A stretch of 63,701 nucleotides of DNA, filler included, from Folioceros fuciformis (lineage: Eukaryota): NCBI GenBank assembly GCA_049999805.1. It is 15 parts of 15 records of this genome, joined end to end, with 100 filler letters (N's around TTAATTAATTAA, not from the genome) between each part and the next. Parts side by side here need not be neighbours in the genome. Positions count along the whole stretch, not along the records: positions 59,206 to 61,680 come from JBNGIO010006721.1; 14 more parts are not named here. One strand, written 5' to 3'. Below, piece after piece: positions 1 to 63,701 of this stretch (its first letter is position 1; each line of letters opens with the position of its first letter). The notes below the pieces were generated by a model. The model saw only the letters and a list, made by a program, of their open reading frames with translations. It did not search any database and had not been told where the DNA came from. Position numbers and translations under genes: made by a program.

Positions 1-695
1 ATGAAACCAGCTTCCCCATGCTAAGGACTCGAGGATCTGATGATGCAGTCACCTCCGTGACTCCCGAGGCCAGCCAGTACTGCCACATGCGGGGAAAGGA
101 ACTGGACGGCTTCCCGGAAACCTACCTGTTCCACCTCAGAGACGCACACTGTATTTTTCTATTTAGTTTTAAGAGATCGGAGATCCCGTGACCCCGTGAG
201 GAGAGGGGAAGAGCCCGGAAGAGGGCCCAAAGGGGGAAAAGAGAACGGGGCTTTGACTGGAAGAAGGTTCGCCGTGAACACTACTCTGACAAATGAAGCT
301 GCAGTGGCGTGATCCGTCCCAAAGCTGACCGGCGTCACACGGTTGTCAAACTCCCAAAACACGACACGGGTCTGGTCTCTGCCGGCGTCAGCAGTTAGCA
401 CTCCTCCTGGCTGCAGCAGTCTCTGGTCCCGTTACGCATCCCAGCTATAAATGACTCCAACCTTGCTGCCCTTTCCGGTCACATCATAGTCCCTGTTGTG
501 AAGGCTTCCAGAGGTCCTTCCATCGCCTGAGCCCCCTATGATCGATATCATCACGGTCGGCACGAGTGAAGGCCTAGCTGTGAAGTCTCAATTTTTGAGA
601 GCAATCCGTGCCAACCAAGCTCGCCTACAGGTGGTGGAAGGCTGCAACCTTCGGCTGCGCTGTTGCCAGTACTGCACTGCAATTCACGGTCATCC

Positions 696-1370
696 ATGGC
701 TCGCTATGCCGCATCCCGGAATTTGAATCTCATGGCGGCCGCGTTCCTGGCCGCGTTGCTGGTCACCTGGACGCCCCACTTCAGTTTGGCAGCCGACGAG
801 GACCCTCTCCAGGACTTCTGCGTGGCCCAAGCGGGCGCTCCCACCATCAACGGCGTCGTCTGCAAACCAGCTGATGAGGTGACAGCAACCTACTTCAAGT
901 TCTCGGGCCTCAACGGCCCCGGCAACACCGGCAACAAGTTCAAGGCTGTAGTGACGCCCGCGTCCGTCGCCCAATTCCCGGGCCTCAACACGCTGGGGAT
1001 CTCCGCCGCCCGCATTGATTTCGCTGTGGGCGGGCTCAACCCTCCGCACTCCCACCCGAGAGCCACCGAGCTGCTGTTCGTGGTGGAGGGCACTCTCGAG
1101 GTTGGATTCGTCTCGTCTAACGGGAACACGCTCTTCCAGCAGACGCTCAACAAGGGCGATCTGTTTGTCTTCCCCAGAGGCCTCCTTCATTTCCAGAAGA
1201 ACGTCGGCTATGGTCCGGCGTGGGCCGTGGCAGCCCTGGGGAGCCAGAATCCTGGACTGCAGCAGACAGCTGCCGCTCTCTTTGGCTCCCCGCTGCCATC
1301 GGATGTGCTGCAGCAGACGTTTGGAATCGATGACAAGACAGTCCAGCGGCTGGAGGCCAGTCAGAAGTAG
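696..1370 (+). CDS. Germin-like protein (monocupin), intronless, haplotype A
   Basis: Signal peptide, DPLQDFCVA box A, FPGLNTLGIS, box 1 PPHSHPRATE and box 2 FVFPRGLLHFQKN with all H/H/E/H ligands; first ATG at 696. Confidence 0.95.
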   Translation: MARYAASRNLNLMAAAFLAALLVTWTPHFSLAADEDPLQDFCVAQAGAPTINGVVCKPADEVTATYFKFSGLNGPGNTGNKFKAVVTPASVAQFPGLNTLGISAARIDFAVGGLNPPHSHPRATELLFVVEGTLEVGFVSSNGNTLFQQTLNKGDLFVFPRGLLHFQKNVGYGPAWAVAALGSQNPGLQQTAAALFGSPLPSDVLQQTFGIDDKTVQRLEASQK

Positions 1371-1392
1371 ACGCATCCACAAGCACATATCA

Positions 1393-1416
1393 GCAATGCA
1401 ATGCAATGCAATGCAT
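1393..1416. repeat. (GCAAT)n microsatellite in germin 3' UTR
   Basis: gcaatgcaatgcaatgcaatgcat directly after the stop; same in haplotype B near 4901. Confidence 0.7.
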
Positions 1417-2844
1417 GGGCCCTCCGTTTGTTAGCCAGTCCAGTCCATCCATCCGTGACGGTGCCATAGCATAGCATTCATCCACTCGGGACAGTCCCCT
1501 CGGTCCTGCTCCTGGGCCTGGAGGACGTCGCACTTATTCCACTTTTTCTGAGATGTATTCCCGAATTTATTGGATTACTCGGTACATTATTCTGTACCCA
1601 GCATGTGAGCGTCGTGCGGAAGAAAATGTATAACAAATCAGTCCCTTCAACGTGCCTTCAAGTGTCTCCGGGTGCGACTAAGGTCTAGGGCAAGCTAAGT
1701 AACTAGATTATGTCTCTAATACTCCCTAAGAGTCTACATCGCACATGTCAGGCTACTTTGTTGTTCTCTTTGCTTTCAACACTTTGAAGAGCCCTAGAAG
1801 CTATATGCGTATCAGCCCTTAAGAACAACTCACACAATGTCATATATCATATACGTAGTAGTGGTATGAGAGGTCGATTTATTTGCTTTGACCGTTGAAC
1901 TAAATTTTTGGTGATAAGCTGCTGATAATCATTGAACATCTATCTCGATATGAACCACAAGCTTCTCTTGTGTCATCCCAAGTTTAACAAGGAATCAAAT
2001 GCAATCCACAACATACTACTTGGTGACAATACACAGCTTTGTGGCCATACAATATTATGTCAAATGAATCTCGCGACCATGACCTCTTCTGTATTCTTCA
2101 AGCCTAGCATGCTCCAGCCCAAGACATCCTTTATATTTATATTCATGCTTTGCATGCGTTCCTCATGTGCCATACGAAAAAGCTTGCATATCTATCTTGA
2201 GAATACATTCATTCATATTCTTTAACATGATATGAGTCTGAGCTTCATGTCTTCACTCTCTCTTTGCTTCTTTAGCAGGTCTATATCTTGGCTACTTTCA
2301 TCTAATATGATACATGGCTAAAAAAGTTTTTTCGCGAACCAAAGAATTCAGATTAAATCAGCACTAGGCTACTCGAGGCTACATTTGTGATAGCTCGGAT
2401 CTACATCTGGAGTCCATGCCTCATTTAGCCACTGAGTTGAGTTTTGGGGAAGAAAACACCTGTCACCCCAGTCTCCGTGTCTAATTTGATTACTCCGAGG
2501 GCTGCTTCAACAGTCGTGGAGGAGGGGCCTACTTAACCCGCCCAAACCCTAAAGACCATAAGAATGTGATTGGTCACAACCAACGTACCATCAAGATTGA
2601 GCTCCAAGAGCCCAAGACTCATAGCTTTCCCGAATGAAGCCAAGGCAAATGAATTTTCCAATCTCCCCATTCTCTTCCGTTTCTTGAAAAGGTAACCCCA
2701 AATACTTGTGAGGAGAGCGAGGTCAGACCCTTGTGATATGACTAATGCACTGAGGTAGCTCTCCCTCCATGTTGATGCATAAGATCTGAGTCTTCGCCAA
2801 GTTAACCTTGCACCCTAAGAGTTTACCAAAAAGTTCAACTTGGG

Positions 2845-3053
2845 AGTAACGAAAAGCGGATGCCCTAACTAGCCTGTTGCCCGGCGTCAAGTAGTGTTTA
2901 GGTCATAATATAAATATAAGTATACCCGAACGGTACTTTATCGAAACATCAACCGTCAACCGCCATACCGGTTCACGGGACACGGCCTCATAGGCCCCTC
3001 ACACACGAACACGATGTATCTTTAACCTTTATCTAAACCTTCCTCTCTACGCT
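2845..3053. mobile_element. About 209-bp insertion in the LINE RT, solo-LTR-like, with target-site duplication
   Basis: Flanked by TGGGAG/TGGGAG (or TTGGG/GTGGG). Removing it plus one duplicate restores the 79-nt spacing between accttgca and gt(g/a)tcatc seen in the uninterrupted LINE near 33000-33090. Confidence 0.65.
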
Positions 3054-3154
3054 GTGGGAGAGCATGGCCTCCGGGGAAGTCTTTGTCGCATTGGGAAAAA
3101 CTAGCGTGTCATCAGCAAAATCTAAGATACGCAAATGCTTCCCATCTGGGGCAT

Positions 3155-3406
3155 GAATGCCTTCAATATCAGGGTCTTGTCTAATTGCTCGAAGGAGAAA
3201 GTTAGCAACCATGATAAATCAAAAAGGGGCTAGGGGGCCTGAATGCCTTTAATATCGGGGTCTTGTTTAATTGTTCGAAGGAGAGAGAGTTAGTGATGAC
3301 GATAAATAGAAAAGGGGCCAGGGGAGGCTGAATGCCTTTAATATTGGGGTCTTGTTTAATTGCTCGAAGGAGAAAGTTACTAACGATGATAAGTAGAAAA
3401 GCCACA
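3155..3406. repeat. Tandem triplication (86-89 bp units) of the LINE RT segment PLAPFLFIIV...NIKGIQ
   Basis: gaatgcctt recurs at 3155, 3241 and 3330. Confidence 0.85.
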
Positions 3407-3506
3407 NNNNNNNNNNNNNNNNNNNNNNNNNNNNNNNNNNNNNNNNNNNNTTAATTAATTAANNNNNNNNNNNNNNNNNNNNNNNNNNNNNNNNNNNNNN
3501 NNNNNN
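3407..3506. other. Artificial contig linker (44 N + TTAATTAATTAA + 44 N), repeated 14 times in the window
   Basis: Identical 100-nt block with stops in all six frames at 3407, 6914, 14935, 21943, 26967, 36340, 38635, 42306, 45386, 46858, 52153, 55252, 59106, 61681. Plain 100-N gaps at 55945, 58349 and 60186 are internal scaffold gaps. Confidence 0.97.
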
Positions 3507-4203
3507 ATGAAACCAGCTTCCCCATGCTAAGGACTCGAGGATCTGATGATGCACAGTCACCTCCGTGACTCCCGAGGCCAGCCAGTACTGCCACATGCGG
3601 GGAAAGGAACTGGACGGCTTCCCGGAAACCTACCTGTTCCACCTCAGAGACGCACACTGTATTTTTCTATTTAGTTTTAAGAGATCGGAGATCCCGTGAC
3701 CCCGTGAGGAGAGGGGAAGAGCCCGGAAGAGGGTCCAAAGGGGGAAAAGAAAACGGGGCTTTGACTGGAAGAAGGTTCGCCGTGAACACTTCTCTGACAA
3801 ATGAAGCTGCAGTGGCGTGATCCGTCCCAAAGCTGACCGGCGTCACACGGTTGTCAAACTCCCAAAAAACGACACGGGTCTGGTCTCTGCCGGCGTCAGC
3901 AGTTAGCACTCCTCCTGGCTGCAGCAGTCTCTGGTCCCGTTACGCATCCCAGCTATAAATGACTCTAATCTTGCTGCCCTTTCCGGTCACATCCTAGTCC
4001 CTGTTGTGAAGGCTTCCAGAGGTCCTTCCATCGCCTGAGCTCCCTAGGATCGATATCATCACGGTCGGCACGAGTGAAGGCCTAGCTGTGAATTCTCAAT
4101 TTTTGAGAGCAATCCTTGCCAACCAAGCTCGCCTACAGGTGGTGGAAGGCTGCAACCTTCGGCTGCGCTGTTGCCAGTACTGCACTGCAATTCACGGTCA
4201 TCC

Positions 4204-4878
4204 ATGGCTCGCTATGCCGCATCCCGGAATTTGAATCTCATGGCGGCCGCGTTCCTGGCCGCGTTGCTGGTCACCTGGACGCCCCACTTCAGTTTGGCAG
4301 CCGACGAGGACCCTCTCCAGGACTTCTGCGTGGCCCAAGCGGGCGCTCCCACCATCAACGGCGTCGTCTGCAAACCAGCCGATGAGGTGACGGCAACCGA
4401 CTTCAAGTTCTCGGGCCTCAACGGCCCCGGCAACACCGGCAACAAGTTCAAGGCTGTAGTGACGCCCGCGTCCGTCGCCCAATTCCCGGGCCTCAACACG
4501 CTGGGGATCTCCGCCGCCCGCATTGATTTCGCTGTGGGCGGGCTCAACCCTCCGCACTCCCACCCGAGAGCCACCGAGCTGCTGTTCGTGGTGGAGGGCA
4601 CTCTCGAGGTTGGATTCGTCTCGTCTAACGGGAACACGCTCTTCCAGCAGACGCTCAACAAGGGCGATCTGTTTGTCTTCCCCAGAGGCCTCCTTCATTT
4701 CCAGAAGAACGTCGGCTATGGTCCGGCGTGGGCCGTGGCAGCCCTGGGGAGCCAGAATCCTGGACTGCAGCAGGCAGCTGCCGCTCTCTTTGGCTCCCCG
4801 CTGCCATCGGATGTGCTGCAGCAGACGTTTGGAATCGATGACAAGACAGTCCAGCGGCTGGAGGCCAGTCAGAAGTAG
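4204..4878 (+). CDS. Germin-like protein, haplotype B (allele of 696-1370)
   Basis: Same motifs; differs by two residues (ATDFKF vs ATYFKF, QQAAA vs QQTAA). Fragment 3507-6913 is colinear and nearly identical to 1-3406. Confidence 0.95.
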   Translation: MARYAASRNLNLMAAAFLAALLVTWTPHFSLAADEDPLQDFCVAQAGAPTINGVVCKPADEVTATDFKFSGLNGPGNTGNKFKAVVTPASVAQFPGLNTLGISAARIDFAVGGLNPPHSHPRATELLFVVEGTLEVGFVSSNGNTLFQQTLNKGDLFVFPRGLLHFQKNVGYGPAWAVAALGSQNPGLQQAAAALFGSPLPSDVLQQTFGIDDKTVQRLEASQK

Positions 4879-5834
4879 ACGCATCCACAAGCACATATCA
4901 GCAATGCAATGCAATGCAATGCATGGGCCCTCCGTTTGTTAGCCAGTCCAGTCCATCCATCCGTGACGGTGCCATAGCATAGCATTCATCCACTCGGGAC
5001 AGTCCCCTCGGTCCTGCTCCTGGGCCTGGAGGACGTCGCACTTATTCCACTTTTTCTGAGATGTATTCCCGAATTTATTGGATCACTCGGTACATTATTC
5101 TGTACCCAGCATGTGAGCGTCGTGCGGAAGAAAATGTATAACAAATCAGTCCCTTCAACGTGCCTTCAAGTGTCTCCGGGTGCGACTAAGGTCTAGGGCA
5201 AGCTAAGTAACTAGATTATGTCTCTAATACTCCCTAAGAGTCTACATCGCACATGTCAGGCTACTTTGTTGTTCTCTTTGCTTTCAACACTTTGAAGAGC
5301 CCTAGAAGCTATATGCGTATCAGCCCTTAAGAACAACTCACACAATGTCATATATCATATACGTAGTAGTGGTATGGGAGGTCGATTTATTTGCTTTGAC
5401 CGTTGAACTAAATTTTTGGTGATAAGCTGCTGATAATCATTGAACATCTATCTCGATATGAACCACAAGCTTCTCTTGTGTCATCCCAAGTTTAACAAGG
5501 AATCAAATGCAATCCACAACATGCTACTTGGTGACAATACACAGCTTTGTGGCCATACAATATTATGTCAAATGAATCTCGCGACCATGACCTCTTCTGT
5601 ATTCTTCAAGCCTAGCATGCTCCAGCCCAAGACATCCTTTATATTTATATTCATGCTTTGCATGCGCTCCTCATGTGCCATACGAAAAAGCTTGCATATC
5701 TATCTTGAGAACACATTCATTCATATTCTTTAACATGATATGAGTCTGAGCTTCATGTCTTCACTCTCTCTTTGCTTCTTTAGCAGGTCTATATCTTGGC
5801 TACTTTCATCTAATATGATACATGGCTAAAAACG

Positions 5835-6913
5835 TTTTTTCGCGAACCAAAGAATTCAGATTAAATCAGCACTAGGCTACTCGAGGCTACATTTGTGATA
5901 GCTCGGATCTACATCTGGAGTCCATGCCTCATTTAGCCACTGAGTTGAGTTTTGGGGAAGAAAACACCTGTCACCCCAGTCTCCGTGTCTAATTTGATTA
6001 CTCCGAGGGCTGCTTCAACAGTCGTGGAGGAGGGGCCTACTTAACCCGCCCAAACCCTAAAGACCAAAGAATGTGATTGGTCACAACCAACGTACCATCA
6101 AGATTGAGCTCCAAGAGCCCAAGACTCATAGCTTTCCCGAATGAAGCCAAGGCAAATGAATTTTCCAATCTCCCCATTCTCTTCCGTTTCTTGAAAAGGT
6201 AACCCCAAATACTTGTGAGGAGAGCGAGGTCAGACCCTTGTGATATGACTAATGCACTGAGGTAGCTCTCCCTCCATGTTGATGCATAAGATCTGAGTCT
6301 TCGCCAAGTTAACCTTGCAACCTCAGAGTTTACCAAAAAGTTCAACTTGGGAGTAACGAAAAGCGGATGCCCTAACTAGCCTGTTGCCCGGCGTCAAGTA
6401 GTGTTTAGGTCATAATATAAATATAAGTATACCCGAACGGTACTTTATCGAAACATCAACCGTCAACCGCCATACCGGTTCACGGGACACGGCCTCATAG
6501 GCCCCTCACACACGAACACGATGTATCTTTAACCTTTATCTAAACCTTCCTCTCTACGCTGTGGGAGAGCATGGCCTCCGGGGAAGTCTTTGTCGCATTG
6601 GAAAAAACTAGCGTGTCATCAGCAAAATCTAAGATACGCAAATGCTTCCCATCTGGGGCATGAATGCCTTCAATATCGGGGTCTTGTCTAATTGCTCGAA
6701 GGAGAAAGTTAGCAACCATGATAAATCAAAAAGGGGCTAGGGGGCCTGAATGCCTTTAATATCGGGGTCTTGTTTAATTGTTCGAAGGAGAGAGAGTTAG
6801 TGATGACGATAAATAGAAAAGGGGCCAGGGGAGGCTGAATGCCTTTAATATTGGGGTCTTGTTTAATTGCTCGAAGGAGAAAGTTACTAACGATGATAAG
6901 TAGAAAAGCCACA
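5835..6913 (-). mobile_element. Allelic copy of the LINE fragment, with the same insertion and triplication
   Basis: Nearly identical to 2327-3406. Confidence 0.85.
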
Positions 6914-7014
6914 NNNNNNNNNNNNNNNNNNNNNNNNNNNNNNNNNNNNNNNNNNNNTTAATTAATTAANNNNNNNNNNNNNNNNNNNNNNNNNNNNNNN
7001 NNNNNNNNNNNNNC

Positions 7015-7059
7015 CAGCAGCAGCAACCACAGCAGCAGGTGCAACAGCAACAGCAACAC

Positions 7060-7094
<35 letters not shown>

Positions 7095-7644
7095 CCAGCA
7101 GCAGCAGCAACACCAGCAGCAGCAGCAACACCAGCAGCAGCAGCGACACCAGCAGCTGCTTCCGCAGGCTTCTGCTGGGTTGCCCACCATGGATGGAGCA
7201 CCCTTCTTGCACTTCGGGAATGCAAATGGGTATGGCACCAGCAACGGGAATGGCAATGGGCTGCAGCATCCTCTGCAGTTCCCGCCCAGAATGGAGACCG
7301 GTGGTGGCTTCCCCCACTTCCCAAGCGCAATGCAGTCCGGGAACACATTCATGCAGTTTCCGCCCAGGATGGACACCGGGTTCAGCAACTTCGGGCCGCT
7401 GTCCCCAAGGTTTGATGGTCAGGCTATGCTGCAGCCCTTGTCTCCGTCCTCCGGACTGCCACCTTTGTCTCCGTCCATCATGTCGTTGCCCCCGCTGTCA
7501 CCTACCTTCCCCTTTTCACCCTTGGGGCTGGGGAGCCAGGACTTCGGGCTCACCAACGTGTACGCAGGCTTCACCAGCAACCTGTCGCCCACGTCGGGGC
7601 TGACCAGTGACGCCTTCTCCTTCCCGGACCGTGTTTTCTCCTAA
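7015..7644 (+). CDS. C-terminal part of a poly-Q, Pro/Ser-rich protein, probably a VQ-motif protein (IKU1/VQ14-like); 5' truncated
   Basis: Q/H tract then repeated PLSP motifs (LPPLSPTFPFSPLG) resembling VQ-protein tails; the VQ motif itself is outside the fragment. Confidence 0.55.
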
Positions 7645-7818
7645 TGCTGCTCTTCCTATCGCAGCAGGGGGAAAGACGGAAATGGGCTTGCTTACACTGG
7701 GGCGCTTGTCTGGTGTGAGAGAAGGGTGTGTGAGCATGTGCGTCCCTCTGCCGTATCATCCCATAGATGACGAGGGAACGAACGACTGCTTTTCACGAAC
7801 CGCCTGCGAGCATCTAGC

Positions 7819-7945
7819 TGTTTTTGTTCTGGGTTCAGCTTGTGCTTCTTTGCTATGCCAAATGCAGAAACACGAACCGCCTGCGAGCATGTAACTGTTT
7901 TTGTTCTGGGGTCAGCTTGTGCTTCTTTGCTTTGCCAAATGCAGA
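7819..7945. repeat. Direct repeat of about 50 bp (period about 77) in the 3' UTR
   Basis: tgtttttgttctggg(t/g)tcagcttgtgcttctttgct(a/t)tgccaaatgcaga occurs twice. Confidence 0.8.
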
Positions 7946-9169
7946 CAGTGTAGCAGGAAGAAGCAGCCCGACCAGAAGCTCTCTCTGCTTCGGATGTACG
8001 ATACAACCATCTCGAGGTCACTCGCTTTCGCTCCTCCGAGTTTGTGGCTTTTTGTGCTTCTGTTGCAGCAATGGAGGGCAGTAATAGGGCAGTGGATCAG
8101 CCGTAGATATAGTTTGCTAATTCTTTCTGGAGTACTGTGGGTGGCGTACCTGCAAGCCTCTTGAGAACATTGTGATGTGGGAATGATGCAGCCTCAGGGT
8201 ATGTTCTGCTTCCAAATGTTTCCCACAGGAGATATGTAAGCTAGTGAACTATGTACAGACATTCAGGTGTGCTCGCTGCTGAAGCTGATGAGCGACCACC
8301 TAGCTTTGAGCTTTGCCCAAATGCCTACGAGACCGATTCCGTACTTCGATTCGAAGTAGTTATCTAGGCACGAACTGGAGAAATCCTTGTTCTCGGTTCC
8401 AGCCATCACTCTGGCTTATGCTTTTCCAAGAGACATCCCAAGGCGCGTATGCATTGTTGAAAGCCACCGACTCCAGACGGGGTGCGAGCAAACGCAAGCG
8501 ATAACAACACGATCGATATGAAAACGTGGAAAAAGGGCAAGACGCAAAAACTAAAGGCGCAGAAAACCCTGCTAACCTTCATGGCCCCTACTGCTCTACT
8601 AATAACTCTCTGTCGCTGTGAGCGACGCGACTGACATGGTGTACGTTCTCTGGCCCCTGCTGCGACAGGCTCCCCCTCCAGACTACGCCTTCCATATTGC
8701 TGAAATTGCAATGACTGATGCAGGATTTCATCGGGGCAGAACTACGCCGGCTGGAGTCTGAAAGCGGAAGCAGGACAAGATGAGTGGGCAAGGCGAACGT
8801 TGCTTTGTAGCAGGAAGCAAGGGAGATACGGGTGTTGTGCGTTGCACGCGTGTTCTGAAACCCGTTGAAAGCAGCTTAGTAGAGCCAAATTGGTGAACGA
8901 GGGCCTCTGATCTGCCGCAAAATTAGTTGCAGGAGGGACCCTACTGGTCTGATGAGATGGCGCCGAGTGCATACCATCTGCGATATACTCCTCCGCCTCG
9001 TGCAAACTGGATCGTAGCAGGTGTAGATGTTAGGGAGGAAGGAACCACGGATGCCCCAAGGTGGTCGCACCCAAGGCCATGGAGTACTGCGGAAGTGCTG
9101 CACTGGCGCTGGCGACAATGTTGGTGGCCTTGTCAGCAACCGGATGCGCCGCCTGCCTGAGCACTAGGA

Positions 9170-10097
9170 TCAAGTATTGCTTTGCTCAGACTGGCGCCCC
9201 AGCCTTTCTCCGTTTCTGTCCTGCTTAGTCCTCGCTCCAATGTCTGATGTGCCGTCATCCCAACACTGCTCCAATGTACGAGCCTCGTGCGTCGTGTCCT
9301 TAGTGTCATCCTGCCTGATCGTGGCCCGTCCAATAGCAGTTCGGTTGACAGAACTAACGCATTGCAGCGCAAAGCAGGATCCCAAAACCTTACCCACCAG
9401 GCTTGGGAGAAGGTCTTCTCCATGCCGTTCAGCATGTTCTGAAGGCAAAGAAACCAGGGCTGGTCAGAAACCCCTGCAAATGACACTTGGGCCAACCACG
9501 ACACCATATCATGGAAACAAGTAGCCTTACCTCCTGAACCTCCAAGCATGAGCGCATCCAGCAGGCTGATGCTGGTGTGCACCACTTCAGCCGTATACTT
9601 ACGAAGGGTAGCAGCAAGACCGGGATCAGCTCCGGTTAGGCTCCCACGTGCAAGTAAAATTAAGCCGTAGAGTATGTACTCGTATGACTCCACCACTTCG
9701 TCCATTGGCCCGTCAATGGCAGGTTCCAACTTTCCAACTGCAATGTGCAAACATACAACGGCAGTTGGAGCCTGTCCATCTAGCGCATTGGCATAGGGGT
9801 AGCATTGCTTCACACCAACTATATAGCTAGCTAGCTACCTGTCATGGCAAGCTTGGCTACTTCATCCGCAGTTCTCTCCAGACGATCCCAATATTCTCCC
9901 ACAAGTCCGCAGGCAAGCTCGTCACTGACAGGGACGTCAAGCAGCTGCCACACAGAATTCCGTCAGCAAGGGCAACCCTAAGCTCATTCTTAGCAGCCCC
10001 ACCAGGCACGCTCTACCTAAGGTCTCGGCACACTTTCCCAGCACAAAAATGAGAAGCAAAAATGGCAAACAAGGGCGCGGAGTACCAAAAGACATCC
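9170..10097 (-). pseudogene. Diverged or decayed cyclin-D1-binding protein 1 (GCIP/CCNDBP1) homolog
   Basis: GT-AG bounded exons encode LLDVP...WDRLERTADEVAKLAMT, ESYEYILYGLILLARGSLTGADPGLAATL and LPSLVGKVLGSC...NRTAIGRA, matching the plant family in order; early stop at 9170 and an apparent phase mismatch after the first exon. Confidence 0.6.
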
Positions 10098-10138
10098 ATG
10101 CAGAGCCCTTCTGGCAACGTCAAAATTCCAGAACCGAT

Positions 10139-10364
10139 TTCTCATTTTCTCGCTCCCTTTCGCATCAAATGAGTGAATCCCAGCCTATCCTATCCTCTAA
10201 CACGCTGCTGAATCCCAGCACTGTTTTCTCATTTTCTCGCCTCCTTCATCATCAAACGCGTAAATGCTAGCCTATCCTCTGAAAGGCGGTTGAATACTAG
10301 CACTGTATTCTCATTTTCTCGCTCTCTTCATCGTCCTGCGAGTGAATTCCAGATCGTCCTCTCA
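10139..10364. repeat. Three degenerate tandem units of 82-87 bp
   Basis: ttctcattttctcgc core at 10139, 10226 and 10308, with shared downstream sequence. Confidence 0.7.
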
Positions 10365-10871
10365 CAATCCGTTGATCGTCAACCCGACTACCGCAACACC
10401 TCGTGTGCACTCACTCGCCTCGAGGAATCTTTTGCTTGGTTTCACACGTTTGATTTTATACTTGTAACGCGCAGCCGCTGAACTAAGTCCTTGCAGAAGG
10501 CTCGCCGCTCGCAAGAAGCAGCAACGTCCTCTGGTATTATGCACAGAAGATGGCGACTGTACAATCTGATATTTGAATTATCAGTTCTGGCCGCGTCCTT
10601 CGTTTCAATTCGGATTCCGCTGCTCGTTTGTGCCTTTAAGTTGTTTGGCTTGCTATACAATGATCTATTAAAACGATCGACGTGACGAGTCAGGATCGTT
10701 GCAATGAGTACAGGACGCGTCTGATGCCAGATGGTTCACGACTGGAGTGATTTGATCGTGAGCCTCTATGAAGCCTGCGTAGGCCTGTATATCTCCAGCC
10801 TGTCCGACGGATTCCTCGTCTCTCTAAATGCGCGGGAGCGTGTGCAGCGGATCAAGATTGTCGGCGAGACG

Positions 10872-11066
10872 ATGGCTCATGAAATCGAAGCAACTGAGAT
10901 TTCAAGCTCGGAGATGGCTGTTTTAACCTCATGGATGCCTGCTCCAACCCCAGGAATGCCTCTTCCAACCCCGGAAGAACTGGCTCAACGCGAGGAGGAT
11001 AAACGGAAAGCGGTACGTGCAAGGCTTCTCTCTGCTGCCTTCGTAAAGAAAAACCGATTGCTGTGA
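10872..11066 (+). CDS. Possible small protein (64 aa), unknown function
   Basis: ATG in good context (ACGATGG); protein-like MAHEIEATEISSSEMAVLTSWMPAPTPGMPLPTPEELAQREEDKRKAVRARLLSAAFVKKNRLL; no recognised family. Confidence 0.35.
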   Translation: MAHEIEATEISSSEMAVLTSWMPAPTPGMPLPTPEELAQREEDKRKAVRARLLSAAFVKKNRLL

Positions 11067-11714
11067 GAGCTCATGAGGTCCTGTTTTGATGTCGGTGTTG
11101 TTGTCAGGGGGAAAGTTGGCTCCAGGGGCCCATGTCCATACTTGCCAGATGCAAGCAGGAAAAAAAGAAGGTGCGCGGCATCTGTCTAGTACCCGCGTTT
11201 TCCGCGTTTTACTGGACTTATCTTTCCGCGTTGGAGTGTATGTCACGTGGACCGAGTTCTGACGCATTGCCGACTTTGTAGATTCTGATCCACTGCCGAA
11301 GTGGTAAGAAAATGGTGGGAACAGTGAAAGAATTCGACCGATACGTTAATCTACTGCTCTTGGATGTGACCGAGACGTGGTTCCACGTAATTTCTCGAAA
11401 CCGTTCGCAAATTCTTGGAAGTTCCCGTTGATTATGCTGCTAGACCTGCTCTGATGGAAACGTTGTACAATCCTGGCAGAAGAAGAAGACGGGGAAGAAC
11501 AAGAAGATCCTTCAGGAGAAAACAAGGAAAATGTCCGCTACTCTTCTCCGAGGGGACTCTGTGATTCTCGTAGTGATATTGGAGACGTAGTATTAACAAC
11601 TGACGTCGATCAGATGACCAGGTAGGAACTCTGGAGTAACCTCCTTGGGTTTTCCAGCAAGACAAGCCCTAGACATCACCAATTTCGCAGCACACCAGCT
11701 TACTATGGAGTGGT

Positions 11715-14700
11715 TTACATCATCTTTATTATGCTCTCAAGAGTCTCATAAACCATCCTTCTTTCGGAGTGAAGACTATCTTCTGCTAGAAATGCGTGCA
11801 TCTGGCCGTCCAATTCCATCCATGTCCGGCCAGGTTCCTTGTGGACACCGGATCTGAACATCAGCTTTCTAATTTCTGATCGTTCTTCGAGCATGCCAGC
11901 TGCTGCATAAATATTTGACATGATGATATATGCACCAGCGGTGCTTGGATCCAAGCCGATTATGGCATTGAACGCTCGTCTCCCTAAATCAGTGTTGCCG
12001 AGACGGTTGCAAGCCACAAGGATAGACATCCAGACCTCGAGGCCAGGTTGTGAAGGCATCCTGCTGGTGAAGTTCTCTGCCTCATCCAGGTGCCCAGCTC
12101 GACTGAGAAGGTTCACCATGCAAGCATAGTGGTCCTTGCCTGGGGTGATGTCAAAGGTTTCAGACATCGACTGAAATAGAACTCTGCCTTCATCCAGCAA
12201 GCCCGCGTTGCTGCAGGCCGCAAGAAGGCAGAGGAAAGTGATGGAATCTGGACGACTGCCCTCACTTTGCATTTGAGCAAGTAGCTGGAGGGCCTTGTAG
12301 AAATGTCCATGTTGGGCATAGCCCGCTATCATAGCATTCCATGTCACCAGATCTCTGGTCGAAAATCGATCGAACAATGTCTCTGCATCGTCGATGCTCC
12401 CACATTTAGCGTACATGTCGATCAACGCACTCCGCACTACCACATCTGATTCCAGACCAGCTTGTACAGCTTGAGCATGAATTTGCTTTCCTTGAGGCAG
12501 AGCCACCAGGTTCGAACATGCCTTGAGAATGCTGGCAAGTATCACCTTGTCTGGACGCAGGCTCTCCCTTTGCATCTGCTCAAAGAGGTGGAAGGCATCT
12601 CGTAGCTGCCCTGTCTGGACATATCCTGCTATCATTGCAGTCCAAGAGCCCAAATGCTTGTGAGTCAGTCTGTCGAACATTTTGCGGGCATCATGCAGGC
12701 TTCCGCATCTAGAATACATGTCAATTAGAGAGCTGACTAGATGCAAATCTGCACCGAGTCCGCATTTCATGATGTCAGCCTGGATTAGATTTCCCTGTGT
12801 CAAATCTGCTATGGAAGAGCAGGCCCTAAGAATGCTGAGGAACGTGACCTTGTTAGCACACACTCCCTCCAATTGCATACGACGGTAGAGAGCCAGGGCC
12901 TCAGTAGGATCTCCTTGCTGAGAGTACCCTGCAATGACTGCATTCCACGATGAAACATCTATCCTAGGCAACTTGTCAAAGATTCTACGGGCATCCTCCA
13001 GGTTGCCACATTTCACATAAAAGTCTAGCAGGTTGCGACCAATGTAACTGTTTGTATCAAAGCCAGATTGGACTAATTGGACATGGATAAGCCTGCCGTA
13101 GTCAAAAGCTGCTATAGCCGAACAAGCTCTCAAAACACTATTGTAGGTTCCAGTATCTGGGAGCATACCCACTTCTTGCAACTGCTGGAAAAGCTGGAGG
13201 GCCTCAGTACTCGAACCATTCTGCACATATCCTGCAACCATAGCATTCCACGGCAGCCGATCACACTCCTCATGCCCGTAGAAAACTTTCCTCGCGTCAG
13301 CCAGGCTACCACACTTTGAATACATCTCAATCAGTGTACATCGAATTATATCGTCTGAACCGAAGCCTCCTTTCACGATGTGGTTGTGGATGAGCTGGCC
13401 CTGTTCGAGAGCTTCCAGGGTGGCGCAAGCTTTCACCATGCTAACCAGTGTGAACTCATTTGGCTGCAAACCCTCCTCTTGCATCTGCTGATACAACTGC
13501 ATGGCATTCTGCAAATCACCTTCTTGACAATATCCTGCGATCATTGCTGTCCATGAAACGACATGTTTCATACGAATCTTGTCAAACACTGTGCGTGCTG
13601 CGTCCAGACTTCCACATTTCGCAAACATATCGATAGCACTACTCTCCACGTGGTGGTCCGATTCAAAACCACTTTTGAGGCTGTCACAATAGATCAACTT
13701 GCCCAGCTCCAGGGCTGCAACGCAGGAACATGCTTTCAGGACATTTATGTAGGTGACTCTATCTGGATTTATGCCCTCCTGAAGCATTCTATCGTAATGA
13801 ACAATTGCCTCTTGACCAAGGCCTTGCTGTGCATATCCTGCAATCAATACATTCCATGACACCAAGTCTTTGGCTGGCAGTCTGTCAAAGATGTCCTGAG
13901 CATCGCCCAGACTCCCGCACTTTGAATACAAGTCAATGAGGATGCTGCTAACAAATATATCATCATGAAAGCCATACTCAGCTACAGAGGCATGAATCTT
14001 CCTTCCCTCCGCAACGTCTCCTAACATACAACATAGTTTGAGAATACTCACAAAGGTGAACTGGTCAGGATTCACGCCTTTTGCCCGCATCTCCTGAAAG
14101 AGCTCCAGAGCTTCTTGCCAGAGTCCTTGCTGCGAATATCCTCCAATCATTGTGTTCCATGACACAGCGTCCCGTGCCACCATCGTATCAAACACACTAC
14201 GGGCATCCTCCAGAATTCCACATTTGCAATACATGTCCATAAGAGCATTGCAAACAAATACGTTGGACTGGTAGCCGGCCTCCATGACCTGACCATGAAT
14301 CAGCCTCCCCCTTCCTCCTGCTCCTATGCTCCCACAAGCTTTCAGAATGGCAACGTAAACATACTCATCGGCAGTCACATGAGATCCTTGCATTCGATCG
14401 TAAAGTCTGACAGCCGCTTCAGCCTGGCCATTTCTAGCACACACTGTTATGACTGCAGTCCATGCAAACACATCCGGTGCAGGCAGAGTCTCGAACACCT
14501 GGCTTGCTTCATTAGGTTCTCCACAAATAGCATACATCCGTATCAAATGATTTACCAGAAAGAGATCAGATCCAAGTCCAACCTCGACCATCTTACAGTG
14601 AATCTTCCTCCCAGCCACAGAGTCTCGCTGCCATATGCAACATTGCAGAAGACGGTAGAACATCGTCTTGGAGCATTCGTGGACATGTCGGTGCACCAAT

Positions 14701-14864
14701 GATTCCATGACAATTACGGCTTCCCGTAGACGTCCCTCTTCACATAGTTTCCACAAATCCCCTACGGTACCTCCACTTCCTGCCACGCTGCTGAGTGGTA
14801 AGTGATCCACAACCTCCCACACCCTGACCACCAACTTGATGCCACTCTCAAACGTCCCACACAA
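11715..14864 (-). CDS. PLS-class pentatricopeptide repeat protein with E/E+ extension, no DYW domain (organellar RNA-editing factor type)
   Basis: 1049-codon intronless ORF of P-L-S triplets (LIDMYSKCGSL.DA..VF, VSWNAMIAGY), E motifs (HYACMVNLLSRAG, AYIIMSNIYAAAG), PG box KEPGRTWMEL; true start uncertain. Confidence 0.95.
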   Translation of the reverse strand: MCGTFESGIKLVVRVWEVVDHLPLSSVAGSGGTVGDLWKLCEEGRLREAVIVMESLVHRHVHECSKTMFYRLLQCCIWQRDSVAGRKIHCKMVEVGLGSDLFLVNHLIRMYAICGEPNEASQVFETLPAPDVFAWTAVITVCARNGQAEAAVRLYDRMQGSHVTADEYVYVAILKACGSIGAGGRGRLIHGQVMEAGYQSNVFVCNALMDMYCKCGILEDARSVFDTMVARDAVSWNTMIGGYSQQGLWQEALELFQEMRAKGVNPDQFTFVSILKLCCMLGDVAEGRKIHASVAEYGFHDDIFVSSILIDLYSKCGSLGDAQDIFDRLPAKDLVSWNVLIAGYAQQGLGQEAIVHYDRMLQEGINPDRVTYINVLKACSCVAALELGKLIYCDSLKSGFESDHHVESSAIDMFAKCGSLDAARTVFDKIRMKHVVSWTAMIAGYCQEGDLQNAMQLYQQMQEEGLQPNEFTLVSMVKACATLEALEQGQLIHNHIVKGGFGSDDIIRCTLIEMYSKCGSLADARKVFYGHEECDRLPWNAMVAGYVQNGSSTEALQLFQQLQEVGMLPDTGTYNSVLRACSAIAAFDYGRLIHVQLVQSGFDTNSYIGRNLLDFYVKCGNLEDARRIFDKLPRIDVSSWNAVIAGYSQQGDPTEALALYRRMQLEGVCANKVTFLSILRACSSIADLTQGNLIQADIMKCGLGADLHLVSSLIDMYSRCGSLHDARKMFDRLTHKHLGSWTAMIAGYVQTGQLRDAFHLFEQMQRESLRPDKVILASILKACSNLVALPQGKQIHAQAVQAGLESDVVVRSALIDMYAKCGSIDDAETLFDRFSTRDLVTWNAMIAGYAQHGHFYKALQLLAQMQSEGSRPDSITFLCLLAACSNAGLLDEGRVLFQSMSETFDITPGKDHYACMVNLLSRAGHLDEAENFTSRMPSQPGLEVWMSILVACNRLGNTDLGRRAFNAIIGLDPSTAGAYIIMSNIYAAAGMLEERSEIRKLMFRSGVHKEPGRTWMELDGQMHAFLAEDSLHSERRMVYETLESIIKMM

Positions 14865-15034
14865 CAGTCTACGCTCGCAACTGCAACTGAAAACTCGTAC
14901 CTTAAGCCTTCGGAGTTTGGGGATTGCATACAGGNNNNNNNNNNNNNNNNNNNNNNNNNNNNNNNNNNNNNNNNNNNNTTAATTAATTAANNNNNNNNNN
15001 NNNNNNNNNNNNNNNNNNNNNNNNNNNNNNNNNN

Positions 15035-16872
15035 TCCGTCCCACCAAGAAACCGCTCACAACCAATTCCACCAAGCCCACAACATCCTCAGTGCAGTGCG
15101 AGCTGTCGCACGATATGGTACCTTAGAACTTGCTCGGGAGCCCTGGCCAAACGAGCTTGGAAAGACGCCCAATGCTGCAGCTCCTTAGATGCCTGCACAT
15201 CACAGCTGGGTGACTCAGTGCTGCTACCCCTGCAGTGCACACAAAAAGCCACGCTCTGAAGAGGTCAAGTCACCACCTACCTGCTCCACTCCTTGAACAT
15301 CTGTATCGGATGGCGTTTCTGCCATCCTTCTCATATAATCGATGTATAAGCTCCTTTCTCTGGATCGTGCACTGTAATCTCCTTGCCCTACAACCTGCTC
15401 GGGAGGTTCATCGTCTACCACAAGTTCGAACTCAGGCCACAGGCTGGTGCTCGCAGCCAGAGCGATGCCATCGGTGCACTTACGCGCTCCCCCGTTGGCT
15501 GCACTACTCTTGTCTACGTCCATCTTATTCTGATTGTCACAGTTATCCCCTGTGTTGCTTGCCTTGGCTGCTTGGACCTCACGGCAGAAGGATGCGTGAC
15601 CGCTTCTCCAATGCAGCAACTGATCAACATTGCCAACCACTGCTGTCAGGGACTATGCCACAATCAAAGGAAAACACATGGCAAGTCAGTTTAGCACCAC
15701 TCTCTACTCTGAAATCACCTGATGGCTCTTGGAGCAATACCGGGTTTGTTTACAGCCCCCGCACATCTTCTTGGCAGCCTTCCATGTTCCACACCAACTG
15801 CAAAGGAAAGCTGCATCAACCCGACATTACGTGCGTCAGTCAGCGGGCAATGTTAAGATTAGAAACCTGTTCATCTGAGCATCCATTCAGGTGGAAAAAA
15901 CAGCTCTTGTCACAATATTGGGGCCCAACCCTAAACCCTAGAAACAACATACCTCCTTCACACGATGGAGCATCTTCCCCATCAGACCGTGGAGGTGAAG
16001 CTGAATAGTAAGGATTTTTACGGGGAAGCTGGGACCGGAAGACCTTAACACTGGCCAGTTACACCACACATGTCATTCCCCGTCTAAGATCTAAGATGCT
16101 GACAAGCGAATGATCTATCACCCACTGAAGAGGTCCAGCTTTCCGAAAACAACCTCTGCTGGAATTCGAGCAGAACCTCACCTCCTGGGTCCTTTGTGCG
16201 TCGCATGACTTTTCTGCTCCGCTTGATCCTTTTGGACGCAAGCCATGCTAGTGCACATGAAGACGAACAAAGTTCTGTGGAAAGCCTCATCTACATCATC
16301 AATGGGGCTATAAACCTGTATCATCCACAAGACACGGTTACTTCACAGCCCCTTGGAAATTGTCACATTCCTCCACCACAGCAGCCCACCACTAAAGAGA
16401 ATGACCTGCAACATAAACTCCAAAGGATTCTTACAGAATCCACAGCTGCTGTCCTGGCCGTCCGGAAGTCTCACAGGGTCCAACCATGCCTACAAAACAA
16501 AAAAATCCAGATCCGTCAGACTGTGTCGAGTGCAGCTCAGTGTTGAGGTCAAACGCAGCCCTCCTAAAACCTAACGTCAGATAGAATGGGCCATACTGGA
16601 GTGCCGCCAGCTTTGCTCGGGAAATGGTGCCTCGCCAGGACCCACGCTTTCTTGGGTTTTTGCGCATACCCAACCATGACACGGGGCAATCCATCCTCCT
16701 CCTCCTCCTCTTCTTCGTCATCATCGAAGTCCTCGACATCCCCATCACCATTCCCATCCCCTCTATCGGTATCACTTCCCTCCTCTTCTTCAACATCCTC
16801 GGCTTCTAGGGACTTCAGATGCAAATCTCGCATGCGATCCTCTAGCTCGCCTTCCTCGGTGATTTGTACCAT
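15035..16872 (-). CDS. PDCD2: Programmed cell death protein 2 homolog (MYND finger), multi-exon, 3' truncated
   Basis: Acidic N-terminus, LARHHFPSKAGGTP; MYND exon CSWCGTWKAAKKMCGGCKQTRYCSKSHQ (about 15720-15805) continuing LLHWRSGHASFC; LWPEFELV. Confidence 0.9.
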
Positions 16873-16978
16873 GGTGACGGCTGAAAATGAAACCCACAGG
16901 GTAAAGACCTCTAAATTCTTCCTGGGCAGACGCGATGGAGATGCCTAGTTTCGCAAGAAGCTTCGCTTGACTTACATG

Positions 16979-17126
16979 GGACACTGACTCATTTCTATTC
17001 TGGTTCCTACCAAAATAGAAACGTTTTGTCTACCAAGTCCCATGGCGGAAATCCCTTGACTTATACAGTATAGGACACTGACTCGTTTCTATTCTGGTTC
17101 CTACCAAAATAGAAAGATTTTGTCTA
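16979..17126. repeat. Duplicated 54-bp block in the divergent PDCD2 / P4-ATPase intergenic region
   Basis: ggacactgactc(a/g)tttctattctggttcctaccaaaatagaaa(c/g)..tttgtcta at about 16979 and 17073. Confidence 0.8.
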
Positions 17127-17468
17127 AGCGGAAATCCGTCCTTTAGTGGACTCTAAAATTTTGCTTCTCCTTCTATTTTGGTTCCTGCTATCCTGGCACT
17201 TCGGAAAACCCGGACACGATGTGTCGCAGTTTGGCAGGTCACCCGGCAGCCTGGAGTGCCTCAGGCGCCGGCCGCGTGGTATCGTGGCCCAAAGTCAGTG
17301 TCGTCTCTTTACGCAATACATGGTTGCAACTTCGCGGAAGTGTTCCCGGTGCTCACCTGGCTGCTGCTCCTCCAGGCATCATCGCCCTATTACAGTATGG
17401 ACGGGGCCGCTGGGTAGAGTAGGGGACTCTCCGGATCGCCTCCTAGGACGTGACGTTGGGGATTGAGT

Positions 17469-20400
17469 ATGGGTTGGTTGGCCGTATCCTGGCATTCCCG
17501 TCTAAAGCGCAGGTGGTGCCGGGGCCGGGAGCCGTCTGCTTCTTCACTGCGCGATTTCCCTTCTGCGTCTGATGATGTACATCATGTGCACTGCAATCAG
17601 CCTCACCTCAACTCGGCCTTTGGGTTTGCTACCTTCCTACTCTGTCCGTGTCGTATCTGCTGCTGCAGGTCCCTCTCGCAAGTGTGCCCACCTTGTGTGT
17701 CCTATCGGCAGGTACCCCGGAAACGAGACCAGGACTACCAAGTATACTTGGTATGACTTCCTGCCCAAGTCGCTTTTCGAGCAATACAGGAGAGCAGCCT
17801 ACTGGTACTTCACAGCCATGGCAGCTTTGTCTCTCACTCCATTCAGTCCATACAGCAGTATCAGTGTTATACTGCCCTTGGCATTTGTGCTTGCCTTGGG
17901 GATGGGTCGGGAACTCTGGGAAGACTGGCGCCGGGCTGAAGGGGATAGGCAAGTGAACTCCAGGTCTGTTCTGGTCGCCTCACCTGATAGTACACTGGTG
18001 ACAAAGCAGTGGAAGGACCTCAGGGTGGGCGATGTGGTTAAAGTGGAAGATAACGATTACTTCCCTGCGGATTTGCTTTTGTTGTCTTCCAGTCTTGAGC
18101 AAGGCTCTTGCTATGTGGAGACCAAAAACCTGGATGGAGAAACAAATCTCAAGGTGAGCTCAGTCAGAGCCGTTTTGCGTTCCACGTCGTTTGTCACACT
18201 TTAACTCCACTCTTGCTTGGAATTTATTTAGGCAGGTCCGACAAGCACTGGACTCCACCCTTGATCTCCGGCACTTGCCTCAGATCGCCCGTTTCACTGC
18301 TCATCTGACCTGTGATGCTCCTAATGCACATCTGTACACGTTCAATGGGGTGTTGGAACTTTCGGACGGCCCTTCCTTATCTGTGGGTCCCTTGCAGATC
18401 CTCCTACGAGACTCCACCCTACAGAACACAGGGCATGTGTTTGGAGTGGTGATATACTCTGGTCATGACACGAAGGTCATGCAGAATGCAACTCCTCCGC
18501 CCTCCAAACGCAGTCGAATCGATCTGTCACTTGACAAAGTCATCTGGGTCATGTTCTTGGTACTGTTCATCCTCAGCTTCATCACAGGCTTGGTCTTCGG
18601 CATCATCACCCAAGTGTACGGACGGCGTATGCTGTATCTGCGACCCGGCGTATCGGACCCTTATTTCAATCCCAATAGAGCTGCTGTGGCGGGCATTGTG
18701 TCCTTTGTCACTAGCTTGGTGCTCTATGGGTACCTGGTGCCGATTGCTCTTTACGTCACGCTAGAGATTGTCCGCGTAATTCAAGCTCTCTTCATCATGC
18801 AAGATTTGCTCATGTATGACGAGGATAGTGGGAGGGCAGCCAAGGTGAAGTCAGCTGGCCTCAACGAAGAACTGGGCCAAGTGGACACCATCTTATCTGA
18901 CAAAACTGGAACGCTCACAAGGAATCAGATGGACTTTTTCCGGTGCACAATAGCTGGGGTGTCTTATGGGACAGGAACTACTGAAGTTGAGAGAGCAGCC
19001 GAAGAGTTGGGTCTAGACATCATCAATGACAGAAGCACCGCTGCCCAACTGCAGCCCAATCGGACGTATCAGGATGTTGATCCTCAGCTGACAGAGGACA
19101 CACCTCGAGTGCCGGGCTTCAACTTCCGTGATACGAGAATTTTGGGGGGTAATTGGGTGAAGGAGGACAGCGCTAACACCATTCAGTTCTTCTTCCAGGT
19201 CCTTGCCCTGTGCCATACAGCAATTCCGCAAGGGGATGTGGAGGACATGTCCGCCATAACTTACAGGGCCGAGTCCCCTGACGAAGCGGCTCTTGTAGTG
19301 GCTGCTAAGCAGTTTGGACTGTGCTTCTACAAGAGGACGTCTACCTCACTACACATTAGGGAAGTGTTGCCAGATTCGGATGGCGGGGACACGAGCTATG
19401 AGCTTCTGAACATCCTCGAATTCAGTAGCGCAAGGAAGCGCATGTCCGTCATTGTGCGGTTTCCGGATGGAAAGTTGATTTTGCTCTGTAAAGGTGCTGA
19501 TTCCGTTTTGCAGGAGAGGGTCCATCCCACAGCCAATGGCTGGGTGAAGGAAACCATGGACCATCTGCGACAATTCGGGGAGGTGGGGTTGCGTACTTTG
19601 GTTGTAGCATACAGAGAGCTGGAAGTTGAAGAATACGAGCAATGGAATCAGTTATACACTGCTGCCAAGAATGTAGTTGGAGCCGATCGGGAGACACGGG
19701 TAGAGGCAGTAGAGGAGGAAATTGAGAAGGGTTTAATCGTCATTGGTGGGACTGGGGTAGAGGACAAGCTTCAGGTCGGTGTGCCTGACACAATCGATCG
19801 GCTTGCGCATGCTGGTATCAAGATCTGGATGCTGACGGGGGATAAGGTGGAAACCGCCATCAACATTGGTTACGCTTGCAGGTGAGCTTTTGCATGGTTT
19901 CCGTTTCTCGTGTTGTCTTGAGCTTGATGTCTTTCAATCTTGGGGGCTTGCAGTCTGCTGCGCAAGGGCATGGAGAAAATCATCGTGAGTTTAGATTCTA
20001 GCGAAGCTCGACATATCAAAGAAATTTTTCCAAGGGAACAAGCCACTCAGGTTGTGACCCAGGCAAAGCACCACCTCCTGCGTTCCTGGCGGTGTGCTGT
20101 GGTTGAGCGTTTGCATTGATATGAGGTTGGACTGAGTGCGTGCAGCGTCTGAAAGACTTGGTTGGTTCAAGGTTGGGGGAAGGTCTGCAGTCATTGGAAG
20201 ATACTCGGGGCGATATTGGAGGTTTGAGTGAGTGGAGCAGGAGGCTGCAGCGGTTGCAGTCGAAACGCAGTCTTCGTAGCAACAGTCTCGGGGGTAGCCG
20301 GAGGAGGAGCTCGAACGTCAATGGGTTGGAGGAGGAAGACGACATGGGACAATCTCTGAGCAAGCGTTTGAGCGTCGGCGAGACCGAGACTTGGTCTGTA

Positions 20401-21816
20401 GGGCCTGCTTCCCACGCCCTCGTCATCGATGGCCAATCTCTCTCTCTCATTCTAGCAGACGAGGCTTTGCAAAGGGGCTTCTTGCAGCTGTGTCTACAGT
20501 GCAGTTCGGTGCTCTGCTGTCGTGTGTCACCTAGGCAAAAAGCCCAGGTGACCCAGCTGGTTAGGAAAGGTCTTGGCCAAAACAAGTTGTGCTTAGCAAT
20601 TGGAGATGGTGCTAACGACGTGGGCATGATTCAAGCCGCAAATGTGGGTGTTGGGATTGCAGGTGTGGAAGGTGCCCAGGTACGTACTTCCCCCACCAGG
20701 TGCGGTGTTAAGCAATGTATCACACATTCAAACCAGCCTCTGGTCTCACGCGCTGCTGAATGGACAGGCAGCTATGGCGGCTGATTACGCTATTGGGCAA
20801 TTCAGATTTCTGCAGCGTTTGTTGCTGGTGCATGGTCATTGGTGCTATCGCCGAATTTCAAGCGTGGTATGTTTCTTGTCCCGCTGGATGCAGCCGGCTT
20901 TATCTACTCGTTTGGTCTTCATTCCGAAGTTGGTGTGACTTAGTGTTTTTTTCTCTCTGTTTTGAACCATTTCCCAGAGGAGAAAGATGGGAGGGGAAGG
21001 CATCCACTTCGCTTCGTTGTCCATTCTGACTGTGGTGATGCGCGAAGTTGCTCTGGATCTTCAAGTGTTTTTCAGACTACTAACTTCGACTGGATCTGCC
21101 TGCTCCAGATCCTCTACTTCTTCTACAAGGTTTGCATAATGGGATGGATAGCCGTGTACTCCAACATGTTCAGCTTCGCGTCCGGAGAGCCCTTGTACAA
21201 CTCATGGTATGCCTCCTTCTATAATACAGTGTTCACGGCTCTACCCATCGGGGTGGTGGGCGTTATGGACCAAGACGCATCTGCCCAAGAGCTAATCCTT
21301 CACCCTGAATTGTACCGAACGGGCCAGAGCAAGGCGTACTTCAACGGACGGCTTCTGATGTTATACATAGTTAACTCCGTGTGGGCGTCGTTGGTCATTT
21401 TTTTCTTCCCGGTCGCTCTGGTCTGGGCAGGAGCCGTGCGTAGGCAGGGACAGGTGGCCGATCTGCAGGATTTCGGGGTCTTCATGTTCCAGGGCGTTGT
21501 TCTGGTGCCCACCCTGCAGCTGGCAGCAAGCATCCACTACTTTACGTGGATCCATCACCTGGCGTTGTGGGGGAGTATCGCTTCCTGGTACCTTTTCCTC
21601 CTTGTCTATGGCGCTTTCTCGCCTCTTCTCTCCACCACGGCGTATCGGGAGTTGGTGGAAGTTGCTGCACCGTCCGCTTCCTTCTGGCTCCTTTCACTTC
21701 TCCACTTAGCCGCAGCGCTGTGGCCCTACCTAGCCGCCCGCAGCGTCCTGGCCCGTTTCTTCCCCACCCGCGTGCAGATTGTGCGGGAAGCCGGAGACCG
21801 TGGCCTTGCTCCGTGA
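17469..21816 (+). CDS. ALA: Phospholipid-transporting P4-ATPase (aminophospholipid flippase), multi-exon
   Basis: Exon 1 17469-17623 (VHCNQPHLN) splices to [83 protein letters not shown]-terminal TM helices; short GT-AG introns. Confidence 0.96.
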
Positions 21817-22042
21817 ACTCCGGGGTGGCGTTTTGGAAACATGGGTTGGGACGACCATGGAAGCAAAAGGAACGCTGTCCTCTCGTTGATGTTGCGAGGG
21901 TCATTGTACCTTCTCGATCACGCCGGGTTTTGTTGGTGATCGNNNNNNNNNNNNNNNNNNNNNNNNNNNNNNNNNNNNNNNNNNNNTTAATTAATTAANN
22001 NNNNNNNNNNNNNNNNNNNNNNNNNNNNNNNNNNNNNNNNNN

Positions 22043-23686
22043 TCGCGGCCACGTCCCGGCAGGATAAGCGCTGCCCTCTCCCGGCGCTCCCTGACCTCTC
22101 TGATCTGCTCAACATCCACATTGAAAGCCGCAGCTGCTATCTCTTCCGGCAGATTCCGGTAGACGGACGTGCTGCCTGCAAGGGCCTCCACCAAAGGCCT
22201 GCACACGGAATGGAAGGGATCACATGGCCGGTTAGCATTGCTCATAGCAGGAGACATGAATGGATTGAATGGGTTGCGTTCGCCGGGATGGCATGCAGCT
22301 TACTGGTCGGTGGTGTGGAAGGCAACCCATTCCAAGCCTTCGTCTCCAGCCTGGAAGCCGTGAGGGTAGAATCGTGGGACTACGAAGGCATCACCTTCCT
22401 CTATGTCCTGGCTCGCAAGACGCTCTCCATTGTTGCCAGCGATTTCCAGCCTTGCACGACCTCTCAGAACGTGCACAACAGCATGGCCATTCAGATTCCA
22501 TTGAGGAGCCAGAATGGCATTCTGGGAAAACAGGAGTTCACGCACATGGGTCAGGCACTCACTGCATCCATCAAAAACATTCATAGCAGACTGCGAATCG
22601 CCATTGATCGAGACTGCGGTAGCGGAGCAGGCAGAGAGTACTTACCGGCTCAAGGCGGCCGTACGATGCACCCAAGTTGACATTCTCGAGGATGGGGAGC
22701 TTGAACCTGTTGGCGCTGTTGTAGAGTCCGGCACTGTGGACTCTCACATCAGCTGAACCTTCCCGAATGTTGTAGGCGAACTCGCCGTTGGCAATGTGCT
22801 GACGCAAGTCGGTCTGGCTGGCCCGGTGCGCACCGTTACTTCGGCTCTCTTCGATTCTCACATCACGCTCAGCAAGGACGATGCCGGAGCCCCGCTGGCT
22901 TTCGAGGAGGTCGTCCACCTGCCTCTCATCCACGTCCCAGGCATCCGCCAAGAATTCTCTCCTGAATCCGTGCAGAATTCCACGGAACTCCTGCTGCCCT
23001 GCCCGCCGCAGCTCATCCTCCTGGTCCTGGCCTCCTCCAATCAAGAAAAAGCTCTGCATGGGACATGCATGCAGAGGACCGTAAGTCAGGCCACGCCGAA
23101 TTGCACAGTCTGCAAAGCATTGCAGCTCAAGCTCAATTCGCACCCTGGGTTCGCCAGCCTCATCTCCTGCCGAAGTCTGGGCAAGGCCCAGGATACGGAG
23201 CTCGGAGTCGCCGGAATTGTACCACCAGGAAGCAATCCCTCGAGGGAAGGCCACAATATCACCGCGTCGCACTCGCCTCACACCAGACGACTCTCCAAAG
23301 GAGTAGCCGGTGAGAATCCCTGCATATCCCTCACCTGCAGGCCATCACACCGACTTCATCAACAACACGGCTTTGGACAACCGTGCAGCACTGGGTCATG
23401 TGTATGCGACTGTGGGCTTACCGTCCTCCACGTAGCCGATGCAGGCGGAGTCGGAATACTTCGGCAGCACAAGGCCGCGCTGCTTGATCGTGATTCTGGC
23501 AGCGACCACATTGGCGTCTCTGAGAGACCGGATGTTGGACCAAGCTTCCACTCTGCCTCCGTCGGTGCGCAGAACCTCCCGAGGCTCCTCCAGCTGCAGC
23601 TCAGCTCTGAAGCCTGCTGCGGCGCCCGCGCATGACAAGGCCACGGCCAAGGCCAAGGCCAAGGCCAGCGCCCATTTCGAATCCAT
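22043..23686 (-). CDS. Legumin/11S-globulin-like bicupin storage protein; 5 exons (about 23686-23422, 23334-23144, 23053-22646, 22521-22304, 22198 to fragment end)
   Basis: Signal peptide MDSKWALALAL; RGLVLPKYSDS, RRGDIVAFPRGIASWWYNSG, SFFLIGG, ILHGF.REFLADAW, FKLPILENVNLGA, NAILAPQWNLNGH, LAGSTSVYRNLPEE; canonical splice sites. Confidence 0.9.
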
Positions 23687-24984
23687 CGCCCACTGTTTGA
23701 TGCCGGTAGCCTCCACAACCCTCCCCAATAGCTGCTGTCACAAACGGAGAGGGACTCCAAGATGGTGCTCCCCTCCCTCGCCATCTGCTGCATTTGTAGT
23801 GGGAGGGCCAGGAGGACGCACACATGCAAACATGTCCCAAGTGCAGTTCGACTTGGCGTTGGGCCCGCCAGTCGGCCACAGGAGCGCAGTCTTGGCGCCG
23901 CACCGGGTGGCATTGTGAGACACTTGTTCCTCATCTCCCACTGAAATTGAACACGGCCTTCGTGCAGCTCTGCGCTGCTTGCAATCATGTTCATGGGCCA
24001 GCACACGCTTGGAAAAACGATGCAAGCATTGTGACGCCGTCCAGCCTCCCTCCCATTCGTGGACTTTTCCAGAGAAATATGCAAACCAACTCCAGTGCCT
24101 TCAACAGCTTTTGGTTTTGCTGCTCACGTCCTCAGAATTCGAGGCCCGCTGCCCTGCCCTGCCCTCAGAGAAAGCCCATCTTCTTCTTTCAGCGCATCCT
24201 GGCCTCAAGCGCAACCTGACAAGAGGCGCCCATGGGAGGAAGCCAACGCAAGGCTAGTCCTCCGCGTTCCTCGAGTAGGGCCTTCCCGTATGCATCATCC
24301 GGCCAGCCAACTGTGCCAAATCAATCAGCTCCAGACACGTCCGTCAGTCCTTGGATACAACAAACGAGACAACGGTATCCATGAGAGCCGATTCGAAAGC
24401 CTGCGGGCGAGAATACGGCCAACATGGCCAGCCTTCCAGAGGTCAGCCTGCTGGCAGAAACTGGGAATTAAACTACAGAAACCCCCCTACGCATGTGCAG
24501 GATGAGCATGATGCTGCAAGCCCGAGGGCCAAGGGTCTTCAAGATGCTGCTTGTTTGCACAGGTTGGGTTGATCTGTGCATCCCTCACTGCTGTACGTGC
24601 TGCTTGCTGGGTTTCCTCTCTACTGCTTCGCCTGTCGACCCTTTGTGGGAATGTTTGTGCGATGAATTCTAGCCGACATCCAGCCCTCTGCGATGCGAGC
24701 TACACCCCCTGACAACAGAATCTTGCATTGTCTTCTTACTTTTGACATCTTCTGCCTAGTGGAGGTCTAGTAAAAACGAAAATACTGTATGTCGAAGACG
24801 AGACATTCACCCTAAGTTCCAGAGCCAGGTGTTCGTGCAGCGTACAGTAACCAGTTTACGTGGAAGGAAACACTTGACCGGAGATGCTGCAACCTGTCAT
24901 GGAAGACGAGTTCCCAGGATGAAGCCTTGCAAGAGCTGTGACCGGATCGTCCGCCATGAAACCTGGCTTAAGGGTCCCTCAAAA

Positions 24985-25510
24985 CACAAGGCATTGCGCA
25001 TGCTGCAAGCTGCAACTTCCAAGATTGATGTCATTATTCAATCGAGGAGAGGATCTGGAGGTACGTCGCCATTGGGTCGTATCCCCTGTCTACAGGGGAC
25101 TTGACACTGTGTTGCAGGAACGCAACTTGCTCGGCCAAGACATTGACAGACTCAAGAAATTGCATGGAAGCTGACTCTGCGCCCTTTTCCAAAAATCCTT
25201 GCGGGCTTGACGTCTGATGGCATCGAAATCGGTGTTCGGAAGCACACAGTTCGTGCCCTGCATCCCGCGGTCATGACACCACACACGCATAGTCCATTCG
25301 CGGACCCTGTATGTGCTCTCGACTTTCCGAAATTTCCTCTCCACAGATTTTGTTGCACACCATCCACACCTCACACCACCGGATTAAACGGCTGTGCACA
25401 CGTGCGATCGTGCCTAGCAGTCGGATCTGGCTTGTTGGGCAATAATATAAGTCCCGGACAGCCTACATATATCACCGCCATCTGCAGCGCTCAGCAATTC
25501 ACTCTTCCAT
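24985..25510 (+). promoter_or_regulatory. Promoter of germin paralog 1, conserved with the paralog 2 promoter; G-box-like CACGTG and TATA-like element
   Basis: Reverse complement aligns by eye with 27067-27610 (gcaacttccaagattgat; aacggctgtgc.cacgt; aatataag vs catataaag). Confidence 0.6.
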
Positions 25511-25621
25511 CTCCTCTGCAACTCACTTTCTATACCTGAATCGCAAGGATCTTCGTACCGTGGAGCCAACTCCGGATCCTCAGCCACGGCCCGCTGCGAG
25601 ACCTCGCTCCTGGACGCAACG

Positions 25622-26296
25622 ATGCAGCTGATTGTGATCTCGTCTGCTGTGCTCTTCTTCGTTGCTTGCGCGCCCAGCTTCACGGCAGCGTCGGATCCCG
25701 ATCCGCTGCAGGATTTCTGTGTGGCCAAGGACGTCCAGAGCCCCAACCCACACATCAATGGGTTCACCTGCAAGTCGGTGGAAGAGACCACGGCTGAGGA
25801 TTTCAAATATTCAGGCCTGGTGACGCCGGGTGACACCAGCAAGCACCCTCTTGGCTGCGTCATCACCAGCGGGTTTGTGAACGTCTTCCCCGGGCTCAAC
25901 ACTCTGGGCATTGCGTTGCAGAGGATCGACTTTGGCAAGGGGGGGCTGAACCCACCTCACCACCACGCACGAGCCACTGAAATCATCTACTTGGTTGAGG
26001 GTGAACTGGAGGTGGCGTTTGTGCCGTCTCAGAGCCACAAGCTGTACAAGACCGTGCTGAAGAAGGGAGAAGTGTTTGTGTTTCCTCGGGGATCCTTGAT
26101 TTTCATGAAAAATGTGGCGGACGGTCCGTCTTGGGTCATCTCGGCTCTGAACACGCAGTATTCTCCTGCGCAGAACTTTGTGAGCGCTCTCATGAGTTCC
26201 GACATCCCTTCGGATGTTTTGGGGCAGGCATTCGGAATCACTCCCAAGCAGACCCAGTACCTGCTGGATGCGCAGAAGCGCCTCTTCCATCTCTAG
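25622..26296 (+). CDS. Germin-like protein paralog 1 lacking the box-2 histidine
   Basis: Signal peptide, DPDPLQDFCVA, FPGLNTLG, PPHHHARATE, FVFPRGSLIFMKN. Confidence 0.93.
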   Translation: MQLIVISSAVLFFVACAPSFTAASDPDPLQDFCVAKDVQSPNPHINGFTCKSVEETTAEDFKYSGLVTPGDTSKHPLGCVITSGFVNVFPGLNTLGIALQRIDFGKGGLNPPHHHARATEIIYLVEGELEVAFVPSQSHKLYKTVLKKGEVFVFPRGSLIFMKNVADGPSWVISALNTQYSPAQNFVSALMSSDIPSDVLGQAFGITPKQTQYLLDAQKRLFHL

Positions 26297-26662
26297 CTTC
26301 TCTTGGCTTCTTTCAACCCCCAGTAGGCTGTACGTACGAATTACGGTCAACACCTTGATGTATGATGCCATATGTAGCAGAGATCGAATATGTGCCATGC
26401 CAGAGTCCATGACATCTGCTGGACACACTAGTCTATATCTAGAGATAGACGTGCTCGCAACTTGTGAGGCCTCCGTTTCACTATCCTTTCATGTGTGTGT
26501 TTTGATCTGCAATGTAGCTCAAAGTTGTCCTTGGATAGGTTTGCTGTCCTTGCATGCACCTGCTTCACGAAATATTCTGTGACGGTTCTTTTCACGACAG
26601 AGACAGACAGATAGCATAAGCCACTATACACAACAACTTGCGACAATTCCAACCATTCTAAG

Positions 26663-26880
26663 CAGCATCTTGATTACTCCACACCAGTCCTACCATATGC
26701 TCTGAGCACCAGCATCTGAATCACTCCAAACTATTTCCTACCATGCTAATTATAAGCAGCATCCGGATTGCTCCACAGGATTCCTACCATCTTCATCAGC
26801 ATCTCGATTACGACAAACCTTTCTTACCTTGCTCAGCAGCATCTGATTTCTAGTCCACAGATTCCCACCGTTCGCAACAG
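26663..26880. repeat. Degenerate minisatellite, 5 units of 40-47 bp
   Basis: cagcatc.gatt.ctcca...ttcctacc recurs at about 26663, 26710, 26757, 26797 and 26837. Confidence 0.75.
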
Positions 26881-27066
26881 CCGGCCAAGGATCAGAAACG
26901 CAGCGCTACTCATTTATTTGGCTTGGATGAACTACCTGTCGGCACGGGCTCTCTTGTCAATGGTGANNNNNNNNNNNNNNNNNNNNNNNNNNNNNNNNNN
27001 NNNNNNNNNNTTAATTAATTAANNNNNNNNNNNNNNNNNNNNNNNNNNNNNNNNNNNNNNNNNNNN

Positions 27067-27610
27067 TTTAAGTGAGCTGTAATGGAGATCGGAGTGGGCT
27101 GGAATGCTGAGTGGTACAGATGGTACTGATGAGTGGAGGCTGGCCTGGCTTTATATGATCGCCCAAAAGACTGAATCGCACTGCCAGGCATGATCTTACG
27201 TGGGCACAGCCGTTAATGCGGTGTTTTGAGGTCCAGATGGTCTGCAACCAGAATTTGTGGAGGGGAAATTTTGGGAAACTCGAGAGCACATAAAAGGGTG
27301 ACAAATAGACAATGGGCGCGCTTGATGGCATGCCGGGATGCAGGACGCAAACGCTGTGTGTCCGGACACAGACTTTGATGCGGGCTGACGTCTGGCCGAC
27401 AAGGATTTTTGGGGGCTGGTGCGTAGAAAGTTCCAAGTCAGCTTCCACGCAATTGCTGCGAACAAGCCAGTGCACAAAGCAAGTTGAGCTGGTAGAAACA
27501 AGTCAACTCCCTTGTACGTACGCACCCATGGCGCGCACGCTTCAGATCTCTTCTTGATTGCATAATCAGATCAATCTTGGAAGTTGCAGGTTTCGCGAAT
27601 GCCTTCCTGG
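27067..27610 (-). promoter_or_regulatory. Promoter of germin paralog 2 (gene at 37837-38502)
   Basis: First 47 nt are identical to the last 47 nt of fragment 36440-38634, placing it directly upstream of that gene; homologous to 24985-25510. Confidence 0.75.
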
Positions 27611-27704
27611 TTTAGGTGCTTGCAAATGGATACCCGAGGCTGAAGCTAAAGATAGCCTGGCTAGGCGCGGGGCCCGCCACCTCCATGGCTTATGGTGGCC
27701 TACA

Positions 27705-28725
27705 CATGTTAATGCCTGCCGCAGCCCGTGTGGTACCGCTGTGCCAGGCCTTACGGCGCCATTTCCTTTCGCCCAACGATGCGGCCTTACCGGTTCTCAT
27801 CCTCCGTCCCGTGAGTTGAACGCGGTCTTGCAGAGTGCGGGATCCGCGATGGTAAACCATGCGTGCATATCCATGCTTGGATCACGCGATAATAAACCAT
27901 GAGAGCGGAAGGAACGCTAATGAAACGCTAGCTTTGAGAGGGCGTTTATCTTTTGTCTCGCCGTTTCCTCTAGAAGAGTTGATTGCTTGTCTATCATACC
28001 TCGATGGAAAGCTTACAACAAGACGGACAAGCCGGTGTGAAGCACGCTCGGTTTCAATGAAAGGTTACAGAGATATGAGCAAAGGAAGCCTTTGAAAGGC
28101 ATGCCATCTATTTCTCTACCCGCTTTGTCCATATGAGTCAAATGCTTTCTTATCGTACTTCAATGGAAAGCTTACAACAAGACGGGACACGTTGGTGTGC
28201 AGCACGCCTGGTTTCGAGTGTGCCCATTTCGAATGGCTCTAAGAAGAGCACACCCACTCCAAATCTGCAACTGAAAAGTGTCCATGTTTAGGCAATTGCA
28301 CCACGAATGGTGTATCCGGAGGCCGCTCCTCAAAACTTTTGCACTCAGTACAATCCATGTACACTAAGCTCAATCAAAGCTGCCCTTGACAAGTAAGATC
28401 ATCGGCCTAATCTCAACCCCTTTGGTCAGTGTAAGCTGAAACTTTGAACATAGCAGACGTGAATTTGGGCAATCGCTTGAATGAACATTAGGGTTAATGG
28501 TGGTTGCCACGAAGCTAGGTATTGTAAGCGTAATTGGCGCATGTTTTACTATCGCGTGATGCCCGCACCACCGCCACACCGCGCGGAATAGCGGGTTCAG
28601 CTCACAAACGGAGGATGAGAATTGGTAAGGCCGCGTTGTTGGGCGAAACAGAATGGCTTTTAGCAGGCGCCGTAAGGCCTAGCACAACTGTACCGCACGG
28701 GCTATGGCAGGCGGCATGGTGAGCC
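27705..28725. repeat. Imperfect inverted repeat (arms about 27705-27865 and 28535-28725) enclosing a 50-bp direct repeat (about 28004 and 28163)
   Basis: aggccttacggcgcc, tttcgcccaac, gcggccttacc..ttctcatcctccgt occur in opposite orientation; atggaaagcttacaacaagacgg occurs twice inside. Confidence 0.75.
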
Positions 28726-28962
28726 ATGCCCCTCTCGTTCTCCTCTCTCCTATACCTATGGAGTTCTTCCCTGAATACATACGGCCATTCGTGTACCGAC
28801 TTCTCTCTCACGAAACCGGGTTTTAGTTTTGAGCGAAACCGAATCGTTTCGATGAGGCACTTCAACCAACCCTAAACCCGGTTCTAGACGGCTTGAACAC
28901 GTTTATGCCAAAAACTGAAAGTTGCTCCGCTGCTTGAAGGCAACTGCTGAAAGTGCAGTCTG

Positions 28963-30679
28963 ATGTCTGCAGAAATGCCCGCAAATTGCCCGTTTGTGGT
29001 GCACAATGTGCCCCCTGGTTTGTTTGATGTCACTGCTCTCGACTGGAAATGCAGCAAATACAAACACAGCTCTGCGCCAAGTGTGGAGAAGGAAATGCGG
29101 ACAGCTTTTATCCCGTGGATGCGTGTACCAGATTTCATTACAGGGATGGGAGAGCTGTCTCAAGCTCCCACAAGCTATTCTGTGGTGAGCAGTAAGAAGA
29201 ACACAATTGTTGTTGGGGGACCTCTATTTTCCAAGCACGATACAGCCTGCAAACTCACAAGGTTTGAGCCACTCAATCTTGGTGAGACACTTCAGCTGAT
29301 GCCTTGTGTCTCACAATGTTTGTTCTTCTGCAAGTTATGGTGTGCTTATGGACCTTCAAACTTATGTAATTCACAGTCACAAGTAATCTGTGCTCCACAA
29401 TCACCAAGCTTGGTTGCAAACAGGAGGTCGCGGATAATGAAGGGTGAGAGTACTAAGCATGGTTGTCAAGCTCATTTCATAGTGAAACAGCTGTTGCTAT
29501 GGCCGGAAGTTGGGCAACTAATATTGTATGAGGACAAGCATGTGGATGTCACAAGGCAACTGTGTCACGGTCCTCTTTACACTGGAATGGCTAGGGACGT
29601 ACGTGCTCCACATTTGTCTATAGACAAGCTTGCGTGGGTGCAACATTGTTTATTTTGCAATGTGTCCATAGATGAAATTCTACGAAGGCATCAAGCAATT
29701 GTCATGGCTAAGTGTTGCCCACCCACCTTTGCACCTTCAACCACCTATGTCAAGGTGAAGGATTACTTTCTAACACATAAAGACATTGCAAATGTAGCTG
29801 CAACCATAGAGAAGCATGTTTGGACATATGACACTGATGATAATATTAGTGTATATATGTGGGTGCAAGTGAATGCAAGGTTGGTGTTCTACAAGTCATT
29901 GGAGGGAGAACCTTTTTGCCTTGGCTTCCAAACACCGTTCATGTTGGATGCTTGTGTGAAGCACGGACATAATAGTTGCTTGGCTATGGACTCAACCTTC
30001 AGGGTCAACAAATATAGGTATCAAATGTTTAAAGTGGTTCCTTTTGATGACAATTTTAATGGTATACCAGTGGCTTGGGTACTTACCAAGGAAGCAACCA
30101 CAGAAGCTCTTGTGAGGTGGATGGATGCATTTCGAAAAAAACAATTGTGGAGAGGAAATCACATTGGAGACCTTCAGCATTTGTTGTTGATGACTGTGCT
30201 GCAGAGATAAAGGCTATTCATTTAGTATGGAATAGGGATGTGGTTGTGTTTTTGTGCCTTTGGCACGTTCGCCGTATTTGGCTTCGTAATCTTGTAAAGA
30301 AGGTTTGCAATTTTGAGGATAGGCAAGCTATTTGGATAGAATTGGGTCAACTTATGTATGTCGATCGTGCCAGATAAGTGGTTGAGATGGTTGGAGATGC
30401 CCAACGCTTGCTTGAAGCATTCTACACAAAATGGGGGAGCAAGCAAATTGCTTATGTAGCATACTTTCAGTCTCAGTAGGGTGGACAACTTGGTATGTTT
30501 TGTGCCATACTTCTTGTTTCTTTGGCTTTGGTACATCTTGAAATCGCCATTGAGCAAACAACCTTCTTTCATATATGTTCATTAAATCTGCAAGGCAACT
30601 TCCACATGCTGGTCAAGATTGCACATCTGCAGAGGAGGCATGGTATAGGTTTTTGAAGGAACGATTAGCTTCTTCAAAG
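28963..30679 (+). mobile_element. Mutator-like (MULE) DDE transposase, frameshifted and cut by a LINE
   Basis: AFIPWMRVPDFITG, KHGCQAHFIVKQL...DKHVD...CHGP, PFCLGFQT, LAMDSTFRVNKYRY, GIPVAW, then in another frame WRPSAFVVDDCAAEIKAI and FLCLWHVRRIWL. Confidence 0.85.
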
Positions 30680-33600
30680 TTTTTTTCGCGAAGAAAAGGA
30701 TTCTGATTATTTAATTGGAAGATGACTCCTGCTTACAATACAAAGGGGACTCCTTGCTAACGTATGTACATAGAGCGAGCACCATGAGAGAGGGGGGAGA
30801 TCGGCCTCGAGTCCAAAACTCAAGACAAGGCACTCAGAGAGCGCACCCCCTACACTACGGGATTCGCAAACTGCCGAAACCACACATACTTACACCTCAA
30901 ATTCTCCCAAAGACCCTAAGAGCTCACCTTCCCCAGGGGCACATATGATTCCAAAGCTCCTCTTTCTCATGAGCTAGGAAGCCCGCTGTCCTCCTATCTT
31001 TCCGCTTGAATTGTTTCCGCCGGGATTGCCTCAAAGCTTCTGCCGCAATCATCAAATGCTCCCTTACACACCATAACAAAGCTTTCGTTGAGACTGACTC
31101 TTGTCCTCCATAGACCACCGAGGACCAGTTAACCCAGAGATAGAAAAGGCAAGAAGACCACAGTAAGCCCCACCATTTTGTCTTAAGTAGAGGTTTGCCC
31201 GAGGCTACGTCCAACCCAAATAAGGCTGATTGTTTCTTGATCCTGAGATTAGCCCCAGGAAAAATCATTCGGAGCCACCTGCCCACCTCCCTCCAGATCT
31301 CTTGAGCAAAGTTGCAATGAAAGAACATGTGTTGACTCTTGTTCGGGGCGCCAACGGTGCACAGTCGACACATCTCCTCACCTGTTGCAGCTAATAGCCC
31401 ATCCCAACGATCCGCATTAGGCAAACAAGCTTGGAAAAAACACCAAACTGTAGTCCTAACCTTGAGGTGGATTCCTACAGACTTCCATAGAAGCTTGATG
31501 GCTTCCCTTTGTCGCCGTCCAGCTAACTACAGTCTGGGAGCCATTGGTTGTCGTTGCTTGATTTTCTACGCTCGCACCAACCAAAGGAGCAAGTCCGCCG
31601 TTGGGAAGTTGAAGAAAGATCAAAGGTTAGCCTTCTTGCACCCTGGACGCCTAGGCCACTTGTAGAGATCTGGTCTAAAGGTCAGTGCCCAATGTTCACC
31701 CAGTCGAAACCAGCATTGAACCTTTGATTTGTCTGAGGGTTGGAGCCCATTAGAGCATTCGCCTGGAGTGCACCATCGCCCTGCTCGAACGGACTTAAAG
31801 AGGGTAGTGATGGCCCACAATTCCCCTCTTCGGGCTTCCCCATTGTCCCTGCCCTGGTCTTCCAAAAAGCCGTCAGGCGACATGACCTTGAACGACCGCA
31901 ACTACTCTTTGCCATCCGTTCTCGAAAGCCAGACCGCCCTATCTAGTTCTAGGGCTTCCTCCTGTTCATCCTCCTCCTTTGAGTCGACTCCCCTACTGTC
32001 CATGGAGTATGCATACCACCCCTCATCGCTTGTGGTAGGTTGTTGCCTTAATACCTATTGCACCTCCTCCTCTAACCCCTCTTGCAACCACGAAAATATG
32101 AGTCTGACGTGCCGGGCCACTAAGCCAAACTCCCCCTTGACCTCCTCCACCTCCTTCCAATGGGAGTCTGATCGATTCCATAAATGACCAAGCTGAATAA
32201 CGCCTTTTCGACAAGCCAACCCAAAAATTTGTGACTGATATACCCTTGACCTGAACTCCTGAGCCCACAACCTCGAGAATTCTTGCAAAGGAATACCAAG
32301 AACATCATCCACAAGTGAAAGATTACCAGGGATAATATACTGCTCAACCTCCAAGTAACTGCTCCAGATGGACTTGAAGAGTGGGGAGCATTCTGCAGTA
32401 TCAAGTAACGGTTTGTCAGCAAGGATGTTGTCTATAGATCTTCTTCCCCTAGGGACAACTTGGGTGCAATCTAGATGCTATGTTAGAAGACTCTTCCAAG
32501 GGTAGTACGCCGGATCAGCTGCCCTGACAACCCATTGAGCATGCAAAACTTTCATCTTGGCAACCGGGTCCACCACCCCGAGACCTCCTAGACCTCGTGC
32601 CTGAATAATGTGTTGGCAAGCCACTTTAGAGCACCCAGCCATACTATCCCTCGAACGCTTCCACAGGAATGAGGTCAGCACCTGTTGTAACCGCTTCACC
32701 TCTGTCTTGGAGGGGGCCCACAAGAACAGATAATACCATAAAGAGGCTGTAAGGATATGATTAATCACCACCAGCATGCCTGCCATATTAAGCTCCAGCA
32801 ACTGTAGACTTGCCGCTTTGTGAATGAATTTGAGGCACACATATTTCCCAATCTCCCCATTCTCATCCCCCTCTTGGAAAGGAAGCCCCAAATACTTGTG
32901 GGTAGAACCTAGAGTCACTCACCTAATGTGATTAATACACTAAGGAGGCTCTCCTTCCATGTGTAAACACATCATGCGAGTCTTGCTCTAATTCACCTTG
33001 CAGCTCGATAGCTCCCCGAAGACCTTGATCTGTTGGAGCAGCGCTTTCAATGAGGCCTCCTCTGCCGAGGAAAAAAGGAGAGTATCATCTGTAAATGTAG
33101 AGACCCTTAGCTACGTTCCGTCTAGGTTCCGAATACCCACAACTGTCGGGTCTTGCTTGACTGCTCTGAGAAAGAAGTCAATTCAATAATAAATAAGAAT
33201 GGAGCTAGGGGGCAACCCTGACGTACCAACCGAGAGATGCCAAAGCGCTCCGTAAAAGACTCATTGACAGCCACCTTGGCTTCTACGTCTTCACACAAAA
33301 TGGCTATCCATCTGCAGAAATTATTCCCGAACCCGAAACTACGTAGGCATCTCCACAAGAAATGCCACTCAACGGAGTCATAAGCCATGTAGAAGTCAAG
33401 GGAAATGAAAATGGCGGCTTTCTTATGTACCTGAATGTTATACTTAGCTTCCCGCAGGAGTAAGAGGTTGTCTAGGATACACCTATTTTGAATGAGCCCT
33501 CGCTACTCTTTCTCAATCCAATCATCAAGAAAGGGTGTAATGCGGTTGGCCAGTACCTTAGCAATCACCTTGTATGTGGTAGTGAGGAAGGTGATCGGGT

Positions 33601-35760
33601 GCCAATTGGTGACTGACAAACTGGCGTCTTGCTTAGGGAGTAGGGAGATGGCCCCCATATTGAACCAGCTCCCCATGCTACCTTCCTCCCAAATCATACT
33701 AACCGCTTCCATGAATAAAGGCTGCATAAACTCCCACCCCTAGAGCAAGAACTCAAGAGGGATACCATCGTGCCCCGAGGATTTATCCCTCGGCATCCCC
33801 TTCAGGGCCTGGAACACCTCATCAGCAGTTATTGGCTTATCCAGTGCCCTGCGCTGGTCCTTGGACACTTTAGCCGAAAGTGTGCCCTAGGAAGAAGACC
33901 AAAGCTGTTCTCACCCTGCCACCTTCCCAACACTAGAGAAAATTCCAACAAAGAAGAGGGTAATGAGTGTTTTTAAACCTTCGAGCGATTCTTGCACCAC
34001 GCCTTGCGCATCTGGGAGGGCAGGGATTCGTGTCCTATGTCGGTTAGAGGCCACCTTATCGAAGAAGAATTTAGAGGGGTCGTCCCCTTCCCTCACCCAC
34101 TTAACCTTGGCCCGTTTAATTCAACCTCTGGCCCTGTCTTCTTCCAACTTGGCCAAGGCGCACTGCACCTCCGTTTTCCGGGCCTTTTCCGCGCTTGTGA
34201 AGTCTCGGTCCTCGCAATTCCTTTGTAACCAGCAAAGTTCCTCCCTCAAAAACCATTCTTGCTGGCGTTGCTCTCTTGCTCGTCGAACCCTTGCCTCCTC
34301 AAATACCTAGTCGCTTCATTGTTAGCACACATCAATTTGACCACCGCAGGTTCTGCCCCCTGTTCGACTCCCTGCTAGATGTTTTTTATATCATTTAAGA
34401 CACCTTTTTCCTTCATTAAGGATGTGTTCATCCAAAAATTTGCATATGCCTCCTTGGGCGCCCAGATTCAGAAGCAAGCCTCAAGTGTAAAATAATGGGG
34501 TGGTGGGCGGACAGGATCGTACCAGTGAGAATATTGTACGATTGTACGAAAGACAACCACCCTGAAGGTAAATAGAACCTGTCCAACCTGCACGCTCCCA
34601 AATTCTGTTGTTGGTTGGACCAACTAAACATCAAGGATTGTGGTTGGCGATGTGCTGGGAGGGCCACCCAAGGATCCTGCACAGCCAAGACCGTATCTCT
34701 TAGCTCATGCCAGGACATAGGCACCGCCCGGATATCTACTGGGCGATCCCCTCAAATGTCCTCATGTCGTTCAACAAAGTTGAAGTCACTAGCCAGCATC
34801 CACGGGATCTACTCATCGAGCTGATCTCCCAGCCTACACCAAAGGCTACTCCTGTCAATGGCGGCGTTAGGCGCATAAATATTGCAAATTCCGACTGGAC
34901 CTTGAGGTGTTTGCCGCACCAGCCACACAAACCTCCCATCCTCATCTTGCCCCGATTCCAAGATGTTGTGAGTTTGTTCTGGGTGAATTGTAATGGACAC
35001 ACCTCCGCGGGTCGCTAACACTCGTTGAGAAGAGTTCTCTCCTCCTCTTGCTTTCTCTGCTCTAGCTGCTGCCCATTCTAGTCTACCAGGAAGCTGGATG
35101 TGCTCCATAAACAGTTTATGCTCTTGCAAGCACACAATATCCCATGTGACTTCCTCTTCTAACAGATTCTTTAGTCTTCTACACTTTGACGCCGTCTTCG
35201 GCCATCCCCCCAAACCCCTAACATTCCAGGAAATGATCCGCAGGTGAGACCCCCTCTCGTGGTTTTTCAAAGTGTTGATACCCATTTATCGGGGCTTGCT
35301 TGAGAGATTCCGGACAACAGATGGCTTGGTCATTCTAGCCCCAGACATAGACTTGGGCCGCACCAGGGCTTGCTTGAGAGATTCCGGACAACAGATGGCT
35401 TGGGCATCCTAGCCCCAGACATAGACTTCGGCCGCACCAGGGCTTGCTTGAGAGATTCCGGACAACAGATGGCTTGGGCATCCTAGCCCCAGACATAGAC
35501 TTCGGCCGCACCAGCCGGTCCTTAGCGTTAAGCTCAAGAGACATTCTTTGAAGCCTTTTAGACTTGCGAATGGCGGGAGCAGTCCTCCTGTCCTGACCAC
35601 CTGAAAGCCCCTCAACATCACCCATTGCCATGTCTAGACTCCATATCCTGTCTTTTGCCCAAGGCACGTTTAAAGTCCACCTCCACTCTGGGATAAACGG
35701 CATAGTGGGACCATATACTTGTTTTAGCCGGATGTCAGCAAAAAGTTGACCAGCCTTCTA
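30680..35760 (-). mobile_element. Near full-length degenerate L1-clade LINE (APE endonuclease, RT, zinc-finger region, ORF1 tail)
   Basis: ORF2 start 35285 LRIISWNVRGLG, CLQEH, NIYAPN, RLDRFY, NWHPITFLTTTYKVIAKVLANR, AYDSVEW, RQGCPLAPFLF, FTDD, KYLGLP, GGLGV, HMFFHCNFA; many stops/frameshifts; short A tail at 30680-30686. 5' boundary approximate. Confidence 0.93.
35292..35513. repeat. Tandem triplication of a 74-bp unit at the LINE ORF1/ORF2 junction
   Basis: gggcttgcttgagagattccggacaacagatggc... starts at 35292, 35366 and 35440. Confidence 0.92.
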
Positions 35761-36534
35761 GTAGATACCATTGAAGAACTCCACCTCCTTACCCTCCTTA
35801 CTTTTAATTTTGGGATTGTTATAATCTAATCATTTAATTAAGAAGAAAAATATCTCTATATATACTCTTAACAATAAGACATTGAAGTTACATTATTATT
35901 GTTTGATAACCCTAAATATATTTATATATGAGTTTTAATAAACGGGTATGACTTTTAAGTTAGAGCTACACCATTTCATAAATAACACCTATATATATCA
36001 CTTAACGAAACTAGCCCCACTTCCGTCTGTTCTCATCTCTACTCTATGGGATCCCCAAGCTTCATGGCCACAGGGTGTGACCACATAATATTGGACGCTG
36101 CCGAACGTACGGTCTGCATCCTGGCCTGACAGGTATCGTTTCTTCGTGATGCTTGGGACCTGAATGCAGCAACGTGGAAGACACCACACACCTTCAAAGC
36201 TTGTTCCCGGTTTACCCTCTGCGAAATTCAAGCAAACTTGTGTCCGGTGGAGCTCTAATCCGCGCAGTGGAGACATCAAGTGGATCTGGAAACTCGGCTT
36301 GAAACTGAGTCACTCTCCCAAACTCTCGGCTTGAAACTGNNNNNNNNNNNNNNNNNNNNNNNNNNNNNNNNNNNNNNNNNNNNTTAATTAATTAANNNNN
36401 NNNNNNNNNNNNNNNNNNNNNNNNNNNNNNNNNNNNNNNTTTCTCGGCCCAGATATCTGCTCTCGGCCCCATAACTCTGCTACCCACAAAAATCCGTCAT
36501 GCAAGAAAGTGAAGAAGATACATCGTTCACCGCA

Positions 36535-37188
36535 CCGGTAAACCCTCTTCCTACTCCACTACAGCAGTCTCGATCAGATTTGCAGTCTGCTATGGATGTT
36601 TTTGATGAATGCAGTGAGCGCCTGACCCATGTGCGTGAACTCCTGCTTTCCCAGAATGCCATTCTGGCTCCCCAATGGAATCTGAACGGCCATGCTATTG
36701 TGCACGTTCTGAGGGGTCGTGCAAGGCTGGAAATCGCTGGCAACAATGGAGAGCGGCTTGCGAGCCAGGACATAGAGGAAGGTAATTCCTTCGTAGTCCC
36801 ACGACTCTACCCTCACGGCTTCCAGGCTGGAGACGAAGGCTTGGAATGGGTTGCCTTCCACACCACCGATCAGTAAGCTGTATGCCATCCCGGCGAAAGC
36901 AACCCATTCATTCCATTCATGTCTCCTGCTATGAGCAATGCTAACCGGCTATGTGATCCCTTTCATTCCATGTGCAGGCCTTTGGTGGATGCCCTTGCGG
37001 GCAGCACGTCTGTCTACCGGAATGTGCCGGAAGAGATATCAGCTGCGGCTTTCAATGTGGATGTCGAGCAGATCAGAGAGGTCAGGGAGCGCCGAGAGAG
37101 GGCAGCAGCACTTATCCTGCCAGGACGTGGCCGCGAGAGGCACAACTTCGACAGCTCCTTCATTTGCCTCCTCAGGAAGAGCAAGTGA
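36535..37188 (+). pseudogene. Second legumin-like copy, last two exons only (36655 onward); upstream homology lost at the exon 3/intron 3 boundary
   Basis: NAILAPQWNLNGH...FHTTD and PLVDALAGSTSVYRN...LRKSK* closely match the gene at 22043-23686; sequence before ccggtaa (36535) does not match exon 3. Confidence 0.7.
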
Positions 37189-37836
37189 ACCGAACATGCG
37201 CCATCGCTGCTAAATGATAGCATGTAACCAGTGGTTACCAACTACCAGGCTTCTTCAAATACAAATCTGGTCTATCACTAGTGAGGAATAAACTGTAGAC
37301 TGCCAGGCTAAGTTTAAGTTTGTGTTTGATCAATTCGGTGCATCTCCCACGAGCGGGGTCGTTGCGGCTTCCCGCTGAGCTACTGGAAGCTCGTAGGGAT
37401 CTGAAACGCTCGTCACCTAATGCAGAAGATGAGCATGGTAAGACGGTGACTGAGTCTGCAGGGATGTGAAGATGCTGTCATGAGGAGCAATCCACATGGA
37501 CCAAAGAGCCTCAACTTTCGCGTGGTTGGTGTTGCCCTCTTTCGTTGAGGGATGCACACGCGCTTCCAAATTGATCCGCTGGACGGTAGCGTATCATCTA
37601 GTACATGCATGCGAAGACAGCAAACAAAAAATAATAATTTTGATGTGATTACACACAGAGCAGAGCAAAACAGCAACCTTAGAAGTCGAGAAAACGTTAA
37701 ACGTTTATACCTAGACAGGTGTATCCAGCAGATCTCATCGATTTCAGCAATAAAGGCAGATCTGATATCCGAACTCGGTATCAACGTATTTGTTAATCCA
37801 GCCTAGTGGGTCGTAGAAACGAGCCAGGGAAGGAAG

Positions 37837-38502
37837 CTAGAGATGGAAGAGGCGCTTCTGCGCATCCAGGAGGTACTGGGTCTGCTTGGGCGTGATTCCG
37901 AATGCCTGCCCCAGAACATCTGTAGGGATGTCGGAACTCATGAGAGCGCTCACAAAGTTCTGAGCAGGAGAATACTGAGTGTTCAGAGCCGAAATGACCC
38001 AAGATGAACCGTCCGCCACATTCTTCATGAAAATCAGGGACCCCCGAGGAAACACAAAAACTTCTCCCTTCTTCAGAACGGTCTTGTACAACTTGTGGCT
38101 CTGAGACGGCACGAACGCCACCTCCAGCTCTCCCTCCACCAAGTAGATGATCTCGGTGGCTCGTGCATGGTGGTGAGGAGGGTTGAGGCCCCCCTTGCCA
38201 AAGTCGATCCTTTGCAATGCAATGCCCAAAGTGTTAAGCCCCGGGAAGACGTCCGCAAATCCGCTGGTGATGACGCAGCCCAGAGGATGCTTGCTGGTGT
38301 CGCCCGGCGTCACTAGGCCTGAGTATTTGAAGTCCTCAGCTGTGGTCTCTTCCAACGACTTGCAGGTGAACCCGTTGATGTGGGGGTTGGGGTTCTGGAC
38401 GTCCTTGGCCACACAAAAATCCTGCAGCGGATCGGGATCGGACGCTGCCGTGAAGCAAGCAACGAAGAAGAGCACAATAGACAAGATCACAACTAGCTGC
38501 AT
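37837..38502 (-). CDS. Germin-like protein paralog 2 lacking the box-2 histidine
   Basis: MQLVVILSIVLFFVACFTAASDPDPLQDFCVA; PPHHHARATE; FVFPRGSLIFMKN; mature protein nearly identical to paralog 1. Confidence 0.93.
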   Translation of the reverse strand: MQLVVILSIVLFFVACFTAASDPDPLQDFCVAKDVQNPNPHINGFTCKSLEETTAEDFKYSGLVTPGDTSKHPLGCVITSGFADVFPGLNTLGIALQRIDFGKGGLNPPHHHARATEIIYLVEGELEVAFVPSQSHKLYKTVLKKGEVFVFPRGSLIFMKNVADGSSWVISALNTQYSPAQNFVSALMSSDIPTDVLGQAFGITPKQTQYLLDAQKRLFHL

Positions 38503-38734
38503 CGTTGCGCACAGGAGGGGGGGGTCTCCCAGCGGGCAACGGCTGAGAATTTGGAGATAGGTTCTCAAATCGCAGACCTTGGACCGCTTTAAGTGAGCTG
38601 TAATGGAGATCGGAGTGGGCTGGAATGCTGAGTGNNNNNNNNNNNNNNNNNNNNNNNNNNNNNNNNNNNNNNNNNNNNTTAATTAATTAANNNNNNNNNN
38701 NNNNNNNNNNNNNNNNNNNNNNNNNNNNNNNNNN

Positions 38735-40312
38735 TTTCCGGATGTGGAAGCTGCAAGATGGGCGGAGGCCAGCTTCATGCAGCAGGACAGGGGCGGGCTT
38801 GGGCCGGGTCCTGCGTGGCAGCCGCACAGCATTGAGGACTACCCGGTGAGCGTGCTGTCCGAGAGCCAGTCGGAGGGTGAGCTGCCCGAGGACAGCGACT
38901 ACTTCAGCGGGGACTCCGACTCGGAGGTGGAGGGCTTTCAGGCCACGAGCAAGTGGTTCCAGCCCTTCTTCGATGCGCTTAGGAATCTGTCCGTGGAGCA
39001 GATGACGGAGTACGATAGGCAGTGGCATTGCCCTGCATGCAAGGGCGGGGTGGGTGCTATCGACTGGTACCGCGGCCTGCAGCCCTTGCTTACGCATGCG
39101 CACGCCATCAGGGCGAAGCGAGTGAAGCTGCACAGGACTTTTGCCAGTCTGCTGGAGGACGAGCTCAGGCAACGGGGCGCTGCGGCGTCGGCGGCGGTGG
39201 CCGGGAAGTTTGGGAAGTGGAAGGGGCTGCGGGAGACGGACGAGAGTTTGAATCCGCTGGTTCTGTGGCCGCCTATGGTGGTGGTGCAGAACACGAAGCT
39301 GGAGATGGATGAGCAGGATAAGTGGATTGGGATGGGGAACCAGGAGCTGCTGGACCATTTCCGGGAGTACAATGCCTTGAAGGCGAGGCATGCTTACGGG
39401 CCTCAGGGCCACCGTGGTATGAGCATTGTCATATTTGGGGACTCCCCGTCCGGGTACTACGATGCCCAGAGGTTGGATAGGGCGTTTAAGGAGGCGAGAA
39501 GGGGCAGGGATGATTGGTGCCGGCTGTCCAAGCAACTCTACCAGCCGGGTAGTAGTGGGCAGCGTATTTTGTATGGTTACCTGGCAACCAAGGAAGATAT
39601 AGAGGTGTTTAACAGGCACGGAAGGGGGAAAATGAACGTCAAGTGTGAGATGAAGAGACTGAACGAAACCGTCCTGGAGCCCATGCGGCAGCAAGATGAG
39701 GACTTTCATCAGGTCACTTATCTCAAGGACAAGGTTCAAAAGGCTCAGCAACATCGGAAGGAGTTGGAGAGGACCGTGTGTGTCATTACACGGCAGCTCA
39801 GGCTGCGAGAGGAGGAGATAAAGGAGATCCAGATGCGCGCGGAAGAGCAAAATGTCAAGAATAAGAAGAGTTTAGAGGACATGGAGAAGTATTTTGAGGA
39901 AATGCTTCAGACGTACAGGGACAAGGTGGCTTTGGAGGAGAACAAGGAGCAGGAGAAGCTGCGAGAAGCGTATGATAAGAATATAGAGGCTTGTCAGCGT
40001 TTAGAGACGAAAGCTTCAAAGCTCGAAGGTGCTGAACATCAGTTGGAGCAACGGAAGCTGGAGGAAGAGATTGCTAGGCAATCCCGTCTGGTTGAAGCAG
40101 GGCTAAGGCGGGCTGAGGAGTATGAGTCTCGAAAGAACGAGATTCAGCAGCAGTTTCATTTGCGGAAATTGGCATTAAGGCAGCAGCAACACGAGGAAAC
40201 ACTTGCGCTGGAGAGGGAGCTTGAAAGTGAAAGAGGCAATATTCTCAATGACTATAAGACGGACAGTCAAAGGCTTTTCACCCAGTTTGGTAGTTACCAG
40301 AACTCTGGCTAG
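38735..40312 (+). CDS. SGS3: SUPPRESSOR OF GENE SILENCING 3 homolog (zf-XS, XS, coiled coil), 5' truncated, no intron in view
   Basis: RQWHCPACKGGVGAIDWYRGLQPLLTHA; VLWPPMVVVQNT...WIGMGNQEL...ARHAYGPQGHRGMS; LYGYLA; long coiled-coil C-terminus. Confidence 0.95.
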   Translation, partial: FPDVEAARWAEASFMQQDRGGLGPGPAWQPHSIEDYPVSVLSESQSEGELPEDSDYFSGDSDSEVEGFQATSKWFQPFFDALRNLSVEQMTEYDRQWHCPACKGGVGAIDWYRGLQPLLTHAHAIRAKRVKLHRTFASLLEDELRQRGAAASAAVAGKFGKWKGLRETDESLNPLVLWPPMVVVQNTKLEMDEQDKWIGMGNQELLDHFREYNALKARHAYGPQGHRGMSIVIFGDSPSGYYDAQRLDRAFKEARRGRDDWCRLSKQLYQPGSSGQRILYGYLATKEDIEVFNRHGRGKMNVKCEMKRLNETVLEPMRQQDEDFHQVTYLKDKVQKAQQHRKELERTVCVITRQLRLREEEIKEIQMRAEEQNVKNKKSLEDMEKYFEEMLQTYRDKVALEENKEQEKLREAYDKNIEACQRLETKASKLEGAEHQLEQRKLEEEIARQSRLVEAGLRRAEEYESRKNEIQQQFHLRKLALRQQQHEETLALERELESERGNILNDYKTDSQRLFTQFGSYQNSG

Positions 40313-40624
40313 GTGGCAGGGTAGTAGTATTCAGCAAATCTCCATAATGTCCCTTTTTTTTGTTTTAACAGTTCAGTGTCTAGTTCTGCGTTTGGTTTGC
40401 ATCAGAGCTTTGCTCTTGCAAGCTGTGATCAGTTGAAGACAGTCACCGTCTAGGGCAGAAACTTCGGGATGCTGTATTCAATAAACTGTACTTGATGGAT
40501 GATGAATTAATAATCTGAACTAAATGGATGATTAAATACCCTTGGATCTGGGAAACCGGCAAGGTTGTTTTTGGCAGGACTTCGAATGAGTACCAACGCC
40601 AAACACGTGAATCCACGCTCCCAT

Positions 40625-42305
40625 TCAATGCTTCTGATTAAGTCTCAAGCTCTTAACTCCCCAAGGGACATCTTCACAGTGCCGGATAAATGGAATGTCC
40701 GCACTGAAGTCTGAAAAGCCTCCATCGGAAGTGCAACCCACCAATGGTGCCGCATGAAAGCAAGGCTCCATGGAATGAGATGGGAAGCAGACAGGCAGAG
40801 GCATACTCTCGCTTCCATCTTCGCCTTTGCTCAGGACGTATGGTTGAACGCCAGCCAGTCCCTGCGCGGAGTAGCCGAAAGTCGACCACGAACTCGTGAT
40901 CAGCTCATCGCTCAAGGACAGCAGCAGTATTTCCGTCCAAGCAAGCATGTTATGCGCTTTGCTCTCAGAGTTCTGCTCGCCTTCACGACTCAATTGGTGG
41001 AGGCTCACCACCTCTCCGTTCTCTGTTGGCCCCTGTAGATAAAGGTGTTTCAATTCATCATGATACTGTCCTTTCAGAGAAGTCACGAAGACGGTCACCC
41101 TTGTTTTTGATGGGACTGCACGAGGCAAGACACCATTTCGTTGGAGCGAGAGAATCCTCTGTGATGATCTTCCAGCTGAAGGACTCCCTGGGCCAGCACT
41201 AAAGGACACATTCGGAAGCACCCTGTTCTGGATGCCGCAGAGCAGAGCTTGCTCGGACACGTAGTCAAATCTGTCCCCATAAGATCCAAAGGTGCGCAGC
41301 TGCAGGCCCACCCTCCGATCTGCCGTACGTAGATAAGCATCAAAGTAACGCGTCACAACCTCCCAGATCTGGTTCGCGGGATGGAACAAATACCTTGCTA
41401 AAAGATGGAAAACGGTATCTGGTTGTGGGAAAAGCGTTTGCAGCTGACTGTGGAAGTTGTCCATAGCATACAGGGCAGGCGCAAAGTACTGATTGGATCT
41501 TATGAAGAGCCACGAAACAGAGGCCAGTCTCTGTTGCTGTATCTCGTCAAAGAAGAGATTGTCATGACAATTTGAGCTGTGAGTCAGATGAATATAAGCA
41601 AAAGGAACGGCCCGCCCGGTGGTCTTATCCCGAAACTTCTGGTTCATTGTTTCCCAGGAGCCAGAACTCACCAACTGACCATGTCGCAAGGGGTGAGTTT
41701 CATTCAACTGCTGTAACCAATCTTGAGGCAACCGGTGAGACAGAACCCAAGAAGATCCAGAAAAGGGCTCGCAGAAGAAGGCGGGCAAGTGACCACTGCT
41801 GCCAATGAGGAGCACCCTATTTGTGAGCAGCGAGTACAGAAAAGCCGAAGCGATTGACACCAAGTTGTTTCCCAACCCGCTGTACTGAATCCAGACAAGG
41901 AAGCGGCAGTCGGTGACATTCGAATTTGTGATGAGGGTCCCAAACAGCTGTTGCCATCTCTGTTCAGCAGTCGAACCTTCCATTCTGTCCAACAGATTTG
42001 AGACCAACTGAGTGCATTCCGCATGATGGGAGGCGTAACTCCTCAACCTTGAAATCAAGCTTGCCGATGGTCTGTGTTTTGTTGCTTTGTAGTAAGCCTT
42101 CTGTTCAGTCCGGCTCCTGCAAGAAGCGTCCGGAGGGAGCAAATCTCCGAAAAGCCCGCCCTCTACGACAACAGAAGAGCAGCAGAGTCAGATCCGCACC
42201 TCAAACCGTCCAATCTCACATGACTTGAATTCAAGCATCCTACCCCCAACCTTGGTAGCGCCAATCGGTGAAGTAATTCGCTTGCGACGCCACGGTGGCA
42301 CTGAG
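40625..42305 (-). CDS. GT37 xyloglucan/arabinogalactan alpha-1,2-fucosyltransferase, 5' truncated
   Basis: SGLGNNLVSIASAFLYSLLTNRVLLI, FFCEPFSGSSW, VFHLLARYLFHP.N, RVGLQLR, LSLSDELITSSWSTFGY, SMEPCFHA, HCEDVPWG; intron about 42165-42251. Confidence 0.93.
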
Positions 42306-42445
42306 NNNNNNNNNNNNNNNNNNNNNNNNNNNNNNNNNNNNNNNNNNNNTTAATTAATTAANNNNNNNNNNNNNNNNNNNNNNNNNNNNNNNNNNNNNNN
42401 NNNNNCCCTCAGATTGAATACGAAATTGTCTGGAAATCGACTCCG

Positions 42446-44556
42446 ATGGCAGCACAGCGACGTGTTACGTTTGAAGATTCGTCGGAGCAAACAGCGCCAT
42501 CGTTGTTACATGAAACCCTGGATACCGGAGGCTCCGACGCAAGGAAGGAAGGCGAGGCTGTCAGCTCTGAGGCCGTGGTAGGCAAGGAAGGGCTGCCTTT
42601 GCACACTCAGTTTGGTGAGAAGGGGACTCTAGAGCCATTTTTGACCAAGGTCCAGAAGGAGAACTGCAAAATTGCTCTCAAGATGTTGCGTGAAAAATCC
42701 CAGGGCAGTTTAGGGAAGAGGAAGATTGATGAGGCTTTTGAGGCAATTCAGGTGCGTCGATTTGCTTATGGACATGGTCCGTGTTCTGGCTTATGGATGG
42801 CCGTTTTGTTTGCTTTTCTGGGGGCACAGCAATTGCAGCAGCTTGGAACGCGCAAGCTTGCATCTCGCTTACGTTGTGAAAGACGACCAATCTATGAGCA
42901 TATGAGGCATGAGTTGTCAGCTCGTCGTGTGGCATGATGGAATCAAGTTTCTGTGCTGGAAGCTCTCCCATCTGGATGGAAGCACTGGCGCGAGACAGAG
43001 TTTGCAGGTTTTTGTTTCAGCCTCCTGCTTATCTGACCGCAGTTGGACACGCAATGGTTGGTAAGCAAGACCTTCGGTGAGGCACAGCGGCCCATCAATG
43101 TTATGAAGAACCGTTTCCGGATGATTTATCCTTGTATCCTCGAGGGTCAGTCGTTGAAAGCAAGTCTAGGATTGCGATTTGGAACGTAAGCACGTCATTC
43201 AAGGGCTTGCTTGTAGCTCTACCTTGACAAGGAATGCAGATGATGACACAAGGGTTGTAATAAAGGTTCAGCAGGGGTCATCCGAGGATCGGACAGACTA
43301 CATCAACGCTTCCCACATTGAGGTAGGTATACCGATTCTTGTCCCGGCTGGTGCATTTGTGTCTGCGCTTCTGACAAATTATGCTCACATAAAATGCATC
43401 GCCTTGTTACGTCATTCATGTGCTACAGGACCCTGCAGTTCGAGGCATACCAAAGTTTATAGCAACCCAAGCTCCTCTGAAGCACACTGTGTTGGACTTC
43501 TGGGAGATGGTGTTCCAGCAGAATTGCCCAGCAATCTTCATGTTAACTCCCGGCGATCCTTCTGTACGCACGTTTGCCTGGTTCTCTTCCGCAAAATGAC
43601 CTTGAACTTGCCAAAATGAAAAATGGAGAGGGTCCTTGTTGCCTCTGCACTGTAGGGAAGGCCGTATTACCCACCCGACATCAATGAACATATGGTTCAT
43701 GGCAGACTACGTATCACCAACCTAGGTTCACAGCCGCGGCAAGGTCCTATTGTGGCGAGATTCTTTTTGGTGCAAGATATCATGGTAAAACTCCATCCAA
43801 GACAATCCCCTCTGATTTCTTAGTTACGAAGACACCTCCACAATTCAGTCCACACACGTGGTGTGCAGCCGTCCTCTACAGATGCAAATGCACTTGCCCT
43901 AATACACTTCTCTTTCGTGGATGAACAATTCTCAGAACAGGGACGATGAGCAGCATATTGTGCACTACCAATACCGTGACTGGCCAGACTTCGGAGTCCC
44001 GCCGAGCACAACTGTTATCCGAGAACTTTTTAAGTGTATATACCCCTTCCCTAAAAACGAGGGGCCTTTTTTGGTGCACTGCAGGTTAGCAGCTCGGCTG
44101 TCCTGGCCCCCTTCAAACTATTGTCTGATAAAACCGCCGGCTCATGTTCTGCCACGCTGGGTTTCAGAGCTGGAATCGGAAGAACTGGTACATTCATCAC
44201 TATAGTGGACACTATATACAGAATCCTGAACGGCGATTTCTCGGCGTTGGATATCCATAAAACTATCGCCATGCTGAGAAGGCAACGCATGGGCTTGGTC
44301 GAAACCCTGGTAAGTAGAGTTGTTTCCTCCCGGACTGAACTGCAATGTAAGTGCTGGGATGGTCGTTGACCTGTGCCGGCCGGACGTATGCATACGACCC
44401 ACACAGGAGCAGTACAGGTTCTGCTATCAGGCTGTGATGGACGAGGTGCAGGAGCTTTCAAGCAAAGATTACCTGGGCTGGCTAAAGCACAATGTGGTGA
44501 AGGGCAGCTACCACATACCTTGGGCCCAGCGGACATACAACATAAGCACATTGTGA
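42446..44556 (+). CDS. PTP1: Classical protein-tyrosine phosphatase (PTP1-like), multi-exon, with atypical motifs
   Basis: [50 protein letters not shown](R)[25 protein letters not shown]. Confidence 0.88.
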
Positions 44557-45070
44557 TCAAAACCCAGCTAGCTCCTTGGCAGTTTGCAGGTTGACTTCAG
44601 ATTGTGAGCGGTGTAGAGTCCGAATCTTTGACGCAGCGAGAGTGGCTAGGTACAGTGAAGAGCTTGAGGAACACACCTGGGCTCCTAAATTTAGCGAAAC
44701 GTGGTCGCCATTTCTCAACTTCCTTCGCAATCCATCTCCACTCAGATATCAGGATGCACGAAGTTTCCGGAAGCTGCACATCCGAGTACTGGGTGCTTTA
44801 TGCGGCAAGGCAGCTAGCTGGCCACGATGCCATCCCCCCTGTTACGTGAGCTCCAGCAAATGAAACTATTACGAGGCGACCGGGTCAGGCTCCCCCGCGC
44901 CCGGATACGCCTTAAAAGGCGAAGGCAGGGGGAGGCGGATTCATCTCGCTCGCCTGGGGCGGGTTGCACTGTGCTGCAATCTCTTCGTCGCCCGCGCTTA
45001 CACCTATCGCCCATCTTCGCACGCACTCGATTTCCGTTCATTGTTTATCGCACAGGATAGGATCGGCGAC

Positions 45071-45385
45071 ATGGAGAGATCGAGGATGTGTGCGCTGCTG
45101 CTCGCCCTGGTGGTGCTCAACGGGTCCGTGTGCCAGATCACAGTGCGGGCCGCTCCCCTGAACCAGGACCCCGACCTGGATTTCGAGGAATGGCTGGCAG
45201 CCATCAAAGCCGGCCACAAGCAGACTTACGACTACTCCAGCAACGCGGCTCTGGACGGACCCCAGCCCGACGATGCAGGCCCCTTGTCTCTCACCGCCGC
45301 CCTGCCCAAAGACACTAAATCCATCCTCGTGGTGGCCAAGGATGGGTCCGGGGACTTCAAATCCGTGCAGGCCGCTGTGGACGCC
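45071..45385 (+). CDS. Pectin methylesterase N-terminus (no PMEI pro-domain), 3' truncated
   Basis: Signal peptide, then VVAKDGSGDFKSVQAAVDA. Confidence 0.85.
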
Positions 45386-45485
45386 NNNNNNNNNNNNNNN
45401 NNNNNNNNNNNNNNNNNNNNNNNNNNNNNTTAATTAATTAANNNNNNNNNNNNNNNNNNNNNNNNNNNNNNNNNNNNNNNNNNNN

Positions 45486-46857
45486 TGATTGCCAAAGAGT
45501 GAGTAGTCTATCACGTCGAGCCGGGGGATCAACTGACGTGAGAGGATCGCCGCACGAAGCATAAATATCTTCAATAGATTTCCGTCGTGGATGAACGCGC
45601 ATCGCCAAACCACGATGTCGAGGAGGCACGGGGTTGGGCTCTATCTTCACAGGTGCAGAATAGAACTCTTCTCCACTTGAAGGATGAGAAAAAACTGTAG
45701 AAAAATCTGCACAAAAGGGGATCTCCTCCTTGTGTTTTTGGTCTTGAGTTAACGGAAGAATATCGTTAACTAAGCCCGAAAAACCAAACGATGCCCGCGC
45801 CGTTTCGTGGCCGGAGCCCGTAGAAACCTGCGGCGCCCGTGCCGTTTCGCCGAGCACACGGCGATTCGGGCTAGGCGCCCGTGCCGTTTTGCCGGGCACG
45901 CCGATTCGCCACGCGCTCGCGTCCGAGAGTGTGTGAACACCGGCGCGCTGAGGAGCGAGGGCTGGGGACGGGCTGAGATGCTGGATGTGGTCGCAGACTC
46001 GGCAATTTCCTGGTGCTGAGCAAGCGAGCCTGGGCGCCTCCCCCTGCCTGCCAGATAAACAGGAATTCTGACGGTACTGGCGTGAATTCTGACCAGGATT
46101 TGGGGTGCTGGTGCAGAATGTCCGCAGATGAGAGCCTCTGTTCTCCTCTGCCTCTAATCTCGAAATCCCGCTATCATGTCCATCCTTACCAAGACCAGAT
46201 TTGGTAGAAGAGGGCAGATGAACAGGGAATTCGACACCCATCTTGGTGCTGATCCTAATCCAAAGATGGCTGTCCGAGGGAGAGGAGGAGGGCGAGTTTG
46301 CCTGGGCAATCGCCCCTCAGAATGGCGAGAAGACCGGTTGCTGGATCGACGGGATCTCGCCATAATTTTGGGGACAGAACGCGTGCTGAGGCTGAGCGCA
46401 CGGTGAGGGGAGAGGCGTGGGTGCCTCTCCCTTTTATCCTAAGCCACATCGGGCGCAGTACGCTTGATATCACCAAAACATATGGAGATTTTGAACGTGC
46501 TCGAAGATGGGGTTGCGAATAGCCCGCCTTCAGTTAGAACTCCTTTGTTAAGCGCCCGTGGGTTGGATCAGGACTTAGATGGGGGTCCAACCATGTGCGC
46601 ATTTTCTCTTTTTTTTGTTTTTGTTTGAAGGCTTGTATAGCCTAGACACTCTATTACCTAGACATGCTAGAACTATAAACCTTCCTTGTCCTAGAGATCT
46701 TCCTGCCTAGAAACTACGAAGGCAAGCAAGCATGCTGCCTAAGCATACTAGTGCACGGAATCTTCTGGACTAAAATGAGCATAGGCTTTTAGAGCATGGC
46801 TCTGATACCAAGTTAGAAATGCTAATGCGGAAGAAGATGCACCGAAGATGATCTATT
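45486..46857 (-). mobile_element. 5' part of an LTR retrotransposon: LTR end (46811-46857), tRNA-iMet PBS (46799-46810), degenerate gag-like ORF
   Basis: TGGTATCAGAGC on the minus strand; ORF with decayed zinc knuckle CRVCDHIQH; short internal gcccgtgccgttt repeats. Confidence 0.6.
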
Positions 46858-46957
46858 NNNNNNNNNNNNNNNNNNNNNNNNNNNNNNNNNNNNNNNNNNN
46901 NTTAATTAATTAANNNNNNNNNNNNNNNNNNNNNNNNNNNNNNNNNNNNNNNNNNNN

Positions 46958-47115
46958 TCTTCAGGAAGTTCTTGGATCGCGGCTCTTCAGGAAGTTCTTG
47001 GATCGTGGCTCTTCAGGAAGTCTTGGATCGCGGATCTTCAGGAAGTTCTTGGATCGTGGCTCTTCAGGAAGTTCTTGGATCGCGACTCTTCAGGAAGTTC
47101 TTGGATCGCGGCTCT
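46958..47115. repeat. 26-bp tandem array derived from the gag C-terminus (also 52105-52152)
   Basis: tcttcaggaagttcttggatcg(c/t)ggc about 6 times; single copy in the homologous element at about 53495-53520. Confidence 0.9.
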
Positions 47116-48780
47116 TGGAACATGTGGATTAGCAGGCTCTTGGAACATGTGGATTAGCAGGAACCATATTCAAGTTGGGAGTTCCAACATGAAGACAATT
47201 CCTAGCAAAGTGTCCATGTTCTCCACAACTATAACACAAACCATAGGTAGGCACTACTCATTGTCTTTCACGACCTCTATCATCACCTTTACCTTGGCCT
47301 TTGATAGCAGTCTCATTAGTTCCACTATTCACAGTGACGGTGGCTCATCCTCTACCTCTAAATCTATCTTGAGATCTAGGATATCTTCCTCTTCCTCTTG
47401 AGACTAGAGCCTCCTGAACAAACATGTTTGGCATGGCATTGTTGCTACCATAGCCTCTTGTAGCATCTAAGGATTACTTGACACTATCATGTTTTAAGCC
47501 TACCTCTTAAGGCCAATAGTGAGCTTGTGAAGTTTGTCTAATTCATGCATCTCCAAACATTGCAAGACAACATAGCTAAACTCACTCACATACTCCCACA
47601 AAGTTCTAGTATGCTTGACATTGTTGAGCATCCTTCGTGCCAAACTCGCAGCATTAGCGGGTTGGAAACGGAGTTGTAGCGCTTCCTTGAAGTCTACCCA
47701 TGTGAAGATTGTTGCTCTACGATTATCTTACCTTACACTCTCTATGTGACGTCCTCCACCAAGCAAGAGCATAATCCTCCAACAAATTCGTGATGTGCTT
47801 CAAGTACTTGTCTTGCGGCACTCCGCATGACTCCAGGTATGCTTCCAAAGAGAAAAACCAAGAACTGATTTTCTCTATGGCACAATTGCCTTTGTACTTC
47901 TTAGGGGCCTGAACACTTAGGTTAAACTTCTTGGACTTCTTGGAGGCACTAATCTCTAGCCCAAGCTCTACTTCTTCTAGCTCTTCTTCAATGAGTTTCA
48001 TCTGCCTTTGATCTCTTCATGATTTCTAGAGCTAGTCCTCTATGGTGGTGGCGGTCCTTTCCTTCAAAGTTCCTTCCTTTGCTGTTCTCATAACTTAAGG
48101 ATCTGCCTATGAGTCTTCCACAATGGCTTCGGAAAGCGGAGCCTTATCTTTCTTGCGGCATACTCTCTCTGCTCTACTTGGCTTAGCAAGATCTACCATC
48201 TCTAACCAGCGTACTAGTCAAGGATGCTTCAACCTATGCTTTGATACCACCAAGTAACACCCTCTTTAGCAGGTGGGGCAAAACCAAGAGTGATAATTAA
48301 ACACCAGAGACAACACTGAGCCTCCAAGTAGCCTGCCCTCCTCTCCTAGGAGGACTCGCAACCAGCACCCTTGGTGCTGCTCTTTTTTTCAAAACCACAA
48401 GTCAACAAGAACATATAGAGTCGGAGGGTTAGAGAGAACTCCCCATCTTAGCCTAAGCTAGGAGCTTAGTTCTCCCTTTTCTTGACCTCCTCCACAAGCT
48501 CCTTCACAATACACCCCTCAAGTGCTCATAGCCCAAGCAATAAATCTTGTCAAGGCGTAGCCTGAGCACCTAGTGCTTTCAAGGCTTTAAAGGGATAGTC
48601 ACTATCCTTAGCCCTCCGCTAAGTCCCCTTTTATACTCAAGCTCTAGTTATAGCTTAATAACTACTTACTGGATTTCTAAGCTATTATTTACTACCACAC
48701 ACTTCCTAGGGCCACATGCTTATCATGCTCTCAGTAAGCTGCTCCACTATAAATGCTTTTGCATGGAGCTTTCTTGCTTT
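46958..48780 (-). mobile_element. Degenerate Gypsy gag, PBS (48238-48249) and partial LTR (from 48253); same family as 52455-55251
   Basis: KISSWFFSLEAYLESCGVPQD, ALAWW, LQLRFQPANAASLARRML; TGGTATCAAAGC; LTR aligns with 54640+ and 55581+. Confidence 0.9.
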
Positions 48781-49103
48781 TGTTAATTCTTTTCCCCGAC
48801 TTCACATCTAGTCATCCAATAGAGAGTGATAATGTCCTTTATTCTGGCAAAGGTCGAGGTAGAGGCAGAGGACGTGGACATGGTGGTTGAGGGGGCTTTG
48901 GTAGAGGACATGGTAAGTCTTCGCAGCCCAATTCAAATTCCTCAGGAGAGATGCACGATAGCGATGATGGAGGAGGCGCCGGGTAGGGGCTAGCTCGGTG
49001 GCTTGATGGAGGCGAAGAGCCCCCAACGGGGGGGCTCAACAGTTGGCACATGGGCGGCAGTCGTCGGTTTGTGTGCTAATAAACAGAAGATCAGGGGAAA
49101 AAT

Positions 49104-51971
49104 GCGGTCTGCTTCCACGCTTCGATTTTCTTTCAAGCTTGTTCAAGTGCGCCAGGAAAGGAAGCTGCTTGCTGTTTGTTTAGTGTCAATGTAAATAGAG
49201 GTTGCTCAACTCCTGATAACCACCAGAACTGTGGATCTGTTTCGTTATGATGACAACATATCGAAATGAATCCCTCAAGCCAAGCATCTTCCTATACTTA
49301 GTATGCTTGTCTAGACTCAAGCTTGTAGTCTGCTAGCATATCTTGTGTCAGACAATACTCCAATTTTATTTTTCTTTAAAATATTCTTAAGCACTTTGCG
49401 ATGCAAGATTGCACAACACTGGTGGAAATGCACAACACAGGTGGAAATGATTTTTTGTTGGTTGTAGACTGGTATACCCTACACTCTTTACCTCATCTTC
49501 GTACCAAGCTTGATAACACAAGGCCGGATTCGTAAGGCCTGATGTCAGTCATTTTAGGAACTTTATTATGTGGCTCACGATTAGGGGAGGTTAATGAAAA
49601 TTAAAATATTTTCTTATGTTTGTATAATATAATATAATATAATGATTAAAAATCAATAGTTTTTAACCGAGTGCAGCCTTAACCTGATTTTTAGCTGTTC
49701 CTTCTTTTCGAAGGAGGAGGCAAAGACTTTCTCTACTGGCTCTTCGCCGGCATAGTTGCTACGAGCACGACCCTCAAATCCTCCCTTACATCCCTCTCTG
49801 GACGAACAGCCCATTGTCTCTAGCTCTCTCCGAAGCTTCCTTCACGTTCCATCTTCCTGACCTTCGTTCACCTTCATCTGCCAACGTCCATCATTCTGCC
49901 TTCCCCTACAGCTGTCTCATGACGGCACCCACACTGGTTGCGCCACCTTCAAGTTCAACATTGACTTTCTGACGCTAAGCCTAGCCAGCCTAGCCTTCCT
50001 TGCACGCACAGCTTCCTCCATCCTTAGCTCAATTAAATATCATTGACCTCACCTCCCATCCGTGGACGAAGTATGTAGCAGAAAGTCTGCAAGACTTCAT
50101 GCACTGGGACGGAAAACTGTCCCGGTAACTAGGTTTCAAAGCGAGGACGTGAGTGTATCTTGCCACACGGCCGTCTCTATGTTGTCTGTACTGGTGCCCA
50201 AGTCAAGAAAACGTGCGAGTGCTTCAATCCCACTTCCCAGCTCTTATCTCCACTGGACTAGTCTGATCTGCTGCCCCGGGCTGGTTTTCCCTTGTCCCAG
50301 ATTGTGCCATCCTTTTCCTCCTGCGCATGAGTGGCTTCAAAGCGACTTGCATATCGCCTTGAAGGACCAGAGTTGAAGCCACTTGCACAATAGTCAAACG
50401 AAAGCTTTGCCAGGATATTGTACATTTTTCCTCGGTTCCAGCTTCCTATTGGAGACTGCTGATCTGCTGCTTAGCAAGCACGAGCCGCTGCACCTTGCAA
50501 GAGAAGTTTTAGACCAGGCCATTCCTCTCCGCTAACAACTGGCGGGCTGGACCAATCAGGGAAAAGGAACCAGTCCGACATCAGTAACCGAACCTGTGCT
50601 TGTTGACCTGTCACTCGGTCTACACGACCCTTAGACTTCAACGTCTTGTCTGAGTTGAAATTGAAGCTTCAACGTCTTGTCTGGGTTGAAATTGACGTGC
50701 TTGATGCGAACTCTGCCCGGGGTATATAGTCTGTGCAGCTCCATGAGCTTTTCCCACAGCACAATCAGCGTCTCCCTCCGCATTGCAGTAGGAAGCTTCC
50801 TCCCTAGAGACAGACGGTCGTGTGACATGCAGCGCTTGCAAGCTCGACAGTGTTTTCATTGATGCATAGAGATTGTAAACTTCTACGCAATACTAGCTGT
50901 GGCAGTGACGATTGTGCAGCAAGATTGCTTGTTCTTGTGATGGATTGGACGTTCTGTTGTTGTTGTTCTGGACAAGCGGATGCCAAGGAGGCTAGGAGGG
51001 GGAGCTCGACACTAGAACTTTTGAAGCGTTGCTACGAGGAACTGACAGAATGCAAGCAGAGCCAGTCGTTCAGAATGGTGGATTCGACTTTCCTGTGGCT
51101 TTGATTTTCCTGACTTTCAGCAGTGGGCTTACAATTCCACAAACCGGCTTGTCGGTTGTGGGAAAAGTTAGCCCACTCCTGAAGGTTCAGGAGAAGCAAA
51201 GTCATCTGTCCCGCCTATGCACAGTGACAAGGACAAGACCAGCGCGCACCCAGCGAATTCGTTGAGATTTCGGACGGAGGACCTGAGTGGCTGCGATTTT
51301 CTCGAGACTTTCAGCAGTGGGCCATATTCTTCAATTCCAGTCTACGTCCAGCAACGAGTAGATGTGAAATGTTGCACACTGCTGCAAGTCTTGAGGAGAA
51401 CACAGTTACTCGTTTTCAGCACGCAGAAGAGAACACAGCCTGAAGCAAACCGAAGAAGAGAGCGTGAAGAAAGATCAACAAAGCCTGAGTTTTGCAGCAT
51501 TCCCGAATGCATTTGAAATTGAACCAAGCTAACAGGCGACTGATTTGTTTCACGATTGCGATTTTTTCATGTTCAACTTGGTGATTTTTCCATGGAAGCT
51601 GTCAAGTGCACTGCTGGAGCGGTCCAACGGCGGACGAATATTCAAAGAAGCATTCGGATTTCCAAGAAATTCGAACTCCCTAGTAGGCGTGGTCCGATTT
51701 CAAACTTTCACGGACGGTCTGCTTCACCGAGCTGAAAGGCCAGAGGAATAGTGCTCAACACTGAACGTGTGACGAGAGGCACTGTCTGCTCTCCCCGGTT
51801 TCATGTCCGGTCATCCAATATGGTCATACAGCGGTCTGCTTCCACACTTCCATCTTCTTTCAAGCTTGTTCAAGTGCGCCAGGAAAGGAAGCTGCCAGCC
51901 GTTTGTTTGGTGTCAATGTAAATAGAGGTTGCTCAAATCCTGATAACCACCAGAGTTGTGGATCTGTTTCG
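49104..51971. repeat. Dispersed direct repeat of about 140 bp (49104-49244 and 51831-51971)
   Basis: gcggtctgcttccac...gtgcgccaggaaaggaagctgc...ggatctgtttcg in both. Confidence 0.85.
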
Positions 51972-51974
51972 ACA

Positions 51975-52152
51975 CAAAGCCATTCATCTTTCACATATGT
52001 ACATCAGGCCTCCACCTTGCTTGGAAATAGTGTCATCCTTATTAGACTATATGACCCACCACATACATGTCTTCACAACATTTGGCCCTTGGCGTTACTT
52101 GGATTCTTCAGGAAGTTCTTGGATCGCGGCTCTTCAGGAAGTTCTTGGATCG
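51975..52152 (-). mobile_element. Gypsy gag-protease junction fragment, colinear with the start of the same fragment (46958)
   Basis: Matches 53376-53520; ends in the same 48 nt that open the fragment. Confidence 0.85.
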
Positions 52153-52252
52153 NNNNNNNNNNNNNNNNNNNNNNNNNNNNNNNNNNNNNNNNNNNNTTAA
52201 TTAATTAANNNNNNNNNNNNNNNNNNNNNNNNNNNNNNNNNNNNNNNNNNNN

Positions 52253-52454
52253 TAATTATTAATTAGGCACCCAAATCGTTAAATGATATGAAGCGCCACT
52301 ACGTTTCATACGGTCGTGACTCTAGACTAACCGTCACATTCCTCGCTTCGTGAACAGGCATGAGCGCGCCTTAAGAGGCCAAGGTCACGGCCAATAAATT
52401 ATCCTTCCTTTTTCATGTTCTAATCTCTCTCTCTCGATCCTTCGACTATCTTTA
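52253..52454. mobile_element. One end of an element nested in the Gypsy RT (other end 59059-59105)
   Basis: RT stops at GHEYKT here and resumes at KTACRTRYG at 59058; GTTTT is duplicated at 52455-52459 and 59054-59058; termini TG (59059)...TA (52454). Confidence 0.75.
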
Positions 52455-55251
52455 GTTTTGTACTCATGCCCCTTAGCAATCTTGATCTGATAGTACCCTG
52501 CCATCAGGTCTAGCTTGGTAAAATACGTGGCATCCTTCAACCTGTCAAACATGTCGTCCATTCTCGGCAAAGGATATTCATTCTTGATTGTGATCTGGTT
52601 CAAAGCTCTGTAATCCAGACACAATCTAAGTCCTCCATTCTTTTTGCGCGTGAATAACACAGGCGCACCAAAGAAAGACTTAGAAACTCTGACATATCCC
52701 TTTGCCAACAGGTTGGATAGTTGTTGTTTGAGTTCTTGCAACTCAGCTTGTGACAATCTATATGGTGCTCTTGAAGGAGGTGTACTCCCTGGCTTCAACT
52801 CAATTTTATGATCTACAACTCTACGAGACGGCAATGGTGGCAACTCATCTAGCATCAAGTCCTTGAACTCATCTAGTACAGCTTGTACTTCTTTTGGGAT
52901 GTCCTTCTTCTCTGTGCAATCTTCTTCTAGACCATCCTCTAGTCCTTGGAGTACAACCAAGTATAACTCCTTCTTTTTCCTGAGGTCTTTCTTGAGCTCT
53001 CTTTTTGTAATCAGCTATACTGATACGCTCTCAAGCCTCTAGCTACTGCTAGCACAACTCACTTTGTGCTTTCTGGATATCTCGATAGTGCGTGACTTAA
53101 CATCCATTTGCACTTCATTAGATCTCAACCACTCCAGACCTAGGATGATATCATGGTCATCCATCTCCACGACTGTAAAACTCACACTTCCTTGCCACGC
53201 ATCAACTTGCAGCTTTACTCCATGCAATTCACGCAGAAATTGCAGAGTCCCTTTAGCTTGTTTGATTTTATATAGCGTGGAAGTTTCAGTCCAATCAAGG
53301 CCAAGCTCTCTTGCCTTACATAGAGTCACAAAATTATGGGTGGTTGCAGAATCTAACAATAGCTCTACATCCAAGCCATTGATCTTACCACATGTATACA
53401 TCAGATCTCCACCCTCCTTGGAAATAGTGTCACCCTTAACACTCGATGACTCACCACATGTCCTCACAACATGTGGTCCCTGGCGTCACCTAGACTCTTC
53501 AGGGAGCTCTTGGATCCTGGCTTTAGGAACAGGTGGATTTGCGGCAACTAAATTCAAGGTGGGAGCTCCTGCATGTGGACAGTTTCTAGCAAAATGTCCC
53601 TGCTCTCCACAACTATAATATACACCAGAGGTAGGTGCTGCACGTCGTCTTCCACGACTCCTATTATCACCTCTACCCAGGCTTCTGGCAATAGTCTTAG
53701 TAGTTGCACTATTCCCAGTGGTGGTGGCTCGTCCTTTGCCTCTAGATCTACCCTGAGATCTAGGATATCTCCCCCTCGAGATTGGAGCCTCCTGGACAAA
53801 CATGTCCGGTATGGCATCTGCTGCTGCCATAGCCTCTTGCAACGTCTGAGGATTAGTCAATGCAATCCTGTTCTGAGCCCATCTCTTAAGGCCAGTAGTA
53901 AACTTGTGGAGTTTGTCATGCTCATGCATCTCAATAGAGCTGAATTCACTCACATACTCCTGCAAAGTTCTAATATGCTTGACATTGTCGAGCATCCTTC
54001 GCGTCAAACTCGCAGCATTGGCTGGTTGGAAACGGAGTTGCAGCGCTTCCTTGAAGTATGCCCATGTGAAGATCGTTGCTCTGCGATTGCCTTGCCTTAC
54101 GTTCTCTACGTAAGTCCTCCACCAAGTAAGAGCATATTCATCCAAGAAATTCGTGACGTGCTTTTAGTACTCGTCTTGCGGCACTCCGCATGATTCTAAG
54201 TACGCTTCCAAAGAGAAAAACCAAGAACTGATTTTCTCTACGTCACGTTCGCCCTTATAACTCTTAGGCGCAGGAACACTCAATCTCAACTTCTTGGCCT
54301 TCTTAGGAGCACTGATCTTAGGCTCGGACTCCACTTTTTCTGGCTCTTCGTCATCAAGCCTCCGTTTGCCTTTGATCTCTTGATCTAGGGCATCAAGTCT
54401 CCTCATGATTTTTTGGAGTTGGTCCTCTATGGTGGTACCGGTCCTTTGCTCTGAAGTTCCTTTCTCTGTTGTTCTCACGACTTGAGGATCCGCTGGTGGC
54501 TCTTCCACAACGGCTTCGGTAAGCGGGGCCTTATCCTTCCTGCGGCGTACCCTCTCTGCTCTGCTTGGCTCAACAGGATCTGCCATCGTTAATCAGCATA
54601 CTAGTGAAGGATGCTTCAACCTATGCTCTGATACCAACAAGTAACACCCCCTTCAACGAGGTGGGGCAGAACCACGTAGTCAGAAGCAAAGGCAAGGGTC
54701 AGTTATTAAACACCGGACACAGCACTAGGCCTCCAAGTAGCCCGCCCTCCTCTTCTAGGAGGACTCGCAGCTAGCACCCTTGCTGCTGCTCTTTATTCAA
54801 AGCACGAGTCAACGAGAACATACGGGTGCTAGCTGCTGCTCTTTATTCAAAGCACGAGTCAACGAGAACATACAGAGCTGGAGGGTTAGAGAGAACTCTC
54901 CATCTTTGCCTAAGCTAGGAGCTTAGCTCTCCCTTCTCTTGACCTAGAGAGAACTCTCCATCTTTGCCTAAGCTAGGAGCTTAGCTCTCCGTTCTCTTGC
55001 CCTAGAGAGAACTCTCCATCTTTGCCTAAGCTAGGAGCTTAGCTCTCCCTTCTCTTAACCTCCTCCCACAGCTCCTTCACAGCACACCTCTCATGTGCTC
55101 AGCCCAAGCAACACATGCTCTCAAGGCGTAGCCCAAGCACTGGATACTCTCAAGGCTTTGAGGAGATACAGATCTCCACTCAACTGTACTATCCTTAACC
55201 CTTGGCTAGGTCCCCTCAACTGTACTGTCCTTAACCCTATGCTAGGTCCCC
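52455..55251 (-). mobile_element. Gypsy (chromovirus-type) element, 5' half: 5' LTR (from 54640), PBS (54625-54636), gag, protease, RT N-part
   Basis: TGGTATCAGAGC; gag with [62 protein letters not shown]. Confidence 0.95.
54887..55060. repeat. 58-bp tandem triplication in the LTR (also 55780-56080; single copy in the LTR at 48253+)
   Basis: tagagagaactctccatctttgcctaagctaggagc... at 54887, 54945 and 55003. Confidence 0.9.
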
Positions 55252-55580
55252 NNNNNNNNNNNNNNNNNNNNNNNNNNNNNNNNNNNNNNNNNNNNTTAAT
55301 TAATTAANNNNNNNNNNNNNNNNNNNNNNNNNNNNNNNNNNNNNNNNNNNNAGTCTCGTCTAGGCAGATCCCCGGCCGGGTACACTGTACGTATGTACAT
55401 ATGACCACAGCACCCTGAAGGGGTGAACCTTGAGCCGTCCTGCCTGAAGGGGTGAGCCGTCCTATAGTACCTGTGGGCGAGCTGTCGGACTGATACTTCA
55501 GACCTCGCGACCATGTGAGGGATATTAGGTAGTAACTTTATGTTTCAGTATAGATATACAAAACAGTTAATTACTTGTCA

Positions 55581-58500
55581 AGTAACACCCCCTTCAACGG
55601 GGTGGGGCAGAACCACGCAGTCAGAAGCAAAGGCAAGCGTGAGTTATTAAACACCGGACACAGCACTAGGCCTCCCGGTAGCCCGCCTTCATCTTCGAGG
55701 AGGACTCGCAGCCAGCACCCTTGCTGCTGCTTTTTATTCAAACCACGAGTCAACAAGAACATATAGAGTTGGAGGGCTAGAGAGGAGCTTAGCTCTCCCT
55801 TCTCTTGCCCTAGAGAGAACTCTCCATCTTTGCCTAAGATAAGGAGCTTAGCTCTCCCTTCTCTTGACCTAGAGAGAACTCTCCATCTTTGCCTAAGCTA
55901 GGAGCTTAGCTCTCCCTTCTCTTGACCTCCTCCCACAGCTCCTTNNNNNNNNNNNNNNNNNNNNNNNNNNNNNNNNNNNNNNNNNNNNNNNNNNNNNNNN
56001 NNNNNNNNNNNNNNNNNNNNNNNNNNNNNNNNNNNNNNNNNNNNCTAGGAGCTTAGCTCTCCCTTCTCTTGACCTCCTCCCACAGCTCCTTTATAGCACA
56101 CCTCTCATGTGCTCAGCCCATGTGCTCAGCCCAAGCAACACATGCTCTCAAGGCATAGCCCAAGCAACACATGCTCTCAAGGCGTAGCCCGAGCACTGGG
56201 TGCTCTCGAGGCTGTGAGGAGATATTGATCTCCACTCAACTGTACTCAACTGTCCTTAGCCCTTGGCTAGGTCCCCTTTTTATACACAAGCTCTAGTCAC
56301 TAACTTAGCAACTACTTAAACCTTAAGCTATTATTCACTACCACACACTTTTTCCTAAGGCTGCATGCTTCTCAGGCTCCTAGTAATATGCTCTGCTAAA
56401 CATGCCTCTGCATGGAGCTTACTTGCTTGGCACTCAAACTAGCGTTGTTACTTCTCCCCCCAGTAGGAAAGAATCATTGTCCTCAGTGATAACCAGTGTA
56501 ATGAGCAATCATCCAGGAGCCTCTCTGGATATCCTCTAATGTTACGGAAACTGGTGTTGAGATCCCACGCAACTTTACCATGTATTGTGGTAGAGTTCCA
56601 TGTATCGTAGCCACGCTACCTTCTGCAAGGAATTCCTCAATCTCTTGCAGTCCTTGATCATGCTACATTAAGATACTGTACTTCTTCCTATCCATGTCTT
56701 CTTTCTCTTTGCCTAGCACAAATGGTTTCAACATAGATACATGAAACACATTGTGTGCAAAAATCCAGTCAGGCAAGTCCAACTTGTAAGCCACTTCTCC
56801 AATGCGCTTCAAGACAACATATGGACCTCCATATATTGGTCTCAACTTCAAAGACAAACCTTGGGGTAGTGTGAAATGCTTCAGTTTCACCCAAACCTTA
56901 TCCCCAACATTGAAGATAGTTTCTCTCCTGTGCTTATCAGCATATCTCTTTTGACGTGCTTGAGCCTTGGCTAATATCTTTTGGGCAACCTCATTCCTAG
57001 CCTTCAACTGCTCAACAAATTGGCGTGGATCTCCGGTGGTAGTGTTGAAAACTTCAGCATTTAACATGGATACCACATCCAAAGGTGAATTTCCACTCAT
57101 CTCAAAGGGACTACATCCCAGGGGGCTATGTATTGTGTTATTGTAACAAAACTCCACATCATGAAGATGATCAGCCCAATCTCTCTGATCAATCTGCACA
57201 TAGTGCCTCAAATATTCTTCTTGGATTCGGTTGACTCGCTCAATTAATCCATCAGTATATGGATAGTATGCAATACTCATACATAGCTGCACATTCAAAC
57301 TCTTCATCAAGTGCTGCCAGAACTCTCCTATGAATCCAGGATCTTGATCGCTCACAATCTGCACAGGCAAGCCATGATACTTGTACACATACTTTTTGAA
57401 CAAGTTTGCTGCCTCAGAAGCGGTCACTCGCTTCTTAATGGGAATGAAGTGTGCTTGTCTAGTGAATCTATCCACCACTGTCATAATAGCAGTAAATCCA
57501 TTACTGGGAAGCAAGGGTATGATGAAGTCCATAGAAATACTTTTCCATGGGCCTCTTGGGATAGGTAGGGGCTGTAATAAACTCCTCCACTTAGCCTGCT
57601 CAACCTTATTCTACTAACAAATAGCACATGCTTTGACATTGTCCAATGTATCTTGATACATTCCTTGCCAATAGAACAGTTTCCTCAACTTCTCATAAGT
57701 TGAATCACCTCCACGGTGACCAACACTTGGTACATCATGACACTCAGTAAGCAATTTCCTCTTCAAGCCTATAGAGTTAGGGATCACAACTCTCTTCTGT
57801 TTGTATATCAACAAACCATCTATGAGTTTGAACTTGCTTCCTTTCTCTACCACCCCATTCATCCAGTCCTACACTTCAAGATCTTGCAGATAAGCTTCTC
57901 TTATCTCTTTGTGAGCATCCAAAGGTTCAATCACAGTTGCCATTGCTTCCATTTCTTGACTTTGCTTGTGACTCAGCGCATTTGCAACCTTATTCTCTTT
58001 TCCAAGTTTATAACTAAGAGTCACGTCATACATAGCTAGGAAATCTTGCCATCTAGCTTGCCTCGCATTCAACTTCAACTGGTTTGAGAAGTACATCGTG
58101 CTGATATTATCAGTATACAGCACAAAAGACCTACCCAAGAGATAGTGTCTCCAAGCCTTCAGACAGTGGATGACAACACTTATTTCCTTCTCATAGGTGG
58201 GATACCTCTTCTCACAATGATGCAACTTTCTTGACTCAAAAGCTAATTGCTTTTGGTCCTGCATCAAAACTCCACCTATAGCCACATCTGAGGCATCACA
58301 ATACACTTCCACATCTCTCTTGGGGTCATACATTCCCAACACTGGAGTNNNNNNNNNNNNNNNNNNNNNNNNNNNNNNNNNNNNNNNNNNNNNNNNNNNN
58401 NNNNNNNNNNNNNNNNNNNNNNNNNNNNNNNNNNNNNNNNNNNNNNNNCTCCACCTATAGCCACATCTGAGGCATCACAAAACACTTCCACATCTTTCCT

Positions 58501-59058
58501 GGGGTCATACATTCCCAACACCGGAGTCGTGCTCAACTTCTTCTTCAAGCATTCAAAGGCTACTTGATACTCAGCATCCCATTTCCAAGCTTTTGCTGTT
58601 TTCAAGAGGTCAGTTATGGGGGCTGCTATCTTAGCAAACATATGTACAAACTTCCTATACACAGAAGCCAAACCCATAAAACTTCACACCTCATGAATAT
58701 TTCGAGGGGGCTGCCAATCTTGAATGGCCTTAACTTTTTCAAGATTGATCCCGATGCCCTCGGCAGAGACAATGAAACCTAAGAATGGGAATTCTGTCTT
58801 GACAAAGTCACACTTCTTGATTGCCAAGAACAAAGAATTCTCTCTTAGTCTCTGTAACACTTTCCTCAAGTGTTCAACATGTTCCTCCAAGGTATGACTA
58901 TAGATCAAAATGTCATCGAGATAGATTACAACACACTTGTCCACCATATCTATGAATATAATATTCATAAGAGTCTGAAATGTAGCAAGTGCGTTAGAAA
59001 GTCCAAATGGCATGACAAGGAACTCAAAAGATCCATACCTTGTTCTACATGCTGTTTT
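55581..59058 (-). mobile_element. Gypsy element, 3' half: RT, RNase H, integrase, decayed chromodomain, PPT (about 56453-56460), 3' LTR (55581-56452)
   Basis: MPFGLSNA, IYLDDILIYS, YCDASDVAIGGVLMQ, ECHD...GHRG, MDFI...VVDRF, IVSDQD, GPYVV..RIGEVAYKLDLP, EIEEFLAE...QYMVKLRG; GAGGACAA then GGGGGAGA before the LTR. Confidence 0.95.
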
Positions 59059-59205
59059 TGTGGAAGTTAATTAGGTTTAATTAACTTAAATAGGCAGGCT
59101 TTAGANNNNNNNNNNNNNNNNNNNNNNNNNNNNNNNNNNNNNNNNNNNNTTAATTAATTAANNNNNNNNNNNNNNNNNNNNNNNNNNNNNNNNNNNNNNN
59201 NNNNN

Positions 59206-61596
59206 TGAACACCGGCAGCTAACATCTCCTCAAAACAAGCTAGCGCCTTGCGACCTTCATCACAAGCACCATACCCAGCAATCAGGGCTGTCCATGTAAC
59301 CACATTCTTTGTGTTCATGCTGTCAAAAACCTGGCGAGCATCTTCCAGCTCACCACATTTTGCATACATGTCCACCAAGCAGGTTCCCACCACAACATCA
59401 TCCAGCACACCTCTGTTGACAATCAGTGAGTGCAGCTCCCTGCCCTTCTGCAAGGCACCAGTGCTTCCACACGCCTTCAGAATGCACGCAAAAGTCACAT
59501 CATCGGCCAAAACGAAGCCTGCCTCCTCCATCTGTCCATACACAACAAGTGCCTGTTGGCCGAGTCCTTGCCGAGCATACCCAGCGATCATGGCTGTCCA
59601 TGTCACCACATCCTTCGAGGCCATGCCGTCCAAAACCTGGCGGGCACATTGCAGCTCACCACATTTTGCATACATGTCCACCAGGCAGTTTCCCACCACC
59701 ATATTATCCAGCAGTTCTCTTTCGACAATCTGTGAGTGAAGCTCCCTGCCCTTCTGCAAGGCACCAGTGCTTCCACACGCCTTCAGAAGGCAAGCAAAAG
59801 TAACACAGTCAGCCAAAACCAGGCCTGCCTGCTCCATCTGTCCATACACAACAAGGGCCTCTTCACCGAGTCCTTGCTGTGAATACCCAGCGATCATGGC
59901 TGTCCAGGTCACCACATCCTTCGAGGCCATGCCGTCGAAAACCTGGCGGGCACATTCCAGCTCACCGCATTTTGCATACATGTCCACAAGGCAGTTTCCG
60001 ACCACTATATTATCCAGCAAACCTCTCTTGACAATCTGTGAGTGAAGCTCCCTGCCCTTCGGCAAGGCACCAGTGCTTGCACACGCCTTCAAAAGGCACG
60101 CAAAAGTAACATCATTAGCCAAAACGAGACCTGCCTCCTCCATCTGTCGATACACAACAAGCGCCTCTTCGCCGAGTCCTTGTTGNNNNNNNNNNNNNNN
60201 NNNNNNNNNNNNNNNNNNNNNNNNNNNNNNNNNNNNNNNNNNNNNNNNNNNNNNNNNNNNNNNNNNNNNNNNNNNNNNNNNNNNNGCCTGCCTGCTCCAT
60301 CTGTCCATACACAACAAGTGCCTCTTCGCCGAGTCCTTGTTGTGCATACCCAGCGATCAGGGAATTCCATGTCACCACATCCTTCGTGTTCATGCTATCA
60401 AAAACCTGGCGTGCATCTTTCATTCGGCCACATTTTGCATACATGTCCACCAAGCAGTTGTTAGCAAACAAGTCAGTACGGAAGCCACTGCGCACCAAAT
60501 CGCGGTGCACTGTTCTGCCAGACTCTAAGTCGGCAGCAAATGCACAAGCTTGAAGCGCGGCTACAAAGACATAACCATTCGCCTTCACTTCTGACCTACG
60601 CATTTCATGGTACAGTTGTATGGCCTCCTTCGGCTTCCCGTGCTTAGCATGTGCAGAGATTATGGAAAACCACATGAAGACATCCGGTTTCCCTACCCTG
60701 TTGAACACATCCATTGCCTCCTTTAGCCTACCTCCGCATGCATACATGCGCAAGATATGGTTCCCCAAATATGCATTCGACTCGTACCCAAGTTTGACTG
60801 TGAGATCATGAACTCGTCGCCCCACCACCAAATCCTTCTTAGCCGTACAGAGTTTTAACACTGTGTAAAACAGAGACTGAGAAACGCCAGAGCCTGACTG
60901 CACCAGACATTCCAGGGCTCCAACGGCCTCAGAAAGCTTCCCCTGATGACATAACATGCTCACGCTTGCAGCAGTTACGACGTCCGTTTCCAATTCTGCA
61001 CACCTGCCAGATCCACGCTTATACAGAGAGCTGCACTCGAAAGAAGAAACTCCATGGCCCATTGGATGTGGAACTGCTGGGTTTCTTACACTGCTGCCCC
61101 TGGAGCCCATTTCACCACCTGTACGCCTTCCAGGTTCAGGATTATCTGGAGAGCTCAAGTTGGAAGCAGAGGAACCGAGACCCATCTGCATATCCAAGGA
61201 GACGAGCTGCTCATCAACCCAAGCTGGCTTAAACCTGTTGTCCAACCACAGCACCTCGCCGGACCCCTTACGCCGGAAGTGAGGGGAACGGGAGCTCTTC
61301 TTGTCTCGTCTGTTATCCCACCACATGGTAGGATCCAGAAAAAGTTGTTGCCACAAGTGCTCCTGCTGCTCCTGGAAACTACCAGCATCGTCGATTAACC
61401 TGTCCCTTCCCACACACGTTCTCGTTCTCGGAGGTGGAAGTGCTGGGTTCCTGACACTCCTGCACCTGGAGGCTTTGTTTGCAAAGGGTTCAGTCCCGAA
61501 GCTCAGGTGAGCGGGGGTTCCTGGTAGAGTCCTTGTACACCCACCAATTCCAATTTGTTGGGTCCACAACAGGTCCGGTTGCCATACTGTGGCCAT
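59206..61596 (-). CDS. PLS-class PPR protein with an N-terminal OSB-type PDF motif; 3' truncated, 100-N gap inside
   Basis: ATG 61596; LWQQLFLDPTMWWDNRRDKKSSRSPHFRRKGSGEVLWLD...PAWV at 61204-61356 in the same ORF as P-L-S repeats; near-identical 306-bp triplets at 59206-60185. Confidence 0.9.
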
Positions 61597-61780
61597 CTTT
61601 CAGGGACCGCTGTCGGAAGATGACTCTCACAAAAGTCTCGTCTAGGCAGATCCCCGGCCGGGTACACTGTACGTATGTACNNNNNNNNNNNNNNNNNNNN
61701 NNNNNNNNNNNNNNNNNNNNNNNNTTAATTAATTAANNNNNNNNNNNNNNNNNNNNNNNNNNNNNNNNNNNNNNNNNNNN

Positions 61781-63168
61781 CTTTGACGGAGGATTTGGTG
61801 CACATTGAGGATCTTCATTAGCTTGGGGACCCAAAGGTGGCCTACGACATCCTCTCCACCTGCTTTGCGTGACGCCCTGGGTACCTCATCCACACGGTGC
61901 CTCCATCCCTAGATTTTCTTTCCATTTTGAGGGGCTTTGACAAGCAAGTATTGAAGGAATTATAAGACATTGTCTGGGTTCATTCAATTATACTGCAACT
62001 GATTTGGCTAGAAGACAAGCATCCTTACCCATTGCTTTGGGCGGTATTGGGCTATTGGCCATAGATGCCTCGGCGCGAGCTACTTTTCTTGGTAGTTGGG
62101 CACTTTCTATCCCAACTTTAGTAACTCTCTTCTCCATAAAAAACTCGGGCATTTTGGAGGGTTTTGTCACAGGAGTTGAGGAGGGGCCATTCCCCCTCCA
62201 GGAGGGCCTAAGATCTCTTATCCTCACAAGCCCGATTGGTCATGCCTTCTTTTTCCTTCTTCCTTTGTGGGGGTATGAGGGGGCTTCAGGCCCCTCATAC
62301 CCCCCTCAACCCTCATAGGCAAGAGCTGCAGGCCCTTATGCTAGATTCCTCCATTAACAAGCAGGCCTAGGCCCACCTTTGATCTTGTTTGGGGAAGGGC
62401 GTCGGCGCTTGGCTGTTGGCCTATCCATGCATTTAGGCTTTCCAAATCGCATCAGATTCTTTATCTACCGCGATGAGGTTCTGCCTTGGCATGGTCTCTC
62501 TCTTCTTGTAGCTGTGGGGTCCCCCTCGACGACCCCGGAGGCCACCTCGTACGTTGCCCTATTGGCGGGCAGCGTATCGCCACCCATAATGCAGTGAGGG
62601 ACGTTATGTTTTCTTTAGCCAAAGAGGGTGGCTTCTTCCCTTGTAAGGAGTGCCCATATACCTTGCTAAATGGCATCTCCCTCATTACAGACCTTTTCCT
62701 AACCAAGGAGGACCAGGTTTCTATAGCGGATGTGGTGGTCACAGACCCCGCTCGGACAGCCATCAGCGAGCAGATCGTTATCAACCTCCAAGGTGGGCGG
62801 CAAAAGAAAGTGTGACAAGGAAGACTTGCAAGTACAAGGCCATGTAGCAGGGTCACTTGTTCATCCCCCTTGCTATTGAAATGCATGGGGCCATGGGTAA
62901 GGATCTTTCCAGGTTTCTGAAGACATGTGTGAAGGCCCATCACGTTAGCAGGAGCGGCATAGGGCTTCCCCCATCTAGCGTGGTGGGATTTTTCTGGCAA
63001 CGGGTTTTGATTGCGCTACAAAAGGCCTTGGAAAACGCGATTTTTTGGACAACATTAAGCGCGGTGAATGTGGCTTTAGTGGCCCCGGTGGTAAGGCCAT
63101 ACCTTATACCGGAATGTGATATCTTAGGGGCGATACGGAGTTACAGGCAAGATGGACGAGGGGGTTAG
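61781..63168 (+). mobile_element. 3' part of a restriction-like-endonuclease non-LTR retrotransposon (CRE-like), degenerate
   Basis: RQASLPIALGGIGL (RT thumb), CSCG...GHLVRCPIGGQRIATHNAVRD (CCHC and RHN-like), ITDLFL...IADVVVTDP, K.CKY, FIPLAIEMHGAMG, QRVLIALQK. Confidence 0.8.
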
Positions 63169-63701
63169 GCCCCCATTCTTGGCTTTTTCCCATTGTAGGT
63201 TGTTCCCCTTATCACAGGGTAGATGGAACTTCCATCTCTTTTTTTCTATAAAGTCTTCAAGTTTCCTTCCACCACCATTCTAGTTGAAGATTGCTTGAAA
63301 TTCAATGCATCCATCTATGGTTCTAATCCATGACCTAGACACATAATAATGAACCAAGGGAGTAGTGGATATTCGGCATCTCCCCAATTATGTACTCTCG
63401 TATTGCTTACCCATTCACAATTGAAGTTGGTTTTGCTAAATGTTGCCTTCATTAGCTAGCTTATAAAATTCACTGTTGTACAAAATCCCCGTATCATTTG
63501 CTGCACGGGCTACCTTGTCAAGACATCCAACATGATTGTGGTCCATCTTCAAATATGGTTTAAAGCAATCCTGCCAATTCAAAATAGAGTATTTTTTCTA
63601 AAATACTAATTTATCTATGCATAAAATATAATTAAAAATGTAGAAAAGACTATAATGGAACCGCTATCCAAGACGTACGTTCTCTCCCGCTTCGCTTCGA
63701 G

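What the first reader, a model, noticed from the sequence alone, without database searches (positions are those of the whole stretch)
59206..61596. PPR protein fused to an OSB-type PDF ssDNA-binding motif
Seen: one uninterrupted ORF from ATG 61596 carries LWQQLFLDPTMWWDNRRDKKSSRSPHFRRKGSGEVLWLDNRFKPAWVDEQL (61204-61356) ahead of a PLS PPR array. Known: this matches the roughly 50-aa PDF motif (W..FF.NP..WWDNR..K.....PDFKHK..GEALWL...P.WV) of plant Organellar Single-stranded DNA-Binding proteins, where it follows an OB fold and binds ssDNA; PLS PPRs are organellar RNA-recognition/editing factors. Here there is no OB fold, the motif is N-terminal, and PDF reads PHF. Inference: a hybrid organellar factor that could couple ssDNA (nucleoid, R-loop, transcription bubble) binding to sequence-specific RNA recognition. 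I do not know a functional description of this architecture.
Basis: partly seen in the sequence, partly recalled or inferred. Interest (0 to 1): 0.85.

Follow-up and report, generated by a model that had tools for sequence, protein, structure and literature searches.

The report
PPR protein with OSB-type PDF domain
A plant organelle RNA-binding (PPR) gene starts with a small nucleic-acid-binding module known from organellar DNA-maintenance proteins, and this combination proves to be a conserved family in a moss, lycophytes and ferns for which I found no description in print.

Summary
Residues 77-135 of the minus-strand ORF that starts at 61596 are a full-length OSB-type PDF domain: 74 bits against a profile of 401 PDF instances, and 571 database hits, many named OSB1/2/3 and carrying an SSB OB fold. 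A PLS-class PPR array follows in the same frame. There is no OB fold.

Two corrections are needed. The window is 15 small scaffolds joined by N linkers, and this gene sits on a 2.5-kb scaffold (59206-61680). The ORF is broken by a 100-N gap (60186-60285) and is cut off at the scaffold end, so its C-terminus (E or DYW) is unknown.

The fusion is not a singleton. I found 44 database PDF-PPR proteins with 1-3 N-terminal PDFs, from Physcomitrium, Selaginella, Diphasiastrum (at least 25), Adiantum, Ceratopteris and Pteridium. At least two of them end in DYW. Within the family the PDF is the best-conserved segment. AlphaFold2 models it as a confident small alpha/beta domain, joined to the PPR solenoid by a disordered linker of about 65 residues.

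The window's PHF (Asp to His) is a minority variant; most related copies read PDF.

Eight literature searches and two moss PPR catalogues gave no description of this architecture. The function is inferred, not shown: an accessory binder of single-stranded nucleic acid.

The parts
59206..61680 (.). The scaffold that holds the gene. It is bounded on both sides by N44-TTAATTAATTAA-N44 joiners.
   Evidence: N-run map and split of the window into 15 scaffolds
61594..61596 (-). First ATG of the ORF. An in-frame TGA lies at 61602-61600. Only 84 nt of upstream sequence exist on the scaffold.
61369..61596 (-). N-terminal 76 residues, predicted disordered. It may be an organelle presequence; this was not tested.
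   Evidence: AF2 pLDDT below 50 for residues 1-71; mean pairwise identity 0.26 among 23 PDF-PPR proteins
61192..61368 (-). PDF domain, residues 77-135.
   Evidence: 74.4 bits over profile positions 2-58 of 58; 16 of 18 strongly conserved columns kept; AF2 pLDDT 90.8 for residues 66-140, helix-strand-strand-helix
61279..61281 (-). Codon 106, CAC (His), at the position of the signature Asp of 'PDF'.
   Evidence: Asp in 380 of 401 PDF instances and in 76 of 80 PPR-linked instances. In related sequence of three runs the base giving GAC (Asp) holds 2517 of 2838, 3834 of 4425 and 261359 of 270016 of the summed depth.
60982..61191 (-). Linker, residues 136-205, predicted disordered and poorly conserved.
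   Evidence: pLDDT below 50 for 141-158, 166-168 and 173-203; alignment occupancy 0.28 and identity 0.27; lowest summed depth in run X1, about 281
60286..60981 (-). First block of PPR repeats, residues 206-437, up to the assembly gap.
   Evidence: Pfam PPR, PPR_2, PPR_1 and PPR_3; helical hairpins from residue 209 at pLDDT 93-98
60186..60285 (.). 100-N assembly gap inside the near-identical PLS triplets. The true length is unknown.
59206..60185 (-). Continuation of the PPR array: three 102-aa P-L-S triplets plus the start of a fourth. It is open at the scaffold end, so the C-terminal E/DYW part is not available.
   Evidence: Pfam PPR 1.6e-52; 306-nt direct repeats at 87-93% identity; triplets printed
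61430..61471 (-). Upstream copy of a 42-nt direct repeat (encodes ...SVRNPALPPP...).
   Evidence: family D3, 86% identity, spacing 366 nt
61064..61105 (-). Downstream copy of the 42-nt direct repeat (encodes ...SVRNPAVPHP...). The two copies bracket the PDF domain.
   Evidence: the VRNP strings occur only in the window protein at residues 48 and 170 in this context

Best explanation
This is an incompletely assembled but open gene for a PLS-class pentatricopeptide-repeat protein. It belongs to a conserved 'PDF-PPR' family of non-seed land plants. Its layout is: about 70 disordered N-terminal residues, one OSB-type PDF domain (residues 72-140), a flexible linker of about 65 residues, and then the PLS repeat solenoid.

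Shown here: the domain identities, the order of the parts, the recurrence of the fusion and the conservation of the PDF.

Inferred: the PDF works as a tethered, sequence-unspecific binder of single-stranded nucleic acid. It would add affinity or capture range to the sequence-specific PPR tract on its organellar RNA target. Most likely it contacts the same RNA beside the PPR footprint, much as the N-terminal RRM does in PPR4-type proteins. The RNA process served would be editing in members that end in DYW, and splicing or another RNA step in plain PLS members.

I put the domain architecture at about 0.95 and this particular mechanism at about 0.4. The confidence figure given is a blend of the two.
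For: PDF identity:
- 571 phmmer hits at E<=1e-3.
- 42 of the best 150 carry Pfam SSB N-terminal to the match.
- Many hits are named OSB1/2/3.
- The window scores 74.4 bits end to end against a profile of 401 instances.

Fusion in one frame:
- 437 uninterrupted codons span the PDF, the linker and seven-plus PPR hairpins.
- A 277-nt Logan contig of run X1 (60929-61205, 5 differences) bridges the PDF C-terminal helix and the first PPR helix. That run may be the source sample.

Recurrence:
- 8 of the best 150 phmmer hits and 28 of the best 120 profile hits carry PPR domains.
- In all there are 44 database PDF-PPR proteins: 16 with one PDF, 21 with two and 7 with three. The PDFs are N-terminal in 43 of the 44.
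- Sources: Physcomitrium patens, Selaginella moellendorffii, Diphasiastrum complanatum, Adiantum capillus-veneris, Ceratopteris richardii, and two Pteridium aquilinum transcriptome ORFs.

Selection on the motif:
- Among 23 aligned PDF-PPR proteins the mean pairwise identity is 0.53 in the PDF, 0.47 in the PPR part, 0.27 in the linker and 0.26 in the N-terminus. Six of the 13 invariant columns lie in the PDF.

Fold:
- pLDDT is 90.8 for the PDF alone. In the 437-residue model the PDF and PPR parts are confident and the segments between them are below 50.

Nucleic-acid binding of the PDF:
- Reviews (passages read) state that the PDF of AtOSB1 suffices for ssDNA binding while its OB fold does not bind (PMC6963530, PMC6451138).
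- PPR-linked PDFs are more basic than the rest: mean net charge +2.84 (n=80) against -0.31 (n=588).

Link to RNA work:
- P0165 and P0234 end in ...CSCGDYW and carry PF14432.
- A review passage records an N-terminal RRM on maize PPR4 that acts on intron RNA (PMC9459714).
Against: - No binding, localisation or expression data exist for any PDF-PPR protein that I could find.
- A review (PMC4166229) states that OSB1 and OSB2 prefer ssDNA to RNA. This favours the ssDNA rival over RNA contact.
- The window copy has His where 95% of PDFs have Asp.
- Its closest relative found, P0270, has a degraded PDF (CWDIR, RDF; 47 bits). The motif may therefore be under relaxed constraint in this sub-lineage.
- The fold has no solved relative that could show a binding mode.
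- The 3' end and the gap are missing, so an intact full-length gene is not demonstrated.
Confidence: 0.5

Rival explanations
1. ssDNA tether. The PDF keeps the ssDNA preference it has in OSB proteins and anchors the PPR protein to single-stranded regions of the organellar nucleoid, such as transcription bubbles, R-loops or replication and recombination intermediates. RNA recognition would then happen co-transcriptionally.
For: Reviews state that the AtOSB1 PDF suffices for ssDNA binding and that OSB1/2 prefer ssDNA over dsDNA or RNA. The PPR-linked PDFs keep nearly all signature columns. The long disordered linker would allow the two domains to hold different molecules at once.
Against: No data exist for PPR-linked PDFs. 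They form their own group apart from the PDF of the OSB-type protein of the same species, Diphasiastrum P0119. They also differ in charge (+2.84 against -0.31), so their specificity may have shifted. PPR proteins are known as RNA binders (general knowledge).
Confidence: 0.3
2. Protein-interaction module. In the PPR context the PDF no longer binds nucleic acid. Instead it docks the protein to partners (OSB, other nucleoid or RNA-processing proteins) or mediates self-association.
For: This rests only on indirect points. The domain is small, rich in aromatic residues (8 of 59 residues are W, F or Y) and separately folded on a flexible tether. Many members carry 2-3 copies.
Against: The only activity reported for the PDF in the passages I read is ssDNA binding. 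The higher positive charge of PPR-linked PDFs fits nucleic-acid contact better. No partner is known.
Confidence: 0.12
3. This particular copy is a young, decaying paralogue of an expanded family. The architecture is real, but the window gene no longer functions.
For: His replaces the signature Asp. Most related copies in three sequencing runs read Asp, as do 76 of 80 PPR-linked PDFs. The stretch belongs to a multi-copy family: 1197, 1477 and 9072 contig pieces at 90% likeness or more were laid in runs X2, X1 and X5. The closest relative, P0270, has a degraded PDF. The gene is seen only in part.
Against: There are 437 plus 326 codons without a stop or frameshift. The PDF still scores 74 bits, within the range of other members. 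16 of 18 conserved columns are kept.
Confidence: 0.15
4. Assembly or gene-model chimera that joins an OSB gene fragment to a PPR gene.
For: The assembly is highly fragmented, with gaps and collapsed repeats.
Against: The PDF, the linker and the first PPR repeats lie on one N-free stretch in one frame. The same order occurs in chromosome-scale assemblies of five other species and in two fern transcriptome ORFs. PPR-linked PDFs form their own sequence group.
Confidence: 0.02

Closest known systems
[quoted passage not shown]
   Same: The same roughly 55-residue PDF domain with the signature W..LF.NP..WWDNR..K..P..PDFKHK..GEALWL...P.WV. The window keeps 16 of 18 strongly conserved columns. The domain can be repeated in both families.
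   Different: OSBs have an SSB-like OB fold followed by C-terminal PDFs (42 of the best 150 hits carry Pfam SSB). Here there is no OB fold, the PDF is N-terminal, and a PPR array follows. PPR-linked PDFs group apart from OSB-type PDFs, including that of Diphasiastrum's own OSB-type protein P0119, and they are more basic.
PLS-class PPR proteins (PLS, E and DYW types; organellar RNA editing and splicing factors)
   Same: P-L-S triplets of 102 aa and typical motif sequences. Family members end in E or DYW domains.
   Different: The additional domains catalogued for PPR proteins in the two moss reviews I read in passages are RRM, LAGLIDADG, SMR, NYN, CBS and SAP. A PDF is not among them, and the six moss PLS-type proteins are listed without any extra domain.
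PPR4-type proteins (N-terminal RRM plus PPR array)
   Same: A single-strand nucleic-acid-binding domain sits N-terminal to a PPR tract. The review passage says maize PPR4 acts by direct interaction with intron RNA.
   Different: The accessory fold is unrelated (RRM against PDF). PPR4 is P-class, not PLS. This is an analogy of design, not homology.
Physcomitrium patens 680-aa PLS-type PPR (P0365, XP_024399509)
   Same: It has the same order of parts: presequence, one PDF (residues 64-122, 60 bits), linker, then L-S-P repeats. It is the experimentally most tractable member.
   Different: Its PDF is divergent (WADVR, PDW). It is 28% identical to the window protein in alignment A3. It ends without E or DYW. 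I could not settle which catalogued PpPPR it is; by my reading of its repeats it fits the bead pattern of PpPPR_31 or PpPPR_25.

Membership tests
PDF domain (as found in OSB proteins) | Significant end-to-end sequence match to PDF motifs of proteins that are OSBs by name and architecture | tested here: met
   phmmer gave 571 hits at E<=1e-3, including proteins named OSB1/2/3 that carry Pfam SSB. The window scores 74.4 bits over positions 2-58 of a 58-position profile.
PDF domain (as found in OSB proteins) | Signature residues, including the Pro-Asp-Phe triplet that names the motif | tested here: inconclusive
   16 of 18 columns conserved at 60% or more are kept. Pro and Phe are kept, but Asp is His, whereas Asp occurs in 380 of 401 instances. 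Most related copies in the sequencing runs read Asp.
PDF domain (as found in OSB proteins) | Binds single-stranded DNA | not testable with these tools
   This is known only for Arabidopsis OSBs, from review passages. The primary paper is not held.
OSB protein family | SSB-like OB fold N-terminal to the PDF motif(s) | tested here: not met
   No Pfam match on residues 1-149 at E<=1. Residues 1-71 are modelled as disordered. It is not an OSB family member; it shares only the PDF module.
PLS-class PPR protein | Tandem PPR motifs | tested here: met
   Pfam PPR 1.8e-29 and 1.6e-52 on the two parts. Helical hairpins run from residue 209 at pLDDT 93-98.
PLS-class PPR protein | Alternating P, L and S variants (triplet of about 102 aa) | tested here: met
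   Direct repeats of 306-nt period. The three triplets are printed in register.
PLS-class PPR protein | C-terminal E1/E2 or DYW extension, which decides the sub-type and any editing role | not testable with these tools
   The scaffold ends inside the array at 59206. Relatives vary: some end in DYW, some in E, some are plain PLS.
PLS-class PPR protein | Import into mitochondria or plastids | not testable with these tools
   No targeting predictor was on hand. The N-terminal 71 residues are disordered.
PDF-PPR family (proposed here) | One to three PDF domains N-terminal to a PLS array in one polypeptide, with the PDFs grouping with other PPR-linked PDFs | tested here: met
   The window's nearest PDF rows include P0270, P0159 and P0003, all PPR-linked. 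All 74 PPR-linked rows lie in one split of 79 rows (SH-like support 86). The label needs 5 changes on the tree against 68 when shuffled.

The most novel reading that the evidence does not exclude
PDF-PPR proteins are an ancient class of organellar RNA factors, older than the split of mosses and vascular plants. In this reading a module derived from the ssDNA-binding PDF recruits editing and splicing PPRs to nascent transcripts at the nucleoid. This built-in helper would do in spore-bearing plants what separate helper proteins do in seed plants, and it would have been lost in seed plants.
Probability: 0.2. Interest if true: 0.8.

Novelty: new variant of a known kind. Interest (0 to 1): 0.62.

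Why it matters
PPR proteins are the main specificity factors for RNA editing, splicing and stability in plant organelles, and their accessory domains define what they do. This finding adds a PDF, a module so far tied to mitochondrial and plastid DNA maintenance, to that list.

It also shows that the combination is conserved from a moss to ferns and is much expanded in a lycophyte. Pfam has no model for the PDF, so domain-based catalogues miss it.

One member sits in Physcomitrium patens, where gene targeting is routine. The question of whether the PDF binds RNA or ssDNA, and whether it couples RNA processing to the nucleoid, can therefore be tested directly.

The result also widens the known distribution and likely functions of the PDF fold, which has no solved structure.

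Tried and rejected
- Word-indexed search with residues 60-140, near lengths: 6 candidates, none scored. The exhaustive phmmer search showed this was a sensitivity limit.
- Own genome: none is held, so paralogues could not be counted directly.
- PDB by sequence: best E 0.19, irrelevant.
- Foldseek against PDB with the PDF model: no match at E<=0.001.
- VIA-align wide: best Z 4.2, none at 5 or above. This says nothing on whether the fold is new.
- Expression: no RNA holder listed. The one certain RNA run (X24, raw reads) laid 0 reads and is no test. X2 and X5 are only guessed to be RNA. There is no verdict on transcription of this locus.
- Depth is summed over contigs, and the tool warns that it is no copy number. 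I use it only to say that the stretch is multi-copy and that Asp is the majority at codon 106.
- Primary OSB paper (Zaegel et al. 2006): not held by DOI, PubMed id or PMC id. What I say about PDF biochemistry comes from review passages.
- Assigning the moss protein to a PpPPR number: unresolved. The pattern fits PpPPR_31 or PpPPR_25.
- 42-nt repeats flanking the PDF as a trace of insertion or unit duplication: considered, not followed up.
- Chimeric assembly: considered and rejected (see rivals).
- Single origin of the fusion: only suggested. The tree has 54 columns, was made with FastTree and is unrooted. Just one OSB-type PDF from a species that also has PDF-PPRs could be named as a control (P0119). 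No AU test was run.
- Absence from seed plants: not shown. Only the best 150 of 571 hits and the best 120 of 812 hits were visible.
The broad PPR surveys (for example Cheng et al. 2016, cited in PMC9459714; Gutmann et al. 2020, recalled) were not read, and their tables might mention the motif.
Full report
**1. What the window is.** The 63.7-kb window is not one locus. It is 15 short scaffolds joined by N44-TTAATTAATTAA-N44 spacers. The finding lies on a 2475-bp scaffold, 59206-61680, which also holds a 100-N assembly gap at 60186-60285. No whole genome is held for it.

**2. Check of the observation.** On the minus strand an ORF starts at ATG 61596, with an in-frame TGA two codons upstream. It runs 437 codons to 60286, where the gap begins. 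After the gap the PPR frame resumes at 60185 in a different phase, because the 100 N are a placeholder. It stays open for 326 codons to the scaffold end at 59206. 'Uninterrupted ORF' is therefore true only for the first 437 codons. The gene is incomplete inside the gap and at its 3' end.

Pfam finds PPR families from about residue 230 onward in the first part (PPR 1.8e-29) and all along the second part (1.6e-52). It finds nothing at E<=1 on residues 1-149, so no SSB/OB fold. The array is PLS-class. Direct repeats with a 306-nt period, that is 102 aa or one P-L-S triplet, are 87-93% identical to each other (printed). This explains the collapsed assembly at the gap.

**3. Is the motif a PDF motif?** Yes.
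- phmmer with residues 66-140 against 1.84 billion representative proteins gave 571 hits at E<=1e-3 and 141 at E<=1e-10. Many have 2-13 matched stretches.
- I scanned all 150 listed hits with Pfam: 36 at E<=1e-3 and 114 at E<=1e-5. 42 carry the SSB OB-fold family N-terminal to the match, 8 carry PPR families, one carries a kinesin motor, and the rest have no solid domain.
- Source names include 'OSB1, mitochondrial-like', 'protein OSB3, chloroplastic/mitochondrial' and 'organellar single-stranded DNA binding protein 3'.
- I built a local profile from 401 instances in these proteins. It scores the window at 74.4 bits over positions 2-58 of 58.
- A six-frame scan of the whole window finds only this site (i-E 1.2e-22).
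- Of the 18 columns conserved at 60% or more, the window keeps 16. The exceptions are Asp to His in the eponymous P-D-F (Asp in 380 of 401 instances) and Lys to Arg just after it.
- Pfam has no model matching the PDF itself. This is probably why annotation pipelines do not flag it.

**4. The fusion is a family.**
- The eight PPR-bearing hits come from Adiantum capillus-veneris (2), Ceratopteris richardii, a Pteridium aquilinum transcript, Selaginella moellendorffii and three unnamed Logan contigs.
- A profile of nine PPR-linked PDFs, searched against longer proteins, gave 812 hits. Of the best 120, 28 have PPR domains, and 25 of these are from the lycophyte Diphasiastrum complanatum.
- That list is ranked by summed score, so it shows only proteins with several PDFs. 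Single-PDF members rank lower and were mostly not visible.
- A search with the 437-residue N-terminal part found Diphasiastrum PPRs as the best named relatives, at 35-38% identity over 82% of the query. By my profile, 12 of the 120 listed hits have a PDF.
- One of them, P0304, shares a 90% cluster with a RefSeq protein of the moss Physcomitrium patens (P0365, 680 aa). This is a plain PLS-type protein with a divergent PDF at residues 64-122.
- In total I hold 44 database PDF-PPR proteins: 16 with one PDF, 21 with two and 7 with three. The PDFs end by residue 342 in all but P0179, which has a second PDF at 678-736. I suspect that model merges two genes; I did not check it.
- P0165 and P0234 end in the canonical ...CSCGDYW and carry the DYW family PF14432. 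Many others have the E motif.
- Two members are ORFs of fern transcriptome contigs (P0085, P0159). In a fern, then, the PDF and PPR parts are transcribed together.

**5. Conservation.** In an alignment of the window protein with 22 PDF-PPR proteins, six of the 13 invariant columns fall in the PDF (W82, D94, R96, L116, W117, W126).

| Segment | Mean pairwise identity |
|---|---|
| PDF | 0.53 (full occupancy) |
| PPR part | 0.47 |
| Linker | 0.27 (occupancy 0.28) |
| N-terminal 76 residues | 0.26 |

**6. Relationship of PPR-linked and OSB-type PDFs.** I built a FastTree tree of 384 thinned PDF instances over 54 columns.
- The label 'PPR-linked' (74 rows) needs 5 changes, against a mean of 68 in shuffles.
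- The smallest split that holds all 74 rows has 79 rows and SH-like support 86.
- Of the five other rows in that split, three are short fragments. One of them (P0103) runs into a PPR motif and is named a PPR protein by its source.
- The PDF of Diphasiastrum's own OSB-type protein (P0119, SSB plus PDF) lies outside this split. The grouping is therefore not simply taxonomic.
- This suggests one or a few old fusion events followed by duplication of the PDF within proteins.
- The alignment is short, the tree is unrooted, there is only one same-species control, and I ran no AU test. I treat a single origin as a lead, not a result.
- PPR-linked PDFs are more basic than the rest: mean net charge +2.84 (n=80) against -0.31 (n=588).

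**7. Structure.** AlphaFold2 on residues 66-140 with a 23-row alignment gives mean pLDDT 90.8. The order of elements is helix 5-22, strands 27-29 and 42-44 (with a short third strand), and helix 62-73. On the 437-residue part with 23 rows, residues 1-71, 141-158, 166-168 and 173-203 fall below pLDDT 50. The PDF (about 72-140) scores 82-96 per ten-residue block, and the PPR hairpins from residue 209 score 93-98. The picture is a small folded domain on a flexible tether in front of the solenoid.

**8. The PHF variant and copy number.** Logan contigs of three runs (coded X1, X2, X5) cover all 30 bins of 60286-61680 at 90% likeness or more. They do so with 1477, 1197 and 9072 short pieces, so the stretch belongs to a multi-copy family in those organisms.
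- In X1 the summed depth is about 281 over the linker (60991-61178), 3650-3790 over the PDF core (61226-61319) and up to 16600 over the PPR part.
- The tool warns that such sums are not copy numbers, so I read them only qualitatively.
- At 61281, the first base of codon 106 on the minus strand, the alternative base turns CAC (His) into GAC (Asp). It holds 2517 of 2838 depth in X1, 3834 of 4425 in X2 and 261359 of 270016 in X5.
- Among 80 PPR-linked PDFs, 76 have Asp and 2 have His. PHF is thus a minority variant of this copy.
- The closest relative I found, P0270, is 58% identical over the first PPRs. It has a more degraded PDF (47 bits, CWDIR, RDF).
- This keeps open the possibility that the motif is losing constraint in this sub-lineage or that this copy is decaying. 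Even so, 763 codons are open.

**9. Mechanism.** The domain order and its conservation are shown. The rest is inferred.
- Review passages state that the PDF of AtOSB1 is sufficient for ssDNA binding, that its OB fold does not contribute, and that OSB1 and OSB2 prefer ssDNA to dsDNA or RNA (PMC6963530; PMC4166229; PMC6451138).
- PLS PPRs recognise RNA base by base and, with E/DYW domains, direct C-to-U editing. The plain PLS-type moss proteins PpPPR_9 and PpPPR_31 are mitochondrial splicing factors (PMC9459714 passages).
- I therefore take the PDF to be a tethered, unspecific single-strand binder that supports the PPR tract. It would act either on the same RNA (my preferred reading, about 0.4; compare the N-terminal RRM of PPR4) or on nucleoid ssDNA for co-transcriptional recruitment (about 0.3).
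- A protein-docking role (about 0.12) and a dead copy (about 0.15, for this locus only) remain possible.

**10. Is it in print?**
- Full-text searches found only OSB reviews and nothing that links the PDF to PPR proteins. The searches were: 'PDF motif' with OSB1 and pentatricopeptide; with 'organellar single-stranded DNA' and PPR; 'PDF motif' alone (5 papers, 3 relevant); OSB, PPR, fern and ssDNA-binding; pentatricopeptide, lycophyte, OSB and DYW; WWDNR, PDF-PPR, PPR-PDF, OSB-PPR, PPR-OSB and OSB-like; Diphasiastrum, pentatricopeptide and RNA editing.
- The two Physcomitrium PPR catalogues were read in passages. PMC9459714 lists RRM, LAGLIDADG, SMR, NYN, CBS and SAP as additional domains. Neither it nor PMC3858427 gives any extra domain for the six PLS-type proteins.
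- The library lacks most subscription journals, supplements were closed, and the primary OSB paper was not held. 'Not described' therefore means 'not found in these searches'.

**11. Verdict.** The window copy is one fragmentary, slightly aberrant member of a conserved PDF-PPR family of spore-bearing land plants. I rate it a new variant of a known kind: a PPR protein with a so far uncatalogued accessory domain. It is of solid interest to organelle RNA biologists, and it is directly testable in Physcomitrium.

Noticed in passing
window 1-63701: The window is a chain of 15 unrelated short scaffolds (1.4-9.3 kb) joined by N44-TTAATTAATTAA-N44 spacers. Neighbourhood across these joints has no biological meaning.
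   Followed up: yes
window 1-3406 and 3507-6913: Two scaffolds are 99.2% identical over their full length (3408 aligned columns). Each carries a cupin/germin-like ORF (Cupin_1 1.3e-46). They are probably two haplotypes or a collapsed duplicate.
   Followed up: partly
window 11715-14933 (-): A second, long PLS-class PPR gene: at least 1072 aa, with an E motif near the C-terminus (2.6e-14). It is open at the scaffold end on its 5' side. No PDF lies in the part present.
   Followed up: partly
window 59206-60459: The PLS triplets of the PDF-PPR gene are near-identical tandem copies (306-nt period, 85-93% identity between most copies). This points to recent internal duplication of whole triplets. 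The assembly gap falls inside them.
   Followed up: partly
window 61064-61105 and 61430-61471: A 42-nt in-frame direct repeat (86% identity, 366 nt apart) brackets the PDF domain. It could be a remnant of a duplicated linker-PDF unit or of the event that brought the PDF in.
   Followed up: no
P0043 (Coptis chinensis, 1526 aa) and P0050 (Striga hermonthica, 1063 aa): PDF repeats also occur in front of a kinesin motor domain (P0043). They also occur in a protein named 'Interactor of constitutive active ROPs 2' that has an SSB domain (P0050). These may be merged gene models or further PDF fusions.
   Followed up: no
P0001 (719 aa), P0002 (Kingdonia uniflora, 1160 aa): Some proteins carry 9 to 13 tandem PDF domains, far more than the one to four described for Arabidopsis OSBs in the reviews read.
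   Followed up: no
window 55352-59105: Fragments of a Ty3/gypsy-type retroelement: an integrase core and a Tf2-1 SH3 domain at 56663-57610 (-), and reverse-transcriptase/RNase H-like ORFs at 57869-59013 (-). Two 100-N gaps lie within them.
   Followed up: no
window 38735-42187: One scaffold holds an XS/zf-XS domain ORF (+ strand) and a xyloglucan fucosyltransferase ORF (- strand, 3.6e-116). Both are ordinary plant genes.
   Followed up: no
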